Positions 1 through 64,000 of a DNA stretch of 64,000 bases are shown piece by piece. The stretch lies in NCBI GenBank assembly GCA_035710725.1, contig DASTCY010000038.1, positions 7,495 to 71,494 on the forward strand, in the 5' to 3' direction. The position numbers were made by a program, and so were the translations under genes. Positions within the stretch are counted from its first letter, which is position 1; each line of letters opens with the position of its first letter. A model generated the notes under the pieces. The model was not told the DNA's origin. It saw nothing but the letters and a program-made list of their open reading frames with translations, and ran no database searches. This stretch comes from Candidatus Sulfotelmatobacter sp. Lineage in GTDB: Bacteria; Acidobacteriota; Terriglobia; Terriglobales; Acidobacteriaceae.

Positions 1-169
1 CTGCGCAGCCACGGCCATAGTTGTTGTGCGCGCCGAGAACGTCGACCACTGGAGCGACGCTGCCGGAGGCACCCGACGTGATCGCGGTTCCCCCCGGAGT
101 CGGGGCTTGGGCCAACGCCAATGCGCCCACCATGACCACGAGCAAACTTACTAAGAGTACTTTTTTCAT
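1..169 (-). CDS. secreted protein, N-terminal fragment (gene runs off the left edge); possibly a c-type cytochrome
   Basis: Truncated, so absent from the ORF track. ATG at 167-169 (minus) is preceded by AGGAGG with an 8-nt spacer. Translation MKKVLLVSLLVVMVGALALAQA... is a classic signal peptide. The visible part ends ...VLGAHNNYGRGCA at the window edge, so a CXXCH motif cannot be confirmed. Same strand as, and 78 nt downstream of, the NHL gene. Confidence 0.55.
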   Translation of the reverse strand, partial: MKKVLLVSLLVVMVGALALAQAPTPGGTAITSGASGSVAPVVDVLGAHNNYGRGCA

Positions 170-224
170 GTATGAAACCTCCTGTCCTGACAGCTCGGTC
201 ACGGATTTTTCTTTCCGTTTCCGT

Positions 225-246
225 TTTGGCCCAAACAAGGGCCAAA
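225..246 (-). other. intercistronic stem-loop (8-bp stem TTTGGCCC/GGGCCAAA, 6-nt loop)
   Basis: Perfect inverted repeat lying 2 nt beyond the NHL stop codon (248-250) and before the next ORF. No U-tract, so more likely an mRNA stability/processing element than a full terminator. Confidence 0.35.
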
Positions 247-247
247 C

Positions 248-1555
248 TTATTGGCGGTCCGTTGCCGCCGAATCCTTGGCCTGCGCCGCTTCGTGCTTAA
301 CTTCTGTCTTGTCTGACGAAGACGACGCTGCTTTCTGTCCAGCCGGAGCTACCTTCACTCCAGCGGTCTTGTTCTTTTCCGCTTCCCGCCGCTCAAATTC
401 CTGCCGCGCTTCGGCCTGTGTCACGTAGCGGAATTCCTGCACGCGTCCGGGATATACCTCGGAGGTGAACACTCGGTTGTTCTTGTCAATCGTGATGTAC
501 TGCAGCCCGGAAAACATGCCGGGCAGAATCCCCTGAGCCGCGCCCATGTAAATCAGCAACTGGCCTTCCTGCGAAAAAACTTGCACTCGGTTTTGTAGTG
601 AATCGCTCACCCAGACGTGACCATCGCAGTCGATCGCCACGCCCTTCGGCATCGCGAAATAGCCGGGCCCGTCGCCGCGCTTGCCAAAGGTGCGGATGAA
701 GTTGCCATCTGCATCGAACATTTCAATTCGTGCATTCAGCGTGTCAGCGACGTAGAGGTTCCCATCCTGATCGACTGCCAGGCCAGTCGGCTTGGCGAAG
801 TCGCCCGGAGTCGCGAGCGTGTGCCCTTTGCCGCCCGTGCCCACTTTGCGCAGTGGCTGGAATGTGTCCGCGTCGTAGACCAGCACCTGGTCGGCCGCGA
901 TGTCGGCCACATAGAGGAACCGGTTCTCGGTATCGATCGCCATCCCGGCCGGAATTCCGATGCCATCCTTGATGACCGCTTCCATCTTGTGATTCGGATT
1001 GAAGACCAGAACGCGATGCGCTCCCGCATCGGAAACAAACAGACGGTCGTTGTCGTCGATCGCGAGGCCAACGATCATGGCGAAGCTGGCGTCCCTGCCG
1101 TTCTTGATCATTTCGGTCTCACGCGTTTCCGAATCGATGATGAAGATGACACCGACTTTTCCGTCCGCGACGTAGATCTTGCCCTTCGAATCAACCGCCA
1201 GCCCGTGCGGCTCACCCATGAAGAAGTGGTTACGCAGCCCATCGTCACCCTTGTCGGTCGGAGATCCCGCCAGCCGGTCCATCCAGCTGCTTTTGCTCTT
1301 CGTTGGCTTCGCCGCGAAGTCAGGCAGTTTCTCGCCCGCGAAATAATTCAGATAGCGAATGCGCGTAATGTTCGGCGGCTGCGGCCACACGATTTTCGAA
1401 GTGTCGATCTTCTCCAGCAGCGAAGCCGGCTTCTCCGGCTCGTTGTTCTTTTTCTTTTTGTCGGAGGCGAGCGATGGCATCGCTAACAGCAGCGCCGCGA
1501 TGATCGCCAACGCCATCCCTGCTCTGCGGATCGAGTTTTGCGATTTGCCGATCAT
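248..1555 (-). CDS. NHL-repeat six-bladed beta-propeller protein, exported
   Basis: ORF 248-1663 trimmed to the ATG at 1555, which has the purine-rich AGGAGAGGAAGAGAG immediately upstream. This gives MIGKSQNSIRRAGMALAIIAALLLAMPSLAS as signal peptide. Six NHL-type blades: YVADGKVGVIFIID, LFVSDAGAHRVLVFNPN, LYVADIAADQVLVYDAD, LYVADTLNARIEMFDADG, VWVSDSLQNRVQVFSQEG, VFTSEVYPGRVQEFRY. Starts 19 nt after the cytochrome stop. Confidence 0.85.
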   Translation of the reverse strand: MIGKSQNSIRRAGMALAIIAALLLAMPSLASDKKKKNNEPEKPASLLEKIDTSKIVWPQPPNITRIRYLNYFAGEKLPDFAAKPTKSKSSWMDRLAGSPTDKGDDGLRNHFFMGEPHGLAVDSKGKIYVADGKVGVIFIIDSETRETEMIKNGRDASFAMIVGLAIDDNDRLFVSDAGAHRVLVFNPNHKMEAVIKDGIGIPAGMAIDTENRFLYVADIAADQVLVYDADTFQPLRKVGTGGKGHTLATPGDFAKPTGLAVDQDGNLYVADTLNARIEMFDADGNFIRTFGKRGDGPGYFAMPKGVAIDCDGHVWVSDSLQNRVQVFSQEGQLLIYMGAAQGILPGMFSGLQYITIDKNNRVFTSEVYPGRVQEFRYVTQAEARQEFERREAEKNKTAGVKVAPAGQKAASSSSDKTEVKHEAAQAKDSAATDRQ

Positions 1556-1574
1556 CTCTCTTCCTCTCCTTCGC

Positions 1575-3041
1575 TCACTTCTGCAGGTTCTTGTGGCAAT
1601 TCGCACAGAACAAAGCGTTGTTGGCCTGATCTTTGGCCAGCAGCCCCGGCTGAGCCGAGGCATGCGGCTGATGGCAGGTCAGGCAGTTGATCTGCGTCTT
1701 CACTTTCGTGATGTCGCTCGGATCTACGACGTCCGAGATCGGATGCCCTTCAACCGGATGGCCGGTGTTGTACTTCAGCGGCAGCACTGGAACTTTCGCG
1801 AAGTAGTTTTCCGGCAGCTTCACGCTTCCGTCGAAGATCGCAACCAGATGTTCTTTTTCGAGCTTCTGCGGCCTCGAGTCCGGCCCATGGCACTCGAGAC
1901 AAAGCTTGTTCGTGTTCGCCACCCGCAGCAGGTGCGGATTGTCGTTGCCATGTCCGTCATGGCAGGTCGAGCAGCCTTGCTCAAAAACTGGTTGATGCAG
2001 CGTCGTCTTCTTGTGCAGGTCGGCTATGTCGCTGTGGCAACCCAGGCAGATATTCACTGCGTCGGTTTTGGGCAGATTAGGTTGCGAACTCGCATGCGGA
2101 TTGTGGCAATCGAGGCAATCGCCGGCCTGCGCTCCCGGATGCGCGACCTTCGCGGTTTCGATCTTCTTGGCCTGATCATCGTGGCAGGTCACGCACAGTG
2201 ACTTGGCGTCGGCCTGCGTCAACACGACTTTTCCGTCTTTGGGCGGCGCGTGGCACATCTCGCAGCTCTTGTCGGCGAACGGAGGATGCTGGAATTTCGC
2301 CATCAGTTTCGGCGAAGCCGACGAGTGCGGATCGTGGCACTGCATGCAGTTCGTCGTACCGAACGGCTGGTTGTTGTGTGCCTTCTGCAGCGACTCATCT
2401 TTTACGTCATGGCAATCGATGCAGAGCTGCGGAGCTGCCTTGATCAGATGAAATTGGTTTTCGGTGGTCAGGTCCTTGCCAGTTTTATGCGTGACGTGGC
2501 AGGTGTCGCAGCCCATGTCGAGCGCAGCGTGCCGGCTTCCTTTTTCCGGGACGTTCTGCCCCTGGTCGTGGCAGGTGAGGCAGAGATTGTCTTTCTTCTC
2601 GCCCGCGGTCGCTTTCAGCAACTGATTCTTATTGTCGGAGACGTGCGGATCGTGGCATTGCAGGCAGTTGCGCACCGCCGGCTCGTGCACGTGCCCCTGA
2701 ATCTGCGACGCATCTTTGTCGCTGTGGCACGTCAGGCAGACTTTGTAGGGAACCGCTGTGATCAGCTTTACGCGGGTCACATCTTTGTTGACCCGCACTT
2801 CGTGGCAGCTCAGGCATCCAGTGGTCGAGACCGCCGTGTGCACGAACTTGCCTTTGCTCTTGTCTTCGTGGCACTCCAGGCACTTCTTCGCGTCGACGTT
2901 CTTATCCAGCGGAACAGGGTGAGTGTTGGCTAAGGCCGGAAATGCCCAGAAAGCTGCAAAGGCAAGCAGGCAGTAAACATACCGCCGGACCGCGGGCCGA
3001 AGGGCCTGGCTGCTGGCGCGGTCGTGGATCTGGCAAACCAT
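1575..3041 (-). CDS. hexadecahaem c-type cytochrome (16 CXXCH motifs), exported
   Basis: 488-aa ORF. I count 16 CXXCH motifs: CLECH, CLSCH, CLTCH, CLQCH, CLTCH, CDTCH, CIDCH, CMQCH, CEMCH, CVTCH, CLDCH, CLGCH, CSTCH, CLECH, CLTCH, CANCH. Extra His residues lie between them and there is an N-terminal hydrophobic signal (CLLAFAAFWAFPALA). Roughly one haem per 30 aa, as in multidomain cytochrome c3 / HmcA-type proteins. Confidence 0.9.
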   Translation of the reverse strand: MVCQIHDRASSQALRPAVRRYVYCLLAFAAFWAFPALANTHPVPLDKNVDAKKCLECHEDKSKGKFVHTAVSTTGCLSCHEVRVNKDVTRVKLITAVPYKVCLTCHSDKDASQIQGHVHEPAVRNCLQCHDPHVSDNKNQLLKATAGEKKDNLCLTCHDQGQNVPEKGSRHAALDMGCDTCHVTHKTGKDLTTENQFHLIKAAPQLCIDCHDVKDESLQKAHNNQPFGTTNCMQCHDPHSSASPKLMAKFQHPPFADKSCEMCHAPPKDGKVVLTQADAKSLCVTCHDDQAKKIETAKVAHPGAQAGDCLDCHNPHASSQPNLPKTDAVNICLGCHSDIADLHKKTTLHQPVFEQGCSTCHDGHGNDNPHLLRVANTNKLCLECHGPDSRPQKLEKEHLVAIFDGSVKLPENYFAKVPVLPLKYNTGHPVEGHPISDVVDPSDITKVKTQINCLTCHQPHASAQPGLLAKDQANNALFCANCHKNLQK

Positions 3042-3076
3042 GTCTAACTAATGCAAATGCAAGAGCCAGACCGAAT

Positions 3077-3219
3077 TCCCACTGCGGGACTAGGATCCCG
3101 CGTTACGACCGTAAGTTATTGCAACAGCATCGACTTGTGTGCGGTGGGCGAGGTGATGTGAATTTCCACAGAACGTTATCTTTCTCATCAAAATGGGCTT
3201 TCTCCCACAGCGGGACTGG
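3077..3219. promoter_or_regulatory. two copies of a 17-bp direct repeat TCCCACWGCGGGACTRG (3077-3093 and 3203-3219)
   Basis: 15 of 17 positions are identical, 126 bp apart, in the divergent intergenic region between the cytochrome operon and resB. Candidate transcription-factor or enhancer-binding-protein sites. Confidence 0.35.
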
Positions 3220-3281
3220 TGAAATGACCCACGTTTAGGAGTCTCACGAAAGCACTCGACAATGCGCTCACCCCGCAGCTT

Positions 3282-3297
3282 TGTGATTGAAATCACA
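3282..3297. promoter_or_regulatory. perfect CRP/FNR-superfamily-type palindrome TGTGAT-TGAA-ATCACA
   Basis: Matches TGTGA-N6-TCACA exactly. Lies in the divergent region, 241 bp from the cytochrome ATG (3041) and 177 bp from the resB ATG (3474). Confidence 0.45.
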
Positions 3298-3433
3298 CGT
3301 CTTTCGGCGTGCGCCAAATCACATTTCCTGGGTTCGGATCGTGAGTGTTCTCACCCAAACGGTTTGCCTCGGCAAGATCGATCAAGCTTGCGATGCTATT
3401 CAGCTGCAACGACTTGTCGAGAAAATCCCAAAA

Positions 3434-3449
3434 TGGTGCCGAACGTGCA
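3434..3449 (+). promoter_or_regulatory. weak sigma-54-like -24/-12 element TGGTGC-N5-GTGCA upstream of resB
   Basis: GG and GC have the canonical 10-nt separation, ending 25 nt before the resB ATG. The -24 box deviates from TGGCAC at two positions and the leader would be very short. Confidence 0.2.
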
Positions 3450-3473
3450 TCCGCATCCGCAGCGAGGAAAGAT

Positions 3474-4922
3474 ATGGCCCTGTCATTCGGTTCTGCATCA
3501 CGCAAACTGTGGCAGACGTTGAGTTCCATCAAAACCGGTGTGGTGTTGATCATCCTGGTAGTGATCTTCGCTGCGGCGGGGACAGTGATCCTGCAGCGCC
3601 CGATGACCGACCCCGACGACATGCAGCGCGCCTACTCGCCGCAGATGCTGCGCATCCTCGACGCCACGGGGCTGACCGACGTTTACCACACGCGCTGGTT
3701 CGTTGCGCTACTGATTTTGGTGAGCTTGAGCATCATCGCGGCTTCGGTACAGCGCTTCCCTAACTCGTGGCGGTTCTTCGCGCGGCCTTATAAGAGCCCC
3801 GATGATAACTTCCGTCGCGTGCTTCCCACGCAGGCGCAGATTTCGATTCTTGAAGAAGAACAAGGCCTGAGCGCCGCGGAGCGAGCGTTTCGCAAGATGG
3901 GCTTAGCCTCAGAAAGGATCGTCCGCCCAAAGACGTTTTCGTTGTTTGCCGAGCGCAATCGCATTTCTGAGATGGCGGTCTACATCGTTCACGCCAGCTT
4001 GTTGCTGATCTTCCTGGGGGGAATTGTCGATGCGCTCTGGGGATGGCGCGGGTTTCTCATGCTCACGCCTGGTGAACAAAGCAGTTCGATCCAGTTGCGC
4101 AATGGCGCCGCAAAGACGATTCCATTTGCCATTCGCTGCGACGGCACGGGCGAGGAGACTTACGCCGACGGAACGCCGAAGAAGTGGTGGTCCAAGCTGG
4201 CTGTCCTGCAGAACGGCCACGACGCTGCGAACAAAGAGATCACGGTCAACGATCCTCTGGTTTTCGCAGGGTTGCGCTTCTACCAGGCCAGCTATGGACG
4301 GACCGGCAAGATTGATCGTCTGATTCTCACAGCCACGCCGGCCAGCGGCGTAAAAGTTGAGCCGCGAGAGATCTCCCTGGCTATGAATCAGACTCTCGCG
4401 CTCGATGCCGACACGTCGGTGCAACTGGTGCAGTTCATCCCTGACTTCGTCGTGCAGGACGGGCAGGTTTACGCGCGCAGCAACGACGTGGTCAATCCCG
4501 CGGTGCACCTGATCGTGACCTCGCAGAAATCAGGCAAGGCGGTAAATGTCTGGTTTCCGGAAATCGCAGGCATCGCCGAGAACGCGTCTTCGCCGTACGT
4601 TTTCGAACCGAAGGACTTGAAAACCGGCGTTTTCACCGGCCTGCAGGTTTCCTACGAGCCGGGGCAATGGGCGGTGTGGGGCGGCGTGATTCTGATGGCG
4701 ATCGGTATGAGTTTGGTGTTTTACGTCGTGCACCAGCGCTACTGGGTCGTGCCCGTGCGCAATCAAGAGGGACGCTTGGCGCTGTGGGTTGGGGGATCCG
4801 CCAATCGCAATCGCGACGCTTTTGAGCAGAAATTTCAAAAGCTTGTGGCAGAGATCAAAACCGAGTTGCCGACCAAGCAACCGGCGCCTGCAGTACGGGC
4901 CGCTAATTTAGTCGGAAAGTAG
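3474..4922 (+). CDS. resB: cytochrome c biogenesis protein ResB/Ccs1 (System II)
   Basis: ORF 3345-4922 trimmed to ATG 3474 (GAGGAAAG just upstream). N-terminal TM (GVVLIILVVIFAAAGTVIL), large soluble loop, C-terminal TM (WAVWGGVILMAIGMSLVFYVV). This topology, plus its position directly upstream of ccsA, fits ResB. Confidence 0.8.
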   Translation: MALSFGSASRKLWQTLSSIKTGVVLIILVVIFAAAGTVILQRPMTDPDDMQRAYSPQMLRILDATGLTDVYHTRWFVALLILVSLSIIAASVQRFPNSWRFFARPYKSPDDNFRRVLPTQAQISILEEEQGLSAAERAFRKMGLASERIVRPKTFSLFAERNRISEMAVYIVHASLLLIFLGGIVDALWGWRGFLMLTPGEQSSSIQLRNGAAKTIPFAIRCDGTGEETYADGTPKKWWSKLAVLQNGHDAANKEITVNDPLVFAGLRFYQASYGRTGKIDRLILTATPASGVKVEPREISLAMNQTLALDADTSVQLVQFIPDFVVQDGQVYARSNDVVNPAVHLIVTSQKSGKAVNVWFPEIAGIAENASSPYVFEPKDLKTGVFTGLQVSYEPGQWAVWGGVILMAIGMSLVFYVVHQRYWVVPVRNQEGRLALWVGGSANRNRDAFEQKFQKLVAEIKTELPTKQPAPAVRAANLVGK

Positions 4923-4938
4923 GACAGGAGGATTGTCA

Positions 4939-6336
4939 ATGGCACGCGCAAGAGCAGAACAGCAACCCGCAACCGGCTCCGCGTTGATCGTGCTGGTCGG
5001 ATTGAGCATCGCGTTCCTGCTGTTCATGGCATTGTTGAATGTGGCGAAGTCGGGCAACATTCTGACCGAGGCCAATCTGCTTTATGCGTCTTTGATTTTT
5101 TATGCAGGTGCGGGAGCGCTCTACCTAGGTTTCGGCGTCACGGGGAATGAATCCTATGTCAAGTTCGCCTCGTTCTCGACCTGGGCAGGACTGCTGGCCA
5201 ACACTGGCGCGGTGCTGCATCGTTGGTATGAGGCCGGACATCCTCCTTTCGCCAGCTTGTACGAAATGCTTCTGAGCTTTGTATGGACGCTGGCTGCGCT
5301 AACGCTGATTGCAGAAAAGGTCTATGGCGTGAAAGTGATTGGCACCGTGACCATGCCCGTCTCGATTGTCGGCGTCGTGCTGATGCAACTGCTGCGCAGC
5401 GACGTGAAGCCACTGGTTCCCGCGCTGCAATCGACGTGGCTGCATGTGCACGTGAGCCTGGCGATGCTGGCTTATGCGGCATGCGCGCTGAGTTTTGCAC
5501 TGGCCATGATGTTCTTGATCCAGGACAAAATGAAGACGGAGACATTTCTGGCCGCCACCAGCGTGTTTACTGTCGGAATCTACGCTGCCGCTCTCACGCG
5601 CTTTGAGAAATGGGGCGGCTTCAGCGTGATCGCGTGGGACGCCGAGAACAAATCGGAGATGTTTCTCTCGCGGGGTGTGCGGCTGTTCGTCACCATCCCA
5701 GACCTGGGCTGGCTGATGTTGCTTGTCACTCTGGCCGTTTGCGCGCCACTCGTCCTGTATGCCGTCGCGCAATGGAAAAAGAACGACAGCTTGCTGATCA
5801 TCGCCAATCGGGCCGTGTTCGTCAGCATTCTGCTGCAGACGCTTGCGTTGGTTTTCTTCCTGCTGCGGGTGCGAGACGGCCGTTATGCGTCGCTCGATCA
5901 GGAGGGCTTGTTCCCTACAAATCTGGCTGCGAGTCCCTTCATCCTTTCCGGCTTAGTCGGAGGGATTTTCGCCAACCTGCTTTATCTCCTTTTGCTGTGG
6001 CGGCGAACGGACTTAGAGCGGCTGCTGCCCGACGCAGAGGCACTTGATCGCATCACTTACAAGACGATTTGCGTGGCCTTCCCCTTACTCACCCTGATGA
6101 TCGCCGCCGGCGCCTACTGGGCCAACCGGGCCTGGGGTTCGTATTGGCAATGGGACCCGAAAGAGACGTGGGCGGCGATTACCTGGCTGATTTACGCGGG
6201 CTATTTGCACATGCGCATCACCCGCGGTTGGCGCGGACGCCGAGCTGCCTATTTCGCGATTCTTGGTTTCGCGGTGGTCATGTTTACTTTCTTCGGCGTG
6301 ACCTACCTGCTTCCCGGATTGCACGCTTATGCCTAA
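4939..6336 (+). CDS. ccsA: cytochrome c assembly protein CcsA/ResC (System II haem handling)
   Basis: Polytopic membrane protein with the Trp-rich WWD-type motif WGSYWQWDPKETWA near the C-terminus. ATG 4939 follows GGAGGA (4926-4932); the TTG at 4933 is an alternative start. Confidence 0.88.
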   Translation: MARARAEQQPATGSALIVLVGLSIAFLLFMALLNVAKSGNILTEANLLYASLIFYAGAGALYLGFGVTGNESYVKFASFSTWAGLLANTGAVLHRWYEAGHPPFASLYEMLLSFVWTLAALTLIAEKVYGVKVIGTVTMPVSIVGVVLMQLLRSDVKPLVPALQSTWLHVHVSLAMLAYAACALSFALAMMFLIQDKMKTETFLAATSVFTVGIYAAALTRFEKWGGFSVIAWDAENKSEMFLSRGVRLFVTIPDLGWLMLLVTLAVCAPLVLYAVAQWKKNDSLLIIANRAVFVSILLQTLALVFFLLRVRDGRYASLDQEGLFPTNLAASPFILSGLVGGIFANLLYLLLLWRRTDLERLLPDAEALDRITYKTICVAFPLLTLMIAAGAYWANRAWGSYWQWDPKETWAAITWLIYAGYLHMRITRGWRGRRAAYFAILGFAVVMFTFFGVTYLLPGLHAYA

Positions 6337-7570
6337 GCAAGGATTGGTTCAAGACGACCTGCAGATTCGAAGAGTCAATGGGGAAAGCAGTTTCACTGGC
6401 GTTAATGATCTTGACCGTACCGGTTCAGAAAATTGTGACTTAGCTTTTATAGACGAAACCATGCCGGAACAGCCCGGAAATAGTGGAAATCCTGAGATCT
6501 CTTCCTTCCGTATCAACTGGGAGATCAAGGCTTTGGTCCCGATCGCCAGCGTGCTGCTCGGCGGCATGCTGCTGTTTTTGCTGGCGACGCTCTCCTGGCG
6601 CGATCCTGAGCGGCACGTGGTTCTGCTGGTTGCGGGAGCGGGAGCAGTCGCGATCTGCGGAGCACTGCTGGTGGTGCTGACCTACTTGATTCAGCGTCCG
6701 ATGGTGGAACTGCAACAGAAGATTGCTCAGCTCGGCGCCGGCGATCTGGATGTGTCGGTCAGCTTTGCCCGACGCAACGACGAGATCGGCGATCTCGGAC
6801 GGAACTTCAACCACATGGTCGAACAACTTCGTGAGACTCGCCAGGAGATTGAGCGCCTGCATCGCACGCAAATGTCGCGCGCAGAGCACTTTGCCACGTT
6901 AGGAGAACTGGCCACTGGATTGGCGCATGAGATTCGCAATCCGCTTGCCGGAATCGCCGGCGTGATCGAAATCATCGGCCGCGATCTGCCCGCGACGAGT
7001 CCGGCCCGCGCCGTGGTGAAAGACGTTCGCCAGGAAATTGCGCGCATCAATCAAATCGTCGCCGATCTGCTGAAGACGGCGCGGCCGCACCCGCCGCGAG
7101 TGCGCAAGAGCGATCTCAACACGACCGTGGAGCACGCTGTCATGCTGGGACGTCAGCAGGCGACTGCGAAATCCATTGAGATTATTCTGAAGAAAGATCC
7201 CACGCTTCCCGAAGTCGAGCACGACAGCGATCAGATCCATCAGGTGCTGCTGAACCTGCTGCTGAATGCGATGCAGGCAATCGATGGCAGCGGCAAGATT
7301 ACCGTCAGCCTGCGACGAGAGTGGCAGTTCGCGGTGGTTGAAGTTTCAGACACGGGGCGCGGTATCGCTGCCGAACATTTGCCTAGTATTTTCCGCCCAT
7401 TTTTTACTACCAAGGGTGAAGGAACCGGCTTGGGATTGTCGCTGGCGCGGCGCATCGTGGAAGACCATCACGGAAAAGTCGAGGTGTCGAGCAAGGTAGG
7501 CCAAGGTAGTACATTCTCCGTGAAGCTGCCTGTGTCGTATTCTGTGCAGCGTCAACAGATTGCCACGTAA
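6329..7570 (+). CDS. sensor histidine kinase (2 TM with minimal outer loop, HAMP, HisKA, HATPase)
   Basis: H-box HEIRNPLAGIAG, N-box LLNLLLNAMQA, G1 DTGRGI, G2 GTGLGLSLARRIV, HAMP-like RPMVELQQKIAQLGAGDLDV. Only about 8 residues (SWRDPERH) lie between the two TM helices. ATG 6329 overlaps the ccsA stop (ATGCCTAA); ATG 6461 is an alternative start. Confidence 0.85.
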   Translation: MPKQGLVQDDLQIRRVNGESSFTGVNDLDRTGSENCDLAFIDETMPEQPGNSGNPEISSFRINWEIKALVPIASVLLGGMLLFLLATLSWRDPERHVVLLVAGAGAVAICGALLVVLTYLIQRPMVELQQKIAQLGAGDLDVSVSFARRNDEIGDLGRNFNHMVEQLRETRQEIERLHRTQMSRAEHFATLGELATGLAHEIRNPLAGIAGVIEIIGRDLPATSPARAVVKDVRQEIARINQIVADLLKTARPHPPRVRKSDLNTTVEHAVMLGRQQATAKSIEIILKKDPTLPEVEHDSDQIHQVLLNLLLNAMQAIDGSGKITVSLRREWQFAVVEVSDTGRGIAAEHLPSIFRPFFTTKGEGTGLGLSLARRIVEDHHGKVEVSSKVGQGSTFSVKLPVSYSVQRQQIAT

Positions 7571-7762
7571 CGCCACGTTTCCAAGTCACACTCCAGCCAT
7601 AACCGGAGGTTTACAAACAGTATCCTTCGAGTTCGTGGTCGCCGATTTTACATTCCACAAGCGGCATTTCGCACTATAATCAGGCGGTCTCAAGCGGCGC
7701 GCTTCCCACCTTTCCCCGGCGTGCCCATAGCGTTACACGTGTGCTTCAACTGAAAACCAGGA

Positions 7763-9484
7763 ATGGGACACTCCCTCATGCACAAACTCACCTGTCGTTA
7801 CCTTGCCATTTGGTTTTTCCTAACCACCGCGAGCTGCATTGTTCTCTCCGCAAAGGATAAGGAGAAGGAAAAAGAAAATAATCCTGAGATCAAGTTTACG
7901 ACGCACAGCGAACTGGTGCTGGTTCCAACGTTAGTCACCGACAAATCGGGGGCCCACATCAGCGGTCTGAAGCAGGAAGACTTCAGGGTCTTCGAAAATG
8001 GCTCAGAACGGAAGATCGCCACCTTTGAGGAAATCACCAGCGATACACAGCGGCTGGCACGCACAAGGAATGCCAATGAATTCAGCAATGCAATAACGGG
8101 CAACGAAGCGAATCGGCGCCTTACGCTGATCGTGCTCGATTTGATCAACACACCTGTCACAGATCAGTTCTTCGCCCGGAAAGACCTGCTTAAGTATCTG
8201 ACCGAATCGCTCGACCGGCGCGAACCGACCGCGCTCTACACACTGACGCGCAGCGGCATTCACATTGTGCACGACTTCACGAGTGATCCACGGGTGCTGA
8301 TCGCGGCCCTGCACAAGGTGAAAGGCGATGCGGGACAAATGGTCGATACGCCGGAAGAAACCGAGATGATGACCGGAACAGCCAGTCCGGATGGGAGTGC
8401 AGGCCTCGATCCCGGCGTCGTCCAGACGGAAGCCACCCAACTGCAGGCCATGTTGGAGGATGCGGAACTCAACTTCCAGTCGTTCGAGCAGCGGCTGGCT
8501 ATCACTTACACGCTGGAAGGAATGCAGCAGGTGGCACAAGCCTTGGGTGGGATATCGGGACGTAAGTCGCTCATCTGGGCCGGAGGCGGATTTCCTTTCA
8601 GCATTAGCGATACGACAATGCAGCTGGCTCCTGCGGGACGCGATTCGCTCGGGGATATCCTGCCCATGTATGAGCACACCTGGCAATTGTTGAACAACGC
8701 GCAGGTGGCCGTCTATCCGATCGACGTCAAAGGACTGCAACCGGTAAGTGCGAGCGCATCGATTTCGAACCCAGGACGGCGTTACGTCCAGAACATGAGC
8801 TGGAGGCAGATGGACACGCACTCCACGCTGCAAACGTTTGCGGGGATGACTGGAGGCCGTGCCTACTACAACTCCAATGATTTGGTAAAAGGATTTCGCG
8901 ATGCAGTACGCGACTCGTCGGAATACTACATGCTCGGCTACTACCTCGATCAATCAAATCCGAGGCCGGGCTGGCGCAAGCTTTCCGTGAAAGTGAAACG
9001 GGAACACATTGAGGTGCGCGCGCGCAGCGGGTTCTTCGTAACGAATGCGACGATGAATCCGTCGAGCCATCGCGATAGCGATCTGCTGGAAGCGCTGCGC
9101 TCTCCACTGGATTACACCGCCATCTCGCTATCCGCACGTTGGGACCGAACGGAACCCGGCACGGAAGTAGGGAAAAAACGTGTGCACTACTCGATCAATC
9201 TTCCGCTGGATCGGACTCTCATCGATGCCAGCGACAGTAACCACATGGCGCTGGAGTTCCTAGCATTGGCGAAGACTGGTGAGGGCAAGCAGATCGATCG
9301 TCCCATGGGGAATCGGTACGCGTTTCATGCGACCGCCGAAAACCTGGCAAAGTTTGAAAAAGAAGGTTTGAACTACCACGGAACGCTGGAGCTCGCACCG
9401 GGAGAGTATACGGTCCGCTTCGTCGTGCGGGATGACCTAAGCGGGCGATTGGGGTCGGTGAGTGCACCGCTGAAGGTGGAATGA
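7763..9484 (+). CDS. VWA-domain protein of the acidobacterial VWFA-related type, exported
   Basis: 573 aa. Signal/TM YLAIWFFLTTASCIVLSA. The N-terminal block ELVLVPTLVTDKSGAHISGLKQEDFRVFENG...IATFEE and the LIVLDLINTP / SLIWAGGGFPF blocks are typical of this family. Confidence 0.7.
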   Translation: MGHSLMHKLTCRYLAIWFFLTTASCIVLSAKDKEKEKENNPEIKFTTHSELVLVPTLVTDKSGAHISGLKQEDFRVFENGSERKIATFEEITSDTQRLARTRNANEFSNAITGNEANRRLTLIVLDLINTPVTDQFFARKDLLKYLTESLDRREPTALYTLTRSGIHIVHDFTSDPRVLIAALHKVKGDAGQMVDTPEETEMMTGTASPDGSAGLDPGVVQTEATQLQAMLEDAELNFQSFEQRLAITYTLEGMQQVAQALGGISGRKSLIWAGGGFPFSISDTTMQLAPAGRDSLGDILPMYEHTWQLLNNAQVAVYPIDVKGLQPVSASASISNPGRRYVQNMSWRQMDTHSTLQTFAGMTGGRAYYNSNDLVKGFRDAVRDSSEYYMLGYYLDQSNPRPGWRKLSVKVKREHIEVRARSGFFVTNATMNPSSHRDSDLLEALRSPLDYTAISLSARWDRTEPGTEVGKKRVHYSINLPLDRTLIDASDSNHMALEFLALAKTGEGKQIDRPMGNRYAFHATAENLAKFEKEGLNYHGTLELAPGEYTVRFVVRDDLSGRLGSVSAPLKVE

Positions 9485-9541
9485 GAGGGAAACTGTGGTG
9501 TTTCCGCACCTAATATGAGTGCGACCTGAGGTCTGAATGGT

Positions 9542-9578
9542 TTGACAAAAGGCCTAGTTTGGCATATGCTTTGGCATA
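9542..9578 (+). promoter_or_regulatory. sigma-70-like promoter TTGACA-17-TATGCT with overlapping direct repeat TTTGGCATA x2 (candidate VapB operator)
   Basis: TTGACA at 9542-9547, TATGCT at 9565-9570. TTTGGCATA occurs at 9558-9566 and 9570-9578 (12-bp period), overlapping the -10 box and the predicted start site. The vapB ATG is at 9590. Confidence 0.45.
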
Positions 9579-9589
9579 GGCCAAGCTTG

Positions 9590-9823
9590 ATGAGCATCGA
9601 ACGTCACATCAAAGTCTTCCGGAATGGTCGCAACCGGGCGGTGCGCATCCCCCGCGAATTCGAATTCCCCGGCGATGATGCCGTCATGCGAAAAGAGGGT
9701 AATAAGCTCATTATCGAACCCGCTCCTCCGCGGTCGCTGCTCGAGGTGTTAGCGACGCTGAAACCACTCACCGAAGATTTTCCTCCGATCGTGGATCGAC
9801 TGCCTGAACCTGCCGAATTCTGA
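9590..9823 (+). CDS. vapB: VapB-type antitoxin (AbrB/SpoVT fold)
   Basis: ORF 9542-9823 trimmed to ATG 9590. MSIERHIKVFRNGRNRAVRIPREFEF is the SpoVT/AbrB-like swapped-hairpin motif. The stop overlaps the vapC start (TGATG). Confidence 0.85.
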   Translation: MSIERHIKVFRNGRNRAVRIPREFEFPGDDAVMRKEGNKLIIEPAPPRSLLEVLATLKPLTEDFPPIVDRLPEPAEF

Positions 9824-10221
9824 TGCGTTATTTGCTCGACACCAATATCGTGTCGGACCTGATCCGCAATCCGCAAGGGAAGGTGGCACTGCGTGTAAGG
9901 AGGGCAGGGGAACACAATGTGTGTACAAGCATCATCGTAGCCGCGGAACTGCGTTACGGCGCGGCCAAGAAAGCTTCGACGCAACTCTCAGCTCAGATGG
10001 AATTGGTGCTGGGAGCACTGGACGTTCTTCCTTTCGAGTCCCCCGCCGATGAAGTTTGCGGTTCGATCCGAACGCGGCTTGAACACGCCGGTCAGCCGAT
10101 TGGGGCTAACGATCTGCTGATCGCAGCTCACGCGCTTGCTCTGGGCTGCATCCTCGTTACCGACAACGAAAACGAGTTCGCGCGCGTCGCCGGTCTTTCG
10201 CGTGAGAACTGGCTGCGCTAG
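9823..10221 (+). CDS. vapC: VapC-type PIN-domain toxin
   Basis: 132 aa. MRYLLDTNIVSDL carries the first acidic PIN residue. Further conserved acidic positions lie in AAELRYG and LIAAHALALGCILVTDNENEF. Confidence 0.88.
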   Translation: MRYLLDTNIVSDLIRNPQGKVALRVRRAGEHNVCTSIIVAAELRYGAAKKASTQLSAQMELVLGALDVLPFESPADEVCGSIRTRLEHAGQPIGANDLLIAAHALALGCILVTDNENEFARVAGLSRENWLR

Positions 10222-10286
10222 GTCCAGAGAGTGTTCCAGCCGGATCTTAGCTTGTCTTTTCGCTCCCGTAGTAAGCTAGTACGGGG

Positions 10287-11762
10287 ATGTCCAGCGAGAA
10301 AATCATGGTGGTCGACGACGAGCGCCTGGTGCGCTGGTCGCTGCGGCAGAAGTGTGAAGAGTGGGGATACCAGGTGGTGGAGGCACCCGCCGGCGAGCCC
10401 GCCTTGCGTCTCGCTCAGCACGAGACTCCTGACCTGATTCTGCTCGATGTTCGCCTGCCCGATCTGAATGGGCTGCAGGTCCTCGAACAGCTGAAGAAGA
10501 ACGGCGATGCGCGCCAAGTCATTATGATTACCGCCGATCCTCAGCTCGATGACGTGAAGAGCGCGCTGAAGCTAGGCGCGTATGACTTCATTGGCAAGCC
10601 GCTCGATTTCGACGAGCTGCACGTCACGATCCAGAATGCGCTCGAAACGAACCGGCTGCGGACAGAAGTTCAATCACTGCGCGGTGAGGTGCGGCGGCGC
10701 ACGGGATATCACGAGGTCGTGGCCGTCTCGCCGAAGATGACCGAATTGATGAGCTTCATCCGTAAAGTTGCGTCCAGCGAAGCGACGACGATCCTGATCC
10801 AGGGCGAGAGCGGCACGGGCAAAGACCTGGTGGCGAAGGCGATTCATTACGAGAGCACGCGGCAGGACAATGCCTTTGTCGCGATCAACTGCTCGGCAAT
10901 TCCCGAAACCCTGATGGAAGCCGAGCTTTTCGGGCACGAAAAAGGCGCCTTCACCGACGCCAAGCAAATGAAGAAGGGCCTGTTCGAGGCGGCTGATGGA
11001 GGAACTCTATTTCTGGATGAGATCGGCGAACTCTCGCCACTGCTGCAGGCGAAGCTGCTGCGAGTATTGGAAGATCAGGTGATCCGGCGGGTCGGCGGGG
11101 TGCGCGACATGCAAGTCGATGTGCGGGTGATTGCAGCATCGAATCGCGACCTGGAAAAAGCGGTGCGCGAGGGACAGTTCCGGCAGGATCTCTACTATCG
11201 CCTGGCGATCATCGCCATTTTTATTCCTCCACTGCGGGAAAGAAATGAAGACATTCTGCCGCTGGTGGAGTTCTTCATCGATCGATACAACAAGAAGTTT
11301 AAGAAGAACGTACGCGGCATCTCGGCCGAGACGCGGCGGCTGATGATGGCGCACAACTGGCCGGGGAATGTTCGCGAGCTGAAGAATTCGATCGAGCGGG
11401 CCATGATTCTGGAGGATGAGCCGATTTTGCGTCCGCTTTATATGCCCTTTGCGGTGGGGGAGGCGGCGCGCAGCGGACTGACCGCATTCGAGCACAGCAG
11501 CAGCACGTCGGCCGACGGAGGCACGAAGCAATTGCCGAATGGACGCGTACTGCCGCGCCTTTACATTCCGGAAGAAGGCACATCGCTCGAAGAGGTTGAA
11601 CGCGCGATGGTTGAACTGGCCATGCGCCAGTCGAACGGCAATCAGACGCACGCAGCGCGACTGCTCGATATCAGCCGTGACGCGCTGAGGTACAAGCTGA
11701 AGAAGTTCGATCTGGTTCCAGGCGATGAGGAAGAGCCGGATTCGATCTCTGCCGACGGCTGA
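10287..11762 (+). CDS. sigma-54-dependent response regulator (REC + AAA+ + Fis-type HTH), NtrC family
   Basis: REC (IMVVDDE...LILLDVRLPDLNG), Walker A GESGTGKD, sigma-54 contact loop present as GAFTDA, Walker B FLDEIGEL, C-terminal HTH AARLLDISRDALRYKLKKF. Confidence 0.92.
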   Translation: MSSEKIMVVDDERLVRWSLRQKCEEWGYQVVEAPAGEPALRLAQHETPDLILLDVRLPDLNGLQVLEQLKKNGDARQVIMITADPQLDDVKSALKLGAYDFIGKPLDFDELHVTIQNALETNRLRTEVQSLRGEVRRRTGYHEVVAVSPKMTELMSFIRKVASSEATTILIQGESGTGKDLVAKAIHYESTRQDNAFVAINCSAIPETLMEAELFGHEKGAFTDAKQMKKGLFEAADGGTLFLDEIGELSPLLQAKLLRVLEDQVIRRVGGVRDMQVDVRVIAASNRDLEKAVREGQFRQDLYYRLAIIAIFIPPLRERNEDILPLVEFFIDRYNKKFKKNVRGISAETRRLMMAHNWPGNVRELKNSIERAMILEDEPILRPLYMPFAVGEAARSGLTAFEHSSSTSADGGTKQLPNGRVLPRLYIPEEGTSLEEVERAMVELAMRQSNGNQTHAARLLDISRDALRYKLKKFDLVPGDEEEPDSISADG

Positions 11763-11854
11763 GGCGGCACGGTTGAGGAGACGCGGAAAGTCCTTGGTGA
11801 GAAAAAGCAGCCCTCAGGCGCTAAAGCGCGGGCATATTTCTTGGTTCCTTACTG

Positions 11855-11875
11855 GCACGAGTAAAACTCGTGCCC
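11855..11875. repeat. REP-like hairpin GGCACGAG-TAAAA-CTCGTGCC followed by CTTCC (family member 1)
   Basis: 8-bp perfect stem 93 nt after the regulator stop. Same architecture and flank (GCCCTTCC) as the hairpin at 23227-23246. May also act as a terminator or mRNA stabiliser. Confidence 0.5.
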
Positions 11876-11961
11876 TTCCCGATTATTACTCTCTGATTCG
11901 TGTTTCCGCAGGCTGTGAAGCCGTACTCCTTCTCGAACGATTAATGAGACAGATCCTACTG

Positions 11962-12978
11962 CTACTTGATGTCTTTCATCGTCAGCAAAGTCCCATAGTC
12001 GTGGCCGCTGGGATCGACTGCTCGCGCCACGATCGCGGCGAATGCATCGCGCAATTCGGGATACTTCGCGAGTAGAGCTTTCATGACGGCGACATTGTTC
12101 TGATAGGTCTGGTTGGTGTTGGAAATGTCGCTAGCCTGGTATTTGATGATCAGATCGAGATCGTTTCCCACCACCTGCGGAAAAACGTCGATGAGCTTAT
12201 ACGTCGCGGCGCCAGCAGGCAGGTCCACGATTTTGCCATCTGCGGGAAGGTCAGAGGGCTGCAACTTTTGCGACTCGTCATAAAGTTTATCGGTCGCGGC
12301 CGTGCTCATGAACGGCAGCGGCGAAATCAGGCTGCGCGCCTCGAGAAAATAGAGCCAGGCATTGTGCTGTTGGCCTTTGTTCTTGTATTCGCGAGCACGA
12401 GCGGCAAACCAGTCGCTGTCGTGGCCGCCAAACTGCAATTCCTTGATGTAGAGTCCGCCCAGCTTCCAGTCGCTGCCTACCTGCTGCAGAACAAACGACA
12501 CCGCGGTCGGAACCTTGACTGGAGCTGCGTCCATGATGACGACGGCGTATTTGCCAGGGGGAAGATTGTTGAGATAAAAGGCGGCGCTGTTGGAGGTTTG
12601 CCCGGACTTGCCGAACACTCCGCACAGGAACTCGGCGCGGGCAATGGGGCCCGAACCTTCGGCCACAAGCACGAAAGCGGGCCGTGCGGCGCCGCGACTC
12701 CCGGCTAGTGCCTGCTGATGATCCTTGACCGTCGCCTCAATTCCGGCGAAAACGGAGGCCACGCTGGGTATGGCGTTCTGACGGAGCGAAGCCGCGTCGC
12801 CACGAACAACCATATCGAAGTAACGACTGCCGGTTGTAGTTAGCGCGGTGTTGGTCGCTGCGTCCATGTCACTGGCCGTCTGGCAAGTTTCCGATCGGGC
12901 AGTCAGGGAAGAAAGCAGCAAAGCGAGCAGCGAAACGAAACCGCGAAATCGAAGCGTCGACAAGACAGAAGAAGACAT
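11962..12978 (-). CDS. hypothetical exported protein
   Basis: 338-aa ORF with a signal peptide (FVSLLALLLSSLTARS). I recognise no motif. Confidence 0.6.
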   Translation of the reverse strand: MSSSVLSTLRFRGFVSLLALLLSSLTARSETCQTASDMDAATNTALTTTGSRYFDMVVRGDAASLRQNAIPSVASVFAGIEATVKDHQQALAGSRGAARPAFVLVAEGSGPIARAEFLCGVFGKSGQTSNSAAFYLNNLPPGKYAVVIMDAAPVKVPTAVSFVLQQVGSDWKLGGLYIKELQFGGHDSDWFAARAREYKNKGQQHNAWLYFLEARSLISPLPFMSTAATDKLYDESQKLQPSDLPADGKIVDLPAGAATYKLIDVFPQVVGNDLDLIIKYQASDISNTNQTYQNNVAVMKALLAKYPELRDAFAAIVARAVDPSGHDYGTLLTMKDIK

Positions 12979-13123
12979 ATTGCGCCCTTGCTCAGTTAAT
13001 TAGGGGAACATCCACCTTGAAATTGTACGACGGTTCAGGCACTTGGATGTGGCAACTGAGAATCTTAGCCGGAAATGGGCAAGCCACACGCATGTTCCAT
13101 CTCAGGTAGGTCAAAGCGATACC

Positions 13124-13279
13124 TAAGGAAGCTCTGATTAAGCCTGCGAAGAGTGAGGCGAGCGGAGGCAGTGGAAGAAACTCCTCGCGAAGCCACTGCT
13201 GGAGCCGACTGGCATGGGGTCCTTCGCTGCGCTCAGGATGACAGACCGAAAAGAGTGGAAGTTAATCAGAGCTTCCCTA
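13124..13279. mobile_element. MITE-like element, copy A (~156 bp, 18-bp terminal inverted repeats)
   Basis: Left end TAAGGAAGCTCTGATTAA (13124-13141) versus the reverse complement of the right end, TAGGGAAGCTCTGATTAA (13262-13279): 17/18. The interior (...CCTCGCGAAGCC...GGGGTCCTTCGCTGCGCTCAGGATGACA...) is highly similar to copy B at 21759-21912. No coding capacity. Abuts the permease stop codon. Confidence 0.6.
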
Positions 13280-13280
13280 A

Positions 13281-14696
13281 TCAGCTAGAACTTTGTTGGA
13301 TTGTCGTTACATGGTTGCGGCGACGATAGAGTATCCATAGATATGCGACTGGCCCGGAAGCCAAGTTGAGCAGCCCCCATTTTCGGGTCGGGACATCGCT
13401 GTTGATCATGGCCCACAGGAAAAGCAGAGTGGGAAGGACCACCATCATGAACGCACCGAACGTACCGCCGGGAGCGCGGAAGCTTCTGGGAGTGTCGGGG
13501 TACTTGCGCCGGAATTGCCAAAACGAAAGCATGGTTTGCAAAGAGGTTGCCATGCGCGTCCACGCATAGACCGCGATAAGCTGCGGCACGGAAAAAACGG
13601 CCAACGCGGCACATAGCGCCGCCGATAGAACGATGGAGCGTACCGGCGTTCCGTAGCGTTCGCTTACTTTCCCTAATGCGGGATGAAAATAGCCATCCTC
13701 GGCCATGGTGAGGGGCAAGCGCGAAACCGACAAGACCGTGCTGTCAAGCAAGGCGAAATTTCCGATCAGGCTGGCGACGAAGATTCCTGTGCCCAGAACA
13801 TTGCCGCCGATCAGCCGGCCGGCTGTGACCAGGTAGCCGGTCTCCCATTGTTGCCAATTGCCGAGAGCCGCGAGACCGGCGGCGAGTGTGACTACGTAGG
13901 CCGCGATGGAAAGAGGAATCACGATGCCGAGGCCGATAGGGAAGTTGCGTTCCGGTTTTTCCACCTCCTCAATCACCGTAGAAAGCTGTTCGTAACCGGC
14001 GTAGGTCCAAAGCGCAATCGCCAAGCCCACTCCGTAGGCGCTCTGCCAGGGCTTGCCCGTTGGAAGAAACGGGTGAAACGGATTGAAGTGGGCCTGGTGA
14101 AAACCGAGCACGATGAAAACCAGCAGCGGCACAGCCATGATCAAAAGGAGAACCAGGGTTAACTTGCCGACCAGTTGAATGCCTCGCGCATTGAGGTAGG
14201 ACACTCCGGAAATGAATAGAACGGCTAAGGCCCAGTGTTCCATCCGCGAATGCAGGTGAAACCAATTGTCGAAGTAGTCGGCAAACGACACGCCGTATGA
14301 GGCACTCATCAGGAAGGTGCCCGTCCAATTCCACCAGCCACACTGGAAGCCCCAGAAGTCGCCCAGGGCGGTGCGACTCCAACGGTAGAATCCGCCTTCC
14401 ACAGGCATCATGGTGGTCAGTTCGGCAGTGGCCAGGGAAATCGGAACGGAGAAAAGAAAGGGCACAACGATCAGGAAGATCAGTCCCAGCCCCGGCCCGG
14501 AGCCGGAAACCATCGACTCCAGGGCAAACGGTCCGCCCGTGCAGTAGCCGAAGAGCACAGCCACGAATGGGGCCAAGCCGATCCGTCGCAGGTTTTTCGT
14601 AGGAGCGTACAGAGAAGTTGGGAGCGAGTGCTTCGGGTCAGACGGTGGCTCTGGCAAAGACGCTTTCCCCCAGTCGCGGGACAGCAGAGCGAACAT
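13281..14696 (-). CDS. APC-superfamily amino acid/polyamine permease
   Basis: 471 aa, about 12 predicted TM segments. N-terminal LAPFVAVLFGYCTGGPFALE and overall hydrophobic periodicity are typical of APC transporters. Confidence 0.8.
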   Translation of the reverse strand: MFALLSRDWGKASLPEPPSDPKHSLPTSLYAPTKNLRRIGLAPFVAVLFGYCTGGPFALESMVSGSGPGLGLIFLIVVPFLFSVPISLATAELTTMMPVEGGFYRWSRTALGDFWGFQCGWWNWTGTFLMSASYGVSFADYFDNWFHLHSRMEHWALAVLFISGVSYLNARGIQLVGKLTLVLLLIMAVPLLVFIVLGFHQAHFNPFHPFLPTGKPWQSAYGVGLAIALWTYAGYEQLSTVIEEVEKPERNFPIGLGIVIPLSIAAYVVTLAAGLAALGNWQQWETGYLVTAGRLIGGNVLGTGIFVASLIGNFALLDSTVLSVSRLPLTMAEDGYFHPALGKVSERYGTPVRSIVLSAALCAALAVFSVPQLIAVYAWTRMATSLQTMLSFWQFRRKYPDTPRSFRAPGGTFGAFMMVVLPTLLFLWAMINSDVPTRKWGLLNLASGPVAYLWILYRRRNHVTTIQQSSS

Positions 14697-14750
14697 TAAA
14701 GAACATTGAGTGCGACGCTGGCAAGCTCGGTTAGCCTGGGTTGCAGGGGC

Positions 14751-15096
14751 GATGCGGAGCGGCTAGGGATCGGCCGAAAAGTTTTTTCGCGCCTGCCGGA
14801 GGAGTCCGTGGCGACGGAGATCCCTCGTCGCGCTGGTAAAAGCGGGCGACTTCGGGATGACAACGGCATAATGACGCGGCTAGGGCGGCAAAGTTTTTTG
14901 GCGCTTGCCGGAGGAGTCCGTGGCGACGGAGATCCCTCGTCGCGCTGGTGAAAGCGCGCGACTTCGGGATGACAACGGCATAATGACGCGGCGCGGGATC
15001 GGCCGGTTTTGTCGCGCTTGCCGGAGGAGTCCGTGGCAATGGAGATCCCTCGTCGCGCTGGTAAAAGCGCGCGACTTCGGGATGACAACGGCAAAT
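14751..15096. repeat. tandem array, 3 copies of a ~112-bp unit
   Basis: Units at 14751-14872, 14873-14984 and 14985-15096. The anchor TGCCGGAGGAGTCCGTGGC recurs at 14794, 14906 and 15019. Each unit holds short hairpins (GCGACG..CGTCGC, CGCGCT..AGCGCG) and ends ...CGACTTCGGGATGACAACGGC. Located between the ADH stop and the permease start. Confidence 0.9.
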
Positions 15097-15136
15097 TCCT
15101 GGTGGGTCCTGGCAGATCCTGGCAGATCTCACCAGT

Positions 15137-16240
15137 TCATCTCAGCGACGCAATATCAATCACGAAGCGGTATTTCACGTCATTCTTCAACAAACGATCG
15201 TAGGCACGGTCGATCTCGTTGACTCCGATCATTTCGATGTCGGAGGTGACGTTGTGCTGACCGCAGAAGTCGAGCATCTCCTGGGTTTCGCGGATGCCGC
15301 CGATAATTGAGCCGGCAATCTTCTTGCGACCAAACAGCAAGCCGGCGACCTCGAGTGGCAGAGGTTCTGAAGGGGCTCCTACGAATGCAAGCGTTCCATC
15401 CCGCTTGAGCAGATTGATATAGGGATTGATGTTGTGGGCCGCGGGCACGGTATCGAGGATGAAGTCGAACGTGTTGGCGTGCTTCTGCATGTCAGCGTCA
15501 TTCTTCGAGTTCACAGCCTCGTGCGCTCCTAGCCGAATCGCATCTGGGACTTTGTTAGGGCTGGTGGTGAACACCACTACATTGGCGCCGAATGCCGCTG
15601 CCAGTTTCACGGCCATGTGGCCCAGCCCGCCAAGGCCGATCACTCCAACTTTCTGGCCGGCCCGGACATTGGCGTGGCGCAAGGGGGAGTACGTGGTAAT
15701 CCCAGCGCAGAGCAGAGGGGCTGCCGCGGCCAAGTTCAGGTTCTTGGGCACGTGTAGAGCAAAGTCTTCGTCCACCACGACGCTCTGCGAATATCCGCCA
15801 TAGGTTACGCCTCCCAGGTGCTTGTCGGGCGAGTTGTAGGTGAAGATGGGTTGGCTGGCGCAGAACTGCTCTTCGCCTTCGCGGCAAGCATCACAGGTGC
15901 GGTCGGAATCGACCATGCAGCCCACACCGGCCAGGTCGCCTGGTTTGAACTTCGTGACCGCACTACCGGTTTTCACTACACGTCCAATGATCTCGTGGCC
16001 GGGGACGCAAGGATACGTGGTCGGCATAAAGGCGGCAAAATCGTTGTGCACGAAATGCACGTCGGTATGGCAGATGCCGCAATAAAGAATTTCGATCTGG
16101 ACATCCTTGGGTTGCGGCGCACGCCGGGGAATGTTCATCGCCGCCATGCCCGAACGCACACTCTGCGCGGCATAGGCTCGTGCGCTGTAGGTTTGCGGTG
16201 ATGGGGATTCATCGGGAACTATCGCTCGCATCGCGCTCAT
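15137..16240 (-). CDS. zinc-dependent NAD(P) alcohol dehydrogenase (cinnamyl-ADH/YahK-like)
   Basis: ORF 15137-16444 trimmed to ATG 16240 (AAGGAGG upstream). Zn ligand motifs CGICHTDVH and PGHEIIGRV, structural-Zn Cys cluster CDACREGEEQFC, Rossmann GVIGLGGLGHMAVKLA. Confidence 0.88.
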   Translation of the reverse strand: MSAMRAIVPDESPSPQTYSARAYAAQSVRSGMAAMNIPRRAPQPKDVQIEILYCGICHTDVHFVHNDFAAFMPTTYPCVPGHEIIGRVVKTGSAVTKFKPGDLAGVGCMVDSDRTCDACREGEEQFCASQPIFTYNSPDKHLGGVTYGGYSQSVVVDEDFALHVPKNLNLAAAAPLLCAGITTYSPLRHANVRAGQKVGVIGLGGLGHMAVKLAAAFGANVVVFTTSPNKVPDAIRLGAHEAVNSKNDADMQKHANTFDFILDTVPAAHNINPYINLLKRDGTLAFVGAPSEPLPLEVAGLLFGRKKIAGSIIGGIRETQEMLDFCGQHNVTSDIEMIGVNEIDRAYDRLLKNDVKYRFVIDIASLR

Positions 16241-16361
16241 GTGGGCCTCCTTGGTGCGCGGTTGGTCGGCTCGATAGAAAATCGCGCCGCCGACTCGTCC
16301 GATAGGACGCTTGCTCTCGAAACAGTGAAATTCTACTGCTCGGTGCAGATTGCCGTCCAAC

Positions 16362-17810
16362 CTAAGTTGATCGAGGGGCCGAACAGCGCTCATGGGCGAT
16401 TGCCAACTTACGTGGAGGAACATTTTGATTGAGCCGAAACACATTGCGGGGATCGTAGCGCGTTTTGATGTCGACCATACGGTCCCATCGCTCGCGATAG
16501 GCCTCAGGCACGCGATCCTGCTCGTCGCCGCTCATGAAATTTACGTAGACGCCGGGTTTCATCGCAGTCCGAAGCGTGGTGAAAAGTCCGCGAACCCAGG
16601 AGGTGTGTTCAGCATCCGCCGAAGCATTGGACCAGTTGGCGAGGAGGTTCAGGATGAAGGGAGCGCTGCGGTCGCCAAACGCGGTGTCGCTGGCAGGCAC
16701 GCGCGATGCAGCGCCACCGAGATAGGCCAACTCAATTTGGGTTTGTGGAGAAGGGATCGAATCGATTGCTTCTAGCATGCGGTCGATCGTGCCGTCGTCG
16801 AGGCGACTGAAATAACCTGATTTTGTGTAATAGCGCTGGCCGTGAGGGAAACTGGCGTCAGCCATCGTCTGAAGTTGAAGGAAAGAAATAACCCGGTTAC
16901 TGACAAATTCCGGACGGCAATGGGAAAGCGCGTGCCACAAATATGAGTTCCCGGCATCGGGATATCCAGTCCAGATGAGTGAACTGCTGGCCATCGGGCG
17001 TCCGCGACGCTCCGGAGGAATCTCGTTTGTGTGCGGTGCAAGGCGCAGGTCTATATTCCACTTCAAATCAAGCGGGGCGTCGGCCATGAAGTCTCTCCAG
17101 AATTCGAGCAGTCGGCGAATCTGAGGCTCGAAACAGAGGCCCTCGCCAAGCGTGACCGCTGTGAGCGGATGTAACTTCACTTCAAATTCAGTGACTACTC
17201 CGAAGTTGCCGCCGCCTCCGCGCAGAGCCCAAAACAAATCTGGATTTTCCCGCGAGTCGGCACGCACGATGGAGCCGTCTGCTGTTACGAGCGTGAATGC
17301 CTCGACGTTGTCGCACGACAATCCAAATCGTCGGGTAAGCCATCCCGTGCCTCCGCCCAGAACCAATCCAGATGCGCCGGTGTGCGACACAACGCCAGAC
17401 GGGAACACCAGTCCGGCCTTTTGTGTTTCGGTATCGATGGAGCCCAGCAGACAGCCTCCGGCAAAGTTGGCTCGTCGTGCGTCGGCATCGACCGTAACCT
17501 GGCGCATCCTGGAAAGATCAATCACCAACCCGCCATCGCATGTGCTGAAACCTGCGAGGCTGTGGCCGCCGCAGCGAACAGCGGTAAGAATATTGGAGTC
17601 CGACGCGGCGCAGACTGCGGCTTGAACGTCGGGAACGTTTGCGCAACGCGCGATCAAGCCGGGTTTCTTGGCCACCATGCCATTCCAGATGGCACGGGCC
17701 GGCTCGTACGCACCATCCTCCGGACGCAGCAGATCGCCTTTGAATCCTCCTCGCAGCGAGGAATAAAGCTCGTTGATTTCCGCTGTCACGCTCTCGTTTT
17801 CATTAGACAT
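16362..17810 (-). CDS. FAD-linked oxidase of the VAO/BBE-like family
   Basis: 482 aa. FAD-binding PCMH-type region with VRCGGHSLAGFS, the position of the covalent-FAD His in BBE-like oxidases. C-terminal BBE-type tail KTRYDPRNVFRLNQNV. The start overlaps the permease stop (ATGTCTAA). Confidence 0.82.
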   Translation of the reverse strand: MSNENESVTAEINELYSSLRGGFKGDLLRPEDGAYEPARAIWNGMVAKKPGLIARCANVPDVQAAVCAASDSNILTAVRCGGHSLAGFSTCDGGLVIDLSRMRQVTVDADARRANFAGGCLLGSIDTETQKAGLVFPSGVVSHTGASGLVLGGGTGWLTRRFGLSCDNVEAFTLVTADGSIVRADSRENPDLFWALRGGGGNFGVVTEFEVKLHPLTAVTLGEGLCFEPQIRRLLEFWRDFMADAPLDLKWNIDLRLAPHTNEIPPERRGRPMASSSLIWTGYPDAGNSYLWHALSHCRPEFVSNRVISFLQLQTMADASFPHGQRYYTKSGYFSRLDDGTIDRMLEAIDSIPSPQTQIELAYLGGAASRVPASDTAFGDRSAPFILNLLANWSNASADAEHTSWVRGLFTTLRTAMKPGVYVNFMSGDEQDRVPEAYRERWDRMVDIKTRYDPRNVFRLNQNVPPRKLAIAHERCSAPRST

Positions 17811-19209
17811 TTTGTTTGCGGGCCCCGAGATACAGGAGTGAGATCAAGCCCAGAAAAATGCAGAAGTTTGGAACGGACCACTGCAATCCGTCGACAAAAA
17901 AGGTTGTGGCCGCGATTGCGCCGATCAGCAGAATATTGACTAGCGTAAAGAATGGGTGAGCCGCCAAACGCATGGGCAATCGCAGAAGTTGTTCGCGAGT
18001 CAGCGCCCTGCGGAAGCGAAGGTGCGTGTTCAGTATGACGAGCCACACGAAAAGCATTCCTGCCACCGCACATCCGTAGAGCTTCAAAAAAGCGTTTCTT
18101 GGCGCAAAGATTGCCAGCAGGATGGCGGCAACGATGCCGGCAGTCGATGCCAACAGAGCGCGATGGGGGACTCCGTTGCGACTCACCGTGCCCAACCAAT
18201 TCGGTCCATAGCCTTCGCGACCTAATGAGAACAGCATTCGAGTGGAAAGATAAAGGTTCGTATTCACACTCGAAAGCGCCGCCGTGAGCACTACAAAGTT
18301 CATAATCGTGGCCGCGAAAGGGACATGAGCCGCCACGAACACGGTGACAAAGGGGCTGGCAGACACGGTCGAGGAATTGCTGGCCTGGTTCCAGGGGACC
18401 ATGGCGACCATCACAGCAATCGCCAACACGTAAAACAGAATGAGGCGCCAAACAATGCTGCGCATTGCGTGGGGTATGGTGACTTCCGGATTTTGGGCTT
18501 CTCCTGCGGTAACCGCGATAATTTCTACGCCCATGTAACTGGTCAGCGTTATCGTGAGGGAAAGCCAGACGCCCTTCCATCCCGTGGGCAGGAATCCGCC
18601 GTGCCGCGTCAGATTGGACCAGGCGGTAAGGCCGTGAGAGCCGTCGCCAAAAATCAAAAAGAGTCCAACAAAGATGAAGGCCAGGATGGCAGCCACTTTG
18701 ATCATGGCAAACCAGTATTCGAACTCGCCCAGGCGATTGACCTGCATGGCGTTGAGCATGACCAATGCGGCAGAGACTAGAACGACCCACATCCATTGGG
18801 GAACACTCGGAAACCAGAATGAAATGTAGATGGCTGCCGCGGTGACTTCGGCTCCGATGGCGATGATCTGGGCCGCTCCATAAGTGGCACGCACGGAAAA
18901 CCCCGCCCAACGATTGAGATAGGTTTCCGCGTAACAACCAAATGCTCCCGCCACAGGATGTACGACCGCCATCTCTGCCAGAACATATGCCATGACGAGG
19001 GCGACACCGGCTCCGAGCAGATAGGAAAGGATGACGGCGGGGCCAGCGAGCCGAATCGTCACACTGCTTCCCAGAAACAGACCAACTCCGATTGCGCCCC
19101 CGATGGCCATCATGGTGAGTTGTCTTTGGCTTAGGCGACGCTGAAGGTCCCCGGTTGGCCGCGTGGCAGGTGTGTCGGCGGCGGCTTCGGTGGGTTGCAG
19201 ATCAGGCAT
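17803..19209 (-). CDS. amino-acid permease (AAT family of APC superfamily)
   Basis: ORF 17803-19347 trimmed to ATG 19209. N-terminus LQRRLSQRQLTMMAIGGAIGVGLFLGSS is the AAT-family signature region. 12 TM pattern. The start overlaps the upstream aminotransferase stop (ATGCCTGA). Confidence 0.85.
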   Translation of the reverse strand: MPDLQPTEAAADTPATRPTGDLQRRLSQRQLTMMAIGGAIGVGLFLGSSVTIRLAGPAVILSYLLGAGVALVMAYVLAEMAVVHPVAGAFGCYAETYLNRWAGFSVRATYGAAQIIAIGAEVTAAAIYISFWFPSVPQWMWVVLVSAALVMLNAMQVNRLGEFEYWFAMIKVAAILAFIFVGLFLIFGDGSHGLTAWSNLTRHGGFLPTGWKGVWLSLTITLTSYMGVEIIAVTAGEAQNPEVTIPHAMRSIVWRLILFYVLAIAVMVAMVPWNQASNSSTVSASPFVTVFVAAHVPFAATIMNFVVLTAALSSVNTNLYLSTRMLFSLGREGYGPNWLGTVSRNGVPHRALLASTAGIVAAILLAIFAPRNAFLKLYGCAVAGMLFVWLVILNTHLRFRRALTREQLLRLPMRLAAHPFFTLVNILLIGAIAATTFFVDGLQWSVPNFCIFLGLISLLYLGARKQNV

Positions 19210-20371
19210 GGCTGGGAACATCGGGAGCGACCGGCACCATGAGATCCAGATTGTTCTTGAGCACTTCGACAACTGCGGCCACATCATCCATGGTGTTGTA
19301 GACATGAAATGAAATTCGCAAGCCATCGTGCCGGTTAGAGGCAACAATGCCAGCAGCCGCGAGCCTTTGCACCATTTGTGTGGAGTCCTTCGACTGCAAC
19401 ACGAGCAGCGGGCCTACAGAGTCGGCGGGAGTCTTAATCGCAATGCCCAGATCGCGCACGTGATTCAGAAGCGAGCGCGCAAGATCCTTGACATGCGCTG
19501 CAACATTCTCCATGCCGATTTTGTGAAGGAGCTGAAATCCGGGAAGAGCCGCGTAGACGTTGGGCACTGACGGAGAGCCGGATTCGAATCGCCGCGCCGT
19601 TGGCGACAGCTCGAAATGCTGAGGGTTGTAAGCAAATGGATTGGCCTGAGCAAACCATCCTGTGACGGTTGGAGCCAGCGTGGCTATCAACTCTTTGCGA
19701 ACGTAGAGAAAAGCGAGTCCAGGAGGTCCAAGCAGATATTTGAGAGTTCCAGTCAGGTAAAAATCCAGGCCCATAGCCTTCACGTCAACCGGACGGGTTC
19801 CGCAATCCTGATAGTCGTCGAGCATAACGAGCGCGCCGGCCTGATGCGCTATTTTTGTGATGGCACTGACGTCGGAGCGGAATCCGTTTTTGAAGCAAAC
19901 GTGTGTGAGGGGCACGATGCAGGTCGCGCGGTCAATCATTTTTTCGTAGTTGGCGACGGGGATCGAATGATCTTCCGCGCGTATGAATTGGACTTCTGCG
20001 CCTCTCGGGCGCTGGCCGAGCCATACGTGGCCCATGGTTGGAAACTCAAACTCCCCCATGACCACTTTCTTACGCTCTCGAAAAGGAAGGGAACTGGCAA
20101 CTCCATTGATGCCGGCCGACACGCTGGTTACAATCGCAACCTCGTCGGCGCTGGCATGGATGAATTTTGCGAAAGCGGCCCTGGCTTCTTCGTATCGCTG
20201 CATCCAAAGATCCCATGGCGACCCGTAATCGTGCCAGGTCGTAATGTACTCTTCGAGGCCAGCCTGAACGTCGTCCGATAACGCACCCTGAGAGCAGCTA
20301 TTCAGAAAAATCTTGCGTTGGAAGATTTTGAAATGAGAGCGAATCTCATGTACTTGCTCGTTGCTCAGCAT
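19202..20371 (-). CDS. class-V (fold type I) PLP-dependent enzyme, aminotransferase/lyase-like
   Basis: 389 aa. [11 protein letters not shown] near the N-terminus, PLP-Lys context [18 protein letters not shown]. The start overlaps the upstream gene stop (ATGCTGA). Confidence 0.75.
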
Positions 20372-21657
20372 GATCTTTGTATCTCAGCCAGCGCGCCAGC
20401 GAACTCGTGAATCTCGGAGACGGTATTGTAGTGCACGAGCGAGGCGCGCACCGCGCCGCTTTCGGGAGGTAATCCGAGCCGCCGCATAAGCCGTGGCGAG
20501 TACATATGACCATCGCGAACACCGATATTGCGCTTGGCCAGTTCTTCGCTGACTCGAGCTGGAGATATATTCGGAAGATTGAAGCACAGAGTTGGAACGC
20601 GTTCCCGGATGCGATTCTCCTCCGCGATGCCATAGATCGTGGCACCGCAGTCTTTGAGTACGCGCAGCATCTCGAGCGAGAGCATTTCCTCGTAGGTACG
20701 GATGGATGCCAGGCCGCGCCGCAGGTGATCTCGCCTGCCTGCCAACGCTTGCCCGGATATATCTTTACCCAGCGATGCAAGATAGCCGACGGCGGCGTCC
20801 ATTCCGGCCACATTTTCGTAGATGAAAGTACCGGCTTCGATTTTTCCAGGCGGCTCGTCAGGAATGAAATCTTCGCGAAAGGTGGGAAGCTTTTGCAGTA
20901 ATTCGTGTCGCCCCCAGAGGAAACCCATGTGGGGAGCGAAAATCTTGTAGCCGGAACACACCAGGTAATCGCAGTCGAAGGCTTGCACGTCGATCAACCC
21001 GTGAGGACCATAGTGCACGCTGTCGAGAAAGATTTCCGCGCCGGCCGTATGCGCTATTTTTGCGGCCGCAGCTACATCGACAATCGACCCGATTGCATTG
21101 GAAGTCAGAGTACAGGCGACCAAGCGCGTTGATGGCGATACCAGAGGCGCAAGGTCGTCAGGGTGCAAGTTCCCATCATCTCTCATCTTCCACCAAATTA
21201 TTTTGGCGCCACTTCTCTCCAGGGCGAGCCAGGTGGCAACGTTGGCCTCATGATCCATATCAGTGACAACAATCTCGTTGCGCTTTCCCAAGGTCTGTCC
21301 AATCGCCAAACTTACCAGGCGGATAAACGATGTAGCGTTCATACCAAAGGCGATTTCGCTGGCCTGGCGAGCGTTTACCAGGTCCGCGACACTTTGCCTC
21401 GCGCGAAAGATGGTTTCATCGACTTCACGGCTTTTTGCGTAGCGTCCGCCGCGCTGCACATTGCACTCGAGCAGATGATGATTCACCGCAGCGAGCACGG
21501 ACTCTGGCGCCTGCGCGCCCGCCGCGTTATCGAAAAATGTGAATTGGGGAGGCCGATTTATGGCAGGAAACGAGGCCCGGACGCTTTCAATGGGAAATGC
21601 GGGATTTGACCCGGATCGTTCCTCGGCGTTCATTACGCTTGATGAGTTCGTCTTCAC
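20365..21657 (-). CDS. class-V PLP enzyme, cysteine-desulfurase-like family protein
   Basis: 430 aa. [23 protein letters not shown]-Lys context [17 protein letters not shown]. First gene of the coupled minus-strand operon. Confidence 0.78.
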
Positions 21658-21758
21658 ACTTGCTCCTGGACATGCTTGGCGACGCCGCTAAGATTACTCC
21701 GCAGGCCGCCGTCAACCTATACTGCGCCGCATTTCTCGTCAAGGACGCGCGGAGGCTC

Positions 21759-21912
21759 TAGGGGAACTCTGATTTAGTCTGCCGGGCGAAGCGGAGCGAT
21801 GCAGACATTGGAAGAAATTCCTCGCGAAGCCGATGCCGACGCCGACTTGCATGGGGTCCTTCGCTGCGCTCAGGACAGAATTAAAAGGCGGAACTCAATC
21901 AGAGCTTCCCTA
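21759..21912. mobile_element. MITE-like element, copy B (~154 bp)
   Basis: Ends TAGGGGAACTCTGATTTAG (21759-21777) and CTCAATCAGAGCTTCCCTA (21894-21912) form an imperfect inverted repeat (16/19). The interior closely matches copy A. Both copies are followed by GCTAGAA. Sits in the divergent promoter region between the PLP-enzyme operon and the ThDP decarboxylase genes. Confidence 0.6.
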
Positions 21913-21937
21913 GGCTAGAATATGTCCTCTTGGTTCG

Positions 21938-22471
21938 ATGCCGGTCACAAATCCCTTTATGCCAGTGTCGGTGCAAAATTCGAGACTGATTTTCGAAAGC
22001 TTGAAAGAGTGCGGCATCCGGCTGGTCTCCGCATTACCGGAAACCTGGCTGGTGCACCTGATTCGAATGGCGGATGACGATCCGGAAGTGATTCTGGTGC
22101 GGCTGGCAAAGGAAGAAGAAGGAGTTGGCATTTCTGCCGGCGCGCACTTTGCCGGCGTGAAGTCTGCCATGCTGATGCAGAATCACGGATTCCTGGCGGC
22201 AATCAACGGCATCGTTTCCTTCGCTCATTTATACAAGATCCCTCTGCTGATGCTGATCAGTTACCGGGGCTCGTTTGGAGAGCGCGATCCCTGGCAGACG
22301 CAAGGCGGGAACGTTACAGAGCCGCTCTTGCGAGCCTTGGGCATCCCATATTTTTTTCTCGACAGTGCGGACACAGTCAAGAAGCGTATTCGGCAGGCGC
22401 AAACGCTGGCCGAGAGCAGTTTGCAACCGGTTGCCATTCTCTTGATGCGCGACCTTATGTGGGAGGAGTGA
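21938..22471 (+). CDS. ThDP-dependent decarboxylase, alpha (N-terminal pyrimidine-binding) subunit; sulfopyruvate/phosphonopyruvate decarboxylase ComD-like
   Basis: 177 aa. LIFESLKECGIRLVSALPE...LAKEEEGVGISAGAHFAGVKSAMLMQNHG resembles the stand-alone alpha subunit of split ComDE-type enzymes. ATG 21959 is an alternative start. Confidence 0.7.
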   Translation: MPVTNPFMPVSVQNSRLIFESLKECGIRLVSALPETWLVHLIRMADDDPEVILVRLAKEEEGVGISAGAHFAGVKSAMLMQNHGFLAAINGIVSFAHLYKIPLLMLISYRGSFGERDPWQTQGGNVTEPLLRALGIPYFFLDSADTVKKRIRQAQTLAESSLQPVAILLMRDLMWEE

Positions 22472-23043
22472 TGCTTCGCCTGGAATGCCTGCGCTCCATT
22501 TATTCCGAACTGGAAGATTGCCTCGTCGTCACAATCATGGGCGCTGTCGCGGCAGAGCTGCACTCGCTGGGACATCGGCCTAATTTCTTTTACCTGCAAC
22601 ACGCCATGGGGCTGGCGTCTTCGACCGGTCTGGGCCTTGCGCTCTGCCTGCCCGAGCGAAAGGTGATTGTCTTTGACGGCGATGGTTCGCTGCTGATGAA
22701 TCTGGGCAGTTTGAGCACGATGGCACGCTATTGCCCGAAAAATCTGCTGCACATTGTTTTCGATAACGAAAGTCTGTTGTCGGTCGGTGGCTTTCCCACC
22801 GCGACGTGCACCGGTACCGATCTGGAGGGAGTCGCTCGGGCCGCAGGAATTCCAAGGGCGATCACTGTACGTGATTTGGGTAGCTTTAACGCAGCGGTAA
22901 AAGACGCAACGCAGAGCAGGGAACTGACGACCATCGTCGCCAAAGTCGAAGCGACTGGTCCCGCTGGCTATATTACCGATCTGTCGCTGCTGGAGAACCG
23001 ATTTCAATTTCGTCGGCATATTCAGTCGTTGCGGCAGGCTTGA
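22471..23043 (+). CDS. ThDP-dependent decarboxylase, beta (diphosphate-binding) subunit; ComE-like
   Basis: ATG 22471 overlaps the alpha stop (GTGATG) and follows GGGAGGAG. ThDP motif GDGSLLMNLGSLSTM...IVFDNES (GDG-X-N type). Confidence 0.72.
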   Translation: MLRLECLRSIYSELEDCLVVTIMGAVAAELHSLGHRPNFFYLQHAMGLASSTGLGLALCLPERKVIVFDGDGSLLMNLGSLSTMARYCPKNLLHIVFDNESLLSVGGFPTATCTGTDLEGVARAAGIPRAITVRDLGSFNAAVKDATQSRELTTIVAKVEATGPAGYITDLSLLENRFQFRRHIQSLRQA

Positions 23044-23193
23044 GAACGCCTTAAATCTGGGTTGCAGACTGAACGTGTTGGTGAGAAAGAGTTTTTCATT
23101 TTCTTAATGTCTTCACTTTGACCAAGTAATTCGATTGGATGTATTCAGGAGGCGTCTCACAATGAATGAAAGATTAATTGCAGTTTCTTCCGG

Positions 23194-23318
23194 GGGCTGA
23201 AGCCCGCGTGGTTTATGGCGTTTGACGGCACGGCTAAAGCCGTGCCCTTCCACAAAGCCATTGGAGATAGCTATTCAAGGTTGCAATCCCACTTCTCGCA
23301 AAAGCGGCGAGAAGTGGG
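23194..23318. repeat. cluster of three REP-like hairpins
   Basis: GGGC-TGAA-GCCC (23194-23205). GGCACGGC-TAAA-GCCGTGCC followed by CTTCC (23227-23246, same family as 11855-11875). CCCACTTCTCGC-aaaagcg-GCGAGAAGTGGG (23288-23318, 12-bp stem). ORF 23271-23486(-) across them looks spurious. Confidence 0.6.
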
Positions 23319-23372
23319 GCACCCACATCCGACGCGATTGCAGGGAACTAAGTGCGAGAGTTCGAGGACTAA

Positions 23373-24149
23373 ATGTCTGAAACGCTGAACAACTTGCTGG
23401 CAGAACTTGTTAGTGGAAAATTGCGGGTCGTCGATCTTACGCAGCCGCTGAGTCCCCGAACGCCTCTGCTGCCGCTCCCGTCGCAATGGAATAACACGCC
23501 CGCATTCAAGATTTGGGAACTATCGCGTTACGACCATCGAGGTCCGGCGTGGTATTGGAATGGTTTCGAGACGGGCGAGCATACCGGGACGCATTTTGAT
23601 GCTCCCATTCATTGGGTTTCTGGCAAAGATCTGCCAAACAACAGCGTTGATCTTATTCCTCCGAACAAGTTTGTCGGGCCGGGATGCGTGATCGACGTCA
23701 GCGCAGAAGTAGCTAAGAATCCGGACCATTTGTTGACGCCCGATCACATTCGCCACTGGGAGGCGCAGCACGGCCGCATTCCTGCGGGGGCGTGGGTGCT
23801 GTTGCGAACAGATTGGTCGAAGCGAACGGATCCGAAGGACTACATTAACGCGAAAGAAAATGGACCGCACACACCCGGATTCGCCAAAGAGACGTCTGAA
23901 TTTTTGGCTAGTGAACGAGATGTGCTGGGCGTCGGCGTCGAGACGGTGGGAACCGATGCCGGGCAGGCCGCCACTTTCGATCCGCCCTTTCCGAACCATT
24001 ACCTGATGCACGGCAGCGGCAAGTTTGGATTGGCCAGCTTGTGCAATCTTGATCAGCTTCCGCCTACCGGTGCTGTCGTCATTGCCGCGCCGCTGAAGAT
24101 TGTCGGCGGGTCGGGCAGCCCGCTTCGAGTGATTGCGATCACGACGTGA
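23373..24149 (+). CDS. cyclase-family protein (kynurenine/aryl formamidase-like metal hydrolase)
   Basis: 258 aa. Family motif HxGTHxDxPxH is present as EHTGTHFDAPIHW. Confidence 0.8.
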   Translation: MSETLNNLLAELVSGKLRVVDLTQPLSPRTPLLPLPSQWNNTPAFKIWELSRYDHRGPAWYWNGFETGEHTGTHFDAPIHWVSGKDLPNNSVDLIPPNKFVGPGCVIDVSAEVAKNPDHLLTPDHIRHWEAQHGRIPAGAWVLLRTDWSKRTDPKDYINAKENGPHTPGFAKETSEFLASERDVLGVGVETVGTDAGQAATFDPPFPNHYLMHGSGKFGLASLCNLDQLPPTGAVVIAAPLKIVGGSGSPLRVIAITT

Positions 24150-24331
24150 GCGTGTGCATCCGTTTACAGCTTAACGCTGCATCGTGAGTTGCTTTGGAGT
24201 CATTTCCTTCCCGCGGCTTCTCTCGGAATCGCGTAAACGATTGTTAACACTGGTTTGCAAGCCTCGTTACCACAGGTGTTTACCTTAGTCACGCGGTTCA
24301 CCTGTTTACGGCCTTACGCTTTCTGGTCCCC

Positions 24332-24347
24332 TGGCATTGTTCGTGCA
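24332..24347 (+). promoter_or_regulatory. sigma-54-type promoter candidate TGGCAT-TGTTC-GTGCA upstream of the giant gene
   Basis: GG and GC have the canonical 10-nt separation, with one mismatch in each box relative to TGGCAC-N5-TTGCA. Located 167 nt upstream of ATG 24514. Two sigma-54 activators are encoded in the window. Confidence 0.45.
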
Positions 24348-24470
24348 TTAAGACTGCGCCATCCCTCCCCACCCCCTTGCGACTGCCCAGGGATTCGTGT
24401 CTCCCTAATTCCCCCCTGATTCTGGTCATCGGTCACGCCGATCGGCCAGGAAAAAAATTTGCGCAATAGA

Positions 24471-24488
24471 GCGCGGCTCGAGCCGCGC
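24471..24488. promoter_or_regulatory. perfect 18-bp palindrome GCGCGGCTCGAGCCGCGC in the giant-gene leader
   Basis: Self-complementary over all 18 nt, ending 25 nt before ATG 24514. Either a leader hairpin or a dimeric operator. Confidence 0.4.
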
Positions 24489-24513
24489 CAACTCCGCTTT
24501 GTTGCGAGGGTCC

Positions 24514-27500
24514 ATGAAACGCGCGCCCAAGGGTCTTCTTATTCTCCTTGTTCTTTTCTGTTTTGCCGGCCTGCTGAAGGCCACATTGCCCCAGATTCTG
24601 ATCGGCAACTGGACGACAACCAGCAATCTTTCCCAGGCAAGGTCAAATGCCGCGTCGGTTCTGCTTGCCGACGGACGCATTCTCATCATCGGAGGCGATG
24701 GCGGCAGCGGCGCCCTGCAATCGGCGGAATTTTTCGGCACCGATGGCACGGTATCGGCCGCTGCCGCAATGAATGGCGCGCGCAGCCGTCATTTTGCAGT
24801 CGTTATGGGGGACGGCCGCGTACTGGTGGGCGGCGGCACGACCACGGGCGGGGGCACAACGAATACCGCGGAAATTTATGATCCCTCCGCGAATTCCTGG
24901 ACCCAGATCAGTCCGTTGACAACGGCGCGCGCCAACGCGACCGCAGCGGTACTGCAAGATGGCCGTGTCCTGATCGCTGGCGGTGACAACTCCGGCGTGC
25001 CCAACAACACGATTGAGATTTACGATCCTTCGACCGGCAATTTCAGTTTTGCTGGAACACTTTCTTCTCCACGCACCCAGCACGCGATGGCTGTGCTGCA
25101 AGATGGCCGCGTCCTGATCGTTGGCGGATTCGACGGCACTAATTCTCTGGCTTCATCTGACATTTTCGATCCCGTCGCCGGCAGCATCAGCGCAGGTCCA
25201 AATCTTGCTACGGCACGTTATGCGCACTCGGCGACAACGCTGTTCAATGGGCAGGTTGCCGTCATCGGCGGCGCCGGTGCAGGAGCGAACGGCACGGTGG
25301 ATCTCGCTTCGATTGAACTCTTCGATCCGATGGTGGGAACATTCACGACTTCGAGCGCGACTCTGACCACAGCGCGCGAGGGACATCAGGCCTTCCTGCT
25401 TCCCAATAACAATAGCGTGGTGATCGCTGGAGGAACCTCAACTGGCGTAGCGCAAGCGTCCGCCGAGATGTTCACTCCGCAGATCTCGACCAGCAATGGA
25501 GCCTGGACTTATGCGGTGACTGCCACCGGTAGCATAAACTCGGCGCGCGCTGCCCTGACCGGCTCAGCGAACCAGGCCAACGGTCCGACTTCGACGGTAA
25601 CGCCGAAGCCCGGATTTGTGTTCGTTGCCGGCGGCACCGATGCCAATAGCAACGCGTTGAACTCAACCGAAGCCTATGGATATCCCACGGTGCAGACGGA
25701 CCAGGGTGACTATCCTCCGGGCACCACGGTCAACATTTCTGGAAATGGTTTCAAAGCTGGTGAAAGTGTCGCAATCACACTGGTTGAATCTCCGCTGATT
25801 GATACGCATGGGCCTTACACCGTCACTGCTGATGCCAATGGAAATATCGCGGACAGCAGCTTTACGACGGACTCGCACGATCTCAATGTGCGGTTCTTCT
25901 TGAACGTGGTGGGAAGTCAGTCGGGAGTGCAAGCGCAGAACACGTTCACGGACTCGAAGCCGAATACGGTGACGGTTGGAACTCAGTCTCCAAATCCAGT
26001 TGCGCCTGGAAGTGCGGCCCAGTATACGGTCACGGTCAATTTCAACGGGAACGGGAACCCGTGTACTTCGCCGCTGAGTGTGAATTCGGCCCTGCCAACA
26101 GGTGCCACTGCTTCTTTCAGCCCTAGCTCAGTGACGGGCACTAATGGAAGCAATGTCAATTCCAGCCTTACAATTACCACCACAGGTGCCACACCACCTG
26201 GCTCGACGAACTTCACCGTGCTCGCTGCGAATGGTGGGGGACAATGCCAGGCTGGAACCGCGACTGGAAGCGGAACCCTCATCGTTGTCGAGAACACGAC
26301 CACTTCGCTGGCGACTTCGCTGACGCCATCCACCTTCGGTCAATCGGTCACACTGACCGCTACGGTTGCCAAAGTCACAGGACCCACGACACCGACCGGT
26401 GGAACCGTAACCTTCCTCGATGGGGCGACGCAGATCGGCACAGCGACGCTGAGCAACGGCACGGCCACGCTGCCGATTTCCACTTTGACTGCAGGATCGC
26501 ATAGTCTCACGGCCTCTTACGGCGGCGTAACAAACCAGTTTGGCGCGAGCACCTCTTCAGCTATCAATCAGACTGTCAACGAAGCCAGCACGACGACTTC
26601 GGTTTCGAGTGCCAGCGGCACAGCCGGACAGGGAAGCGTGACGCTGAATGCGAATGTCACCGCCAATAGCCCTTCCACGGCAACCGTGAATGAAGGCACG
26701 GTAACGTTCACGGTCAAGCAGGGAGCAACCACGATTGGCACGGTGACTTCCGGCACGGTCACAGGGGGAGCTGCTTCGGCAAATTTCTCGCTGACCAGCG
26801 TGAGCGCCGGCAGCTACTCGATCAGCGCGACTTACAATCCCGCCACGACCAATCCGAATTTCACGACGAGTACCGCAGCGACTCCTGGCACGCTGACCGT
26901 AAACGCGACCAGCACGACGACAACGGTCTCCTCATCGACGAACCCATCCGCTTTCGGCCAATCGGTCACATTTACCGCAAAGATCGCGCCCGCTTCTGGA
27001 ACTGCCACTCCAACTGGCACCGTGCAGTTCGTGGTTGATGGATCCAACTTCGGAACCCCGGTGAATGTGGCCTCGTGCGCTCCCAGCCCGGACGCATGCG
27101 CAACGTCCATCAGCACCTCGACCGTCTCGGTCGGCCCGCACTCGGTAGTCGCGAACTACAGCGGCGACGGCAATTACAGTGCGAGCTCTTCGACTACGCT
27201 GACGCAAACGGTCAATGAAGCGAGCACCACGACGACGCTGACTTCCTCTGCGAACCCGTCGGTCTTCGGTCAGTCGGTCACTTTTACAGCGAGTGTCACG
27301 ATCAATGCTCCGGGAACTGGCACGATTCCCACGGGCGAGACTGTAACTTTCAAAGACGGGGCATCCACGCTCGGCACCGGAACGACCAATGCTGCAGGCG
27401 TCGCCACTTTCACCACGTCATCGCTTAGTGTCGCTACTCATTCAGTGACGGCCGTGTACGCAGGCGACACCAATTTTGCGACGAGCACTTCCAACACCGT

Positions 27501-30500
27501 CTCGCAGGTTGTTACTAAGGCCGCGACTACCACGTCTATAACGAGCGACCTTTCCACGGCAACCGTGGTCGGCCAGTCTTATTCCGTTAGTGCCAGCGTG
27601 GCGGTTACGGCTCCCGGCGCGGGCACAATTCCGAATGGCGATACAGTGACGGTCAGCGACGGAACGGCAAGCTGCACCATCACTCTCAATTCCGCGGCGG
27701 GGTCTTGCAATCTGACCTCGACCACAGCCGGAGCGAAGACCGTCACCGCCACTTACAACGGAGACCAGAACTTCAACGGGAGTGCTTCGGCTGGTGTGGC
27801 GCACACAGTCAATAAAGCCAACACCACTACGGCGATCAGCTCGAATACGCCAAATCCATCGACCGTTGGCCAGGCCGTGACCATCAACTATTCCGTGTCT
27901 GTGAATTCTCCGGGCGCAGGAACACCAACCGGGAACGTCACCGTGAGCGATGGCGTGGGCGATAGTTGCACTGCCAGCGTCGCCGCGAACAGCTGCCAGA
28001 TCACATTCAACACGGCGGGAACGAAGACGCTGACTGCGACCTACGCGGGAGACACCAATTTCAACACCAGCGCCTCGACGACCGCGAACCAGACCGTCAA
28101 CCCCAAGCTGGCATTCACCAGTGCGGTTTTCGCGACGCTCACCGGATTGTGCTCACCACAAATCAGCGTGCAGATACAAAACGCGAACGGCTCGGCGGCG
28201 ACGCTGACCACGGCAACGGTGCTGAATCCCTCGAGCAGCTCAGGAGCGGCGAAATTCTTCAGCGATGCGGCTTGCTCCACGCAGATCAATAGCGTAACGA
28301 TCAACGCCGGCGCCAGCACTGGCAACTTCTTCTATGAAGATGGAACGGTAGGTACGCCGACCATTACCGTCGCGTCAACCGGACTGACATCTGTTGTGCA
28401 GGCCGAAGCTATCACTGGACTGCGCTTCGGTACGACGGCGTTCAGTGTGGCAGTGAACGCCTGCTCCCCGGCCATTACGCTGCAGTCGGCGAATACGCAG
28501 GGCGGCAATCCGACGAGCCTCACGCAAACGACGACGATCAATCTGAGCAGTTCGTCGGCAGGTGGCAAGTTCTACAGCGATGCGGCTTGCACGACGCAAA
28601 TCGCGAGCACAACCATCGGCCCCAGCATCGATGCCGGTCATGACTCCCCTAGCTTCTTCTATAAGGATGCGAATGCGGGGACTCCGACCTTGACCGGTTC
28701 GGCGGGGACGGCTTCGGCCACGCAGGCGGAAACCATCACCAAGCTGACGCCGACTTTTACAGTTCCAGCGTCGCAATCAATTACATTCGGAACTGCAACC
28801 CTCACGTTGTCCGGAACAATCGCTTCCGGCACTAACTTCCCGCCGAGCGGCGAGACCGTCAACATCACGATCAATGGCGTGACAACGCCCGCCACGATCG
28901 GGAACAACGGTGCATTCTCGACCAGTATCGACACGCACGCGATTCCTGCATCGGCTACGCCCTACACGATCACATACAACTACGCGGGCGACGCCAATTT
29001 CAATTCCGCCACAAACACAGCAACCACGCTGACGGTAAACAAGGGCACGACGAGCACCTCGCTGGCATCATCACAGAATCCTTCATTCACGAGCCAGCAA
29101 GTTACCTTCACAGCTACCGTTTCGTTGACAACAGGCAGCGGAGTGCCAACGGGAAGCGTTCAATTCCAGGACGGCGGAGTCAATGTTGGCAGTCCAGTCG
29201 CGCTTACGAACAATGGTGGAGTGTTCACGGCGACATTCCAGACTTCATCCTTGTCGGTGGGAACTCACAACATCACTACGGTTTACAGCGGCGACAACAA
29301 TTTTGGCGGAAGCACCTCCAACAGCGTCTCGCAAGTTGTGAACAATCCCGCGACCACCACGGCAGTTAGCTCTTCGCTGAATCCATCAAACTTCGGGCAA
29401 TCGGTCATGTTCAGTGTGACCGTAACGAGTCGGGCGGGAACGCCGACCGGCAGCGTGGTTCTCTACGATGGCGCATGTGGAACGAACCCGATCAGCGGAG
29501 CGATTGCGCTCAATAGCGGCGGACAAGCGAGCTTCACAACTTCAGCGCTGAGCGCGGCCTCCCATACGATTTTCGCCTGCTACACCCCAACAGGAGTTTT
29601 CCTCGCCAGCAGTGGTAGCGTCGTCCAGATAGTGAATAAAGCGACCGCGCAGATTAGCGTCACGCCTTACAACGTTTTTTACGACGGCATGTCGCACACA
29701 GCGACTGGAACGGCCACTGGCGTGGGCGGGGCTGATCTCAGCGCCGATCTGAACCTCAGCGGAACGACGCACACGAATGCTGGAGACTATCCATCCGATG
29801 GATGGACTTTCACAGATCCGGCAGGCAATTACAACAGCGCCAGTGGAAGCGTCCACGACGTGATCGGCAAAGCGACGGCGCAGATCACGGTGACGCCATA
29901 CAACGTTACCTATGACGGCAACTCGCACACAGCGACGGGAACAGCGACGGGTATAGGCGGGATCGACCTCAGCGCCGACCTTAATCTGACCGGGACGACG
30001 CACACCGACGCTAAGACATATTCAGACACCTGGACATTCACGGACCCAACTGGCAACTACAATTCTGCGAGCAACACGATCCAGGATGTGATCAATCAGG
30101 TATTGGTCACGATTACCCTCAGCAATCTGACGCAGACTTATGATGGAAATCCCAAGGCAGTCACATTTATTGCGAGTCCTAACCGGGGCGGCGTTGTCGT
30201 CACTTATACCGGACTGAGCGTCACTTACCCCGCAAGCCAGAATCCTCCGATAACCGCCGGAACCTACACGGTCACGGCGATGACGACCGATCCAAACTTT
30301 GCCGGAAACGCGAGCGGAACCCTGACAATCAACAAGGCGACCCCGATCATCAACTGGTCGAATCCTGCGGACATCACCTATGGAACAGCGCTTAGTGGTA
30401 CTCAGTTGAATGCCGCAGCAACATTCAACAATGGTTCGGTGACAGGAACATTCACTTACAATCCGCCTGCCGGAACGGTTCTACCTGCCGGCAACGCGCA

Positions 30501-33500
30501 GACGCTTTCGACCGACTTCGCGCCCGATGATGCGATCGACTTCAATGCAGTCTTGGGCACGACCGTCCTGATCAACGTCAAGGCTGATCCGCTGTATGTG
30601 ATTTCGAGTGACGGCGCGCGCGCATTCGGAGTGGCGAATCCGGCATTCACCCCGACCATCGAAGGTTTGGTCAATGGCGATACGGCCGCGAGTATCGGCA
30701 ACCCGAGTTGCGCATCAACAGCTAACTCCACGAGCACGCTCGGAACTTATGCCGCCTTGTGCTCAGGTGTGACATCCACTAATTACAACGTTACCTATGT
30801 GAACGGAACGCTGTCGATCACGAATCCGCTGAGCACGATCACTGTTATCAAAGACAAGAACGGCGATAGCGGCAGCGAAACTCTGCAGATCGGCCAGACG
30901 GATGTTCTGACTGCCTTTGGTCAGTTCGCCGACAACAACACGCGCGCCCTTGCGAGCGCCGGAGGTATGTCGTTCTCGCGTGGAGATCTGACCACGCCCG
31001 TCTATGGCGCAGCGGTCGCCGAAGCCGGAGGCATGCTGTATGCCATCGGTGGTACCGACGCCAGCCACACGGTACAGAAGATCATCCAGGCTTATAACCC
31101 GAAGACAAATACCTGGAACACAATCAGTGCGCAACTGGCGACCGCTCGCACCAACGCAGCGGTAGCGTCGTCAGCCGGCCGCATTTTCGTGGTCGGCGGA
31201 AGCGACGGCAACAATCCGCTGGCCAGCATTGAGGTGCTCGACACTACAAGCGGCACTCCGACGATCTCGGCCTTCTCCGGATCTTTGAGTATGGCGCGCA
31301 AGAATGCCGCTGCAGTGGTGTGGAAGCAGACCCTCTACGTTATCGGCGGCGACAATGGCAGCAATCCACAATCTACGGTTGACATTTTCGACCTAGTCCA
31401 TGGAACTTCATCGGCGAGCGATGCCGGCACCGCGCTCGATGCGTCCGCTGCAGTTTTGAACAATAAACTGTATGTGTTTGGAACCAACAGCGGCTCAGTT
31501 CAGGTGATCACGTTCGACGGAACGAACTGGAGCGGCCCGTCCACGGCAGGCCCGCTCGATGCCAGCAAGGGAGTGGGCGCCGTTGCATTTACCAATCTCA
31601 TCTATGTCGTCAACGGAAGCAATGTGTGGTCCTATGACGGCACGAACTTTGCACAAGAGAGCAACCCGCTCGGCAATGAGCATGATAGCGCGCAGCCGGT
31701 TGCCATCGGATCGCGTCTGTACGTGGCTTCGGCGGGTTCGGCCGCGACGAACTCCAAACTCGACGCCTTTGCTCCGGATGAGGTGAACTGGAGCACAGCC
31801 GACAGCACTAAGGCGACGATCGACAATGCAGGGAATCTGGCTGCGGTTGGCCGTACTGACCCGAATACTGTGGCGTTGACCGCGACATCGTTGGCCAGCA
31901 GCAGCATTACCGGCGGCTTCCAATTGACAGTGATTCGCAAGACTCAGACCATCAATTTTGGAGCTCTCTCCAACCAGACGTATGGAAATGCCGAGTTCCT
32001 CATCTCGGCCGCTTCGGTCGATTCGAGCAACAATCCGACGAACCTGGTTGTGAACTTTAGCGCCGGTGCAGGCGATAGCTGCACGGTGGGAGCGTCCACG
32101 CTCTCTGGTGGAACTTCCAGCGCCACAGTACACATCACAGGGGCTGGCAGCTGCACGATCACCGCGGCACAGCCTGGCGACGATAGCACATGGTCCCCGG
32201 CGCAAAGCGTTTTGCAAAGCTTCACCATCAACAAAGCGACGCCGACGGTCGTTGTGAGCTTTGCGAGTCCTATTACCTATGATGGAAACTCGCACGCTGC
32301 AACGGCCGTGGTAACAGGCGTGAACAATACGGTGTTGTCGGCCAGCGATGGCACGGTGACGATCACCTACACACCGGGTGCGAGCACGGCTCCCGTGGGC
32401 GCGGGAAGCTACAGTGCTTCAGCACACTTTGCCTCTTCCAATCCCAACTACAATGACGCGGACTCGACAACTGCTGCCTCGTTGACGATCAACAAGGCCC
32501 ACCTGACGGTGACGGCCGACGACCAGAGCCGTTTCTATGGGGATGCGAATCCCTCTCTTACGGCTACCATCACTGGATTCGTGAACAACGAGACGCTGAG
32601 CACGAGCGGTGTGACAGGAATTGCATACTGCACGACCAGCGCGACTCCCGCAAGCCCGGTGAGTGGAAGTCCCTATGCGATCACGTGTACTCAGGGAAGC
32701 CTTGCAGCCTCGAACTACGATTTCACCAACTTCGTAGCTGGCAAATTAACCGTCAACAAAGCGCACCTCACGGTAACTGCAAATGACAAAAGTCGTGGCT
32801 ACGGAGATGCGAATCTCATGTTTGACGCCACGATTTCCGGGTTCAAGAACAACGAAATACCGGCGACCAGCGGAGTGACTGGCTACGCCTCCTGCACAAG
32901 CATTGCGAATGCCACTAGTTCGGTCGCCGGCAGCCCGTACGACATCACATGCACCGTCGGGACGCTGGCGGCGGGTAACTACGATTTCACCAGCTTCGTG
33001 ACAGGACACCTGACCATCACCAGGGCGCATCTCTCGGTTGCCGCAGATAATCAGCAGCGGATCTACGGGGATCCGAATCCCGCGTTTACATTCAAGCTGA
33101 ACGGTTTCAAGAACTCTGAGACAGCAGCGACCGCGAACGTCAGCGGATCGCCTACACTGGCAACAACCGCTACTGCCACTAGCTCGGTTGCCGGAAGCCC
33201 ATATCCGATAACGGTGATCGATGCCGGCACGTTGAGCGCGCCTAACTATGACTTCCCAGCCGCAAACTTCGTGAATGGCGCGTTGACTGTTACACCGCGA
33301 CCGGCGACGTGGACGACGAACCCGAACAGCAAGACGTACGGGGATGCCGATCCGAGTCCGCTGACCACGGGGAGTGGAACGAACTTTATTACGGCTGACG
33401 GCGTGACCGCGACGTATACGCGGGTTGCCGGCGAGACGGTGGCGGGCGGGCCGTATCACATTACCGCGACGCTGGCTCCGGCGGCGGTGTTGAGCAATTA

Positions 33501-36500
33501 CAACATCACCAACGCGGGCGCGGACTTCACGGTCAGCAAGCGGAATGCGACGTGGACGACAAACCCGAGCGACAAGACGTATGGGGATGCTGATCCGAGT
33601 CCGCTGACCACGGGGAGCGGAACGAACTTTATTACGGCTGACGGCATAACCGCGACCTATGCACGCACGGCCGGAGAGACCGTGGCGGGGAGCCCGTACC
33701 ACATCACGGCGACGCTGAGCTCGACGGTGCCGTACGCGCTGAACAACTATAACGTCACCAACACGGGCGCGAGCTTCACCATCAAGGCGCGGAACGCGAC
33801 CTGGACGACAAACCCGAGCGGCAAGACGTACGGAGATGCTGATCTAACTCCGCTCACCACTGGAAGCGGCACGAACTTTGTTACGGCTGACGGTGTAACT
33901 GCGACCTATACGCGTGTGGCCGGGGAGACGGTGGGGGGTGGGCCGTATCACATTACCGCGACACTGGCTCCGGCGGCGGTGCTGAGCAATTACAACGTCA
34001 CCAACGCGGGGGCGGACTTCACGATCGACAAGCGGAATGCGACGTGGACGACGAACCCGAACAGCAAGACCTACGGGGATAGCGATCCAAATCCGCTCAC
34101 CACAGGTAGCGGTACGAACTTCGTCGCGGCTGACGGCGTTACCGCGACGTACACACGCGCGGCGGGCGAGACCGTGAGCGGCGGGCCCTATCCCATTACA
34201 GCCACCCTCAGTTCCACGGTATCTGGTGCGCTCAGCAACTACACCATAACGAATGCGGGAGCGAGCTTTGGCATCAGCCAGCGTAACGCCTCGGTAACGC
34301 CGAACCCTTCCAGCAGGACCTACGGGGATTCAGACCCGGCGTTCACTGGTACGCTCACTAACTTTGTTCCTGGTGACGGGGTAACCGCAAGTTACAGCCG
34401 GACTGCGGGCGAAGCAGTTGCGGGTAGTCCGTACACGATCAGTGCGACGCTGAGCCCGGCAGGTGTGTTGGGGAACTACAGCATTACCTACAACACTGCA
34501 GCCTTCACGATCACTAAAAGGAATGCTTCGGTTACACCGAACCCATCCAGCAAGGTGTACGGTTCGACTGATCCAGTGTTCACAGGTACTCTGACGAACT
34601 TTGTGCCTGCGGACAACGTGACGGCTACCTACCAGCGCACGGTTGGCGAAACAGTGCCGGGTAGCCCCTACACGATCAGCGCAGCTTTGAGTCCGGGTGC
34701 GGTACTCGTCAACTACACGATTACTTATAACACCGCCCAGTTCACCATCACCCCGGCTCCGTTGACGATTACGGCGAGCAGCGGAGTTATGACATACGGC
34801 ACTTCGCCGTTTGTCGTGACCCCTGTCTATTCACTCTTCGCAAATGGCGATACGCCGCTTAGCGTGATGCCTCCTCCTACTTGCGGGCCGGTATTCAGTT
34901 CGTCCACATCGGCCGGCCCTTATGGTACGAGTTGCACTGGAGCAGCGGATCCGAACTACAACATCAATTACGTTTCCGGAAACGTGGTCGTCACGCAGGC
35001 TACTACGGCTGCCTTGGTCGTTTCTTCGTCGGCGAACAACACCTCAACCTTCATGCAATTGGTGACGTTTACAGCGACTGTGGCCGACAACTCTGCCGGA
35101 AGCGTTGGCACACCGACCGGGACCGTCACGTTCTATAACGGCAACGCGTCTCTCGGCACGGTCGCGCTCAGTGTGGTTGGCGGCCAGGGTGTCGCCTCGC
35201 TCAGCACAACCTCTCTTCCCGCCACGAGTACTGGCACGTACGACAACATTACTGCCGTTTATAACGGAGACAACAACTTCACCGGCAGTACTTCTCCAGT
35301 ACTGCAGCAAACGGTTCAGCCCGCACCGATTGTCAGCCTGAATCCAACTGCTCTTTCGTTTGGCAATACGAATGTTGGCGCGACCAGCACTGGACAAAAC
35401 GTCACACTCACCAACGTGGGCGACGCACCACTTACTCTCGGCACAGGTTCGATTTCTGTAACCGGGCCGAACGCCGGGGACTTTATTACGACGACCAACT
35501 GCGGATCGAGCCTCGGCTATGCGATGGGATCGAATAGTTGCACGATCACGGTCAAATTCAAGCCATCCGAAACCGGTGTGGAAGTGGCAACCCTGGTAAT
35601 CACCGACAACGATGACGATTCGGTTGGCGCGCAACAATTCGTGTCGCTGACCGGCTCCGGTCTGAGCGCCATCACCGGAACCTCGCTCTACACCGATGCT
35701 ATCTTTGCAACCTCGAATAGCTGCGGAGCTCTTACTCTCAGCGGTGGAAGCATGGTCGACAGCTTTAATTCCAGCCAGGGAAGTTACAGCGCTTCGGATG
35801 CTCCTGGCGGCAACGTCGGCACAAACGGTAACATCACTTTGAGTGGAAGCAACAGCGCCATTCACGGCACCGCGTTTGTAGATTCCACAACGACCGGCAG
35901 CTGCAGCAAGAGTGCAGTTACCGGCCTCACCACTAGCGGAGGCGCGCAAGTGACCGGCGGCTTGATGGCGCTGAATGGGCCAATCACTTATCCGGCTCCG
36001 CCCGCGGCCAATCCGGTTCCGCCAACAACGGCTCAGAACGTCACGTCTTGCCCATCCGGCATGACTGGCTGCACGAACGTCAGCAGTAAAGTAGTCAGGC
36101 TGGCGCCCGGACAATACGGAAACGTGAGCATCAGCGGGGGCACGACGGCCCACATCAGCGCTGGAACTTACAACCTGAACAGCCTGAACCTGAGTGGCAA
36201 GAGCATTCTCTATGTCGATTCCGGACCGGTGGTTGTGAACATCGCGGGCGCTTCGCTGAGCAACGGCGCTGCCGCCATGGATGTGACCGGTGGAAGCATT
36301 CAGAACCCGAGTCACATTCCGGCGAATCTGCAGTTCGCCTACGGCGGTTCGCACGGTGTGAATCTGTCGGGTGGATCCGACAGCTACGCCGTAGTCTACG
36401 CTCCGAATGCTCTGATCAACATGAGCGGCGGCTCCGACTTCTTCGGCTCGGTCATCGGAAGTACGGTGACCAGCAGCGGCGGTACGAATGTTCACTACGA

Positions 36501-37443
36501 CTCGAATCTCCCGAACATTCAAGCAGGGAACCTCATCTGGTTCACTGCCGTCGTGAACAACGTGAGCGGCCTGCCGGCGAGCCAACAGGTGAAGCTGTAT
36601 CTGACAAACTCGAGTATCAGCTTTACTGCGAATAACAGCAGTTACACCGTGCCTGTAGCAAATTCGGTGGTGACCTTCAACTCCGCTTCGCAAAGCTCCG
36701 GCGCAAAAACTGGGTACGATCTCGCCAACAATCGTTGGAGCACGAACGTGGCGAAGACGGGCCTGACCGGAAACACATTCGTAGCTGGTGTCGCATTCCA
36801 GGTGCCGACGGGTGGATTCCCAACCGGCATCCAGAATGTTACGTGGTCGTCCTCTTACTCCACAGATACGCCCGGCGTGACGCTGCAATGGCAGTGGGCT
36901 GCTGGCGTGTATACCTCCTTGAACACAACATACGCGACTAGCACGAACAGCAACGTGTTGGGCGTAAATCCGGAGGATGGGTCTGGCAATGCGTATGGAA
37001 GCGATCCGGCAGGAACGCCCGAAGCCTACAAGCAGTTTGCAACCTTCGGGGCCACCGGCGGCTTCTTCAGCGCAGCCTCGGGTGTTGTTCCAACTGTTGC
37101 CCAGATGAGCGTGTCACCTAGCAGCCTCAGCTTCGGCTCGCAGACTGTCGGGACCGTGAGCGGGCAGCAGATCGCAGTGCTGACCAACAACTACACTAAC
37201 TCATTTAACATTTCGGGTATCTCGGTCGGCGGGACGAATGCGGCGGATTTCAGCCTGGTGCCGAACGGCCCCAGCACTCCCAATAACTGTCTGGCTGTAA
37301 CCAGCTTGCCCTCGGGAGCAAGCTGTACGCTGTATGCAACCTTCACGCCGAGTTTCCCGAATTTTGAATCCGCGAAAATCGCAATTACCGACGGCGCAAA
37401 TAACAGCCCGCAGACGGTATTCCTTACGGGAACGGGACAGTAG
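24514..37443 (+). CDS. giant (~4309 aa) exported multi-repeat surface protein: Kelch propellers + Ig-like repeats + MBG-type repeats + beta-helix-like module + ASH/choice-of-anchor-D-like domains
   Basis: Single uninterrupted ORF. ATG 24514 gives MKRAPKGLLILLVLFCFAGLLKA as signal peptide. Approximate map from reading the translation follows. 24.6-25.7 kb: Kelch-like blades (GRVLIAGGDN...IEIYDP). 26.3-28.1 and 29.0-29.6 kb: ~100-aa Ig-like units (TTT..S..NPS.FGQSVTFTA...Y.GD.NF..S). 29.6-30.8 and 32.2-34.8 kb: ~80-aa MBG-type units (YDGNSHTATG.. / YGDA.P...GF.N.ET). 31.0-31.8 kb: second propeller-like region. 35.3-35.7 and 37.1-37.4 kb: LTNVGDAPLTL...GPNAGDF type domains. 35.7-36.5 kb: Gly/Ser/Asn-rich beta-helix-like module. 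Confidence 0.9.
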   Translation: MKRAPKGLLILLVLFCFAGLLKATLPQILIGNWTTTSNLSQARSNAASVLLADGRILIIGGDGGSGALQSAEFFGTDGTVSAAAAMNGARSRHFAVVMGDGRVLVGGGTTTGGGTTNTAEIYDPSANSWTQISPLTTARANATAAVLQDGRVLIAGGDNSGVPNNTIEIYDPSTGNFSFAGTLSSPRTQHAMAVLQDGRVLIVGGFDGTNSLASSDIFDPVAGSISAGPNLATARYAHSATTLFNGQVAVIGGAGAGANGTVDLASIELFDPMVGTFTTSSATLTTAREGHQAFLLPNNNSVVIAGGTSTGVAQASAEMFTPQISTSNGAWTYAVTATGSINSARAALTGSANQANGPTSTVTPKPGFVFVAGGTDANSNALNSTEAYGYPTVQTDQGDYPPGTTVNISGNGFKAGESVAITLVESPLIDTHGPYTVTADANGNIADSSFTTDSHDLNVRFFLNVVGSQSGVQAQNTFTDSKPNTVTVGTQSPNPVAPGSAAQYTVTVNFNGNGNPCTSPLSVNSALPTGATASFSPSSVTGTNGSNVNSSLTITTTGATPPGSTNFTVLAANGGGQCQAGTATGSGTLIVVENTTTSLATSLTPSTFGQSVTLTATVAKVTGPTTPTGGTVTFLDGATQIGTATLSNGTATLPISTLTAGSHSLTASYGGVTNQFGASTSSAINQTVNEASTTTSVSSASGTAGQGSVTLNANVTANSPSTATVNEGTVTFTVKQGATTIGTVTSGTVTGGAASANFSLTSVSAGSYSISATYNPATTNPNFTTSTAATPGTLTVNATSTTTTVSSSTNPSAFGQSVTFTAKIAPASGTATPTGTVQFVVDGSNFGTPVNVASCAPSPDACATSISTSTVSVGPHSVVANYSGDGNYSASSSTTLTQTVNEASTTTTLTSSANPSVFGQSVTFTASVTINAPGTGTIPTGETVTFKDGASTLGTGTTNAAGVATFTTSSLSVATHSVTAVYAGDTNFATSTSNTVSQVVTKAATTTSITSDLSTATVVGQSYSVSASVAVTAPGAGTIPNGDTVTVSDGTASCTITLNSAAGSCNLTSTTAGAKTVTATYNGDQNFNGSASAGVAHTVNKANTTTAISSNTPNPSTVGQAVTINYSVSVNSPGAGTPTGNVTVSDGVGDSCTASVAANSCQITFNTAGTKTLTATYAGDTNFNTSASTTANQTVNPKLAFTSAVFATLTGLCSPQISVQIQNANGSAATLTTATVLNPSSSSGAAKFFSDAACSTQINSVTINAGASTGNFFYEDGTVGTPTITVASTGLTSVVQAEAITGLRFGTTAFSVAVNACSPAITLQSANTQGGNPTSLTQTTTINLSSSSAGGKFYSDAACTTQIASTTIGPSIDAGHDSPSFFYKDANAGTPTLTGSAGTASATQAETITKLTPTFTVPASQSITFGTATLTLSGTIASGTNFPPSGETVNITINGVTTPATIGNNGAFSTSIDTHAIPASATPYTITYNYAGDANFNSATNTATTLTVNKGTTSTSLASSQNPSFTSQQVTFTATVSLTTGSGVPTGSVQFQDGGVNVGSPVALTNNGGVFTATFQTSSLSVGTHNITTVYSGDNNFGGSTSNSVSQVVNNPATTTAVSSSLNPSNFGQSVMFSVTVTSRAGTPTGSVVLYDGACGTNPISGAIALNSGGQASFTTSALSAASHTIFACYTPTGVFLASSGSVVQIVNKATAQISVTPYNVFYDGMSHTATGTATGVGGADLSADLNLSGTTHTNAGDYPSDGWTFTDPAGNYNSASGSVHDVIGKATAQITVTPYNVTYDGNSHTATGTATGIGGIDLSADLNLTGTTHTDAKTYSDTWTFTDPTGNYNSASNTIQDVINQVLVTITLSNLTQTYDGNPKAVTFIASPNRGGVVVTYTGLSVTYPASQNPPITAGTYTVTAMTTDPNFAGNASGTLTINKATPIINWSNPADITYGTALSGTQLNAAATFNNGSVTGTFTYNPPAGTVLPAGNAQTLSTDFAPDDAIDFNAVLGTTVLINVKADPLYVISSDGARAFGVANPAFTPTIEGLVNGDTAASIGNPSCASTANSTSTLGTYAALCSGVTSTNYNVTYVNGTLSITNPLSTITVIKDKNGDSGSETLQIGQTDVLTAFGQFADNNTRALASAGGMSFSRGDLTTPVYGAAVAEAGGMLYAIGGTDASHTVQKIIQAYNPKTNTWNTISAQLATARTNAAVASSAGRIFVVGGSDGNNPLASIEVLDTTSGTPTISAFSGSLSMARKNAAAVVWKQTLYVIGGDNGSNPQSTVDIFDLVHGTSSASDAGTALDASAAVLNNKLYVFGTNSGSVQVITFDGTNWSGPSTAGPLDASKGVGAVAFTNLIYVVNGSNVWSYDGTNFAQESNPLGNEHDSAQPVAIGSRLYVASAGSAATNSKLDAFAPDEVNWSTADSTKATIDNAGNLAAVGRTDPNTVALTATSLASSSITGGFQLTVIRKTQTINFGALSNQTYGNAEFLISAASVDSSNNPTNLVVNFSAGAGDSCTVGASTLSGGTSSATVHITGAGSCTITAAQPGDDSTWSPAQSVLQSFTINKATPTVVVSFASPITYDGNSHAATAVVTGVNNTVLSASDGTVTITYTPGASTAPVGAGSYSASAHFASSNPNYNDADSTTAASLTINKAHLTVTADDQSRFYGDANPSLTATITGFVNNETLSTSGVTGIAYCTTSATPASPVSGSPYAITCTQGSLAASNYDFTNFVAGKLTVNKAHLTVTANDKSRGYGDANLMFDATISGFKNNEIPATSGVTGYASCTSIANATSSVAGSPYDITCTVGTLAAGNYDFTSFVTGHLTITRAHLSVAADNQQRIYGDPNPAFTFKLNGFKNSETAATANVSGSPTLATTATATSSVAGSPYPITVIDAGTLSAPNYDFPAANFVNGALTVTPRPATWTTNPNSKTYGDADPSPLTTGSGTNFITADGVTATYTRVAGETVAGGPYHITATLAPAAVLSNYNITNAGADFTVSKRNATWTTNPSDKTYGDADPSPLTTGSGTNFITADGITATYARTAGETVAGSPYHITATLSSTVPYALNNYNVTNTGASFTIKARNATWTTNPSGKTYGDADLTPLTTGSGTNFVTADGVTATYTRVAGETVGGGPYHITATLAPAAVLSNYNVTNAGADFTIDKRNATWTTNPNSKTYGDSDPNPLTTGSGTNFVAADGVTATYTRAAGETVSGGPYPITATLSSTVSGALSNYTITNAGASFGISQRNASVTPNPSSRTYGDSDPAFTGTLTNFVPGDGVTASYSRTAGEAVAGSPYTISATLSPAGVLGNYSITYNTAAFTITKRNASVTPNPSSKVYGSTDPVFTGTLTNFVPADNVTATYQRTVGETVPGSPYTISAALSPGAVLVNYTITYNTAQFTITPAPLTITASSGVMTYGTSPFVVTPVYSLFANGDTPLSVMPPPTCGPVFSSSTSAGPYGTSCTGAADPNYNINYVSGNVVVTQATTAALVVSSSANNTSTFMQLVTFTATVADNSAGSVGTPTGTVTFYNGNASLGTVALSVVGGQGVASLSTTSLPATSTGTYDNITAVYNGDNNFTGSTSPVLQQTVQPAPIVSLNPTALSFGNTNVGATSTGQNVTLTNVGDAPLTLGTGSISVTGPNAGDFITTTNCGSSLGYAMGSNSCTITVKFKPSETGVEVATLVITDNDDDSVGAQQFVSLTGSGLSAITGTSLYTDAIFATSNSCGALTLSGGSMVDSFNSSQGSYSASDAPGGNVGTNGNITLSGSNSAIHGTAFVDSTTTGSCSKSAVTGLTTSGGAQVTGGLMALNGPITYPAPPAANPVPPTTAQNVTSCPSGMTGCTNVSSKVVRLAPGQYGNVSISGGTTAHISAGTYNLNSLNLSGKSILYVDSGPVVVNIAGASLSNGAAAMDVTGGSIQNPSHIPANLQFAYGGSHGVNLSGGSDSYAVVYAPNALINMSGGSDFFGSVIGSTVTSSGGTNVHYDSNLPNIQAGNLIWFTAVVNNVSGLPASQQVKLYLTNSSISFTANNSSYTVPVANSVVTFNSASQSSGAKTGYDLANNRWSTNVAKTGLTGNTFVAGVAFQVPTGGFPTGIQNVTWSSSYSTDTPGVTLQWQWAAGVYTSLNTTYATSTNSNVLGVNPEDGSGNAYGSDPAGTPEAYKQFATFGATGGFFSAASGVVPTVAQMSVSPSSLSFGSQTVGTVSGQQIAVLTNNYTNSFNISGISVGGTNAADFSLVPNGPSTPNNCLAVTSLPSGASCTLYATFTPSFPNFESAKIAITDGANNSPQTVFLTGTGQ
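33295..34760 (+). repeat. six tandem ~243-bp coding repeats inside the giant gene
   Basis: The unit start (A/N)ATWTTNP / NASVTPNP recurs near 33304, 33547, 33796, 34039, 34285 and 34525. Copies 1, 3 and 4 share long near-identical DNA runs (e.g. GGGCCGTATCACATTACCGCGAC.CTGGCTCCGGCGGCGGTG.TGAGCAATTACAAC). Confidence 0.85.
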
Positions 37444-37622
37444 TCAGACCGAGCAGGAGGGCATTTGTTGTAAATTTGCACGCGTTGTGAACAACTTCGA
37501 CTAAGAACTTGTCAAGCTTGTTGCCACCTGCCACTGTGGCCAATAAATAGAAACTGGACGGGCGCCAAGGATTACACTGTGAGCAAGTGGGTCCGAGCGA
37601 TCCTCGCAACTGCCGGGGGAAT

Positions 37623-38393
37623 ATGGCGCCCTTGATACACCGCTCGATCGTAAGCAAACTTTTTATCGCCGTTTCGTGCATCTTCTCGATCTGCCTCATG
37701 GCTCTACCGGTCGTGGCCCAGCATGCCATTCCCCATACTGCTGGCGGAGTGGGTCGCACGTCGCCTCCTCCGATGGTTGTTCCGACTTCTCAGGCGCCGA
37801 TTAACCGTGTACCGATTCGCTACGCACCCATTTCCAGTACGCGAATTCCAGTGGTTCCATCAGCGGGCAACACCCTCGGGGCGGTTCGCTTTCGTTTTCC
37901 ACGTCGTCCGACTCGCCCCTTTCCCGTCGTGTTGGTCGTGTACGAATCCCCGTTTCTTTTCGGCGGGCCATTCTGGGGATTGAACGCCTGCTGGTCGGCA
38001 AGCTGCGACCTGCTCTGGTCAGGGACGCTCGATTACTCTACGATCTCTTCTCCTGGTCCGACGAACTACGTTGCCCAGAGTTCCGAGACTCCGGCGTACG
38101 CCTACGGCGAAGAAAGATCAGACCTGCCGCAGCTATTCTTGCAGGATGGCACCATCCTCAACGTGACCGACTACTGGCTGGTCGACGGCCAGCTGCATTT
38201 CACGATGATCGAGGACGAGGGCCGCAAACCCGCTGAACACGTGATCCCCTTTGACGCACTCGATCTGCAAACTACGGTCGACGAAAACACGCGGAGGGGG
38301 TTCCGTTTCATGCTGCGCAATGAACCGTGGGAGCAGTATCTGCGCGATCATCCAGAAGGGCCGCCACCGACTCTAGCGCCGCATCAGAACTGA
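37623..38393 (+). CDS. hypothetical exported protein
   Basis: ORF 37587-38393 trimmed to ATG 37623 (GGGGGA upstream). Signal/TM LFIAVSCIFSICLMALPVVAQ, then a Pro-rich region and a globular C-terminus. No motif recognised. Confidence 0.6.
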   Translation: MAPLIHRSIVSKLFIAVSCIFSICLMALPVVAQHAIPHTAGGVGRTSPPPMVVPTSQAPINRVPIRYAPISSTRIPVVPSAGNTLGAVRFRFPRRPTRPFPVVLVVYESPFLFGGPFWGLNACWSASCDLLWSGTLDYSTISSPGPTNYVAQSSETPAYAYGEERSDLPQLFLQDGTILNVTDYWLVDGQLHFTMIEDEGRKPAEHVIPFDALDLQTTVDENTRRGFRFMLRNEPWEQYLRDHPEGPPPTLAPHQN

Positions 38394-38524
38394 AACCCGA
38401 GTTCAATCCCTTTACACCACCTGTTGCAGAACAGCAATGAAGAACATCATGTGTTGCTTTTTCATTGACAAACCAATGCGCTGCCCCTAAAACCTAGGGA
38501 CTGGACCTGTGGCCAGCCCGTCCG

Positions 38525-39886
38525 GTGGATGTGATTTCACTGTCAGAAACTTCGGGGAAGATTGGCGATTCTGTGGAGCAACGCGGGTTGCGCCGTGTGC
38601 TACGTCTCCACGACCTCGTGCTGCTGATCGTCGGCACGGTGATCGGGTCGGGGATTTTTTTGGTCCCCGGAATCATTCTTCGGGACGTCGGAAACTCGTT
38701 ACCCGTGGCGCTATCGGTGTGGGTAGTGGGCGGAGTGCTGTCGCTGCTGGGCGCGCTGACATACGGCGAGTTGAGCGCGAAACAGCCGGAGGCGGGCGGG
38801 CTCTACGTCTATATTCGAGACGGTTTTGGGCGGTTTCCCGCTTTTTTGTTTGGCTGGATTCTGTTCTTCGTGGTGAGCACAGGTTCGATCGCAACCCTGG
38901 CAGTGGCATTCAGCAATTATCTGGGGGAACTTTATCCGCTGGGATTCTGGGGCGCGAAACTGGTCTCGCTCGTGATGATCGCAGTCATTGGAGTGGTGAA
39001 CGTTCGCGGAACGCGGCAGAGCGCGAACCTGCAAAACGTGACGACGATTGCCAAGGTGCTCGCGATCGTGGCAATGGCGGCGCTATTGCTATGGTTTGGA
39101 AATCAGTTTCATTCGAATGCTGTAGCGGCGGCCGCGATGACGCCGAGTTCTCGGCTCTCGGGAATCGGCCTCGCGATGGTCAGCGTGCTGTGGGCGTATG
39201 AAGGATGGCAATATGCGACGTTTTCCGCAGGCGAGACGGTGAGGCCGCGAAGAGACTTTCCTTTGGCGTTTTTGATCGGTGTGCTGGTGCTGGTGGGGGT
39301 CTACATCTTCGCCAACTTAGGATATGTGGCGGCGCTCGGTACGTCAGGGGTGTCGGTATCGAATCGCGTGGCGGCGACGGCGGTTGCGACCACGCTCAGT
39401 CCGGCGATCGCGAAGGGCGTCACCATCGCGATTTTGATTTCCATGTTCAGCGCGGCAAACTCGATCACGCTGACTTCGCCACGAGTCTATTACGCGATGG
39501 CGAAGGATGGATTGTTCTTTCGTCGGTTGGCAGAGGTGCATCCGCGATTTGGGACTCCGGCCTTCGCGATCGGGGCGACGGTGTTCTGGGCGTCAGTGCT
39601 GGCGGCCAGCGGAACCTTTGAGCAACTGCTCACGTACGTGGTGTTTATCGGCTGGAGTTTCTATGCAGTGGCGGCGGCGAGCATCTTTGTTTATCGCAAG
39701 CGTGAAGCGGGCGAAGCCAAATCGTCGTATCGGGTGCCGGGATATCCGTGGACCCCGCTGACGTTCATCGCCGTCGTCATTGCATTTGTTCTGAATACAA
39801 TTGTCGCGCAGCCGGCGCGCGCGGGCATTGGCTTGGCCGTCGTACTGACGGGAGTGCCGGCCTATTTCATCTGGCGGCGGCGCTGA
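38525..39886 (+). CDS. APC-superfamily amino acid permease
   Basis: 453 aa. LHDLVLLIVGTVIGSGIFLVPG signature region, 12 TM pattern. GTG start is uncertain. Possible promoter TTGACA (38465-38470) -17- TAAAAC. Confidence 0.82.
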   Translation: MDVISLSETSGKIGDSVEQRGLRRVLRLHDLVLLIVGTVIGSGIFLVPGIILRDVGNSLPVALSVWVVGGVLSLLGALTYGELSAKQPEAGGLYVYIRDGFGRFPAFLFGWILFFVVSTGSIATLAVAFSNYLGELYPLGFWGAKLVSLVMIAVIGVVNVRGTRQSANLQNVTTIAKVLAIVAMAALLLWFGNQFHSNAVAAAAMTPSSRLSGIGLAMVSVLWAYEGWQYATFSAGETVRPRRDFPLAFLIGVLVLVGVYIFANLGYVAALGTSGVSVSNRVAATAVATTLSPAIAKGVTIAILISMFSAANSITLTSPRVYYAMAKDGLFFRRLAEVHPRFGTPAFAIGATVFWASVLAASGTFEQLLTYVVFIGWSFYAVAAASIFVYRKREAGEAKSSYRVPGYPWTPLTFIAVVIAFVLNTIVAQPARAGIGLAVVLTGVPAYFIWRRR

Positions 39887-39893
39887 GGAGATC

Positions 39894-41525
39894 ATGACTG
39901 GAATAACCAATCGATCGGCAAATTTCACCACGAATCGGAGACGATTTGTGCGATCGCAATTTTCGGCATTCGCTTCGAGTTGTCTTCTCTCCATTGCTCT
40001 TGCGCTGCTGGCCCTTCCATCCACGGCGCAGTCCAAGAAGCAACCACAGGCCGCGCCGCCAAGTCCCGTTGCTGATCTTGGGCAACTGGTTCCTGCAGAG
40101 ATGCAGAAGTGGAATGTGCCCGGCCTCGCGATCGCGGTGGTGCAGAACGGGCAGGTAATTTATTCGCACGGCTTCGGGCTGCGCGACGTGAAGAACAATC
40201 TCCCGGTCACGACGAAAACACTTTTTGCGATCGGCTCGATTTCGAAGTCGTTCACTTCGCTCTCGATGGGAATTCTGAACGACCAGGGAAAGCTGGATTG
40301 GGACAAGCCGGTGCGCCAGTACATTCCGGAGTTTCAGATGTACGATCCGGTGGCGAGCGAGCGCATGACGCCGCGCGATCTGATCAGCCATCGCGTGAAC
40401 ATGGCCGGGCACGATCTGGTGTGGTACAGCTCCGATTTCAGCCGCGAAGATCTGGTGCATCGCCTGCGATTTTTGCAATCGGACCATGACTTCCGCAGCG
40501 GATACAACTACAACAACCTGCTGGTGGCGACGGCTGGATATCTGGTCGGAAGGATCGCCGGCGAGAGCTGGGAGGATTTCACCCACCAGCACGTCTTCGA
40601 GCCGCTGCAGATGAGTTCGAGCAACTTTTCGGTGGCGGATAGCCAGAAGAGTTCTGACTTTTCCCATCCATATCGCAAAGACGAGCATACGGGAGAAGTG
40701 TCGGAGATTCCATTTCACGCGCTAAGCGCGATTGCGCCGGCCGGTTCCATCAATTCGAATGTCGAAGACATGGCGCGGTACGCCATTTTCCAGCTTGGCA
40801 ATGGTAAGGTCGGTGATCGCCAAGTTATTTCGGCGGCGAATCTGAAGCTGACCCACACGGCGCAGGTTCCCATGGGACCTTCGCCGTACAAAGAAACTGG
40901 ACCATACAGCTACGCGATGGGTTGGGTGGATACTTCCTATCGCGGACATCCATTGACCTGGCACAACGGCGGGATCGATGGATTCTACGCGCTTCTGAGT
41001 CTGCTGCCCGATGACAACTTCGGAGTGGTGATTTTGACCAATCGGCTACGAAGCCCGCTGCCTGAAATTGTCGCCTACAACATTTACGATCGATTGTTCA
41101 ACTTGCCGCCAATCGAGTGGTCGAAACGATTTCAGGAGCAGGAAGAGAAACAGAAAACCGCTGCCGAACAGGAGCGCGCGAAAGAGGCGACCGAGCGAAA
41201 GCAGAATACTCATCCTTCGCATGAGTTAAAGGAGTATGCCGGCCGTTACGAGAACCCCGGCTACGGCACGCTCACGATCCAGGTAGAAGGCGATGGACTC
41301 ACGGGCAAGCTTAACAATCTGACCTTCCCACTGCGACACTATCACTATGACGTTTTCGAAACGCCGGATGAGGGCGGAGCAATCGACATAGGCAAGATGC
41401 GATTTCTGACGAATATGGCTGGAAATATCGACAGTGTCGCGGCGCCTCTGGAGCCAGACGCGCCAGAAATTATTTTCACGCGAGTTGCAGAGAAAGAGAC
41501 GAAACCTGCGGATTCGGGACAGTAA
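39894..41525 (+). CDS. beta-lactamase-fold serine hydrolase (class C / PBP4*-like), exported
   Basis: 543 aa. ATG lies 7 nt after the permease stop, with GAGGAG upstream. Signal peptide; S-x-x-K as SISKSF, Y-x-N as YNYNN; extra C-terminal domain. Confidence 0.82.
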   Translation: MTGITNRSANFTTNRRRFVRSQFSAFASSCLLSIALALLALPSTAQSKKQPQAAPPSPVADLGQLVPAEMQKWNVPGLAIAVVQNGQVIYSHGFGLRDVKNNLPVTTKTLFAIGSISKSFTSLSMGILNDQGKLDWDKPVRQYIPEFQMYDPVASERMTPRDLISHRVNMAGHDLVWYSSDFSREDLVHRLRFLQSDHDFRSGYNYNNLLVATAGYLVGRIAGESWEDFTHQHVFEPLQMSSSNFSVADSQKSSDFSHPYRKDEHTGEVSEIPFHALSAIAPAGSINSNVEDMARYAIFQLGNGKVGDRQVISAANLKLTHTAQVPMGPSPYKETGPYSYAMGWVDTSYRGHPLTWHNGGIDGFYALLSLLPDDNFGVVILTNRLRSPLPEIVAYNIYDRLFNLPPIEWSKRFQEQEEKQKTAAEQERAKEATERKQNTHPSHELKEYAGRYENPGYGTLTIQVEGDGLTGKLNNLTFPLRHYHYDVFETPDEGGAIDIGKMRFLTNMAGNIDSVAAPLEPDAPEIIFTRVAEKETKPADSGQ

Positions 41526-41544
41526 ATTTGTTGGGAGATCGAAC

Positions 41545-44016
41545 TTGACATTGCGGCTACCAATTGCAGACTGGCGCAAACGCGCTGTGGTTTGGGGCAC
41601 ATCGCTGATCCTGCTGACGACAGCACTGTGGGCGCAGGATCAGGCGAACGTCCCTGCGCAGCCGAAATACGCGGAAGTGGCGGCACGGCTGGAACAGTTG
41701 ATCCGCCGCGAAATGGACGAAAAACAGCTGCCGGCGTTCTCGATCGCACTGGTGGATGGCGATCAGACCGTCTGGGCCCAGGGATTCGGATATCAGGATC
41801 CGGACAAGAAAATTCTCGCCACAGCGCACACCGTCTATCGCGTAGGGTCGGTTTCGAAGTTGTTTACCGATATTGGCATCGTGCAGATGGTCGAGGCGGG
41901 AAAAATTAACCTGGATGCGCCAGTCGAGAAGTACATTCCCGACTTCCAGCCGAAGAATACATTCAAGAAGCCGATCACATTGCGTGAGTTGATGTCGCAC
42001 CGCTCGGGATTGCTGCGCGAGCCGCCGGTCGGCAGCTATTTCGATCCGACTGAACCTTCGTTGCAGGCGACCGTGCACAGCATGAACGAAACGGCGCTGG
42101 TGTATCCGCCGGGGACGAACACGAAGTATTCGAATGCGGGAATCGCAGTGGTGGGCTACACGCTGCAGCAGATGAATCAGCAGCCGTTTCCGGAATATCT
42201 GAAACAGGCCGTGCTACGCCCGCTAGGAATGAATGAGAGCGCGTTCGCGCCTGAGCCGGAGCTGATGAGGAATCTCGCCAAGGCGTACATGTGGAGTTAC
42301 GACGGCGTGGCGTTTCCGGCGCCGACGTTCGAACTGGGTCTGGCACCTGCCGGTTGCATGTACTCTACCGTGACCGATCTGGCGCAGTTCCTTACTGTGC
42401 TGTTCAACGGCGGGCGCGGACCAAAGGCGCAGGTGCTCAAGCCGGACACGCTGGAGCAGATGTGGACGCCACAATTTGCCAAGCCTGGCGAGAAAACTGG
42501 ATTCGGCCTGGGTTTTCGCATCGCGCAACTCGATGGTCATCGCGTGATCGGCCATGGCGGCGCTATCTATGGCTTCGCTACCGAAGTTGAAGGCTTGCCG
42601 GCAGACAAGCTTGGCGTGGCGACCGTCACGACCGAGGACGCGTCGAATGCGGTTGCCAATGCGATCGCAAAAGAAGCGCTGCAGTTGATGCTGGCCCTGC
42701 GCGAGGGAAAGCCGCTGCCACAATTCGAAACGAGTGCTCCTGTTCCGATTGAGACTGCGCAGAAGCTCGCCGGTCGCTACGGCGAGGGCGGCGATGCGGT
42801 GGATTTGATCGACCGCGCCGGAACACTGAACTTACTTTCGGCGAAGGGCGGATTCGAGTCTCAGCTGAGAATGTTCGGAGATACGCTGGTCCCGGATGGA
42901 CGGTTGGATGAAGACTTCAACACGAAAATTGTTCCCGGCGAAGGTAGTATTCGCGTCGGCGAGAAATTACTGCACAAAGTGGACCTACCGCGGCCGGCGC
43001 CTGCATCCGCGGCCTTCCTTGGCTTGATTGGCGAATACGGCTGGGACCACGACATCCTCTACGTGTTCGAAAAAGACGGGAAGCTAAACGTTCTGATCGA
43101 GTGGTTCGAATACGACCCGCTGGAACAAGTCTCGGATAGCACGTTCAAGTTTCCTGAACGTGGACTTTATCAAGGCGAGACGGCGGTATTCACGCGCGAT
43201 AGGAGCGGACGGGCGACCGAGGTGAAGATCGGCGAAGTTGTCTTTAAGCGCCGGGAGAAAACGGAAGAGCAGACCGAGCTTCAGGTGCATCCAACGCAGT
43301 CTGTTGCGGAACTTCGGCAGCAGGCTTTGGCCGCGACTCCGCCCGCGGAGGAGAAAGCGCTGCGCCCCGCAGATCTGGTGGACCTGACGACCGTCGATCC
43401 CACGATCAAGCTCGACGTCCGCTATGCCACTTCGCATAATTTTCTGGGCACGCCCGTGTACGAGCAGGCGAAGGCCTACCTGCAGAGACCGGCAGCGGAA
43501 GCACTGGGACGCGCGGCAGCGAAGCTAGAAAAGCTCGGCTACGGTTTGCTCATTCACGACGCGTATCGTCCCTGGTATGTCACGAAGATTTTTTGGGATG
43601 CGACGCCGGCCGACAAGAAGATTTTCGTCGCCGATCCGAAAGAGGGTTCGCGACACAATCGCGGCTGCGCCGTTGATCTGACGCTGTATGAGCTGAAAAC
43701 CGGGGCGGAGGTTCCCATGACCGGAAACTATGACGAGATGTCGGAACGCTCATACGCGTCGTATCCCGGCGGAACGTCTTTGCAACGTTGGGATCGAGCG
43801 CTGCTTCGGAATGCGCTGGAGGCGGAGGGATTCACGGTCTATCCCTTCGAGTGGTGGCATTTCGACTACAAGGATTGGCAGCAGTATCCAGTATTGAATC
43901 TCACATTCGAACAACTATCGCACACGTCCACTCAGAGTTCTGTTCCGCAATTCGCCCCGCAGTTCTTTCGGCACGGGGCGCTCGCATCCGCACTGCAGGC
44001 GAGACCTGGATTCTAA
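41545..44016 (+). CDS. fusion protein: beta-lactamase-fold serine hydrolase + middle domain + VanX/DdpX-type D-Ala-D-Ala dipeptidase (M15D)
   Basis: ORF 41434-44016. The likely start is TTG 41545 (GGGAGA 6 nt upstream), giving a signal peptide ...AVVWGTSLILLTTALWAQ. N-domain SVSKLF (SxxK) and YSNAG (YxN). C-domain SRHNRGCAVDL (SxHxxGxAxD) and FEWWHFDY (ExxH), the VanX zinc-dipeptidase signatures. Confidence 0.8.
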   Translation: MTLRLPIADWRKRAVVWGTSLILLTTALWAQDQANVPAQPKYAEVAARLEQLIRREMDEKQLPAFSIALVDGDQTVWAQGFGYQDPDKKILATAHTVYRVGSVSKLFTDIGIVQMVEAGKINLDAPVEKYIPDFQPKNTFKKPITLRELMSHRSGLLREPPVGSYFDPTEPSLQATVHSMNETALVYPPGTNTKYSNAGIAVVGYTLQQMNQQPFPEYLKQAVLRPLGMNESAFAPEPELMRNLAKAYMWSYDGVAFPAPTFELGLAPAGCMYSTVTDLAQFLTVLFNGGRGPKAQVLKPDTLEQMWTPQFAKPGEKTGFGLGFRIAQLDGHRVIGHGGAIYGFATEVEGLPADKLGVATVTTEDASNAVANAIAKEALQLMLALREGKPLPQFETSAPVPIETAQKLAGRYGEGGDAVDLIDRAGTLNLLSAKGGFESQLRMFGDTLVPDGRLDEDFNTKIVPGEGSIRVGEKLLHKVDLPRPAPASAAFLGLIGEYGWDHDILYVFEKDGKLNVLIEWFEYDPLEQVSDSTFKFPERGLYQGETAVFTRDRSGRATEVKIGEVVFKRREKTEEQTELQVHPTQSVAELRQQALAATPPAEEKALRPADLVDLTTVDPTIKLDVRYATSHNFLGTPVYEQAKAYLQRPAAEALGRAAAKLEKLGYGLLIHDAYRPWYVTKIFWDATPADKKIFVADPKEGSRHNRGCAVDLTLYELKTGAEVPMTGNYDEMSERSYASYPGGTSLQRWDRALLRNALEAEGFTVYPFEWWHFDYKDWQQYPVLNLTFEQLSHTSTQSSVPQFAPQFFRHGALASALQARPGF

Positions 44017-44081
44017 TTCAGTCCGCAAGAGTTGCTCTTCGAAACCGGAAGCGGTGCTGCATATCAGGATGTGTATAGACC

Positions 44082-46829
44082 TTACTCGGTCCGCAGTGAT
44101 TGCAGCGGGTCAACCCGGCTGGCCCGGAGTGCCGGGATCAAACCTGCTACGCATGCAACTAACGCGAGCGCCAGCGTCGAAGATACTAAGGTTAGCGGGT
44201 CGTGTGGCCCCAGTCCGAATACTTGGCTGCGAACCAAGGTGCTGAGTGCAAGGGCAAGTGGAACGCCTACGGCGAGACCTGCCGCGATCAAGATCAAGAC
44301 ATCGCGCATAACCAGCCAAATGACATCACGTTGCAAAGCGCCGAGCGCGACCCTGAGGCCGAATTCGCGCGTTCGACGCGTAACTGTGTATGCCATGACT
44401 CCATAAAGCCCGATGGCCGCAAGCACAGTGGCAAGTCCGCCGAATATCGCAGAGAGGCTGGCCACCAGTCGCTCGGTCCGCAGCGAGAATCCAATCTGTT
44501 CGTTGACGGTTTGCAGTCCGACGACCGGAACGTGCGGGTCGAACTGCCGCATGCGTTCGAGAAGTTGATCCTCGATCTGGCGCGGATCGCCCTGCGTGCG
44601 CAAATAAATATTCACGAAGCGGAAATGCGGGCCCTGGAAGTACGGGAAGTAGGCTTGCGCCGGAGGAGTCTCACGCAGATCTCTGTATTTCCTGTCCGGA
44701 ATCACCCCAATTACCTCAATATCCGGTTTGACTGGCTGCATGTCGTTCACTAGCCCGAAGCGCTGCCCGATCGGTTCTCGGCCAGGGAAGTATTTTCTGG
44801 CGAAGCTCTCGTTGATCACAGCGTATGCGTATTCGTTCGACCCTCTCCGGTCCACATCATCCTGCAGAGTAAAGGGACGCCCGGCGATGATAGGAATTCC
44901 AAGCGTGGCAAAGTAGTCGGGGCCAACCTCGCTGAGAATCGGCTGTTGCTCGATCGGCACTCCTTCGAAATCCTTGCCGACGATCGCATTCTGCCATGCA
45001 TAGCCCTTCAGGATCGGCATGGTCGAGAGTCCAACCGATGTAATACCGGGCATGGTTTGCAGGTTCAGGTTCAGCCGTTCAAAGAACGATTTGGTTTGTT
45101 CGTCGGAGTATCCGTTGAGCGAAGGGTCGATTGTGAATGTAAGAAGATGATCGGTGGGGAACCCGGGCCCCAGGTTCTCGAGGTTGCGCAAAGTGCGAAC
45201 GAAAAGGCCTGCACCAACCAGCAGCAGGAGCGACAATGCGACCTGAATGCCGACCAGCATGCGGCGAAGAGAAATGCCGCCGGATGAGAGCGCGCCGGAC
45301 CTGTCTTTGAGCGAGAGCGTAATTTCAGTGCGCGAGCCGCGAACGGCGGGCATAAGTCCAAAGACCAGTGAGGTCAGCAGCATCGCTCCCACAGCGAAGG
45401 CCAACACTCGTCCATCGGGAATAGGAGAGACAACAAACTCGGCGGCCGCATCCGCAGGCAGATAGATGCGTAGCAAGACCCGATCCGCCAGAAAGGCCAG
45501 CGCCAGTCCCACGACTGCTCCCGCGGCTGAGAGGAGCAGACTTTCGACGAGCAACTGGCAAACGATGCGGGCGCGACCAGCCCCGATGGCCAGCCGAACG
45601 GCGAACTCCCTTTCTCGTGCTGTGGCGCGCGCCAGCAGCAGATTCGCCAGGTTGGCACAGGCAAGAAGAAGCACCGCTCCGGTGAGTGCCACCAAAAGCC
45701 ATAGCGGTCGGCGCATATACTCCCGGAGTTTGTTTTCCGAGCCCGGCAAGAGCTCAATGCGATTACGGAGAAACAGTTCCCGATCCGCAGCCGTCGCGGA
45801 TCTGGTAAATTCTGGCTGCTGCGCCTCCATTTCGAGAATGCCGTGCAACAGCGGCTGCAGCGAAACTTGCGCTTGCTGCGGGCTGACGCCGGGGTTCAGG
45901 CGCCCGTACGCCGTGACCCAGCTCAGCCGGCGACGGCGGTCCTTGAGCCCGTCCGAGTGCGGCGTCATCTCCGTCTTCATCGTGATGGGAACGAAAACCT
46001 TCGCGGGTGCTCCCAGTACCACTCCGTCGAAACCTGGCTGCGCCACTCCGATAACGGTCATCGGGTGACTGTTGAGCACAATGGTTTGTCCGACAATTTT
46101 GCGGTCACCGTTGAAGTAGCTCTGCCAGAAGCTGTAGCTGAGTACCACGACCGGACTGCTGTCGGGAACGGCGTCGTCGTCCGGAGCAATGGTGCGGCCC
46201 AGTGCCGCTCCGATGCCCAGGGTCGGAAAATATAAGCCAGAGACCAACTCCGCGGGTATTTGCGCTGCTCGATCACCGCCGATCGTTACTGAGGCTGGGA
46301 ATCGGCAGAACATCCCGGAGAACACTTGATTGTGGTCGCGCAAATCTTCAAACATCGGCCAGGAAATCGTGTTGGGGCCATAACTGTTGCCGTAATGGTT
46401 GCCGGTCTCTCGGACGATTACAAGCTGCTCTGGATGACTGACGGGCAAGAGCCGCAAGACGACCTGATCCAGTAAGCTGAACATCGCCGTGTTCGCGCCG
46501 ATACCCAAGGCGAGGGTTAACACGGCTACGGCAGTGAAAAGTGGGCCTTTCCGGAGCGCGCGAAAGCCGTAGCGCAGATCCTGTCCAAGTTGATCGACCC
46601 TGCCCCAGCCCCACGTGTCCATCGTCTTCTCCTTCAGCAGGGTGCGGTTGCCGAAAGTTCGCATGGCGGCATGACGAGCTTCTTCCGGACTCATCCCGGC
46701 CAACACATACTCGGCGGTCTGCTGGTCTAAATGAAACTGGATTTCGTCATCCAACTGGTCGGTGATTCGGCGACACGAGAACAGCGTTTTTGACTGCAGG
46801 CAAATTCGTCGAAGCCACAACATAGACAT
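44082..46829 (-). CDS. ADOP-type duplicated FtsX/MacB-like permease
   Basis: 915 aa with two MacB-type periplasmic-domain + FtsX 4-TM halves. N-terminal helix DDEIQFHLDQQTAEYVLAGMSPEEARHAAMRTFGN is typical of this family. Sits 6 nt downstream of a PadR gene. Confidence 0.85.
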   Translation of the reverse strand: MSMLWLRRICLQSKTLFSCRRITDQLDDEIQFHLDQQTAEYVLAGMSPEEARHAAMRTFGNRTLLKEKTMDTWGWGRVDQLGQDLRYGFRALRKGPLFTAVAVLTLALGIGANTAMFSLLDQVVLRLLPVSHPEQLVIVRETGNHYGNSYGPNTISWPMFEDLRDHNQVFSGMFCRFPASVTIGGDRAAQIPAELVSGLYFPTLGIGAALGRTIAPDDDAVPDSSPVVVLSYSFWQSYFNGDRKIVGQTIVLNSHPMTVIGVAQPGFDGVVLGAPAKVFVPITMKTEMTPHSDGLKDRRRRLSWVTAYGRLNPGVSPQQAQVSLQPLLHGILEMEAQQPEFTRSATAADRELFLRNRIELLPGSENKLREYMRRPLWLLVALTGAVLLLACANLANLLLARATAREREFAVRLAIGAGRARIVCQLLVESLLLSAAGAVVGLALAFLADRVLLRIYLPADAAAEFVVSPIPDGRVLAFAVGAMLLTSLVFGLMPAVRGSRTEITLSLKDRSGALSSGGISLRRMLVGIQVALSLLLLVGAGLFVRTLRNLENLGPGFPTDHLLTFTIDPSLNGYSDEQTKSFFERLNLNLQTMPGITSVGLSTMPILKGYAWQNAIVGKDFEGVPIEQQPILSEVGPDYFATLGIPIIAGRPFTLQDDVDRRGSNEYAYAVINESFARKYFPGREPIGQRFGLVNDMQPVKPDIEVIGVIPDRKYRDLRETPPAQAYFPYFQGPHFRFVNIYLRTQGDPRQIEDQLLERMRQFDPHVPVVGLQTVNEQIGFSLRTERLVASLSAIFGGLATVLAAIGLYGVMAYTVTRRTREFGLRVALGALQRDVIWLVMRDVLILIAAGLAVGVPLALALSTLVRSQVFGLGPHDPLTLVSSTLALALVACVAGLIPALRASRVDPLQSLRTE

Positions 46830-46835
46830 CGCTCC

Positions 46836-47165
46836 CTAAGCCGATTGGATCACCAGATTGATCGCGCCGGAGAGGCGATCCCAATTGGCAGCTTCCTTCT
46901 CGAGTTGCGCTCTCCCTGCGGCAGTCAGCGAATAGTATTTGGCTTTTCGCCCTGTATCGCTTTCCATCCATTTCGCTTTGACCCACGCCTTTTGTTCGAG
47001 TCGATGCAGAGCTGGGTACAGCGAGCCCTGCTGAACTTGCAGCACGTCACCGGAGATTTGTTGAATTCGCTTTGCGATTGCCCACCCGTGCTTGGGCTCA
47101 AGCGAGATGGTCTTGAGGATCAGGAGATCGAGCATTCCTTGTACAAGGTCGTTAGGCTTTCCCAT
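46836..47165 (-). CDS. PadR-family transcriptional regulator
   Basis: 109 aa. Winged-helix LDLLILKTISLEPKHGWAIAKRIQQISGDVLQVQQGSLYPALHRLEQKAWV. Confidence 0.9.
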   Translation of the reverse strand: MGKPNDLVQGMLDLLILKTISLEPKHGWAIAKRIQQISGDVLQVQQGSLYPALHRLEQKAWVKAKWMESDTGRKAKYYSLTAAGRAQLEKEAANWDRLSGAINLVIQSA

Positions 47166-47169
47166 ACTA

Positions 47170-47202
47170 TGACTATCTACAACAATGATTGTCGATAGTC
47201 AA
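47170..47202 (-). promoter_or_regulatory. padR promoter TTGACT-17-TAGATA with overlapping inverted repeat TGACTATC-N16-GATAGTCA; near-leaderless
   Basis: Minus-strand -35 at 47202-47197 and -10 at 47179-47174. The 8-bp perfect arms at 47170-47177 and 47194-47201 cover both boxes. Only 8 nt separate the -10 box from ATG 47165, and there is no SD. Confidence 0.45.
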
Positions 47203-47276
47203 GGCATCGATAGAAGGATCGCAGAATCTTTGCCAAGTCGGATGGGTGCGGGACTTGCTAAAAGGAAAGACTTTCT

Positions 47277-47312
47277 TGATTGCGGGGTAGATTTGAGCCA
47301 CCGACCTTTGGG
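47277..47312 (-). pseudogene. decayed copy of the 3' half of the tRNA-Met gene (att-like direct repeat)
   Basis: The plus strand reads TGATTGCGGGG--TAGATTTGAGCCACCGACCTTTGGG here. The tRNA gene at 57046-57083 reads TGGTTGCGGGGGGTGGATTTGAACCACCGACCTTTGGG. Over 57048-57083 I count 31 matches in 36 aligned columns (3 mismatches, 2-nt gap), in the same orientation. The T-stem is disrupted (GGTGG/CTACC) and the anticodon loop is not preserved. Similarity is weak further 5'. Confidence 0.75.
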
Positions 47313-47483
47313 CGGTCCCCAACAGAAGCTGGGGCAGATTCACCCGACGGCCCTCGAGTGTGAAGTTGAGCTTTAAGATCGGAACAACACGAACATCTTC
47401 CCTAGCGCAGCACAGGAACTTGTTGCGCTACGGTCAGGAGCCCGTCGCATCACGTGACTCCCAAGGACGCATTCCGTCCGAAT

Positions 47484-47744
47484 TTATGCCCGTGCTCGTC
47501 CGCCTCGCACCGCGTGATACACGACCAAGACCAGGACAGCCCCAACAACAGCAACAATAAGGCTATACAGGTTTACCCCACTGACGCCGCTGGCTCCGAA
47601 GAGGCTGAACACCCAGCCCCCAACTACTGCGCCAACGATTCCCAGCACGATATCCAGGAATATCCCTTCGCCAGTCTTGTTCACTAGCTTGCTGCCGATG
47701 AACCCAGCAATCAATCCCAACACGATCCATGCCAAAATCGACAT
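47484..47744 (-). CDS. GlsB/YeaQ/YmgE-family small stress membrane protein
   Basis: ORF 47484-47783 trimmed to ATG 47744 (AAGGAG upstream). MSILAWIVLGLIAGFIGSKLV...GIVGAVVGGWVF is the family pattern. Confidence 0.85.
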   Translation of the reverse strand: MSILAWIVLGLIAGFIGSKLVNKTGEGIFLDIVLGIVGAVVGGWVFSLFGASGVSGVNLYSLIVAVVGAVLVLVVYHAVRGGRARA

Positions 47745-47919
47745 AATCCGTCTCCTTGTTTGTTTAACGGTTCCTTGTCGCATCCAATTTAAGAAACTTG
47801 GCGCAGACCCGAGGTGCCCCCGGTTTCGGAGGCAACCCCGGTTTCGTGACTCTCAAGCAGCATTGCTGTATGCATTTGAGCCGTGCTGCTTGACCATTTT
47901 GTAAACGCACTGCGTGGTT

Positions 47920-48480
47920 TCAGGCCACTTCACGAACGCGGGCCTTTTCGTTCTTGTCGGCCGTGGCTTCGCCGGTGGAGGACACATCCTGGGCGCCAGT
48001 GCGTTCCAAGATTTCCTTTGCTCTCTTGGTCCAGGTGGAATCGTCAGAATGAACTGACAGGAGAATACCGCCATCTTTGACGCGTCCTTCGTAGCGTTTG
48101 GCTTCGTACTCGGGGATTCCCATGCCGATTAGAGCACCCGTAAGCCCACCGACTGCTCCGCCGACTCCCGCTCCGGCAAGAGCTGCCATGATGGGCCCTG
48201 CAGCGATGAATGGCCCAAGTCCCGGAATAGCGAGGGCACCGATACCGAGCAACCATCCCAAACCGCCGCCTAAGAGCGCGCCAGTTCCGGCACCGGTTGT
48301 GGCACCTTCCGGCGCTTTGGTATTTTTCTCGTGAGCAAAATCCTTTGTGCCAGCGCCCTCGGGAAGAAGTACTGAAATATCTGAATTGCGAAAGTTGGCG
48401 GCTTTCAGTGCGTCCACCGCATTCTCGGTACTGGTTCGATCCGGATAAATGCCAAATACTGCTGTGTTCCGTCCTGCCAT
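47920..48480 (-). CDS. general-stress protein with YflT-like N-domain and glycine-zipper membrane segment
   Basis: ORF trimmed to ATG 48480 (AGGAGA upstream). N-terminus AVFGIYPDRTSTENAVDALKAANFRNSDISVL, central GGGLGWLLGIGALAIPGLGPFIAAGPIMAALAGAGVGGAVGG, C-terminal IPEYEAKRYEGRVKDGGILLSVH. Confidence 0.65.
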   Translation of the reverse strand: MAGRNTAVFGIYPDRTSTENAVDALKAANFRNSDISVLLPEGAGTKDFAHEKNTKAPEGATTGAGTGALLGGGLGWLLGIGALAIPGLGPFIAAGPIMAALAGAGVGGAVGGLTGALIGMGIPEYEAKRYEGRVKDGGILLSVHSDDSTWTKRAKEILERTGAQDVSSTGEATADKNEKARVREVA

Positions 48481-48509
48481 TTTGATTCTCCTTTTTTTTT
48501 CTTGCAAGT

Positions 48510-48929
48510 CTATTGTTGCGGTTTGATGCGCAGTTCGCTGGTGACCTTGCCGTTGCCGGCTACTTCAGCAGCCTTGGTTTCAATTGCTTTCTTCTCGTCC
48601 TCTGATCGCACCGGCCCCTTGAGGGTTACCTGACCGTCCTGCGTAACGACCTTGACGTTGTGCGCATAGGTGGAGAGCGACTTGTCTTTCATGATGGATT
48701 GTCGAATCTGCTGCGTGATATCGCGATCAGAACGATTTTCCTTTTGCTGATCTGCGGTCGGCTCGTTCTGGCTCATATCCCGCTCGTTGACCTTTGTGTT
48801 GTCAGGCGCGGGAGAGGTCTGTTGGGTCGAAGGTTCTTGCGCAGATGCAAGTGCTCCGGTCCCAAGTAGCAGACCAGCACACAGGAGACTGCGAACGGCA
48901 TTTCTACAAACAGCTTTCATCATCATCAT
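48510..48929 (-). CDS. BON-domain protein, exported
   Basis: 139 aa. Signal peptide LLCAGLLLGTGALASAQE. BON-like YAHNVKVVTQDGQVTLKGPVRSEDEKKAIETKAAEVAG. Confidence 0.8.
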   Translation of the reverse strand: MMMMKAVCRNAVRSLLCAGLLLGTGALASAQEPSTQQTSPAPDNTKVNERDMSQNEPTADQQKENRSDRDITQQIRQSIMKDKSLSTYAHNVKVVTQDGQVTLKGPVRSEDEKKAIETKAAEVAGNGKVTSELRIKPQQ

Positions 48930-49000
48930 TTCCTCCTGAACAGCGTTTCGAAAACTCGAAGCGTTCGAGTGCTCCCGAACGCCCCGGAAAGAGAATTCGT

Positions 49001-49963
49001 TTAAGGATTCTGAATAGTCAGTTGGTCTTGGACTTCACGTTCGCCGGCATACGATCTGGCGATTCGAACTGCTTTGTCACGGTCATCAGTACTGACCACA
49101 GATCCGGACAGTTTCACCGCATCGGCCGACAGAGTGACCTGGATGTCCTTGCTTTCCAGACCGGGCTCGCTCTTGAGCTTTTCTTCAATTGCGGTCTTGG
49201 CTTCCCTAGAACTCAAGGCCTCATTCTGTGTGCCAGTTTGGTGCGCTTCAGTGCGGCGGCCAGACGCTTCAGCGACGTTTGCTTCCGTGCCATACTTTTT
49301 CACCGTCGCCAGAAATTTGTGCGAACCTTCGGGAGCTTTCACTTGCCCCTTCAGGATTTCAGCGGACGGAATCATCCGCCCGTACAGAATGCGGGTTCCG
49401 TCTTTGTCTTGCGTGATCGAAGCCCCGTTCACGGTAACTCCGGCAAATGCGCCACGCGCACGCGAGTACGTAAGGACTTCGGCGCGCATCTTCCAATCGG
49501 TTTCGCCTTCCACATGCCGTCCGACTGGTCCGGCTGCAGCGGAGGCGTCAGCGCCGATCTTGAATTTGCTGGAAAGCATTTTCTCCATTCCGTTGTCGTT
49601 CATCACCAGCATGACCACGTCTACCGCTTCGCCGCCGATCTGAAATCCCCAGCTACCTCCAGTGACAGAGAAAGGAGCTGGAGCGCTCCATCCGGAACTG
49701 GTGCGGCAAACTGCGATTCCTCTTCCGTGGCGCCCTCCGAAGACGAAACCTATTTTGACCATCGACGGTATGACCGCGACGCACTTAGCCGAATCGAGGA
49801 GTTCTTCAGGAATCCCCTTGTCCGGAGTGCCCATGATTTCGTCTAATACGGTTGCGGCGGCGTCCATTCGCTTGACTTGCTCCGATGGTTCTTCCGCCGC
49901 GACGGCCATCGTGCTTGCCAAGAAAGTGGCTGCAATCACTGCCAATATCCCTTTCAATCTCAT
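49001..49963 (-). CDS. SYLF (Ysc84/DUF500) lipid-binding domain protein with C-terminal BON domain, exported
   Basis: ORF 49001-50224 trimmed to ATG 49963 (AGAAGGA upstream; 49972 is an alternative). Signal MRLKGILAVIAATFLASTMAVAA. SYLF core CVAVIPSMVKIGFVFGGRHGRGIAVCR...GGSWGFQIGGEAVDVVMLVMN. BON tail IQVTLSADAVKLSGSVVSTDDRDKAVRIA. Confidence 0.8.
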   Translation of the reverse strand: MRLKGILAVIAATFLASTMAVAAEEPSEQVKRMDAAATVLDEIMGTPDKGIPEELLDSAKCVAVIPSMVKIGFVFGGRHGRGIAVCRTSSGWSAPAPFSVTGGSWGFQIGGEAVDVVMLVMNDNGMEKMLSSKFKIGADASAAAGPVGRHVEGETDWKMRAEVLTYSRARGAFAGVTVNGASITQDKDGTRILYGRMIPSAEILKGQVKAPEGSHKFLATVKKYGTEANVAEASGRRTEAHQTGTQNEALSSREAKTAIEEKLKSEPGLESKDIQVTLSADAVKLSGSVVSTDDRDKAVRIARSYAGEREVQDQLTIQNP

Positions 49964-50384
49964 TGCAAACATCCTTCTGCGCCATTTCGGCGCGATTCGA
50001 AGTCGCAGTGAGTTGAACTCACGCGACCAGGTACCTTGTAGTGATTGGAGAGTTGCGGATCGCCAACCGACATCAGTGTCGATTCCTACCCGAGAAGCAG
50101 GACAGGAATGATAAGGAAGCCCGGACTCAACAATATGGCAAAGGTCCGAGCGAAGATATCGGCACCAAGCTGTACGAAAGCCCTGGGAAAGACGTAGAGG
50201 TTCTCGTAAAGCCGCGGCAGGCACCCACCCAATCGCTAGTGGTTCCTGAGTAGCCGAAAAAATGGCTTGGATGGGACCGGGATTGGCAGCTCCTCTGGGA
50301 TTCGAGCAATTGTGATCAGACGCGTGGTGCTGAGAACCGTATCATCAGGTCCTGGATCTTCTTTACTTTTCGAGGCGGCCGCCC

Positions 50385-50669
50385 ATGAGAAAACAGTACC
50401 TTCACCTCTCCGCATATCCGTGTGACAAGTGTCAGGGCCCGGTGGTTTCGGGCTCGCTTGGGGTTCGCGAGAATGTAATCTCGAAAGAGACCGATATCAG
50501 GCAAGTGGGAGCAAGTTGCCTTTCGTGCGGACATCGGCAACCAAGTGCAACCGGAATGGTCACCGTCCGCCATTTTTCGCCAGTGGAGTGGGAAACTTCG
50601 GATGCGATCGATCTTCGTAATCTGAAGGCCGCTTTTGTGGAGGCGCTAAACCGTGCGGACCTGCACTGA
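50385..50669 (+). CDS. small hypothetical protein with two CxxC pairs (zinc-ribbon-like)
   Basis: 94 aa. CDKC ... CLSC. Weak SD (GAGG, 9-nt spacer). First of three tightly packed small ORFs. Confidence 0.4.
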   Translation: MRKQYLHLSAYPCDKCQGPVVSGSLGVRENVISKETDIRQVGASCLSCGHRQPSATGMVTVRHFSPVEWETSDAIDLRNLKAAFVEALNRADLH

Positions 50670-50675
50670 GCCGAC

Positions 50676-50861
50676 ATGGCTGGGACTCGCATCATTCCGG
50701 TATTGCAGGACTCGACGACATTTTGCCGAATGGTATTCCACGGCAACGTGATCCTGGTGGAGAGGGCGCAATTGCTCCGGCAAAACGACGCTGGGCGCCT
50801 AATTTGTGGAAGATCGGTAAGTGAAGCTATCCAAACCGCGAAGCCTCACTTGGCCGTGTAA
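50676..50861 (+). CDS. small hypothetical protein (61 aa)
   Basis: Starts 6 nt after the previous stop and ends 8 nt before the next ATG. No clear SD. Supported mainly by the tight packing. Confidence 0.3.
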   Translation: MAGTRIIPVLQDSTTFCRMVFHGNVILVERAQLLRQNDAGRLICGRSVSEAIQTAKPHLAV

Positions 50862-50869
50862 GGAGAAAT

Positions 50870-51043
50870 ATGGCAATTCAAGAGTGGACAGTAAAGCAAC
50901 TAATAGAGGCATTGAAAGGGTTCCCACCGGAGGCCAAGGTTTTCTACGAGATGGGGCCAAGCGGCACAGGAACAATTGGAAAAGCGCAATACGTAAAAGC
51001 TCGGGGCGAGGACGACGAGATGGGAGTACTGCTGGACCGATAA
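50870..51043 (+). CDS. small hypothetical protein (57 aa)
   Basis: Below the ORF-track cutoff. ATG 50870 is preceded by AAGGAGAAAT. Translation: MAIQEWTVKQLIEALKGFPPEAKVFYEMGPSGTGTIGKAQYVKARGEDDEMGVLLDR. Stop TAA at 51041-51043. Confidence 0.5.
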   Translation: MAIQEWTVKQLIEALKGFPPEAKVFYEMGPSGTGTIGKAQYVKARGEDDEMGVLLDR

Positions 51044-51072
51044 GAGCACGCGATGGGATTGGCAAATGCAGT

Positions 51073-51264
51073 TTATCGTTTGAGGAGTTTCGTTTCCACG
51101 GCTTCAGCTGCAGAGAGTTTTCGATCCCGATGTGGTTCGGTGCGTGGGGCACCGGTATGAAGTTCACAAACTTCCCCGATCGCTGCACCGCAAGTAGTAC
51201 ACGGCACAGTTAGTATTTGCTTCGGGGTAAGTTCCTTGGCTTTCACGCTCGTATGATGCAACAC
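51073..51264 (-). CDS. small hypothetical protein with C-x2-C ... C ... H motif (zinc-finger-like)
   Basis: 63 aa, GTG start, no SD. PCTTCGAAIGEVCELHTGAPRTEPHRDR resembles small zinc-finger proteins often seen on mobile DNA (recollection, unverified). Convergent with the three small ORFs. Confidence 0.3.
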   Translation of the reverse strand: MLHHTSVKAKELTPKQILTVPCTTCGAAIGEVCELHTGAPRTEPHRDRKLSAAEAVETKLLKR

Positions 51265-51433
51265 GGTGCGAAGGAAAAACGTTCAATAATGCTCATTTTC
51301 CCCATATTTGAGCAAGTGGCTAGGTATTAACTGGCCGCAGCCGCTTTTGAAATCCGAGCAAAAGTGACCATCTTTGCTTGTCGGGTTCGCGGATAATGTT
51401 GAAGAGTGTAGCTTCACACAAGAGAGGCGATTG

Positions 51434-52102
51434 ATGGCACCAACCGCGCCGACCAAGAAAAGAACCGTTTTCGACCCACGGAAATTCCTAGCCACCATCG
51501 GCGACGGCAGAAAAGTTGTGGTCTTTCCCAGGAAACAGACAATCTTTGCGCAAGGAGACGCGGCAGACGCCGTGTTCTACATTCAGGACGGTAAAGTCAG
51601 ACTCAGTGTCGTATCCAAGACGGGCAAGGAAGCAACTCTAGGCATCCTGGGCGAGGGGCAGTTTTTCGGAGAAGGGAGCCTGGCTGGACAATCTTTACGC
51701 ATGGGGTCTGCAACCGCAATGACGGAATGCGAACTGCTGCGCATAGAAAAGAAAGCAATGATGCTTGCGCTTCACCGCGAACATGAGTTCTCCGATCTTT
51801 TCATGGCCTATCTGCTGGCACGAAACATCCGATACGAAGAAGATCTGGTCGATCAGCTTTTCAATTCCAGCGAAAAGAGATTAGCTCGCCTGCTCCTGTT
51901 GCTAGCTCGCTTCGGCAAGGACGGAGTACCCGAGGTGATGATTCCCAAGATCAGTCAGGAGACTTTGGCCGAGATGATAGGCACTACTCGTTCGCGGGTC
52001 AGCTTTTTCATGAACCGGTTCCGAGAGCTAGGCTTCCTCGATTACGGGGAGAACGGACTGCAAATACACAGTTCACTTCTGAACATTGTTCTGCACGACT
52101 AG
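51434..52102 (+). CDS. Crp/Fnr-family transcriptional regulator (cNMP-binding fold + HTH), paralog 1
   Basis: ORF 51374-52102 trimmed to ATG 51434 (AGAGAGG upstream). Beta-roll IFAQGDAADAVFYIQDGKVRLSVVSKTGKEATLGILGEGQFFGEGSL; HTH SQETLAEMIGTTRSRVSFFMNRF. No N-terminal Cys cluster, so not a classical FNR. Confidence 0.88.
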   Translation: MAPTAPTKKRTVFDPRKFLATIGDGRKVVVFPRKQTIFAQGDAADAVFYIQDGKVRLSVVSKTGKEATLGILGEGQFFGEGSLAGQSLRMGSATAMTECELLRIEKKAMMLALHREHEFSDLFMAYLLARNIRYEEDLVDQLFNSSEKRLARLLLLLARFGKDGVPEVMIPKISQETLAEMIGTTRSRVSFFMNRFRELGFLDYGENGLQIHSSLLNIVLHD

Positions 52103-52623
52103 TGCGTCGCATCCAATAAACAGAAGCTTCTCGACGGTAATGAGCCAATCAGGCATTCGCTGGATCAGGTCCGGAGAGGTGGCCCATTCTGGTCGCCACC
52201 AGCACTTCCAACAGAGTTGCTGTGTTACGAACACTTCCCGAGATCGTAATGAGTGCCTCTGACACAATAGGATGCTCTTCCGCCAGCACGTCAAGGCGGC
52301 TACTCACGTTGTGGAGTTGCTGAGCTTCGTGCAGGATCGCATTCGAACGCATTAGGGGTACACGGCTTTCTGAGAGGACCTAAGGAGAAAGGACTTCAGA
52401 TGGGCTGACTTAGCTCAGAGAACCTGAACGAGGAGAAGGTGCTAACCACCTCAACTTCAGTGTATCACTTAAGCAGTCCAGAAGTACTTCCGGGGGGGAT
52501 TCGATGTTTTAGCCATCCGAAGATGTTTCTTTTTTGTCGTAATTTCCGTCCTATGGTGCCGAGGAGATCCGCACCGGACCGCTTCCGATCGCTATCTTTA
52601 GGCCAGTTTGTTCGAGAATGTGC

Positions 52624-52785
52624 AAAATTGAACAGTTATAGCAATCGTCAACAGGTAAGCTGCCGGAAGATCAGTAAGCGCGGTCATGGGTCAGTGGCGG
52701 CATAATGCCGACCATTCCGACCCTCACGACCGCGTAATGTTTAAGTGTGGGCCGGGCCTCGGGGGAGACCCGGCCCACCTTTTTT
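52624..52785 (+). ncRNA. candidate structured noncoding RNA or leader (conserved element copy B + long hairpin + intrinsic terminator)
   Basis: 52624-52702 is homologous to the reverse complement of 56641-56727. 52679-52735 folds as a long imperfect hairpin centred on CGGCAT-A-ATGCCG. It is followed by the terminator at 52747-52785. ORFs crossing the region look spurious. The 5' end is unknown. Confidence 0.35.
52747..52785 (+). terminator. strong rho-independent terminator
   Basis: GTGGGCCGGG (52747-52756) pairs perfectly with CCCGGCCCAC (52769-52778); the 12-nt loop has 3 further possible pairs; then C TTTTTT (52780-52785). No annotated plus-strand gene ends nearby: crp1 stops 645 nt upstream. 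Confidence 0.85.
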
Positions 52786-53100
52786 GTCGCGCCCCGCCAA
52801 TGGGCGGGACACTGGCCGAGCGATCCTGCTTGCCCAAGTCGGCTCAACTTTCGTCTGAGCCTCGCCGAGTTCACCTTAGTTATCCTCACTTTCCGAACCG
52901 TGAGCTGCGAAATCGTCCACCGTGAGCTTTTTTGACCAGTCTTCGATGCCTCCACGATGAGAGAGTCTCATTAGAACCATTTTTGCGAGGGAGACGAGTC
53001 GTATACATCTCGTCCGGAAATCGCGCCTTTCAATCCACGCAACCCGCAGCAACACAGCATCACCGGGCATGCGAAGGATGATCGGACAAGAGGAAGCACA

Positions 53101-54372
53101 ATGCGCATCATGTCCTCCATTCGTTCGGCGTTGTTTGCAGCAGTACTGCTGGCCATTGCGGCGGCAGCTTACGCGCAAGTCAGCATATCGGTTTCATTCG
53201 CCCCGCCAGAGCTCCCCGTCTACGAGCAACCTCTTTGTCCCGGCGAGGGTTATCTCTGGACACCCGGGTACTGGGCTTACGCTAACGATTACGACGATTA
53301 CTACTGGGTGCCGGGTACGTGGGTGATGGCTCCGGAACCGGGCCTGCTCTGGACTCCAGCCTATTGGGGTTGGGGAGGCGACGGATATGTCTTCAATGAA
53401 GGCTATTGGGGTCCGCAAGTAGGTTTCTACGGCGGAATCAGTTATGGCTACGGATACTTCGGAGAGGGCTACCAAGGTGGCCGGTGGCAGAACGGACAGT
53501 TTTATTACAACCGTTCGGTAAACAACGTAAACGTCACCAACATCCACAATGTTTACAACACCACGGTGATCAACAACACCACCACTGTGAACCGGATCAG
53601 CTACAACGGCGGCAAGGGCGGGATCAATGCGCGCCCGAGGCCGGAAGAAGAGGCTGCGGCACGTGAGAGACACACGCCGCCCGTGGCCGCTCAGACGCAA
53701 CACGAGCAAGCTGCCCGGACACAACCAGAGCTTCGCGCTTCAGTGAACCATGGCACGCCCTCCGTCGCGGCGACTCCTAAGCCAGGAGCATTCAGTGACC
53801 GCGCCGTTATGCACGCGAGACAAACAGGGACACCTTACAACGCTCCGGTGCATCGTGCCGCATCTCAGCCACCGGCCAGTGCGCCGGCTGCGCATCCAGA
53901 GAACAATCCTGCTCGCAGCGATCGGCCCGCTCCCAATAATCGGCCGGAACCGAACCGAGCTGAGCCCAATCGTCCACCGACGTCCCAGCCGAGCGACCGG
54001 CCGGAGCCTAACCGAGCGGAACCGAGCCGGCCGGAATCGAATCGTCCGCCCGCAGCTCAGCCGAACAACCGACCAGAGCCTGACCGGCCGCCGACAGCGC
54101 AGCCGAACAACCGACCAGAGCCCAACCGCGCGGAACCGAGCCGGCCGGAATCGAATCGTCCGCCCGCAGCTCAGCCGAATGAACGGTCTCAGCCTAACCG
54201 CAGTGAGCCGTCTCAGCGGCCGCAGACGCCTCCGCCGAACGAGCGTTCCCAGCCTCAGCGCACTCCTGCTGCTGAAACACGGTCTGGACCGCAAACGCGA
54301 CCGGAGCCGAAGCCGGAAGAGAGAAAGCAGCGGAACGAACAGCCAAAGAGGGATGAGAAGCCGCCGCAGTAG
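53101..54372 (+). CDS. exported YXWGXW/WXXGXW-repeat protein with Pro/Arg/Asn-rich repetitive C-terminus
   Basis: 423 aa. Signal ALFAAVLLAIAAAAYAQ. Motifs GYLWTPGYWAY, YYWVPGTWV, LLWTPAYWGW, VFNEGYWGPQVGFYGG. The tail consists of RPEPNRAEP-type repeats. A 50-nt stretch is exactly duplicated 114 nt apart (from 54016 and 54130). Confidence 0.8.
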   Translation: MRIMSSIRSALFAAVLLAIAAAAYAQVSISVSFAPPELPVYEQPLCPGEGYLWTPGYWAYANDYDDYYWVPGTWVMAPEPGLLWTPAYWGWGGDGYVFNEGYWGPQVGFYGGISYGYGYFGEGYQGGRWQNGQFYYNRSVNNVNVTNIHNVYNTTVINNTTTVNRISYNGGKGGINARPRPEEEAAARERHTPPVAAQTQHEQAARTQPELRASVNHGTPSVAATPKPGAFSDRAVMHARQTGTPYNAPVHRAASQPPASAPAAHPENNPARSDRPAPNNRPEPNRAEPNRPPTSQPSDRPEPNRAEPSRPESNRPPAAQPNNRPEPDRPPTAQPNNRPEPNRAEPSRPESNRPPAAQPNERSQPNRSEPSQRPQTPPPNERSQPQRTPAAETRSGPQTRPEPKPEERKQRNEQPKRDEKPPQ

Positions 54373-54526
54373 ATCGTATCGCCTCCGATCCGGTAGCTCG
54401 ACAGCTCTCAACGAATGAAGCAGGGACATGTCCCAAATGGTATTGGACAAACCACTGAAGCTATCGGTGAATCAGCTCACCCGAGGCGGCTAGTCGCTTG
54501 TTGCGGGATTACGCTGAAAAGATCAG

Positions 54527-55288
54527 CTAGTCGTGGAGAACTACGTTGAGCAGTGAGCTGTGGACTTGCAGCCCCCCGTTGTAGTGTATGAAGCCCAATT
54601 TTCTGAACCGGTTCATGAAGAAGCTGACCCGTGAACGGGTCGTGCCGATCATTTCCGCCAGAGTTTCCTGACTGATCTTAGGCACTACAGTCTCGGGTGT
54701 CCCTTCCTTGCCAAAATGAGCGAGCAGCAAAAGGATCCGTGCCAGCCTCTTTTCGCTCGAATTGAAAAGCTGATCGACCAGATCTTCTTCATAACGGATG
54801 TTCCGCGCCAGCAAATAGGCCACAAACAGGTCGGAGAATTTGTGTTCCCGGTGAAGTGCTTCGATCATCGCTCTCTTGTCGATTCGCAGAATAGCGCAAT
54901 CTGTCATCGCGGTTGCGGAGCCCATGCGGAGCGGCTGGCCTGCTAGGGAACCTTCGCCGAAGAACTCTCCGTCCCTTAGTATGCCGATCGTCGCTTCCTT
55001 GCCAGCCTTGGATACAACTGTGAGTCGAACCTTGCCCGCCTGGATGTAGAACACAGCGTCAGCTGGATCTCCCTGCGCGAAGATTGCGTGTTTCTTCGGA
55101 AATGCCAGGGCTTTTCTACCCTCACCGATCGTCGCAAGAAATGCGTGGGGATCGAAATCACGCTGCTTCTTGGCCACTAGACTTGGACCTGCAGCATTGG
55201 GAGTTGTTTGCGGGATGCGGTCGATGGAAGCTTGGCGGCCAATTTTCCTTTTGCCTGGAGAACCTGCGGGTTGGCTGATAGGAGGCAT
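54527..55288 (-). CDS. Crp/Fnr-family transcriptional regulator, paralog 2
   Basis: ORF 54527-55303 trimmed to ATG 55288 (AAGGAGG with 5-nt spacer). Closely parallels paralog 1 (IFAQGDPADAVFYIQAGKVRLTVVSKAGKEATIGIL...; identical SQETLAEMIGTTRSRVSFFMNRF). Opposite strand. Confidence 0.88.
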   Translation of the reverse strand: MPPISQPAGSPGKRKIGRQASIDRIPQTTPNAAGPSLVAKKQRDFDPHAFLATIGEGRKALAFPKKHAIFAQGDPADAVFYIQAGKVRLTVVSKAGKEATIGILRDGEFFGEGSLAGQPLRMGSATAMTDCAILRIDKRAMIEALHREHKFSDLFVAYLLARNIRYEEDLVDQLFNSSEKRLARILLLLAHFGKEGTPETVVPKISQETLAEMIGTTRSRVSFFMNRFRKLGFIHYNGGLQVHSSLLNVVLHD

Positions 55289-55528
55289 AGGCACCTCCTT
55301 CATATGCCTGTCTGCTTACACAACTCTTTTTTATCTTACCACTCCACGTTTATCTGGATGGCTTGCAAGTCTCGAAGACCCGAAATGAAGGTCTGGAGCC
55401 GACTGCCTGAGCCGTTCTGCACAGTATTTCCACAGCAAATGCGCGAGTCTATTGCCGGTGTGCAAATCGAGGAAAGAGAATGTTTCTATCAAGCAAAGCC
55501 GCATGGCCTGGGATTGTCTTCCTGTTGC

Positions 55529-56425
55529 CTAGTCGCTTGCGGCACTGTGCAATTGCCGGACACTAGAACGTATTTCCTTTTGGATCGATTCAGCCACTCC
55601 CACGCGTTTGATCTGCGTCGCCAGACCAAGCTTCCTGAGCATCCAAATGCCGTACCAGTTCATGTCAATCTCGTACCACTTTAGACCGTGACGGGCCGAA
55701 GTCGGATGCGCATGATGATTGTTGTGCCATCCTTCGCCAAAGGTCAAAAGGGCAACCAACCAGTTATTGGTGGAATCATCCCTCGTGGAAAAGCGCCGGG
55801 ATCCCCACATGTGAGTTACCGAATTCACCAACCAGGTAGCATGCAACCCCACCACCGTCCGCAGGAAAATACCCCACAACAAGAGTGGCAATCCGCCGAG
55901 GGCGAACAGCAATAGGCCCAGTGCGGCCATCGGCAAGTAGTGGTACTTGGTGATCCAGAGGTGAAACTTATCTTTCGCCAGGTCGGGGACGTAGTGGGCC
56001 AGCGTAGTTGTGTCGTGATGCATGGATCGTCCCGTCAGAATCCAACCCATATGGGACCACCATTTGCCGTCTCTTGGCGAGTGTGGATCACCCTCCTGAT
56101 CCGCGAATTGATGATGAATGCGGTGGGTAGCCACCCAGAATATGGGACCGCCTTCGAGAGTGAGGGTTGCACAGACAGTCAGAAAATACTCAACCCACTT
56201 CGGAGTCCTGTATCCACGATGTGTGAGTAGCCGATGATAGCCCATCCCGATGCCCAGGCTTCCCGATACCCACCACAGGAAAATCGCAACGAAGAGAGCT
56301 TTCCAAGTAAAGAAGAACAGCGCCGCCACAGCGCCAACGTGAAAGGCCACCATAAAAAATGCGGTGACCCAGTTGATTTGGTCGTCGGCCGGCTGCTTTC
56401 GTTCGATTGGCTGAAGCTGCATCAT
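55529..56425 (-). CDS. membrane fatty-acid (acyl-CoA/acyl-lipid) desaturase, delta-9-like
   Basis: ORF 55529-56689 trimmed to ATG 56425 (GGGAGA with 6-nt spacer). Three His boxes: HRLLTH, HRIHHQF, HNNHH. N-terminal TM pair. Confidence 0.88.
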   Translation of the reverse strand: MMQLQPIERKQPADDQINWVTAFFMVAFHVGAVAALFFFTWKALFVAIFLWWVSGSLGIGMGYHRLLTHRGYRTPKWVEYFLTVCATLTLEGGPIFWVATHRIHHQFADQEGDPHSPRDGKWWSHMGWILTGRSMHHDTTTLAHYVPDLAKDKFHLWITKYHYLPMAALGLLLFALGGLPLLLWGIFLRTVVGLHATWLVNSVTHMWGSRRFSTRDDSTNNWLVALLTFGEGWHNNHHAHPTSARHGLKWYEIDMNWYGIWMLRKLGLATQIKRVGVAESIQKEIRSSVRQLHSAASD

Positions 56426-56428
56426 TGC

Positions 56429-56468
56429 TGATCTCCCACTCCAGTTTGATGTGGGTGTCCGGAGATCA
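56429..56468 (-). promoter_or_regulatory. SD-sequestering hairpin in the desaturase leader
   Basis: mRNA sense: TGATCTCC (56468-56461) ...CCCAC (56455-56451)... GTGGGAGATCA (56439-56429) GCA ATG. The SD-containing arm can pair either with TGATCTCC (8 bp) or with CCCAC (5 bp); the two pairings are mutually exclusive. Confidence 0.45.
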
Positions 56469-56640
56469 GTACCAGCAAGGGGGTGTAATAGTTTTGTATG
56501 CGGTGGCCTCGCATGTTCGGCAGAATTGTGAAGAACGAGCAGTTTTGACCAGACGCGTGTGAACGTCCAGCCTGAAACGTGTATGTAGAAATTGCGGCTA
56601 CAGACAATAACACGGTCGTCAGGGTTAGAACGGCAGGGTT

Positions 56641-56727
56641 CCCGACACTGACCCACGACCGCGTGTCGAGCTATCAGACAGACCGACACATCATACCTGT
56701 CAGCCGTTTCAATAACTGTTCAGTTTT
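56641..56727 (-). ncRNA. conserved noncoding element copy A (upstream of desaturase)
   Basis: The reverse complement AAAACTGAACAGTTATTGAAACGGCTGACAGGTA...ACGCGGTCGTGGGTCAGTGTCGGG aligns with 52624-52702. By hand: 26/34 in the first block and 20/24 in the last. Followed by its own hairpin (..GGTCGT..GGG / CCC..ACGACC..). Lies 216-302 nt upstream of the desaturase ATG. Confidence 0.4.
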
Positions 56728-56759
56728 ATACATTTCCGGAAATAAACTTTGGTCGAAAC

Positions 56760-56785
56760 AAATCGGCTACTCCGGCAGCCGATTT
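56760..56785. terminator. hairpin AAATCGGCT-actccggc-AGCCGATTT, possible terminator downstream of the tRNA
   Basis: 9-bp perfect stem. On the minus strand it is followed by GTTTCG. Lies 260 nt downstream of the tRNA 3' end. The U-tract is weak. Confidence 0.35.
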
Positions 56786-57045
56786 TCCAAGTAAGGAAAC
56801 ATGCAGCCGTATTCGCGGCTTGAGCGGCAAAATCGACTCCAAGCGTGACCATGTTGGGACTGGACTCGAAATTTTAGCGGATAGTAGCAGCGCCAGATGG
56901 TGCTGATATGAATCGGTGGTCGCTTGGAACTTTGCGCAAAATCTATGGGGAAACAAATTCGGGACAATTGGCTGGGAATCAGGGTGCAGAGTTACCGAGC
57001 CCATTGTTGGAGTTGGCTCAACCCATTGAAACCAAACAGTGGAGT

Positions 57046-57122
<77 letters not shown>

Positions 57123-57261
57123 GTCCGATCATAGCAACCGCGTTGGTTAGCGTCAAACCTGTGCCGAGTTTGGCGCAACCAACTTCAGACTTTCAAACCT
57201 CGCAGCGGATTAGAATTTCTAGGTCCAGATCATCACGAATTCCCTAGCGGAGGCTACCAAC

Positions 57262-57879
57262 GTGAAGAAAGATGTTTCTACGACTCGAAATCGTATCTCG
57301 GCACAGCCCCGAATCCATCAACGCGCGCCGGAAATTCAGGCCTACGGAACGGTCTCGCACTTGATTCCTCTTGAGCTCGAAGAACCAGTTCGTCTGGAAA
57401 TGACCGAACGCTTGAATCAATTGCTGGCGGATTCCATGACTTTACGCGATCTCTACAAGAAATCTCATTGGCAAGTGGCAGGACCAACCTTCTATCAACT
57501 ACATTTGCTGTTTGACAAGCATTTCGAGGAACAAGTCGAAATTGTCGATTCGATTGCGGAGCGGATTCAGTTGCTCGGAGGAATTTCCCTGGCCATGGCC
57601 CCGGATATTGCCGAGACAACCCAGATTGAGCGTCCGCCGAGAGGCAGGGAAGAGGTTCCGGTGCAGATCTCGCGCCTGCTCGATGCCCATCAGATCATCA
57701 TTCGCCAGTGCCGCGAGCTCTCCAAGCGCTCGTCGGAACTGGGGGACGAAGGCACCAACGATCTGGTCGTCAGCGACGTGCTGCGCGCAAATGAACTGCA
57801 GTCGTGGTTCCTGAGCGAACATCTCGTCGATGTGCCGCTGGTCCATGCTGACCAGACTCGCCTGCGTAACGCCGGATAG
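57262..57879 (+). CDS. dps: Dps-family DNA-protecting ferritin-like protein
   Basis: 205 aa. GTG start with GCGGAGG 8 nt upstream. LNQLLADSMTLRDLYKKSHWQVAGPTFYQLHLLFDKHFEE carries the Dps ferroxidase-site His/Asp/Glu pattern. Confidence 0.88.
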   Translation: MKKDVSTTRNRISAQPRIHQRAPEIQAYGTVSHLIPLELEEPVRLEMTERLNQLLADSMTLRDLYKKSHWQVAGPTFYQLHLLFDKHFEEQVEIVDSIAERIQLLGGISLAMAPDIAETTQIERPPRGREEVPVQISRLLDAHQIIIRQCRELSKRSSELGDEGTNDLVVSDVLRANELQSWFLSEHLVDVPLVHADQTRLRNAG

Positions 57880-57914
57880 CTTTGTGGCACCGCCACACAC
57901 CGCTTGAATGTGAA

Positions 57915-57957
57915 CCCCACGTCTCGCTCCTGAAGAGAGACGTGGGGTCGATTTCTT
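57915..57957 (+). terminator. rho-independent terminator after dps
   Basis: 11-bp perfect stem CCCCACGTCTC / GAGACGTGGGG (57915-57925 / 57937-57947) followed by the T-rich TCGATTTCTT. Begins 36 nt after the dps stop. Confidence 0.7.
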
Positions 57958-58097
57958 CCGGCATTTTTGTCGGATTACCCATCTCCCGACCGCGCATCTG
58001 ACATTGATTTCGATAGGAAAGCCCTAGTATCCTTGCCAACCGGGAAGAGTGTCGCCTGGTGTGACTTCCAAAGCCTTGCGAAAGGCGTGCAAACATC

Positions 58098-59231
58098 ATG
58101 ACCCCAATCCCTGTGAAGGAAATTCTCTCCGGCTACGACGACCGCGCCTCGTTGGCAGAGGCTTCGACGATTTCCGCGCCCTGGTATGTCGACCCGCGCA
58201 TCGCCGAACTGGAACGGATGAACGTCTTCAGTAAGACCTGGCAACTGTTCGCTCATGTCAGCCAGTTGGAAAAGCCGGGCCAGTACGTATCAATGAGAGT
58301 AGCGGACGAGCCTTTGGTCGTGGTTCGCGGCAACGACGGCGAGCTGCGCGGTTTCTACAACGTGTGCCGTCACCATGCCGCAGCCGTAGTGACACAGCCC
58401 TGTGGACAGGCTTCGATCTTGCGCTGTCCCTATCATGGATGGAGCTACGGACTCGATGGATCTCTGAAGGGAATGCCCGAATTCGAAGGCGTGAAGAATT
58501 TCGATCGCGCCGAGAACGGACTTGTTCCGGTCCGCGTGGAGACTTGGGAGTGCTTTGTCTTCGTCAACCTCGATCCCGAAGCCGAGCCGCTGCACGAATT
58601 TCTCGGAGGGCTGGTCAAGCGCGTGGCTCCTTTGGGCATTGGCAAGCTGAAATTTTTCGATCGCAAGACGTACGACATCCATTGCAACTGGAAAGTTTTC
58701 ATCGACAACTATCTCGACGGCGGCTACCACGTCCCGCATCTGCACAAGGGCTTGAACTCCGTGCTCGACTACAAGCAGTACACGATCGAGAACGAAGACC
58801 GCTATTGTCTGCAGTCGAGTCCGGTCGTGGCTTCCAACGAAGATGCCGATGCCTCAAATACGCGCAAAGGCGACCGCGCCTGGTATTTCTGGCAGTATCC
58901 CAACCTCATGATCGATTGCTACGAAGGATACATGGACACGATCCTGGCGATTCCCGTCGACGTCGATCATTGTCACGTGATTTTCGACTTCTATTTCGAC
59001 GACGTCAGCGAGTCGCGGCGCGAATATAACCTGCAGTCGATGGGGGTTGCCTGCCGCGTGCAGGATGAAGATCTGGGCATCTGCGAAGACGTGCAACGCG
59101 GGCTGAAATCGCGTGCCTACGGGGCAGGCCGCTTGTCGGTGAGGCGCGAGGCAGGTGAGCAGCTGTTTCATCGCTTGCTGGCCGCCGACTTGAAAGGGAT
59201 TGCTCGGCCAATTGAAGTTGCAGCGGATTGA
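58098..59231 (+). CDS. Rieske [2Fe-2S] non-haem-iron oxygenase, alpha-subunit type
   Basis: 377 aa. Rieske motif CRHH-x16-CPYHGW. Catalytic-domain block NWKVFIDNYLDGGYHVPHLH (mononuclear Fe His ligands). No adjacent beta subunit or reductase. Confidence 0.85.
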   Translation: MTPIPVKEILSGYDDRASLAEASTISAPWYVDPRIAELERMNVFSKTWQLFAHVSQLEKPGQYVSMRVADEPLVVVRGNDGELRGFYNVCRHHAAAVVTQPCGQASILRCPYHGWSYGLDGSLKGMPEFEGVKNFDRAENGLVPVRVETWECFVFVNLDPEAEPLHEFLGGLVKRVAPLGIGKLKFFDRKTYDIHCNWKVFIDNYLDGGYHVPHLHKGLNSVLDYKQYTIENEDRYCLQSSPVVASNEDADASNTRKGDRAWYFWQYPNLMIDCYEGYMDTILAIPVDVDHCHVIFDFYFDDVSESRREYNLQSMGVACRVQDEDLGICEDVQRGLKSRAYGAGRLSVRREAGEQLFHRLLAADLKGIARPIEVAAD

Positions 59232-59474
59232 TTTATCTGGAGTTTATCTGACCTTACTAGTTGGCGCGGGGCAGCCTGATTTCGCCATAGTCTGCCTTCT
59301 CTTCGGCGTTAGATTCTGATCCCCTGAAATCCGAAAAGTCCCGAGTGAGCATGCCAGTGGATATATGGGCCATGCTTGGAGTTAGCCCCTTTCTACGCGT
59401 GGCATGGATCGTCGCAGAATTGTCTCTGACGAAGGGCAAGCTGCCCGGGACAATTACTTACAAACAAATCCTTG

Positions 59475-59494
59475 ACTTAAAGCGAACTTTAAGT
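59475..59494. promoter_or_regulatory. perfect palindrome ACTTAAAG-cgaa-CTTTAAGT overlapping a TTGACT hexamer
   Basis: 8-bp arms, about 60 nt upstream of the DinB-family gene start (59553). Candidate operator. Confidence 0.3.
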
Positions 59495-59552
59495 TGTACG
59501 GTGATAGAGAGCGGACAAGATTCAGATCTTCTCGTCCCAAGGAGAATGAATT

Positions 59553-60140
59553 GTGAAGAAACTGAAATGGGTTGCGGCAGTCCTGATGGGGTTGGCCGCA
59601 ACTAACCTCCTATCGCAAGCCGCAGAGACGAACTCTGCCACGTCACTCAACCCAGAGCAGGAAAAACACGCACTGCTAGTTCTGTCAAAAACGGTGGAGA
59701 AAGAGATCACATCTGCAGTGGATGCCATGCCTGCCGATAAATTCGGCTTTGCCCCGACTGACGGCGAATTCAAGGGCGTTCGCTCGTTTGGTCAAATGGT
59801 GAAACACCTTTCCGCCACCAATCACATTTTGGCGGCCGCAGCTTTGGGCGAGGCGCCCCCGGGCGATGCGGGTGACGAAGTCGGGCCTGAAAATGTAAGA
59901 ACCAAGGCGGACATTCTTACGTATTTGAAGAACTCGTTCATGCACTTGGACAAAGCCGTGGAAGCCATCGGTCAGACGAACATTCCAGTGAGCGGTTCCC
60001 CGATCTCGCCTCTAAAACGCAGCGAAGTGACGCGGTCGGCGCTGATTGCAGAGTCCTTGATACATGCCTTTGACCACTATGGACAGATCGTCGAATACCT
60101 GCGCATGAATGGAGTCGTGCCACCTTCAAGCCGCCCATGA
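59553..60140 (+). CDS. DinB-family (four-helix-bundle metalloenzyme-like) protein, exported
   Basis: 195 aa. GTG start after AAGGAGAA. Signal KWVAAVLMGLAATNLLSQA. Conserved His positions (VKHLSATNHIL, SLIHAFDHYGQ) fit the DinB/YfiT-like pattern. Confidence 0.7.
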   Translation: MKKLKWVAAVLMGLAATNLLSQAAETNSATSLNPEQEKHALLVLSKTVEKEITSAVDAMPADKFGFAPTDGEFKGVRSFGQMVKHLSATNHILAAAALGEAPPGDAGDEVGPENVRTKADILTYLKNSFMHLDKAVEAIGQTNIPVSGSPISPLKRSEVTRSALIAESLIHAFDHYGQIVEYLRMNGVVPPSSRP

Positions 60141-60448
60141 AAAAGTCCGATACCATCCCCTTGGCTTGCACTCTGACGACCGCAGAATTGCGCGACCGTG
60201 AAGCAAGCCTTCTTGCCGAATTCAGGTCTGCGGTCGTTGAAACCGAAGAACTTCAAGATGGTTTTGCTTTCCGCCTTCCCGGTGACGCCGAATGGTTTGC
60301 ACTCTTAGCGGAATTGATCGCGGCCGAGCGGCAATGTTGCCGCTTCTTAACGTTTGAGATCGTTGCCCTGCATAACATGGGTCCGCTGATTGTTCGCGTG
60401 ACAGGCCCAGCCGGCACGAAGGAGTTCGTGAGAGGCGTCTTCATGTAG
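60137..60448 (+). CDS. hypothetical protein (103 aa) translationally coupled to the DinB-family gene
   Basis: ATGA start/stop overlap with the DinB-family gene. Contains a CC pair (AERQCCRFLTFE). No recognised motif. Confidence 0.55.
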   Translation: MKKSDTIPLACTLTTAELRDREASLLAEFRSAVVETEELQDGFAFRLPGDAEWFALLAELIAAERQCCRFLTFEIVALHNMGPLIVRVTGPAGTKEFVRGVFM

Positions 60449-60450
60449 AG

Positions 60451-61836
60451 CTATGGCGTCTGCTCTCTCCGCGCGCTGCGCAGATCGATGCCGAGTTGCT
60501 CCGCTTTCTTGTACAGATGGCTGCGCTCCAATCCCAAGGACTTTGCGGCCAGAGTGACGTTGAACTGTGTGCGTTTCAGTTCGGCCAGTATCACCTCGCG
60601 TTCAAACGCCTGCACCCGCTCAGACAGCGGGCCTGTTACCGCGCCCGAAGAACTCACGACAGCCCCGCCTGTTTTCGGCAACGCCTGCTGCACTGTCGAA
60701 AGATCAACTTGCTCGTCGGTCGCCAGCAGCATCAGCCGCTCGACGATATTGCGCAATTCGCGTACGTTTCCCGGCCAGGAGTGCGATTGCAGCGCTTCCA
60801 TCGCCTCATCGGTAAACGGAATCGTCTTCCATCCATTTTGCGCGCTGACCTGCGCAGCAAAATGCTCAACCAATGCGGGGATGTCCTCCCGCCTCTCGCG
60901 CAGCGGCGGAAGCACAAGAGGGAAGACGTAAATGCGGTGAAATAGATCAGGTCGGAATTTTTCTTCGCGCACCCGCTGCTCGAGATCACGATGTGTCGCC
61001 ACCAACACGCGGACATCAACCTTGATCGCCTTGTCGCCGCCGATGCGCTCCACTTCACCTTCCTCTAAAACACGCAGCAGTTTGGCCTGCATCCCGAGCG
61101 GCATGTCGCCGATCTCATCGAGGAAGATCGTGCCGCCATCCGCTTGCTCGAACTTTCCCACATGCCGGGCTCCGGCGCCGGTAAATGATCCCTTCTCGTG
61201 CCCGAACAATTCCGATTCGATCAGCTCGGCAGGCACCGCAGCACAATTCAACGTGATAAACGGCCCGTCGGTTCTGGAGCTGCGTTCGTGAATGGTTCGT
61301 GCTACAAGTTCCTTTCCAGTGCCTGTTTCGCCCAGAATGCAGACCCGCGACTCGCTGGCAGCGACGCGCTCAATCTGGGCCATGACTCGGCGCATCGCAT
61401 CGCCTTTCCACACGATCTCGTGCTTACCCAGCCTCTGACGAAGCTGGCGGTTTTCGCTCTCCAATCGCTGCAACTTGAGAGCGTGTTCAACCGTGAGCAG
61501 AAGTTTGTCACTGGAAATCGGTTTTTCCAGGAAATCCAGCGCTCCCAGCCGGGTTGCCCGCACGGCCATCTCGATGTGCGCCTGCCCCGACATCATCACC
61601 ACAGGAGTAGCAACGCCTTGCGCCTTCAACTCTTCGAGCAGCGTAAGCCCATCTTTTCCGGGCATGACCACGTCGGAAAAAATCAGATCGAAATGCTGCG
61701 CCTTCGCTAAATCCAGAGCTTTATCCGCTTTGTCGCACACCGTGGCCTCATGCCCTGCGAGCCGGAACGCGCGCGCGAGCGAAGCCAGCGTGTTGGCTTC
61801 GTCATCGACAATCAGCAGATGCGCTTTCTGTGCCAC
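60451..61836 (-). CDS. sigma-54-dependent response regulator, NtrC family
   Basis: REC (HLLIVDDE...DLIFSDVVMPGKDG), Walker A GETGTGKE, GSFTGA loop, Walker B FLDEIGDM, HTH AAKSLGLERSHLYKKAEQLGI. The start is uncertain: GTG 61836 (AGGAA upstream) is preferred, since the alternative ATG 61887 lies inside a repeat fragment. Confidence 0.9.
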   Translation of the reverse strand: MAQKAHLLIVDDEANTLASLARAFRLAGHEATVCDKADKALDLAKAQHFDLIFSDVVMPGKDGLTLLEELKAQGVATPVVMMSGQAHIEMAVRATRLGALDFLEKPISSDKLLLTVEHALKLQRLESENRQLRQRLGKHEIVWKGDAMRRVMAQIERVAASESRVCILGETGTGKELVARTIHERSSRTDGPFITLNCAAVPAELIESELFGHEKGSFTGAGARHVGKFEQADGGTIFLDEIGDMPLGMQAKLLRVLEEGEVERIGGDKAIKVDVRVLVATHRDLEQRVREEKFRPDLFHRIYVFPLVLPPLRERREDIPALVEHFAAQVSAQNGWKTIPFTDEAMEALQSHSWPGNVRELRNIVERLMLLATDEQVDLSTVQQALPKTGGAVVSSSGAVTGPLSERVQAFEREVILAELKRTQFNVTLAAKSLGLERSHLYKKAEQLGIDLRSARREQTP

Positions 61837-61933
61837 AAACGTTCCTATCTGCAATACGAGACTAGGCTCAGTAATTTCCGGCGTCATCCTGAGCGAAGGC
61901 GTTCTACAGCCGCAGCGAAGGATCTCGCGTGGA

Positions 61934-63796
61934 CTACCCAAGTCCCCCTGACGCCGACACCTTAGCCGGCGAATCCTTCGCCGCAATTGTCTGAAGTTTC
62001 TCCTTGCCCATCAGCAACTCAATCACAAATGTCGTCCCGCGACCCGGCTCACTGCTCACGCTAATCGTACCTCCGTGATCGCTGACCACCGATTGCACAA
62101 TCGCCAGCCCGAGCCCCGTCCCATGTTGTTTGCTGGTGTAGTACGGGGTGAAGATGCGCTCGCACTCTTCGCGGGTCAACCCTGATCCCGTATCTGCAAT
62201 TTCGATCGCAACCTTGTCATACCGCCTCAGCGTGCGCAGTGTGAGCGCGCCGCCTTGCGGCATGGCATCCATCGCATTCAGCACCAGGTTCGACAGCGCA
62301 CGATGCAAAAGCTGCGGATCTGCCGCGATCGGCTCAATACCATTTGCCAACTCTAGCTTGCATTGGATCGCCGGTCGTCCTGGCGCCTCGAACTGCGCCT
62401 GAAAGAGCTGTGCCACTCCGCGCACCAGGTCGTTGATCTGCACCGATTCCATCTGAGGCTGCGGCATCTTCGAGAACTCGCTGAATCGCGAGACGATCGT
62501 TTTCAAATTCGAGATTTCGGCCAGCAGCGTCGTCGAACTTTCGTTGAATATCTCTTCAAACTGCTGCGGGCCGGACTGCCTTGCCCGAAGCAGGTTCTCG
62601 ACCGTTAGCTGGAGTGGGAACAGTGGGTTCTTCAATTCATGTGCCAGCCGCCGCGCCAGTTCGCGCCAGGCAGCAACCCGCTCCGCCTGCACCAGTCGCT
62701 CTTTTTGGGTTAACAGCTCCGCGGTCATCCGATTGAACGAATCTGCCAGCTGCGCGACTTCGTCGTGCCCCGAAACTTCCACTCGCGCATTCCAGTTGCC
62801 GCCGGCAACATCCTGCGCCGCCATTGCCAACTGCTCGACCGGACGCGTCACTCGCGCCGCCGCCCAGCTGCCCAGAATGACGGCTAACAAGATTCCTCCT
62901 CCGCCGACCAGCATGGCCGAGTCGCGAATCCTGCGCTCCAGCTCCACCCAGCCTCGCCGCGAATTCGCCACTAGCAGGATCGCCAGCACGGCACGATCCT
63001 TGTCGGCCCCGCGCAGCGGGAAAGCGTGGAACAACTCGTCGTCGGCCTTGTTCCCCGTCCAATGCACGACCACACTCATCTCTCGGTTTTCCTGCCGCAC
63101 CGCATCGATCAGCGGTGCGAGCTTCTCCGGCAGACGCACGATCGTCGAATTCGCTGTAGGATCGATCACCCACTCCGGCGAAAAATGATCGCCGCGATTC
63201 TGATACAACAGCGCTCGGATGTCGGCAGGTAAATCGAGCGCCGAGAGAAAACTCTTGTCGAGCCGTCGCCCCCCGATCACGTACAGGGGATGCTCGCCCA
63301 CCCGCGCCGTCCTTACAGCAAACAAGCCGAGAGCGGCGCTGTCCTGCAGTTCCTCATGCTTCAGGAACGCAGGCTGGTTTGCCCAGGCAGAAAAATTCGC
63401 GAAAGCGCTTTCCGGATAGCCAAACTTTGCCGGCCATTGCGCCGAAGATATAATCGTGCCCTTTGAATCGACGAACTCGAGAAAGTCGAGGCGATATCCT
63501 TCCGCGAGCGATCGCGTCATGTCGAAATATCCACCGAGATCACCGGGAGACCGCTCGACGGCAGCAGCCATGCGAGAGATCGGCTCGGACCCCGCGATCA
63601 ACTCCACACGCCGCGCGATTTCGTCGCCCTGCTGCGCAAATTGCCGCTGGAATTGCGTGACCAGCGCCGCCGTCCGCTGATCATTCGTTAGCTGGAACGC
63701 GCGCCGTGTCATGGCGGAAACCAGCCACGCCACCGCGGCCACCGAGACCGCGACAGTCAACGCAAAAAGCAGCAGAAGCTTGCGGCGAAAACTCAT
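61934..63796 (-). CDS. sensor histidine kinase (TM - large periplasmic domain - TM - HAMP - HisKA - HATPase)
   Basis: ORF 61934-63880 trimmed to ATG 63796 (MSFRRKLLLLFALTVAVSVAAVAWLV). H-box HELKNPLFPLQL, N-box LSNLVLNAMDA, G1 DTGSGL, G2 GTGLGLAIV. Directly upstream of the NtrC-type regulator. Confidence 0.9.
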   Translation of the reverse strand: MSFRRKLLLLFALTVAVSVAAVAWLVSAMTRRAFQLTNDQRTAALVTQFQRQFAQQGDEIARRVELIAGSEPISRMAAAVERSPGDLGGYFDMTRSLAEGYRLDFLEFVDSKGTIISSAQWPAKFGYPESAFANFSAWANQPAFLKHEELQDSAALGLFAVRTARVGEHPLYVIGGRRLDKSFLSALDLPADIRALLYQNRGDHFSPEWVIDPTANSTIVRLPEKLAPLIDAVRQENREMSVVVHWTGNKADDELFHAFPLRGADKDRAVLAILLVANSRRGWVELERRIRDSAMLVGGGGILLAVILGSWAAARVTRPVEQLAMAAQDVAGGNWNARVEVSGHDEVAQLADSFNRMTAELLTQKERLVQAERVAAWRELARRLAHELKNPLFPLQLTVENLLRARQSGPQQFEEIFNESSTTLLAEISNLKTIVSRFSEFSKMPQPQMESVQINDLVRGVAQLFQAQFEAPGRPAIQCKLELANGIEPIAADPQLLHRALSNLVLNAMDAMPQGGALTLRTLRRYDKVAIEIADTGSGLTREECERIFTPYYTSKQHGTGLGLAIVQSVVSDHGGTISVSSEPGRGTTFVIELLMGKEKLQTIAAKDSPAKVSASGGLG

Positions 63797-64000
63797 GGTT
63801 TCGGTGGTCCTAGCCACACATTCTGCAAGTTCCACGCACCGCTTGACGACACCTGGCACGCCTTTACCGTCGCGGCACAAGCATAATTCACCGGCAAATG
63901 GAAAAGGGGAATCAACCTCCGACTCGAGAGCATGGCCGACTCTGCGGTATAGAGATCGTCCGCGCTGTCGGACGCGATCTTCGGCATCGGGAGATCGGCG

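Follow-up and report, generated by a model that had tools for sequence, protein, structure and literature searches.

This locus raises the question of which pathway is encoded by the genes between positions 15137 and 24149 of the window (the whole stretch of 64,000 nucleotides that was analysed), and of whether its two divergent arms, the left on the minus strand and the right on the plus strand, belong together. The features concerned are:

15137-16444, minus strand: open reading frame of a Zn-ADH (Ahr-like; ADH_N/ADH_zinc_N), with its start at Met69 (16240)
16362-17810, minus strand: FAD/BBE enzyme, EncM-like (FAD_binding_4 and BBE)
17803-19209, minus strand: APC permease of the AAT type (PF00324, 333 bits)
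19202-20371, minus strand: PLP2, a class-V PLP gene, kynureninase-like
20365-21633, minus strand: PLP1, with an ATG start; the longest ORF reaches 21657
21634-21937, no strand: intergenic region between the divergent arms; its conserved core, AACCTATACT, lies at 21714-21723
21938-22471, plus strand: ThDP-alpha, PYR domain (PF02776)
22471-23043, plus strand: ThDP-beta, PP domain (PF02775)
23373-24149, plus strand: predicted isatin hydrolase ("cyclase"; PF04199, HTGTHFDAPIH), third gene of the right-arm operon

At the level of sequence the preliminary description is accurate: the genes that it lists are there, and so are their three start/stop overlaps, the gap of 121 nt and the motifs of the ThDP enzyme and of the cyclase; its Pfam assignments match ours. 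The PLP1, PLP2, permease and FAD enzyme genes overlap by ATGCTGA (7 nt), ATGCCTGA (8 nt) and ATGTCTAA (8 nt), and the two ThDP genes by TGATG. The gap is exactly 121 nt with the Zn-ADH start at 16240, Met69 having AAGGAGG upstream; on an identical metagenome contig the gene caller picked an earlier start. The true start of ThDP-alpha is probably Met8 (21959), because the orthologues are 170 aa in length.

Comparison with 80 related Terriglobia loci, 72 of them classifiable by arrangement, reveals that only seven genes are co-conserved, namely those of the FAD enzyme, the permease, PLP2 and PLP1 on one side and those of ThDP-alpha, ThDP-beta and the cyclase on the other. Both ThDP genes are present in 80/80 loci and the isatin hydrolase gene, almost always in one operon with them, in 78/80; the permease is found in 72/80, PLP1 in 65/80, the FAD enzyme in 64/80 and PLP2 in 54/80, and no other gene family exceeds 15/80. 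The right arm is an invariant core and the left arm is modular. The complete module occurs in 40 of the 72 classifiable loci, whereas five hold the two ThDP genes and the isatin hydrolase gene alone. The divergent pairing of the arms is kept in 67 of the 72, across many species and with both flanks wholly changed, and because of this co-conservation the arrangement exceeds chance; the flanks are not conserved among the 80 loci. Every left arm (67/67) contains the permease and at least one PLP enzyme, which upholds the earlier claim of an amino-acid importer, and the FAD enzyme is missing from eight of them. PLP1 is the only PLP gene in 14 + 3 loci and PLP2 in 5 + 4, the two being interchangeable across genomes.

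The seven genes thus co-conserved form, as had been supposed, a discrete island of catabolic genes that has apparently not been described before; it is widespread in soil Acidobacteria. Its limits differ from those first drawn. The Zn-ADH, formerly counted as a member, has a relative in just 2/80 loci and lies outside the conserved unit, as do a second permease (13281-14696, 3/80) and the ORF 11962-12978 (0/80). The cyclase gene had been regarded as peripheral; in other genomes, however, it trails ThDP-beta by a median of 75 nt, and the 330-nt spacer seen here is a peculiarity of the present locus. No regulator gene is found in the conserved module. The claimed link between the arms is further borne out by a shared promoter region, compact and conserved (median intergenic length of 134 nt in 71 related loci), whose core AACCTATACT could act as back-to-back -10 elements. 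About 170 nt of the intergenic region at this locus are additional and lineage-specific, and they include a 67-nt repeat (21809-21875) that recurs at 13172-13238. Generic promoter and terminator scans of the region performed no better than chance.

The cyclase matches crystallised and assayed isatin hydrolases over its full length (5nnb/5nna, E=6e-100; 5nmp, 8e-98; 4j0n, 2e-80). It is 58.3% identical to LaIHA, 59.4% to RsIHA and 51% to LaIHB, and at about 58-59% it is as near to the assayed enzymes as these are to one another. All signature motifs listed as diagnostic in PMC6117287 are present (AWYWN, EHTGTHFDAPIHW, GTDAG, PNHYL and FGLASL) and are essentially invariant in 72 orthologues. On this evidence from sequence, the enzyme is assigned as an isatin hydrolase.

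Its ThDP partner has an EEEG motif in the alpha subunit, invariant in 72 orthologues, and an equally invariant GDG-X26-N motif (G70 to N99) in the beta subunit. In keeping with the earlier reading, it is a member of the ComDE/Ppd superfamily that probably converts a 2-oxo acid to an aldehyde. ThDP-alpha scores 131.7 bits against the NCBIfam ComD model (cut-off 147.95), and ThDP-beta 133.6 bits against ComE (221.5) and 124.3 bits against Ppd (312.5). ThDP-beta is 41-47% identical to PGAP-named ComE, and its nearest solved relative, RhiF (9iz3), is matched with only 70.8 bits. Because ComD and ComE are still the top NCBIfam models, albeit below cut-off, an anionic beta-substituted pyruvate could, as far as sequence alone can tell, also be the substrate. 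Since isatinate (2-aminophenylglyoxylate), the product of isatin hydrolase, is an alpha-keto acid, ThDP-alpha/beta is most likely an isatinate decarboxylase, for which it is the candidate. Conversion of isatin to anthranilate by way of isatinate is a recurrent observation to which no gene has been attached, and Variovorax yielded formulas fitting those of isatinate and 2-aminobenzaldehyde. A point on the other side is that the pairing of isatin hydrolase with the split ThDP enzyme was found only in Terriglobia-type genomes; outside these, relatives of the split enzyme adjoin PrpD and tricarboxylate genes.

The PLP enzymes had been taken for transaminases. PLP1 instead falls into the VC1184 'desulfurase-like' family (TIGR01976, 513 bits, cut-off 352), with Fgm3 (9x4u, 186 bits, 35.8% identity) and UstD (7mkv) as its nearest solved relatives. 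PLP2 combines Aminotran_5 with a weak KYNU_C match (Pfam) and matches the kynureninase model over its full length with 88 bits (cut-off 246); its match to kynureninase 1qz9 (82 bits) is about the same as to desulfurases. Both lie outside the transaminase subfamilies of class V, the PhnW, BhcA and pyridoxamine transaminase models giving at most 41 bits. The desulfurase Cys is missing in both: the PLP1 loop lacks it, with the PLP Lys in SGYK invariant, and in PLP2 the Cys loop is deleted, with KYLLGPPG and a second motif invariant in orthologues. We propose that PLP1 may be a C-beta/C-gamma (retro-aldol) lyase freeing isatin and alanine and that PLP2 may be a second lyase able to replace it. Fgm3 is a retro-aldolase acting on a gamma-hydroxy amino acid (gamma-hydroxy-arginine), PLP enzymes join isatin to alanine, the product having the mass of dioxindolylalanine, and a Salinivibrio homologue of PLP1 is paired with a 2OG dioxygenase. 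Against the lyase reading, the proposed base Tyr of Fgm3 appears aligned to Phe in PLP1, with uncertain numbering.

Of the remaining proteins, the permease resembles GABA, ThrP, ProY, PheP and AroP permeases, in all cases below cut-off, and is proposed to import the substrate amino acid. The FAD enzyme matches EncM (4xlo/3w8w) over its full length with E=1e-132 and 51% identity. EncM itself acts on an ACP-bound polyketide, and two of its residues that we take to be substrate-related, Y249 and R210, are replaced here by D and P. His78 and the O2-pocket residues L116, L117, V135, V136, H138, T139 and L144, whose roles are described for EncM in PMC7662398, are the same in both enzymes and invariant in 58 orthologues. 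We propose that the FAD enzyme may be an accessory oxygenase, although its role is ambiguous. The Zn-ADH (295 bits against the Ahr model, cut-off 470) is a lineage-specific add-on that could reduce an aromatic aldehyde product.

Beyond gene content, co-conservation and family and motif membership, which are observed, we infer all substrates and the succession of reactions in the left arm. We hold with about even confidence that the seven genes constitute a catabolic module of two divergent operons by which a tryptophan-derived amino acid, once imported, is degraded via isatin. The permease would import this amino acid, and one or both of the Cys-less PLP enzymes would split its C-beta/C-gamma bond to give alanine and an indole-derived carbonyl compound. 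The EncM-like flavoenzyme would perform the oxygenation making either the PLP substrate or isatin: it may convert L-tryptophan to dioxindolylalanine, from which a retro-aldol reaction would yield isatin and L-alanine, or it may convert oxindole to isatin. Isatin hydrolase would then open the lactam of isatin to give isatinate, an aryl alpha-keto acid, and the two-subunit ThDP enzyme would turn isatinate into 2-aminobenzaldehyde and CO2. This reactive aldehyde would be passed to host enzymes, the adjoining Ahr-type ADH being a candidate in the present genome, since no aldehyde dehydrogenase is encoded in the conserved module. That lack and the lack of a regulator count against the route, and so does the fact that, to our knowledge, neither dioxindolylalanine nor oxindolylalanine is a bacterial growth substrate. 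No paper describing the proposed module was found in the literature.

Other readings have to be weighed against this route. The right arm could be a self-contained unit for detoxification or catabolism of indole-derived isatin that shares no more than the intergenic region with an unrelated amino-acid utilisation operon, as suggested by the five loci without a left arm, by the variable left-arm content and by Proteobacterial isatin hydrolase genes that often lie in indole/IAA clusters devoid of PLP genes. We consider this rather unlikely, given that the divergent pairing has held in 67/72 loci despite wholly changed flanks, that a core is conserved within the short intergenic region, and that Burkholderiaceae have independently brought isatin hydrolase together with a ThDP enzyme, a PLP2-like enzyme and an amino-acid transporter. 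A variant kynurenine pathway, with the cyclase as kynurenine formamidase, PLP2 as kynureninase, the flavoenzyme oxidising tryptophan and an unrelated ThDP step, would accommodate the position of KynB within the cyclase family and the kynureninase and KYNU_C matches of PLP2. It is improbable, however: PLP2 is far below the kynureninase cut-off (88 vs. 246), the cyclase has the WXW and GLAS motifs specific to isatin hydrolase instead of the features of KynB, and hydrolysis of formylkynurenine gives no alpha-keto acid, so that the invariant ThDP partner would be unexplained. Arylformamidase was rejected as an identity of the cyclase (equivalog score of 32 bits, cut-off 223).

Two of the readings stem from the preliminary description. 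In the Ehrlich-type route, which it put forward in general form, an (aromatic) amino acid would be imported and transaminated by the PLP enzymes and its 2-oxo acid decarboxylated by the ThDP enzyme; the aldehyde would be oxidised or reduced, and the cyclase would act on a side product. Class V does include transaminases, the permease is like AroP/PheP-type transporters and an ADH adjoins in the present genome; but both PLP enzymes belong to the desulfurase/kynureninase branch, the nearest characterised relatives of PLP1 are C-C lyases or aldolases, the ADH is not conserved, and the ThDP and isatin hydrolase genes persist without a nearby PLP gene. The 2-oxo acid comes more plausibly from lactam hydrolysis by isatin hydrolase than from transamination, and we regard the Ehrlich-type route as very doubtful. 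The more specific guess, cysteate to sulfopyruvate, sulfoacetaldehyde and isethionate or taurine via a ComDE orthologue, is highly improbable, although JGI automatic names label homologues 'sulfopyruvate decarboxylase subunit beta', ComD and ComE are the top models and the host clade includes Candidatus Sulfotelmatobacter. Against it stand the sub-cut-off scores of both subunits, the modest identity to PGAP-named ComE, the invariant partnership with isatin hydrolase and the absence of Xsc, SuyAB, HpsN, a sulfite exporter or a comparable gene from module and window, such genes being present at a genuine bacterial ComDE locus, a DHPS/sulfolactate-type cluster. The module was accordingly rejected as a sulfonate pathway. 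PEP mutase is absent, as originally stated, and so is any other phosphonate gene.

Returning to the isatin route, the cyclase shares fold, length and 51-59% identity with LaIHA, RsIHA, LaIHB (PDB 5NNA/5NNB, 5NMP, 4J0N/4M8D) and IadI of the iad locus, together with their metal-ligand, proton-relay, aromatic-pocket (WXW) and GLAS motifs. Known contexts of these enzymes are indole-monooxygenase or Rieske/CoA-ligase (iad) clusters, whereas here the gene is third in a split-ThDP operon and faces the genes of the PLP enzymes, the permease and the flavoenzyme. Homologues of 57-62% identity adjoin or neighbour IOR-type ThDP 2-oxoacid oxidoreductases in Novosphingobium, Burkholderia, Caballeronia and R. 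solanacearum; iad loci have iorA/B-type iadA/B alongside iadI, betaproteobacterial loci also hold aroyl-CoA thioesterase and hydroxylase genes, and in Burkholderiaceae the first genes of the cluster are those of a PLP2-like enzyme and of an ABC transporter for amino acids. This association of isatin hydrolase with a different, decarboxylating ThDP enzyme supports the same logic as proposed here. The IOR enzyme is non-orthologous, oxidative and linked to CoA and ferredoxin, and its product is therefore probably 2-aminobenzoyl-CoA, not the aldehyde; moreover, those clusters include downstream ring-cleavage genes, which the present module lacks.

Fgm3, UstD (a decarboxylative aldolase) and kynureninase share with PLP1 and PLP2 a class-V fold without the persulfide-forming cysteine; Fgm3 and PLP1 have a similar replacement loop, and PLP2, its Cys loop deleted, has a kynureninase-like lysine motif. 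On the other hand, identity between Fgm3 and PLP1 is only 36%, the kynureninase match of PLP2 is far below the family cut-off, and Fgm3 and UstD serve biosynthesis in fungi, whereas PLP1 and PLP2 are bacterial and apparently catabolic. The flavinylation His78 and whole dioxygen pocket of EncM, the oxygenase of enterocin biosynthesis that works through a flavin-N5-oxide (PDB 3W8W, 4XLO), are kept in the FAD enzyme, but the gene of the latter has no polyketide synthase or carrier protein nearby, belongs to an operon of amino-acid catabolism and can be dispensed with, as some genomes show.

Finally, the present ThDP enzyme resembles ComDE (sulfopyruvate), RhiEF (phosphonopyruvate, PDB 9IZ3/9IZ4) and LumK/LumL (quinoxaline carboxylate, riboflavin catabolism) in that the PYR and PP domains are separate subunits whose genes overlap, in the GDG...N motif and in the lack of a TH3 domain; it differs from them by its scores below the ComD, ComE and Ppd cut-offs and by the absence of sulfonate, phosphonate and riboflavin genes nearby. 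LumK/LumL acts on an aromatic N-heterocyclic keto-acid-like substrate arising from ring hydrolysis, and by this likeness the present enzyme probably acts straight after the hydrolytic opening of an aromatic N-heterocycle. The module thus offers a candidate gene for the long-missing step of isatinate decarboxylation, and isatinate, if it is the substrate, would represent a fourth class for two-subunit ThDP decarboxylases after those of ComDE, RhiEF and LumKL.

The open reading frame (ORF) map, the junction sequences and Pfam confirm the sequence observation as a whole. Four minus-strand genes overlap one another (ATGCTGA, ATGCCTGA and ATGTCTAA at the junctions) and are followed, after a 121-nt gap, by a Zn-ADH, as stated in the preliminary description. 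The split ThDP enzyme, with its gene overlap and GDG...N motif, and the cyclase with HxGTHxDxPxH are both present in the window, and Pfam concurs with the family proposed for every gene.

Genes of the module and the neighbouring Zn-ADH, with the evidence for each
20365–21633, minus strand: PLP1, class-V PLP enzyme (ORF map, junction sequences, Pfam)
19202–20371, minus strand: PLP2, class-V PLP enzyme (ORF map, junction sequences, Pfam)
17803–19209, minus strand: APC permease (ORF map, junction sequences, Pfam)
16362–17810, minus strand: FAD/BBE enzyme (ORF map, junction sequences, Pfam)
21938–22471, plus strand: ThDP-alpha (ORF map, Pfam)
22471–23043, plus strand: ThDP-beta (TGATG overlap with ThDP-alpha; GDG70...N99)
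23373–24149, plus strand: cyclase-family gene (HTGTHFDAPIH; Pfam)
Start at 16240, downstream of the FAD/BBE enzyme: Zn-ADH (AAGGAGG before the start; 121-nt gap)

The exact PLP2 protein turned up on a single 6.8-kb metagenome contig only. ThDP-beta has hundreds of relatives at 80–90% identity in soil metagenomes, and a genome scan detected relatives in at least 573 species-level genomes. The best 80 of these provided the loci compared here; almost all are soil or peat Terriglobia MAGs (Candidatus Sulfotelmatobacter, Acidoferrum and Acidobacteriaceae). Gene presence was counted by mapping the window proteins onto the 80 loci: ThDP-alpha and ThDP-beta are found in 80/80, the cyclase in 78/80 (both misses being truncated contigs), the APC permease in 72/80, PLP1 in 65/80, the FAD enzyme in 64/80 and PLP2 in 54/80. 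Among the genes flanking the module, the second permease (13281–14696) recurs in 3/80 loci and the ORF at 11962–12978 in none. The Zn-ADH, previously counted as part of the pathway island, has a relative in only 2/80 and scores 295 against the aldehyde reductase Ahr model (NF047908), below the equivalog cut-off of 470. When all ORFs of the 80 loci were clustered, no further family was present in more than 15 loci, the commonest one being an antisense artefact. Together with the rarity or absence of these three flanking genes, this delimits a discrete seven-gene module with unrelated flanks.

A stricter census covered the 72 classifiable loci. Of these, 40 hold the complete seven-gene module, 14 are without PLP2 and 5 without PLP1; another 8 have no flavoenzyme but keep the permease with one or both PLP enzymes, and the last 5 consist of ThDP-alpha/beta and the cyclase alone. 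No left arm lacks the permease, and each has one or both of the PLP enzymes. The either/or distribution of PLP1 and PLP2 suggests that their roles overlap. Where the left arm is absent no consistent substitute gene was found, a class-III aminotransferase, an MBOAT protein, a class A flavin monooxygenase and a transporter appearing once each. Three contigs labelled Candidatus Binatus or Verrucomicrobiia (L006, L007 and L015) carry the module at 84–86% identity to the window ThDP-beta; because this range matches that of Acidobacteriota MAGs, they are probably mis-binned contigs and not cases of transfer.

In the related loci the divergent intergenic region normally measures about 134 nt, with the conserved core AACCTATACT, and the gap from ThDP-beta to the cyclase is usually about 75 nt (median), as against 330 nt in the window; both window spacers contain extra sequence. 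The ThDP-beta/cyclase spacer (23044–23372) holds GC-rich hairpins at 23227–23246 and 23288–23318 (local folds of −33 and −22 kcal/mol). This spacer had no plasmid match and matched only one locus, over 31 nt. Promoter and terminator scans of 15000–24600 returned nothing above chance expectation. A 67-nt intergenic element is present in two copies, 90% identical, one at 21809–21875 inside the enlarged divergent promoter region and the other at 13172–13238 between the second permease and the ORF at 11962–12978; this sequence is possibly a small mobile or REP-like element.

The remaining genes of the window concern cytochrome c biogenesis, two-component and sigma-54 regulators, beta-lactamase-family/M15 peptidases and similar functions. 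Directly downstream of the module, a single ORF of 4314 aa (24499–37443, plus strand) comprises about ten Big_3_5 Ig-like domains, about ten MBG domains and two Kelch propellers; its product is a giant surface or adhesin-type protein, the N-terminus of which has no relative among the 80 related loci. The reading as a secondary-metabolite cluster was rejected: this large neighbour is a Kelch/Ig-like surface protein and not an NRPS/PKS megasynthase. At 38525–44016 (plus strand) a third APC amino-acid permease precedes two beta-lactamase-family proteins, one with DUF3471 and the other fused to an M15 D-Ala-D-Ala dipeptidase domain, and this group possibly forms an operon for the salvage of D-amino acids or peptidoglycan peptides. 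At 248–6336, ResB/CcsA-type cytochrome c biogenesis genes have two neighbours, one encoding an NHL-repeat beta-propeller protein and the other a multihaem cytochrome c with eight paired CXXCH motifs.

Over its whole length the cyclase aligns with the crystallised and assayed isatin hydrolases LaIHA (E=6e-100), RsIHA (8e-98) and LaIHB (2e-80). It is 58–59% identical to LaIHA and RsIHA, about as much as these two assayed enzymes are to one another (60%); between the Labrenzia isoenzymes, of which both are active, identity is only 52%. Diagnostic features of isatin hydrolases were listed by Sommer et al. (PMC6117287), according to whom the GLQC/GLAS and WXW/FXW aromatic pocket motifs signal isatin hydrolase activity. 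In the cyclase, the His-His-Asp Mn ligands (HxGTHxDxPxH) and the His/Asp proton relay are present as EHTGTHFDAPIHW, GTDAG and PNHYL, invariant in 72 orthologues; the aromatic pocket motif reads AWYWN, with W60 and W62 in 72/72 orthologues, and the GLAS motif reads FGLASL, with G-L-A in 72/72 and S in 54/72. Compared with the kynurenine formamidase KynB (arylformamidase, TIGR03035), the cyclase scores 32.4, far from the equivalog cut-off of 223.05, and KynB structures give 27–32 bits. Assignment of the cyclase as an isatin hydrolase is thus well supported at the level of sequence.

In the adjacent ThDP enzyme, the PYR and PP domains form separate subunits whose genes overlap in TGATG, and GDG70...N99 is invariant in orthologues; the split alpha/beta enzyme of ComDE type with its ThDP motif is thereby corroborated. 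The same cannot be said of the sulfopyruvate decarboxylase and sulfonate route that had been the most specific earlier guess. PGAP-named ComE proteins are 41–47% identical to ThDP-beta, and one of them, a true ComDE, lies in a typical DHPS/sulfolactate cluster (TRAP transporter, HpsN-like dehydrogenase, hydroxy-acid oxidase). ThDP-alpha scores 131.7 against the ComD equivalog TIGR03845 (cut-off 147.95) and ThDP-beta 133.6 against the ComE equivalog TIGR03846 (cut-off 221.5), both below threshold, and no sulfonate or coenzyme M genes were found in the window or in the 80 loci. Ppd (TIGR03297) fares no better, the subunits scoring 80.6 and 124.3 for a cut-off of 312.5; a search across the window for PEP mutase and sulfonate genes found none, in line with the earlier remark that PEP mutase is missing from the cluster. 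The best solved relative of the enzyme is RhiF (70.8 bits, residues 6–131 only). Split relatives of Deinococcus, Shinella and Variovorax lie beside PrpD, ALDH and tricarboxylate genes and not beside an isatin hydrolase; as evidence on isatinate they are uninformative, and their association with PrpD and tricarboxylate genes implies that the ComDE/Ppd superfamily is not limited to sulfo- and phosphonopyruvate. The ThDP enzyme is best classified as a member of this superfamily that fails the curated cut-offs. In JGI automatic annotation, most members of the ThDP-beta family are named 'sulfopyruvate decarboxylase subunit beta' despite failing the NCBIfam ComE cut-off. This widespread label is probably wrong for the family and could mislead organosulfonate and sulfur inferences in peat and soil Acidobacteria, including Candidatus Sulfotelmatobacter and its relatives.

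Isatinate (2-aminophenylglyoxylate), the product of isatin hydrolase, is an aryl alpha-keto acid, and the ThDP enzyme is the invariant operon partner of the cyclase, also where the left arm is absent. On the simplest reading, we infer that the ThDP enzyme would decarboxylate isatinate to 2-aminobenzaldehyde, which makes it a probable new isatinate decarboxylase. In reviews the conversion of isatin via isatic acid to anthranilate is recorded without a gene for the step, and the Variovorax iad study observed C8H7NO3 and C7H7NO before anthranilate, naming no enzyme; in formula these correspond to isatinate and 2-aminobenzaldehyde. Bacterial breakdown of indole and auxin repeatedly passes through isatin and isatinate, and for the isatinate step, to which no gene has ever been assigned, the module provides a concrete candidate.

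Proteobacterial replicons carry isatin hydrolase homologues that are 57–62% identical. In Novosphingobium (L093, 18183–24908) the gene is directly followed by those of an IOR-alpha-like TPP_enzyme_C protein and a POR/DUF6537 protein. The clusters of Burkholderia sp. SFA1 (L094/L099) and Caballeronia sp. SBC1 (L095/L098) encode IOR alpha/beta together with an aroyl-CoA thioesterase and an enzyme of aminobenzoyl/salicylyl-CoA hydroxylase type. In R. solanacearum (L096), the species with the assayed isatin hydrolase, the matching positions are taken by an annotated IOR gene and by genes for a thioesterase and an oxidoreductase. The iad auxin loci likewise combine the iorA/B-type iadA/iadB with the cyclase iadI. 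Time and again the isatin hydrolase thus has as its companion a ThDP-dependent enzyme that decarboxylates 2-oxoacids, the type of which differs by lineage; these non-orthologous systems lend independent support to the role inferred for the ThDP enzyme of the module. The IOR-type loci suggest that isatinate could there be converted directly to 2-aminobenzoyl-CoA, a step that may explain the unassigned iadA/iadB of the auxin-degradation loci. The Burkholderiaceae clusters (L098, 8369–12251; L099, 12435–16001) open with a GntR-DUF3830-FAD oxidoreductase unit, divergent from which lie a class-V enzyme distantly related to PLP2 (28% identity, E=9e-31) and, together with a porin, an amino-acid ABC transporter of five genes; that of Burkholderia sp. 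SFA1 additionally contains a DMSO-reductase-family enzyme and an ornithine cyclodeaminase. They look like an uncharacterised proteobacterial amino-acid-to-isatin route.

Turning to the left arm, PLP1 belongs at full length to the VC1184 'cysteine desulfurase-like' family TIGR01976 (513.1, above the cut-off of 352.35), against which PLP2 scores only 71.6. Cysteine desulfurase itself fits neither: the catalytic persulfide Cys of SufS/CsdA/IscS is absent from the PLP1 loop and the loop is deleted in PLP2, both states being kept in orthologues, and all desulfurase equivalog cut-offs are missed. PLP2 carries the lysine motif K-Y-L-x-G-x-P-G, which we take to resemble that of kynureninase; it scores 88.4 against kynureninase TIGR01814, below the equivalog cut-off of 246.4, though the alignment is full length. 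The closest solved relatives of PLP1 are Fgm3 (the top hit; 186 bits, 36% identity), reported as a PLP retro-aldolase on gamma-hydroxy-arginine, and UstD, a decarboxylative aldolase producing gamma-hydroxy amino acids. Like Fgm3, PLP1 has a Cys-less loop at the position of the desulfurase catalytic cysteine, whereas the proposed base Tyr of Fgm3 is perhaps not kept. The transaminase role first proposed for the PLP enzymes is therefore disfavoured, and these relatives, the PLP1 loop and the PLP2 features would point to C-beta/C-gamma cleavage releasing alanine. PLP enzymes are known to join the beta-carbon of L-alanine to isatin, giving a product whose m/z of 237 matches dioxindolylalanine in mass; the reverse reaction would give isatin directly. 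In Salinivibrio kushneri (L090, 5375–7260) the genes for a 2OG-Fe dioxygenase and a VC1184-family 'desulfurase-like' PLP1 homologue are tightly paired, 2 nt apart, which hints at a general pairing of hydroxylase and retro-aldolase in the VC1184 family.

Aligned over the full length, the flavoenzyme and EncM share 51% identity. His78, the site of covalent FAD attachment, and the residues reported as forming or flanking the EncM dioxygen pocket (L116, L117, V135, V136, H138, T139, L144) are all identical to EncM and invariant in 58 orthologues, and such an intact pocket fits an oxygenase that would need no external reductant. Candidate reactions would be tryptophan to dioxindolylalanine or oxindole to isatin; the enzyme could instead be an aldehyde oxidiser, and its absence from 8 left arms of the census leaves more than one role possible.

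The best-supported model is a catabolic module, centred on isatin, that breaks down a tryptophan-derived amino acid, with a presumed upstream lyase/oxygenase stage. That it constitutes a complete and previously unknown tryptophan catabolic route, parallel to the kynurenine pathway, in hundreds of species among the abundant Acidobacteria of soil is a tentative extension that we consider rather unlikely. In such a route the EncM-type flavin-N5-oxide enzyme would convert free L-tryptophan to dioxindolylalanine with one O2 and no external reductant, the Fgm3-like and kynureninase-like PLP retro-aldolases would split dioxindolylalanine into isatin and L-alanine, and isatin hydrolase with the two-subunit ThDP 'isatinate decarboxylase' would yield 2-aminobenzaldehyde. 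No account of the module was found in searches of the literature on isatinate decarboxylase, dioxindolylalanine/oxindolylalanine catabolism or EncM-like enzymes on tryptophan. The module points to an unrecognised use of tryptophan-derived amino acids, in at least 573 species-level genomes, and gives the large uncharacterised VC1184 'desulfurase-like' PLP family a plausible role.

Two-subunit ThDP decarboxylases number three in the literature, ComDE, RhiEF and, since 2025, LumK/LumL, of which the last decarboxylates a compound that arises by hydrolytic ring opening and is described as aromatic, N-heterocyclic and 'alpha-keto-acid-like'; isatinate decarboxylase, if true, would add a fourth substrate class to this rare group. 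EncM acts on a carrier-protein-bound poly-beta-ketone in a type II PKS cluster, whereas the window and the related loci are without PKS or ACP genes, and in the module an EncM-type flavoenzyme that retains the N5-oxide oxygen pocket intact would serve primary catabolism.

Follow-up and report, generated by a model that had tools for sequence, protein, structure and literature searches.

Within the window, that is, the whole 64-kb stretch of DNA analyzed here, two copies of a conserved element lie in inverted orientation on either side of a three-gene block. This block contains a gene for a secreted protein with WXXGXW repeats (53101..54372, plus strand; Pfam WXXGXW), a gene for a Crp/Fnr-family regulator that we call crp2 (54527..55303, minus strand; Pfam cNMP_binding and HTH_Crp_2) and, upstream of the latter, a fatty-acid desaturase gene (55529..56425, minus strand; Pfam FA_desaturase). 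Copy B, on the plus strand, is followed in tandem by the WXXGXW gene, and copy A, on the minus strand, has the desaturase gene as its downstream cargo. A paralogue of crp2, crp1 (51374..52102, plus strand; 76% DNA identity, inverted), lies ~515 nt upstream of copy B and has an operator-like site of its own upstream (51277..51298, PWM 19.1 bits). The desaturase ATG is at 56425, placing copy A ~180–310 nt upstream of it and not 216–302 nt as first annotated, and the ~1-kb gap around copy B, earlier described as having no credible ORF, is not quite empty, as it holds a 67-codon minus-strand ORF (52149-52352). That ORF is preceded by a separate conserved element of 46 nt.

A repeat search of the window recovered the two inverted copies that a first-pass annotation had proposed, with block 1 (52617-52662 versus 56689-56734) as an inverted repeat of 46 nt and 74% complementarity, and block 2 (52679-52700 versus 56642-56663) as one of 22 nt and 91%. 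The block-1 pattern occurred exactly twice in the 64-kb window, as did the block-2 pattern even when three mismatches were allowed, with no occurrence of the latter in 100 shuffles. Pairwise alignment of copies A and B showed that the 3′ arm of a hairpin, ACCCTSACGACCG, is also conserved, and since the similarity runs on through this arm the homologous unit is larger than had been proposed, extending over ~52616-52738 (plus) and 56735-56606 (minus). Both copies fold into a long imperfect hairpin, of which block 2 forms the 5′ arm, as the annotation had it.

The idea of a shared promoter was also supported. Block 1 was found to coincide with the right half of a CRP-type operator of 22 bp, AAnTGTGCA-N4-TGAACAGTT, with a TAnnnT −10 hexamer exactly 21 nt past the operator, which is class II (−41.5) geometry. 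In copy B, the operator GAATGTGCAAAATTGAACAGTT (52616..52637, plus strand, with a 16-bp core at 52619-52634; PWM 29.9 bits) is followed 21 nt after its core by TAAGCT (52656..52661, plus strand), and in copy A, the operator AAATGTATAAAACTGAACAGTT (56714..56735, minus strand; PWM 30.1 bits) is followed at the same distance from its core by TATGAT (56690..56695, minus strand). Transcription would thereby start near 52668 in copy B, with the operator centre near −41.5, and near 56683 in copy A. Six distinct PWM sites of at least 17 bits were found in the window versus 0.16 expected, and the operator recurs at an unchanged distance ahead of the hairpin, both in 13 listed loci, among which 11 sequences are distinct, and in two more found via crp synteny; the fixed 21-nt spacer to TAnnnT is kept in most listed class 1 loci and in L034, with four hexamers deviating. 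The link between Crp-type operator and hairpin is not obligatory, as a second type of promoter, with a palindrome TACRG-N6-CTGTA abutting a −35 hexamer, stands ahead of the same hairpin in L002, L003, L005/L011 and L009.

In canonical promoters activated by NtcA, the centre of the site is at about −41.5 (PMC3898017). With NtcA, CRP and FNR class II promoters, the promoters studied here share a 16-bp imperfect palindrome, TGTRY-N6-GARCA (containing GTA-N8-AAC), 21 nt before TAnnnT, as well as the lack of a −35 hexamer. However, the half-sites (TGTGC/TGAGC and GAACA) match no CRP, FNR or NtcA consensus, and the regulators score well short of the equivalog cut-offs for NtcA, CRP and FNR, with crp2 showing only sub-threshold similarity to NtcA, LdrP and CRP in NCBIfam. 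In each unit the 22-bp operator near −41.5 takes the place of a usable −35 hexamer, and transcription would therefore probably need an activator of the Crp/Fnr family. The obvious candidates for this role are the two neighbouring paralogues, crp1 and crp2.

The hairpin itself was located at 52678..52735 (plus strand) in copy B and at 56610..56664 (minus strand) in copy A, with covariance-model matches of 65.5 and 62.4 bits, respectively. In order, its ~58 nt comprise P1, an A.C mismatch, a UC bulge, P2 (GGGUC/GACCC), a C(N) bulge and a variable P3 with its loop. The same three-part hairpin was folded by 20 of 20 distinct copies, in which 94.4% of cells were paired, versus 27–51% when the 3′ partners were slid by one to three columns. 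Double-change cells numbered 21, as compared with 7.2 in shuffles, none of 500 of which reached 21, and this covariation sits in outer P1 and in P3, at positions that our search patterns had left free. The homologues and the covariation that the annotation had called for were thus both found. The gap between the conserved arms ranges from 14 to 36 nt with pairing kept. As for the core, the A.C mismatch was seen in 18 of 20 copies and a G.U pair in 19, together with the UC and C(N) bulges, although this invariance is partly an artefact, since the search patterns prescribed GGTCRTGGGTCAG and ACCCTNACGA and no more than four copies (window A, window B, L034 and L047) are independent of them. A variable pair is U.G in 10 copies, C.A in six, U-A in three and C-G in one. 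Copy A has G-C at the position of the A.C mismatch, plus a G.U closing pair.

All 20 distinct copies came from Terriglobia genomes or metagenomes. All six matches of a genome scan were in Acidobacteriota or Terriglobia MAGs, 16 additional matches came from a metagenome scan, and two more copies near crp homologues (L034 and L047) were found via the covariance model, unbiased by the search patterns. Neither window copy matched any Rfam family, at the gathering threshold or with E up to 10, in agreement with the annotation, which had recognized no known RNA family in it. Two RNA motifs of Acidobacteria, Acido-1 (RF01686) and Acido-Lenti-1 (RF01687), have been described earlier (PMC2864571) and are likewise phylum-restricted candidate non-coding RNAs; in contrast to that likeness, neither model matches copy A or B even with E up to 10. 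The best explanation for these findings, which as a whole we consider moderately probable, is that copies A and B would be paralogous transcription units belonging to an RNA family which is specific to Terriglobia and has no Rfam model. The hairpin would then represent a new family, distinct from those catalogued and found only in soil Acidobacteria of this class.

Downstream of the copy B hairpin come a U-rich linker, GUAAUGUUUAAG, and the intrinsic terminator that had been annotated at 52747..52785 (plus strand), with a 14-bp G+C-rich stem, T6 and −29.4 kcal/mol. The unit is thereby predicted to give a small RNA of ~118 nt (~52668-52785; fold z = −6.8). Canonical terminators follow the hairpin also in L005/L011, L010, L013 and L047, and by eye in L034. 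The annotation had suggested that copy B might be a riboswitch or attenuator acting on the WXXGXW gene. More generally, the hairpin might sense a ligand, temperature or a protein and thereby control whether the terminator acts before a gene in the same orientation (the WXXGXW gene in the case of copy B; crp in L006, L021 and L034). Promoter, conserved structured RNA, terminator and co-oriented gene is indeed the classical layout of such leaders, the next gene was on the same strand in all of the ~13 independent contexts, and in L006 and L021 the U-tract of the terminator is weak, which would suit partial read-through. In contrast to riboswitch and attenuator leaders, however, hairpin and terminator neither overlap nor pair in mutually exclusive ways, being separated by a variable linker of ~8–28 nt, and no antiterminator was found for copy B, the −29 kcal/mol stem staying intact when the 5′ arm was forced open.

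Genes behind the terminators also have operator-like sites of their own, accompanied by a −10 hexamer at class II spacing in L034, L021 and L010, and by eye in L006. The window WXXGXW gene has such a site, TGAGCTTTTTTGACCA (52920..52941, plus strand; found by PWM scan), in an upstream region conserved in L002, which argues that this gene may have its own promoter past the copy B terminator, although here, as behind the operator-like site of L013, the hexamer at class II distance is a poor AGAGAG. The arrangement of the WXXGXW gene is orthologous in L013 and L015, and the L002 gene keeps the conserved upstream region with no hairpin unit upstream of it. Moreover, the genes downstream of the hairpin are heterogeneous (desaturase, crp, a hydrophilic 71-aa protein, secreted proteins and BrkB/YihY) and do not point to one metabolite. 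We thus consider cis attenuation unlikely, and for the WXXGXW gene the suggestion was not supported. With its own promoter, a strong terminator, no antiterminator and a separate operator-like site before WXXGXW, copy B would probably encode a small RNA of ~118 nt that stands alone.

Copy A differs in what follows the hairpin. At 56547..56572 (minus strand), leader alignment revealed a hairpin homologous to the terminator stems of L047 and L005, followed by AAAACUGC and not by a U-tract, and no terminator was detected there. In the orthologous desaturase leaders of L004 and L016 too, as compared with terminator-bearing copies, the stem is kept and the U-tract replaced. Having lost the U-tract, copy A most likely continues into desaturase and crp2 as their 5′ leader. 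Scanning ahead of crp2 gave no operator-like site of at least 12 bits, which suggests co-transcription from the copy A promoter; the desaturase mRNA, probably that of a desaturase–crp2 operon, would then begin with the RNA module. Inside the desaturase leader, a second, weaker operator-like site (56533..56554; PWM 17.0 bits, with 18.6 bits at the matching position in L016) overlaps the 3′ arm of the 56547..56572 hairpin, with no good −10 hexamer at class II distance. Recurrence of the element upstream of desaturases in general, as once considered, was not seen, since desaturase homologues of 76–81% identity do not carry it where they stand in their usual genomic context. The annotation's other proposal, an sRNA gene and its cis-acting relative, was supported in the form that B would be promoter, hairpin and terminator, and A the same without the U-tract, fused to the desaturase mRNA.

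The co-orientation of hairpin and next gene in every context examined would be unexpected for a purely trans-acting sRNA gene, and some cis role, or an origin through promoter duplication, is likely. Alternatively, the hairpin could be a signal for processive antitermination, of the type of lambda nut or HK022 put, which with or without a bound protein alters RNA polymerase and lets it pass terminators and long leaders. Like nut and put, it is always promoter-proximal; it is also sequence-conserved, separate from the following terminator and co-oriented with the downstream gene. Nonetheless, it matches neither put, EAR nor boxA/boxB in sequence or structure and has no Rfam match, the neighbourhoods examined held no NusG/LoaP-like or N-like gene, and independent promoters behind the terminators make read-through unnecessary, rendering this explanation quite improbable. 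A DNA-level element, whether a repeat of REP/MITE type, a palindrome bound by a protein or the terminal inverted repeats of a segment of 4.1 kb that is mobile or invertible, would suit the inverted copies around the three-gene block and the palindromic DNA of the hairpin, but is highly improbable given only two copies per 64 kb and one per locus elsewhere, in quite different contexts, no transposase or recombinase between the copies, no match in plasmid and viral collections, arm spacing of a kind that suits a folded single strand and not a dimeric protein on duplex, and asymmetric strand-specific bulges with promoters upstream and terminators downstream in one orientation only. Neither is it a generic intergenic repeat.

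Returning to a family of paralogous transcription units, the sequence-conserved hairpin would begin ~10–20 nt into the transcript. The A.C mismatch, the tandem wobble pairs and, on the 3′ strand, two pyrimidine bulges are kept in nearly all copies while the tip and base covary freely, which suggests that the hairpin may be recognized by a trans-acting factor, most likely a protein, with an effect on RNA fate; this is the least certain step of our proposal. The free small RNA could then compete with mRNA leaders for that factor. From one subfamily to another, the single-stranded parts of the RNA show no conservation, and a classical seed-pairing sRNA mechanism is thus not evident. Eukaryotic iron-responsive elements and the ‘cold box’ of E. 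coli csp leaders are regulon-shared 5′-UTR hairpins read by one protein. They likewise place a conserved bulged hairpin near the 5′ end of several related stress mRNAs, with conservation concentrated in bulges and non-canonical pairs, but they do not resemble the present hairpin in sequence, and the analogy is one of layout only.

E. coli FnrS and CyaR are small RNAs made from Crp/Fnr-family-dependent promoters. Similarly, NtcA-controlled sRNAs are known in cyanobacteria (PMC6166021). In common with all of these, the copy B unit would give a short terminator-ended transcript (~120 nt) from a promoter with a CRP-family site at the class II position, in the same regulon as protein-coding genes with the same operator. 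It differs by having no homology to them in sequence or structure, by a conserved part that is an irregular paired helix instead of a single-stranded seed, and by the Terriglobia module being fused also to mRNAs as a 5′ leader. If Crp2 is the activator, the desaturase–crp2 unit would form a positive feedback loop. Paralogous Crp-family genes adjoin many of the hairpin copies, including crp1 and crp2 in the window, and crp2-type genes were found in the window (two copies), L004, L006/L007 (two copies each), L013, L021 and L002/L014.

An inverted-repeat search of the window recovered the two inverted copies of a structured noncoding element proposed in the first-pass annotation, with one pair of repeat arms at 52617-52662 and 56689-56734 (46 nt, 74% complementary) and a second at 52679-52700 and 56642-56663 (22 nt, 91% complementary). 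The two conserved blocks described for these copies each have exactly two matches in the window; for block 2 this was so with the pattern GCGGTCRTGGGTCAGTGKCGG and three mismatches allowed, and 100 shuffles gave no match. Pairwise alignment showed that the homology of the copies runs on through the hairpin 3' arm, ACCCTSACGACCG, which the original list of blocks did not include, and folding predicted a long imperfect hairpin in both copies, with block 2 as its 5' arm, as had been claimed. Copy B (+) lies with its terminator between crp1 (51374-52102, +) and the gene for a WXXGXW protein (53101-54372, +), followed by crp2 (54527-55303, -) and the desaturase gene (55529-56425, -), and copy A (-) is located between the latter and a tRNA-Met (57046-57122, -). 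The Crp/Fnr-family genes crp1 and crp2 are also inverted paralogues, 51500-52102 (+) matching 54527-55126 (-) over 546 nt at 76% and 48 nt at 81% DNA identity. Tandem DNA repeats at 53941-54180 (+), in which a 114-nt unit is copied twice (85%) and which hold sub-repeats of 15-17 nt, encode the C-terminal half of the WXXGXW protein and give it a low-complexity tail rich in proline, arginine and asparagine.

The annotation had recognised no known RNA family in the element, and the Rfam 15 search of the whole window agreed: the tRNA alone reached its gathering threshold, and neither copy matched any family. At E up to 10 there was nothing relevant around copy A, and the matches in the area of copy B were far below threshold and mostly on its terminator. 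SmY (28.9, threshold 39), ftsZ-DE (28.7, threshold 72) and Scr3920 lay on or across this generic terminator hairpin and were regarded as chance.

Homologues were found in Acidobacteriota, the group named in the annotation for such a comparison. A two-arm pattern matched six loci in a collection of species-representative genomes, all from Acidobacteriota or Terriglobia metagenome-assembled genomes, and a slightly looser hairpin-arm pattern matched 16 metagenome contigs; the chance expectation, estimated from the number of specified bases, was about one match per pattern scan. The taxonomic purity of the matches and their common flanking architecture show that they are true relatives. As these patterns fix the hairpin core, a synteny search was added, in which homologues of the crp gene behind the hairpin of locus L006 led to two new copies free of pattern bias (L034 and L047); 12 other crp loci had no hairpin, the crp paralogues in L035-L046 being without the element. 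From 18 distinct hairpins a covariance model was made, which found no further copies in the window or the retrieved loci, and the element is therefore low-copy and not a dispersed repeat. Since the element occurs twice in 64 kb and once in each retrieved locus, the end of a dispersed repeat or mobile element (REP, MITE or TIR), or a fragment of a generic intergenic repeat as the annotation had cautioned, was dismissed. The genes between the inverted copies are those for WXXGXW, crp2 and the desaturase, with no transposase or recombinase among them, and neither a plasmid collection (blastn) nor viral contigs (pattern) gave a match. Recurrence upstream of desaturase genes, which had also been raised, was borne out in part: the hairpin precedes a desaturase in L004, L016/L019 and the window only, and none was seen in 10 loci whose desaturases, 76-81% identical, lie in another genomic context that is the usual one for this gene. 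A general desaturase leader is thereby ruled out, and retrieval by desaturase synteny gave only the usual-context paralogue, again with no hairpin.

Alignment of the upstream flanks of those hairpin loci having a Crp-type operator promoter (class 1 loci, 11 distinct sequences) revealed a 22-bp imperfect palindrome, AAnTGTGCA-N4-TGAACAGTT, with the core TG(T/A)(G/A)(C/T)-N6-GA(A/G)CA. In most class 1 loci the core is spaced by exactly 21 nt from a TAnnnT-like hexamer, four of the listed hexamers departing from TAnnnT, and the alignment contained no -35 hexamer. Given a transcription start about 7 nt past the hexamer, the operator would be centred at -41.5. This is the site geometry of CRP and FNR class II promoters. 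Canonical NtcA-activated promoters have it as well (PMC3898017). The first block of the annotation can now be understood in these terms, since AAAAyTGAACAGTTAT comprises the right half-site and centre of the operator and ACAGGTA abuts the -10 hexamer; the shared promoter that had been surmised is thus a CRP-type operator with a -10-like hexamer at 21 nt, recurring in the class 1 loci and identical in type, spacing included, in the pattern-free copies L034 and L047. By-eye readings of block 1 as a sigma-70 promoter (TTGAAC as -35 would need a 22-nt spacer), as an ECF-type GAAC...CGT or sigma-54 promoter, or as an outward-facing promoter of the opposite strand were dropped because the comparative alignment showed the palindrome and the fixed 21-nt spacing.

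An operator PWM made from 14 distinct sites (22-mers) detected six distinct sites of at least 17 bits in the window, against 0.16 expected under a first-order Markov model. Two of these belong to copies A and B, one lies upstream of crp1 (51277-51298, 19.1 bits; with no TAnnnT hexamer at class II distance), one upstream of the WXXGXW gene (52920) and one inside the desaturase leader (56533). The sixth, GCTTGTGCAATCTTGATCAGCT at 24037-24058 (+; 18.1 bits), lies inside a 258-codon ORF (23373-24149) and may be either chance or an intragenic regulator site.

The hairpin has crp2-type genes near it in the window (two copies), L004, L006/L007 (two each), L013, L021 and L002/L014, and this genomic linkage makes a CRP-family protein the candidate activator of the putative class II promoter. 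The encoded proteins are nearest to NtcA, LdrP and CRP in NCBIfam, far below every cut-off, and judged by sequence they are an uncharacterised branch of the Crp family. Just upstream of the hairpin unit in L002 (4649-4792, +) and L014 (3615-3758, +), beside an intact crp paralogue of more distant relationship, lie 48 codons that match Crp2 residues 45-92 at 75% identity and seem to be what is left of a crp gene that has decayed. The same hairpin is preceded by a second promoter type in L002, L003, L005/L011 and L009/L018, about 75-100 nt upstream, consisting of a 16-bp palindrome, TACRG-N6-CTGTA, abutting a TTGNCN -35 element that is followed after 17-18 nt by TAnnnT.

At the 3' end, copy B has the intrinsic terminator first noted for it, at 52747-52785, with a 14-bp G+C-rich stem, a 4-nt loop and T6, and folding of its predicted transcript (52668-52786) gave two hairpins, with an energy of -66.6 kcal/mol and z = -6.8. 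Canonical terminators after a U-rich linker of 8-28 nt were found in copy B, L005/L011, L010, L013 and L047, and by eye in L034. The stem that follows the hairpin has a weaker U-tract in L006 and L021, and in L009, L012, L003 and L022 there is a U-run directly 3' of the conserved hairpin. The desaturase leaders (copy A, L004 and L016), L008/L020, L017 and L002 contained no terminator.

The terminator of copy B had been suggested to attenuate transcription into the WXXGXW gene, in a leader of the riboswitch or attenuator type. When B was folded with the 5' arm forced open, the terminator remained intact and no competing helix formed (constrained folding covered B and part of L013), and folding of B gave no mutually exclusive pairing of sensor and terminator. 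Inspection of B, L006 and L010 by eye showed partial arm-to-arm complementarities, which were considered as antiterminators and rejected as inconsistent between loci. The linker between hairpin and terminator differs between copies. It was also clear that the genes behind the terminators can have operators of their own. In L034 and L021, and by eye in L006, the crp gene is preceded by TGAGC-N6-GAnCA, 21 nt and AATAAT or GACAAT, with the operator beginning just past the U-tract, and the gene downstream in L010 has an operator at +310 with the hexamer TAAAGT. For WXXGXW, in the window and in the L013 orthologue, an operator-like site is found in a conserved 180-nt region (52922-53100, +; 74-77% identical to its L013/L015 and L002/L014 counterparts), with a poor hexamer at class II distance (AGAGAG). 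In L013 that site is a perfect palindrome, TGAGCATTCTTGCTCA; an invariant stretch, ATCCACGCAACCCGCAGCA, is located about 50 nt before the ATG, and in L002 the same region precedes the WXXGXW gene without any hairpin unit. Because of these separate operators, and because the terminator was unchanged with no antiterminator, copy B is best read as a putative small-RNA gene of its own, in tandem with another regulon member, and not as an attenuator of WXXGXW.

The desaturase leaders, when aligned with L047, L005 and copy B, showed that copy A keeps the homologous second stem (56572-56547), followed by AAAACUGC and not by a U-tract, AAAAC or AAUAC replacing the latter in these leaders. With the U-tract replaced, the transcript should run about 120 nt further into the desaturase gene and would probably continue into crp2, as crp2 has no operator-like site scoring 12 bits or more in front of it. 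A small-RNA gene and its cis-acting relative, one of the possibilities originally put forward, is the description that fits the pair: promoter, hairpin and terminator in B, and in A a desaturase leader with the stem kept and the U-tract gone. Farther along the latter (56428-56475, -) a local hairpin, CUGAUCUCC...GGGAGAUCAG, was predicted to bury the Shine-Dalgarno sequence just before the start codon; the orthologues in L016 and L004 have a C.A mismatch there and no compensatory change, and such sequestration is an unsupported prediction.

All of the 20 distinct hairpin sequences (20/20) fold alike. A basal helix, P1, of 8-10 bp is followed by an A.C mismatch in 18 of the 20 (G-C in the other two) and a U-A pair, then by a UC bulge of 2 nt on the 3' strand, the helix P2 (GGGUC/GACCC), and a C(N) bulge of 1-2 nt on that same strand. 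P3 starts with A-U, a G.U wobble (19/20) and a variable pair (U.G in 10, C.A in six, U-A in three and C-G in one), and leads to a tip varying in sequence and length, with 14-36 nt between the conserved arms. In the model-based alignment of the 20 hairpins, 94.4% of cells were paired, compared with 27-51% when the 3' partners were slid by 1-3 columns. The covariation analysis called for by the annotation yielded compensatory double changes in six pairs and 21 cells, against 7.2 in shuffles, with none of 500 shuffles as high; these pairs sit in outer P1 and in P3, at positions left free by the search patterns. The core pairs are uninformative in this respect because they are invariant, which is partly an ascertainment effect of the search patterns; the core is also kept in the four copies found without a pattern (window A and B, L034 and L047). 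The variable arm spacing, the asymmetric, strand-specific bulges and the one-way order of upstream promoter and downstream terminator point to a folded transcript of this strand and not to a site on duplex DNA, and thereby argue for an RNA-level structure. A coding reading of the 5' arm was rejected, the conserved ATG being GTG in copy A and L013, with no Shine-Dalgarno sequence and with loop-length differences that are not multiples of three. The conserved residues do not appear to fit a K-turn, T-loop, loop E, group II intron domain 5, tRNA-like minihelix or RfaH ops element.

The genes downstream of the hairpin encode the desaturase, Crp paralogues, WXXGXW, a 71-aa hydrophilic protein, small secreted proteins and a BrkB/YihY membrane protein, and genes for Dps, Hsp20, GlsB-like and receiver-domain proteins occur near hairpin units. 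This is a mixed, stress-type set and does not indicate one common metabolite. A U-rich linker precedes a terminator, and neither a seed nor a target RNA for Hfq-type base pairing was identified; a seed-pairing mechanism is not evident since the single-stranded parts, that is the 5' single strand and the linker, differ between subfamilies. The next gene is co-stranded with the hairpin in all of about 13 independent contexts, a feature that a purely trans-acting small RNA does not explain and that suggests an origin by duplication of promoter and leader, some contribution of read-through, or a role in cis. A conserved helix with fixed irregularities is typical of a site recognised by protein, an ion or ligand being less likely. 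We distinguish three levels of confidence. The family and the anatomy of promoter and transcript are probably as described here. That a free small RNA shares a recognition hairpin with several mRNA leaders, with which it could compete, is the mechanism that we favour, although with low confidence, and its rivals are a riboswitch or attenuator, processive antitermination of the nut or put type, and an element acting at the level of DNA. Still more speculative, and in our estimation unlikely, is that the hairpin represents a new structured-RNA class and serves as a post-transcriptional regulon tag, read by a dedicated RNA-binding protein (or small ligand) in a Crp-controlled stress regulon of Terriglobia, with the ~118-nt RNA as decoy. 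Such a tag would coordinate the desaturase, the Crp paralogues and the hydrophilic and secreted stress proteins, the free RNA would titrate the reader off the mRNA leaders, and a single bulged helix would then, if this is true, be the basis of a circuit resembling IRE/IRP or CsrB.

A receiver-domain protein of 118-161 aa (MPQSVYPELQSGVLLCIDDNEDV...) recurs near hairpin units in L004, L008/L020 and L013, in L008/L020 beside a GlsB/YeaQ/YmgE-like membrane protein, and L017 has a GlsB-like gene downstream of the hairpin; next to the window copies no close receiver-domain homologue is present.

The nearest known kind of system is a small RNA driven by an activator of the Crp/Fnr family, as are FnrS and CyaR, and the promoter plan here is the class II plan of NtcA and CRP. 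In soil, Acidobacteria belong to the most abundant bacteria, and they form an understudied, ecologically dominant phylum. Small RNAs controlled by NtcA have been described in cyanobacteria (PMC6166021), and two RNA motifs, Acido-1 and Acido-Lenti-1, in Acidobacteria (PMC2864571); neither of the latter models matches copy A or B (Rfam, E up to 10). Our literature search found, for Acidobacteria, neither a regulatory RNA nor a Crp-type regulon that had been characterised by experiment, and the Breaker-laboratory RNA-discovery papers that were searched made no mention of Acidobacteria, Terriglobus or desaturase. The element is a new RNA family, distinctive in that one module occurs both in a predicted small RNA that ends in a terminator and in the leaders of mRNAs, and is not mechanistically surprising on present evidence. 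This locus hence yields an RNA family of 20 distinct members with a covariance model and covariation evidence, together with an operator consensus and promoter architecture for a candidate Crp-family regulon, among whose members are a fatty-acid desaturase, Crp paralogues and small stress proteins. Presence or absence of the U-tract separates the small-RNA form from the leader form, giving a clean natural example of interconversion between small RNA and 5' UTR, and the question raised is which factor reads the hairpin.

Near copy B we also noted an unrelated conserved element of about 46 nt (52390-52437, +; core TTCAGATGGRCTGACTTAGYTCAGRGRAYCTGAAMGAG), 89-91% identical between genomes and having no Rfam match, which is also found at L015 1798-1843, L033 3535-3580, L014 5905-5976 (-) and L023 2552-2575 (-), in L033 without the hairpin element. 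In reverse-complement orientation this element precedes, by 15-85 nt, the starts of Hsp20 (L014), a 67-codon ORF (52352-52149 in the window) and a 106-aa ORF (L033), and it could be a promoter or operator of the heat-shock type or else belong to a 5' UTR.
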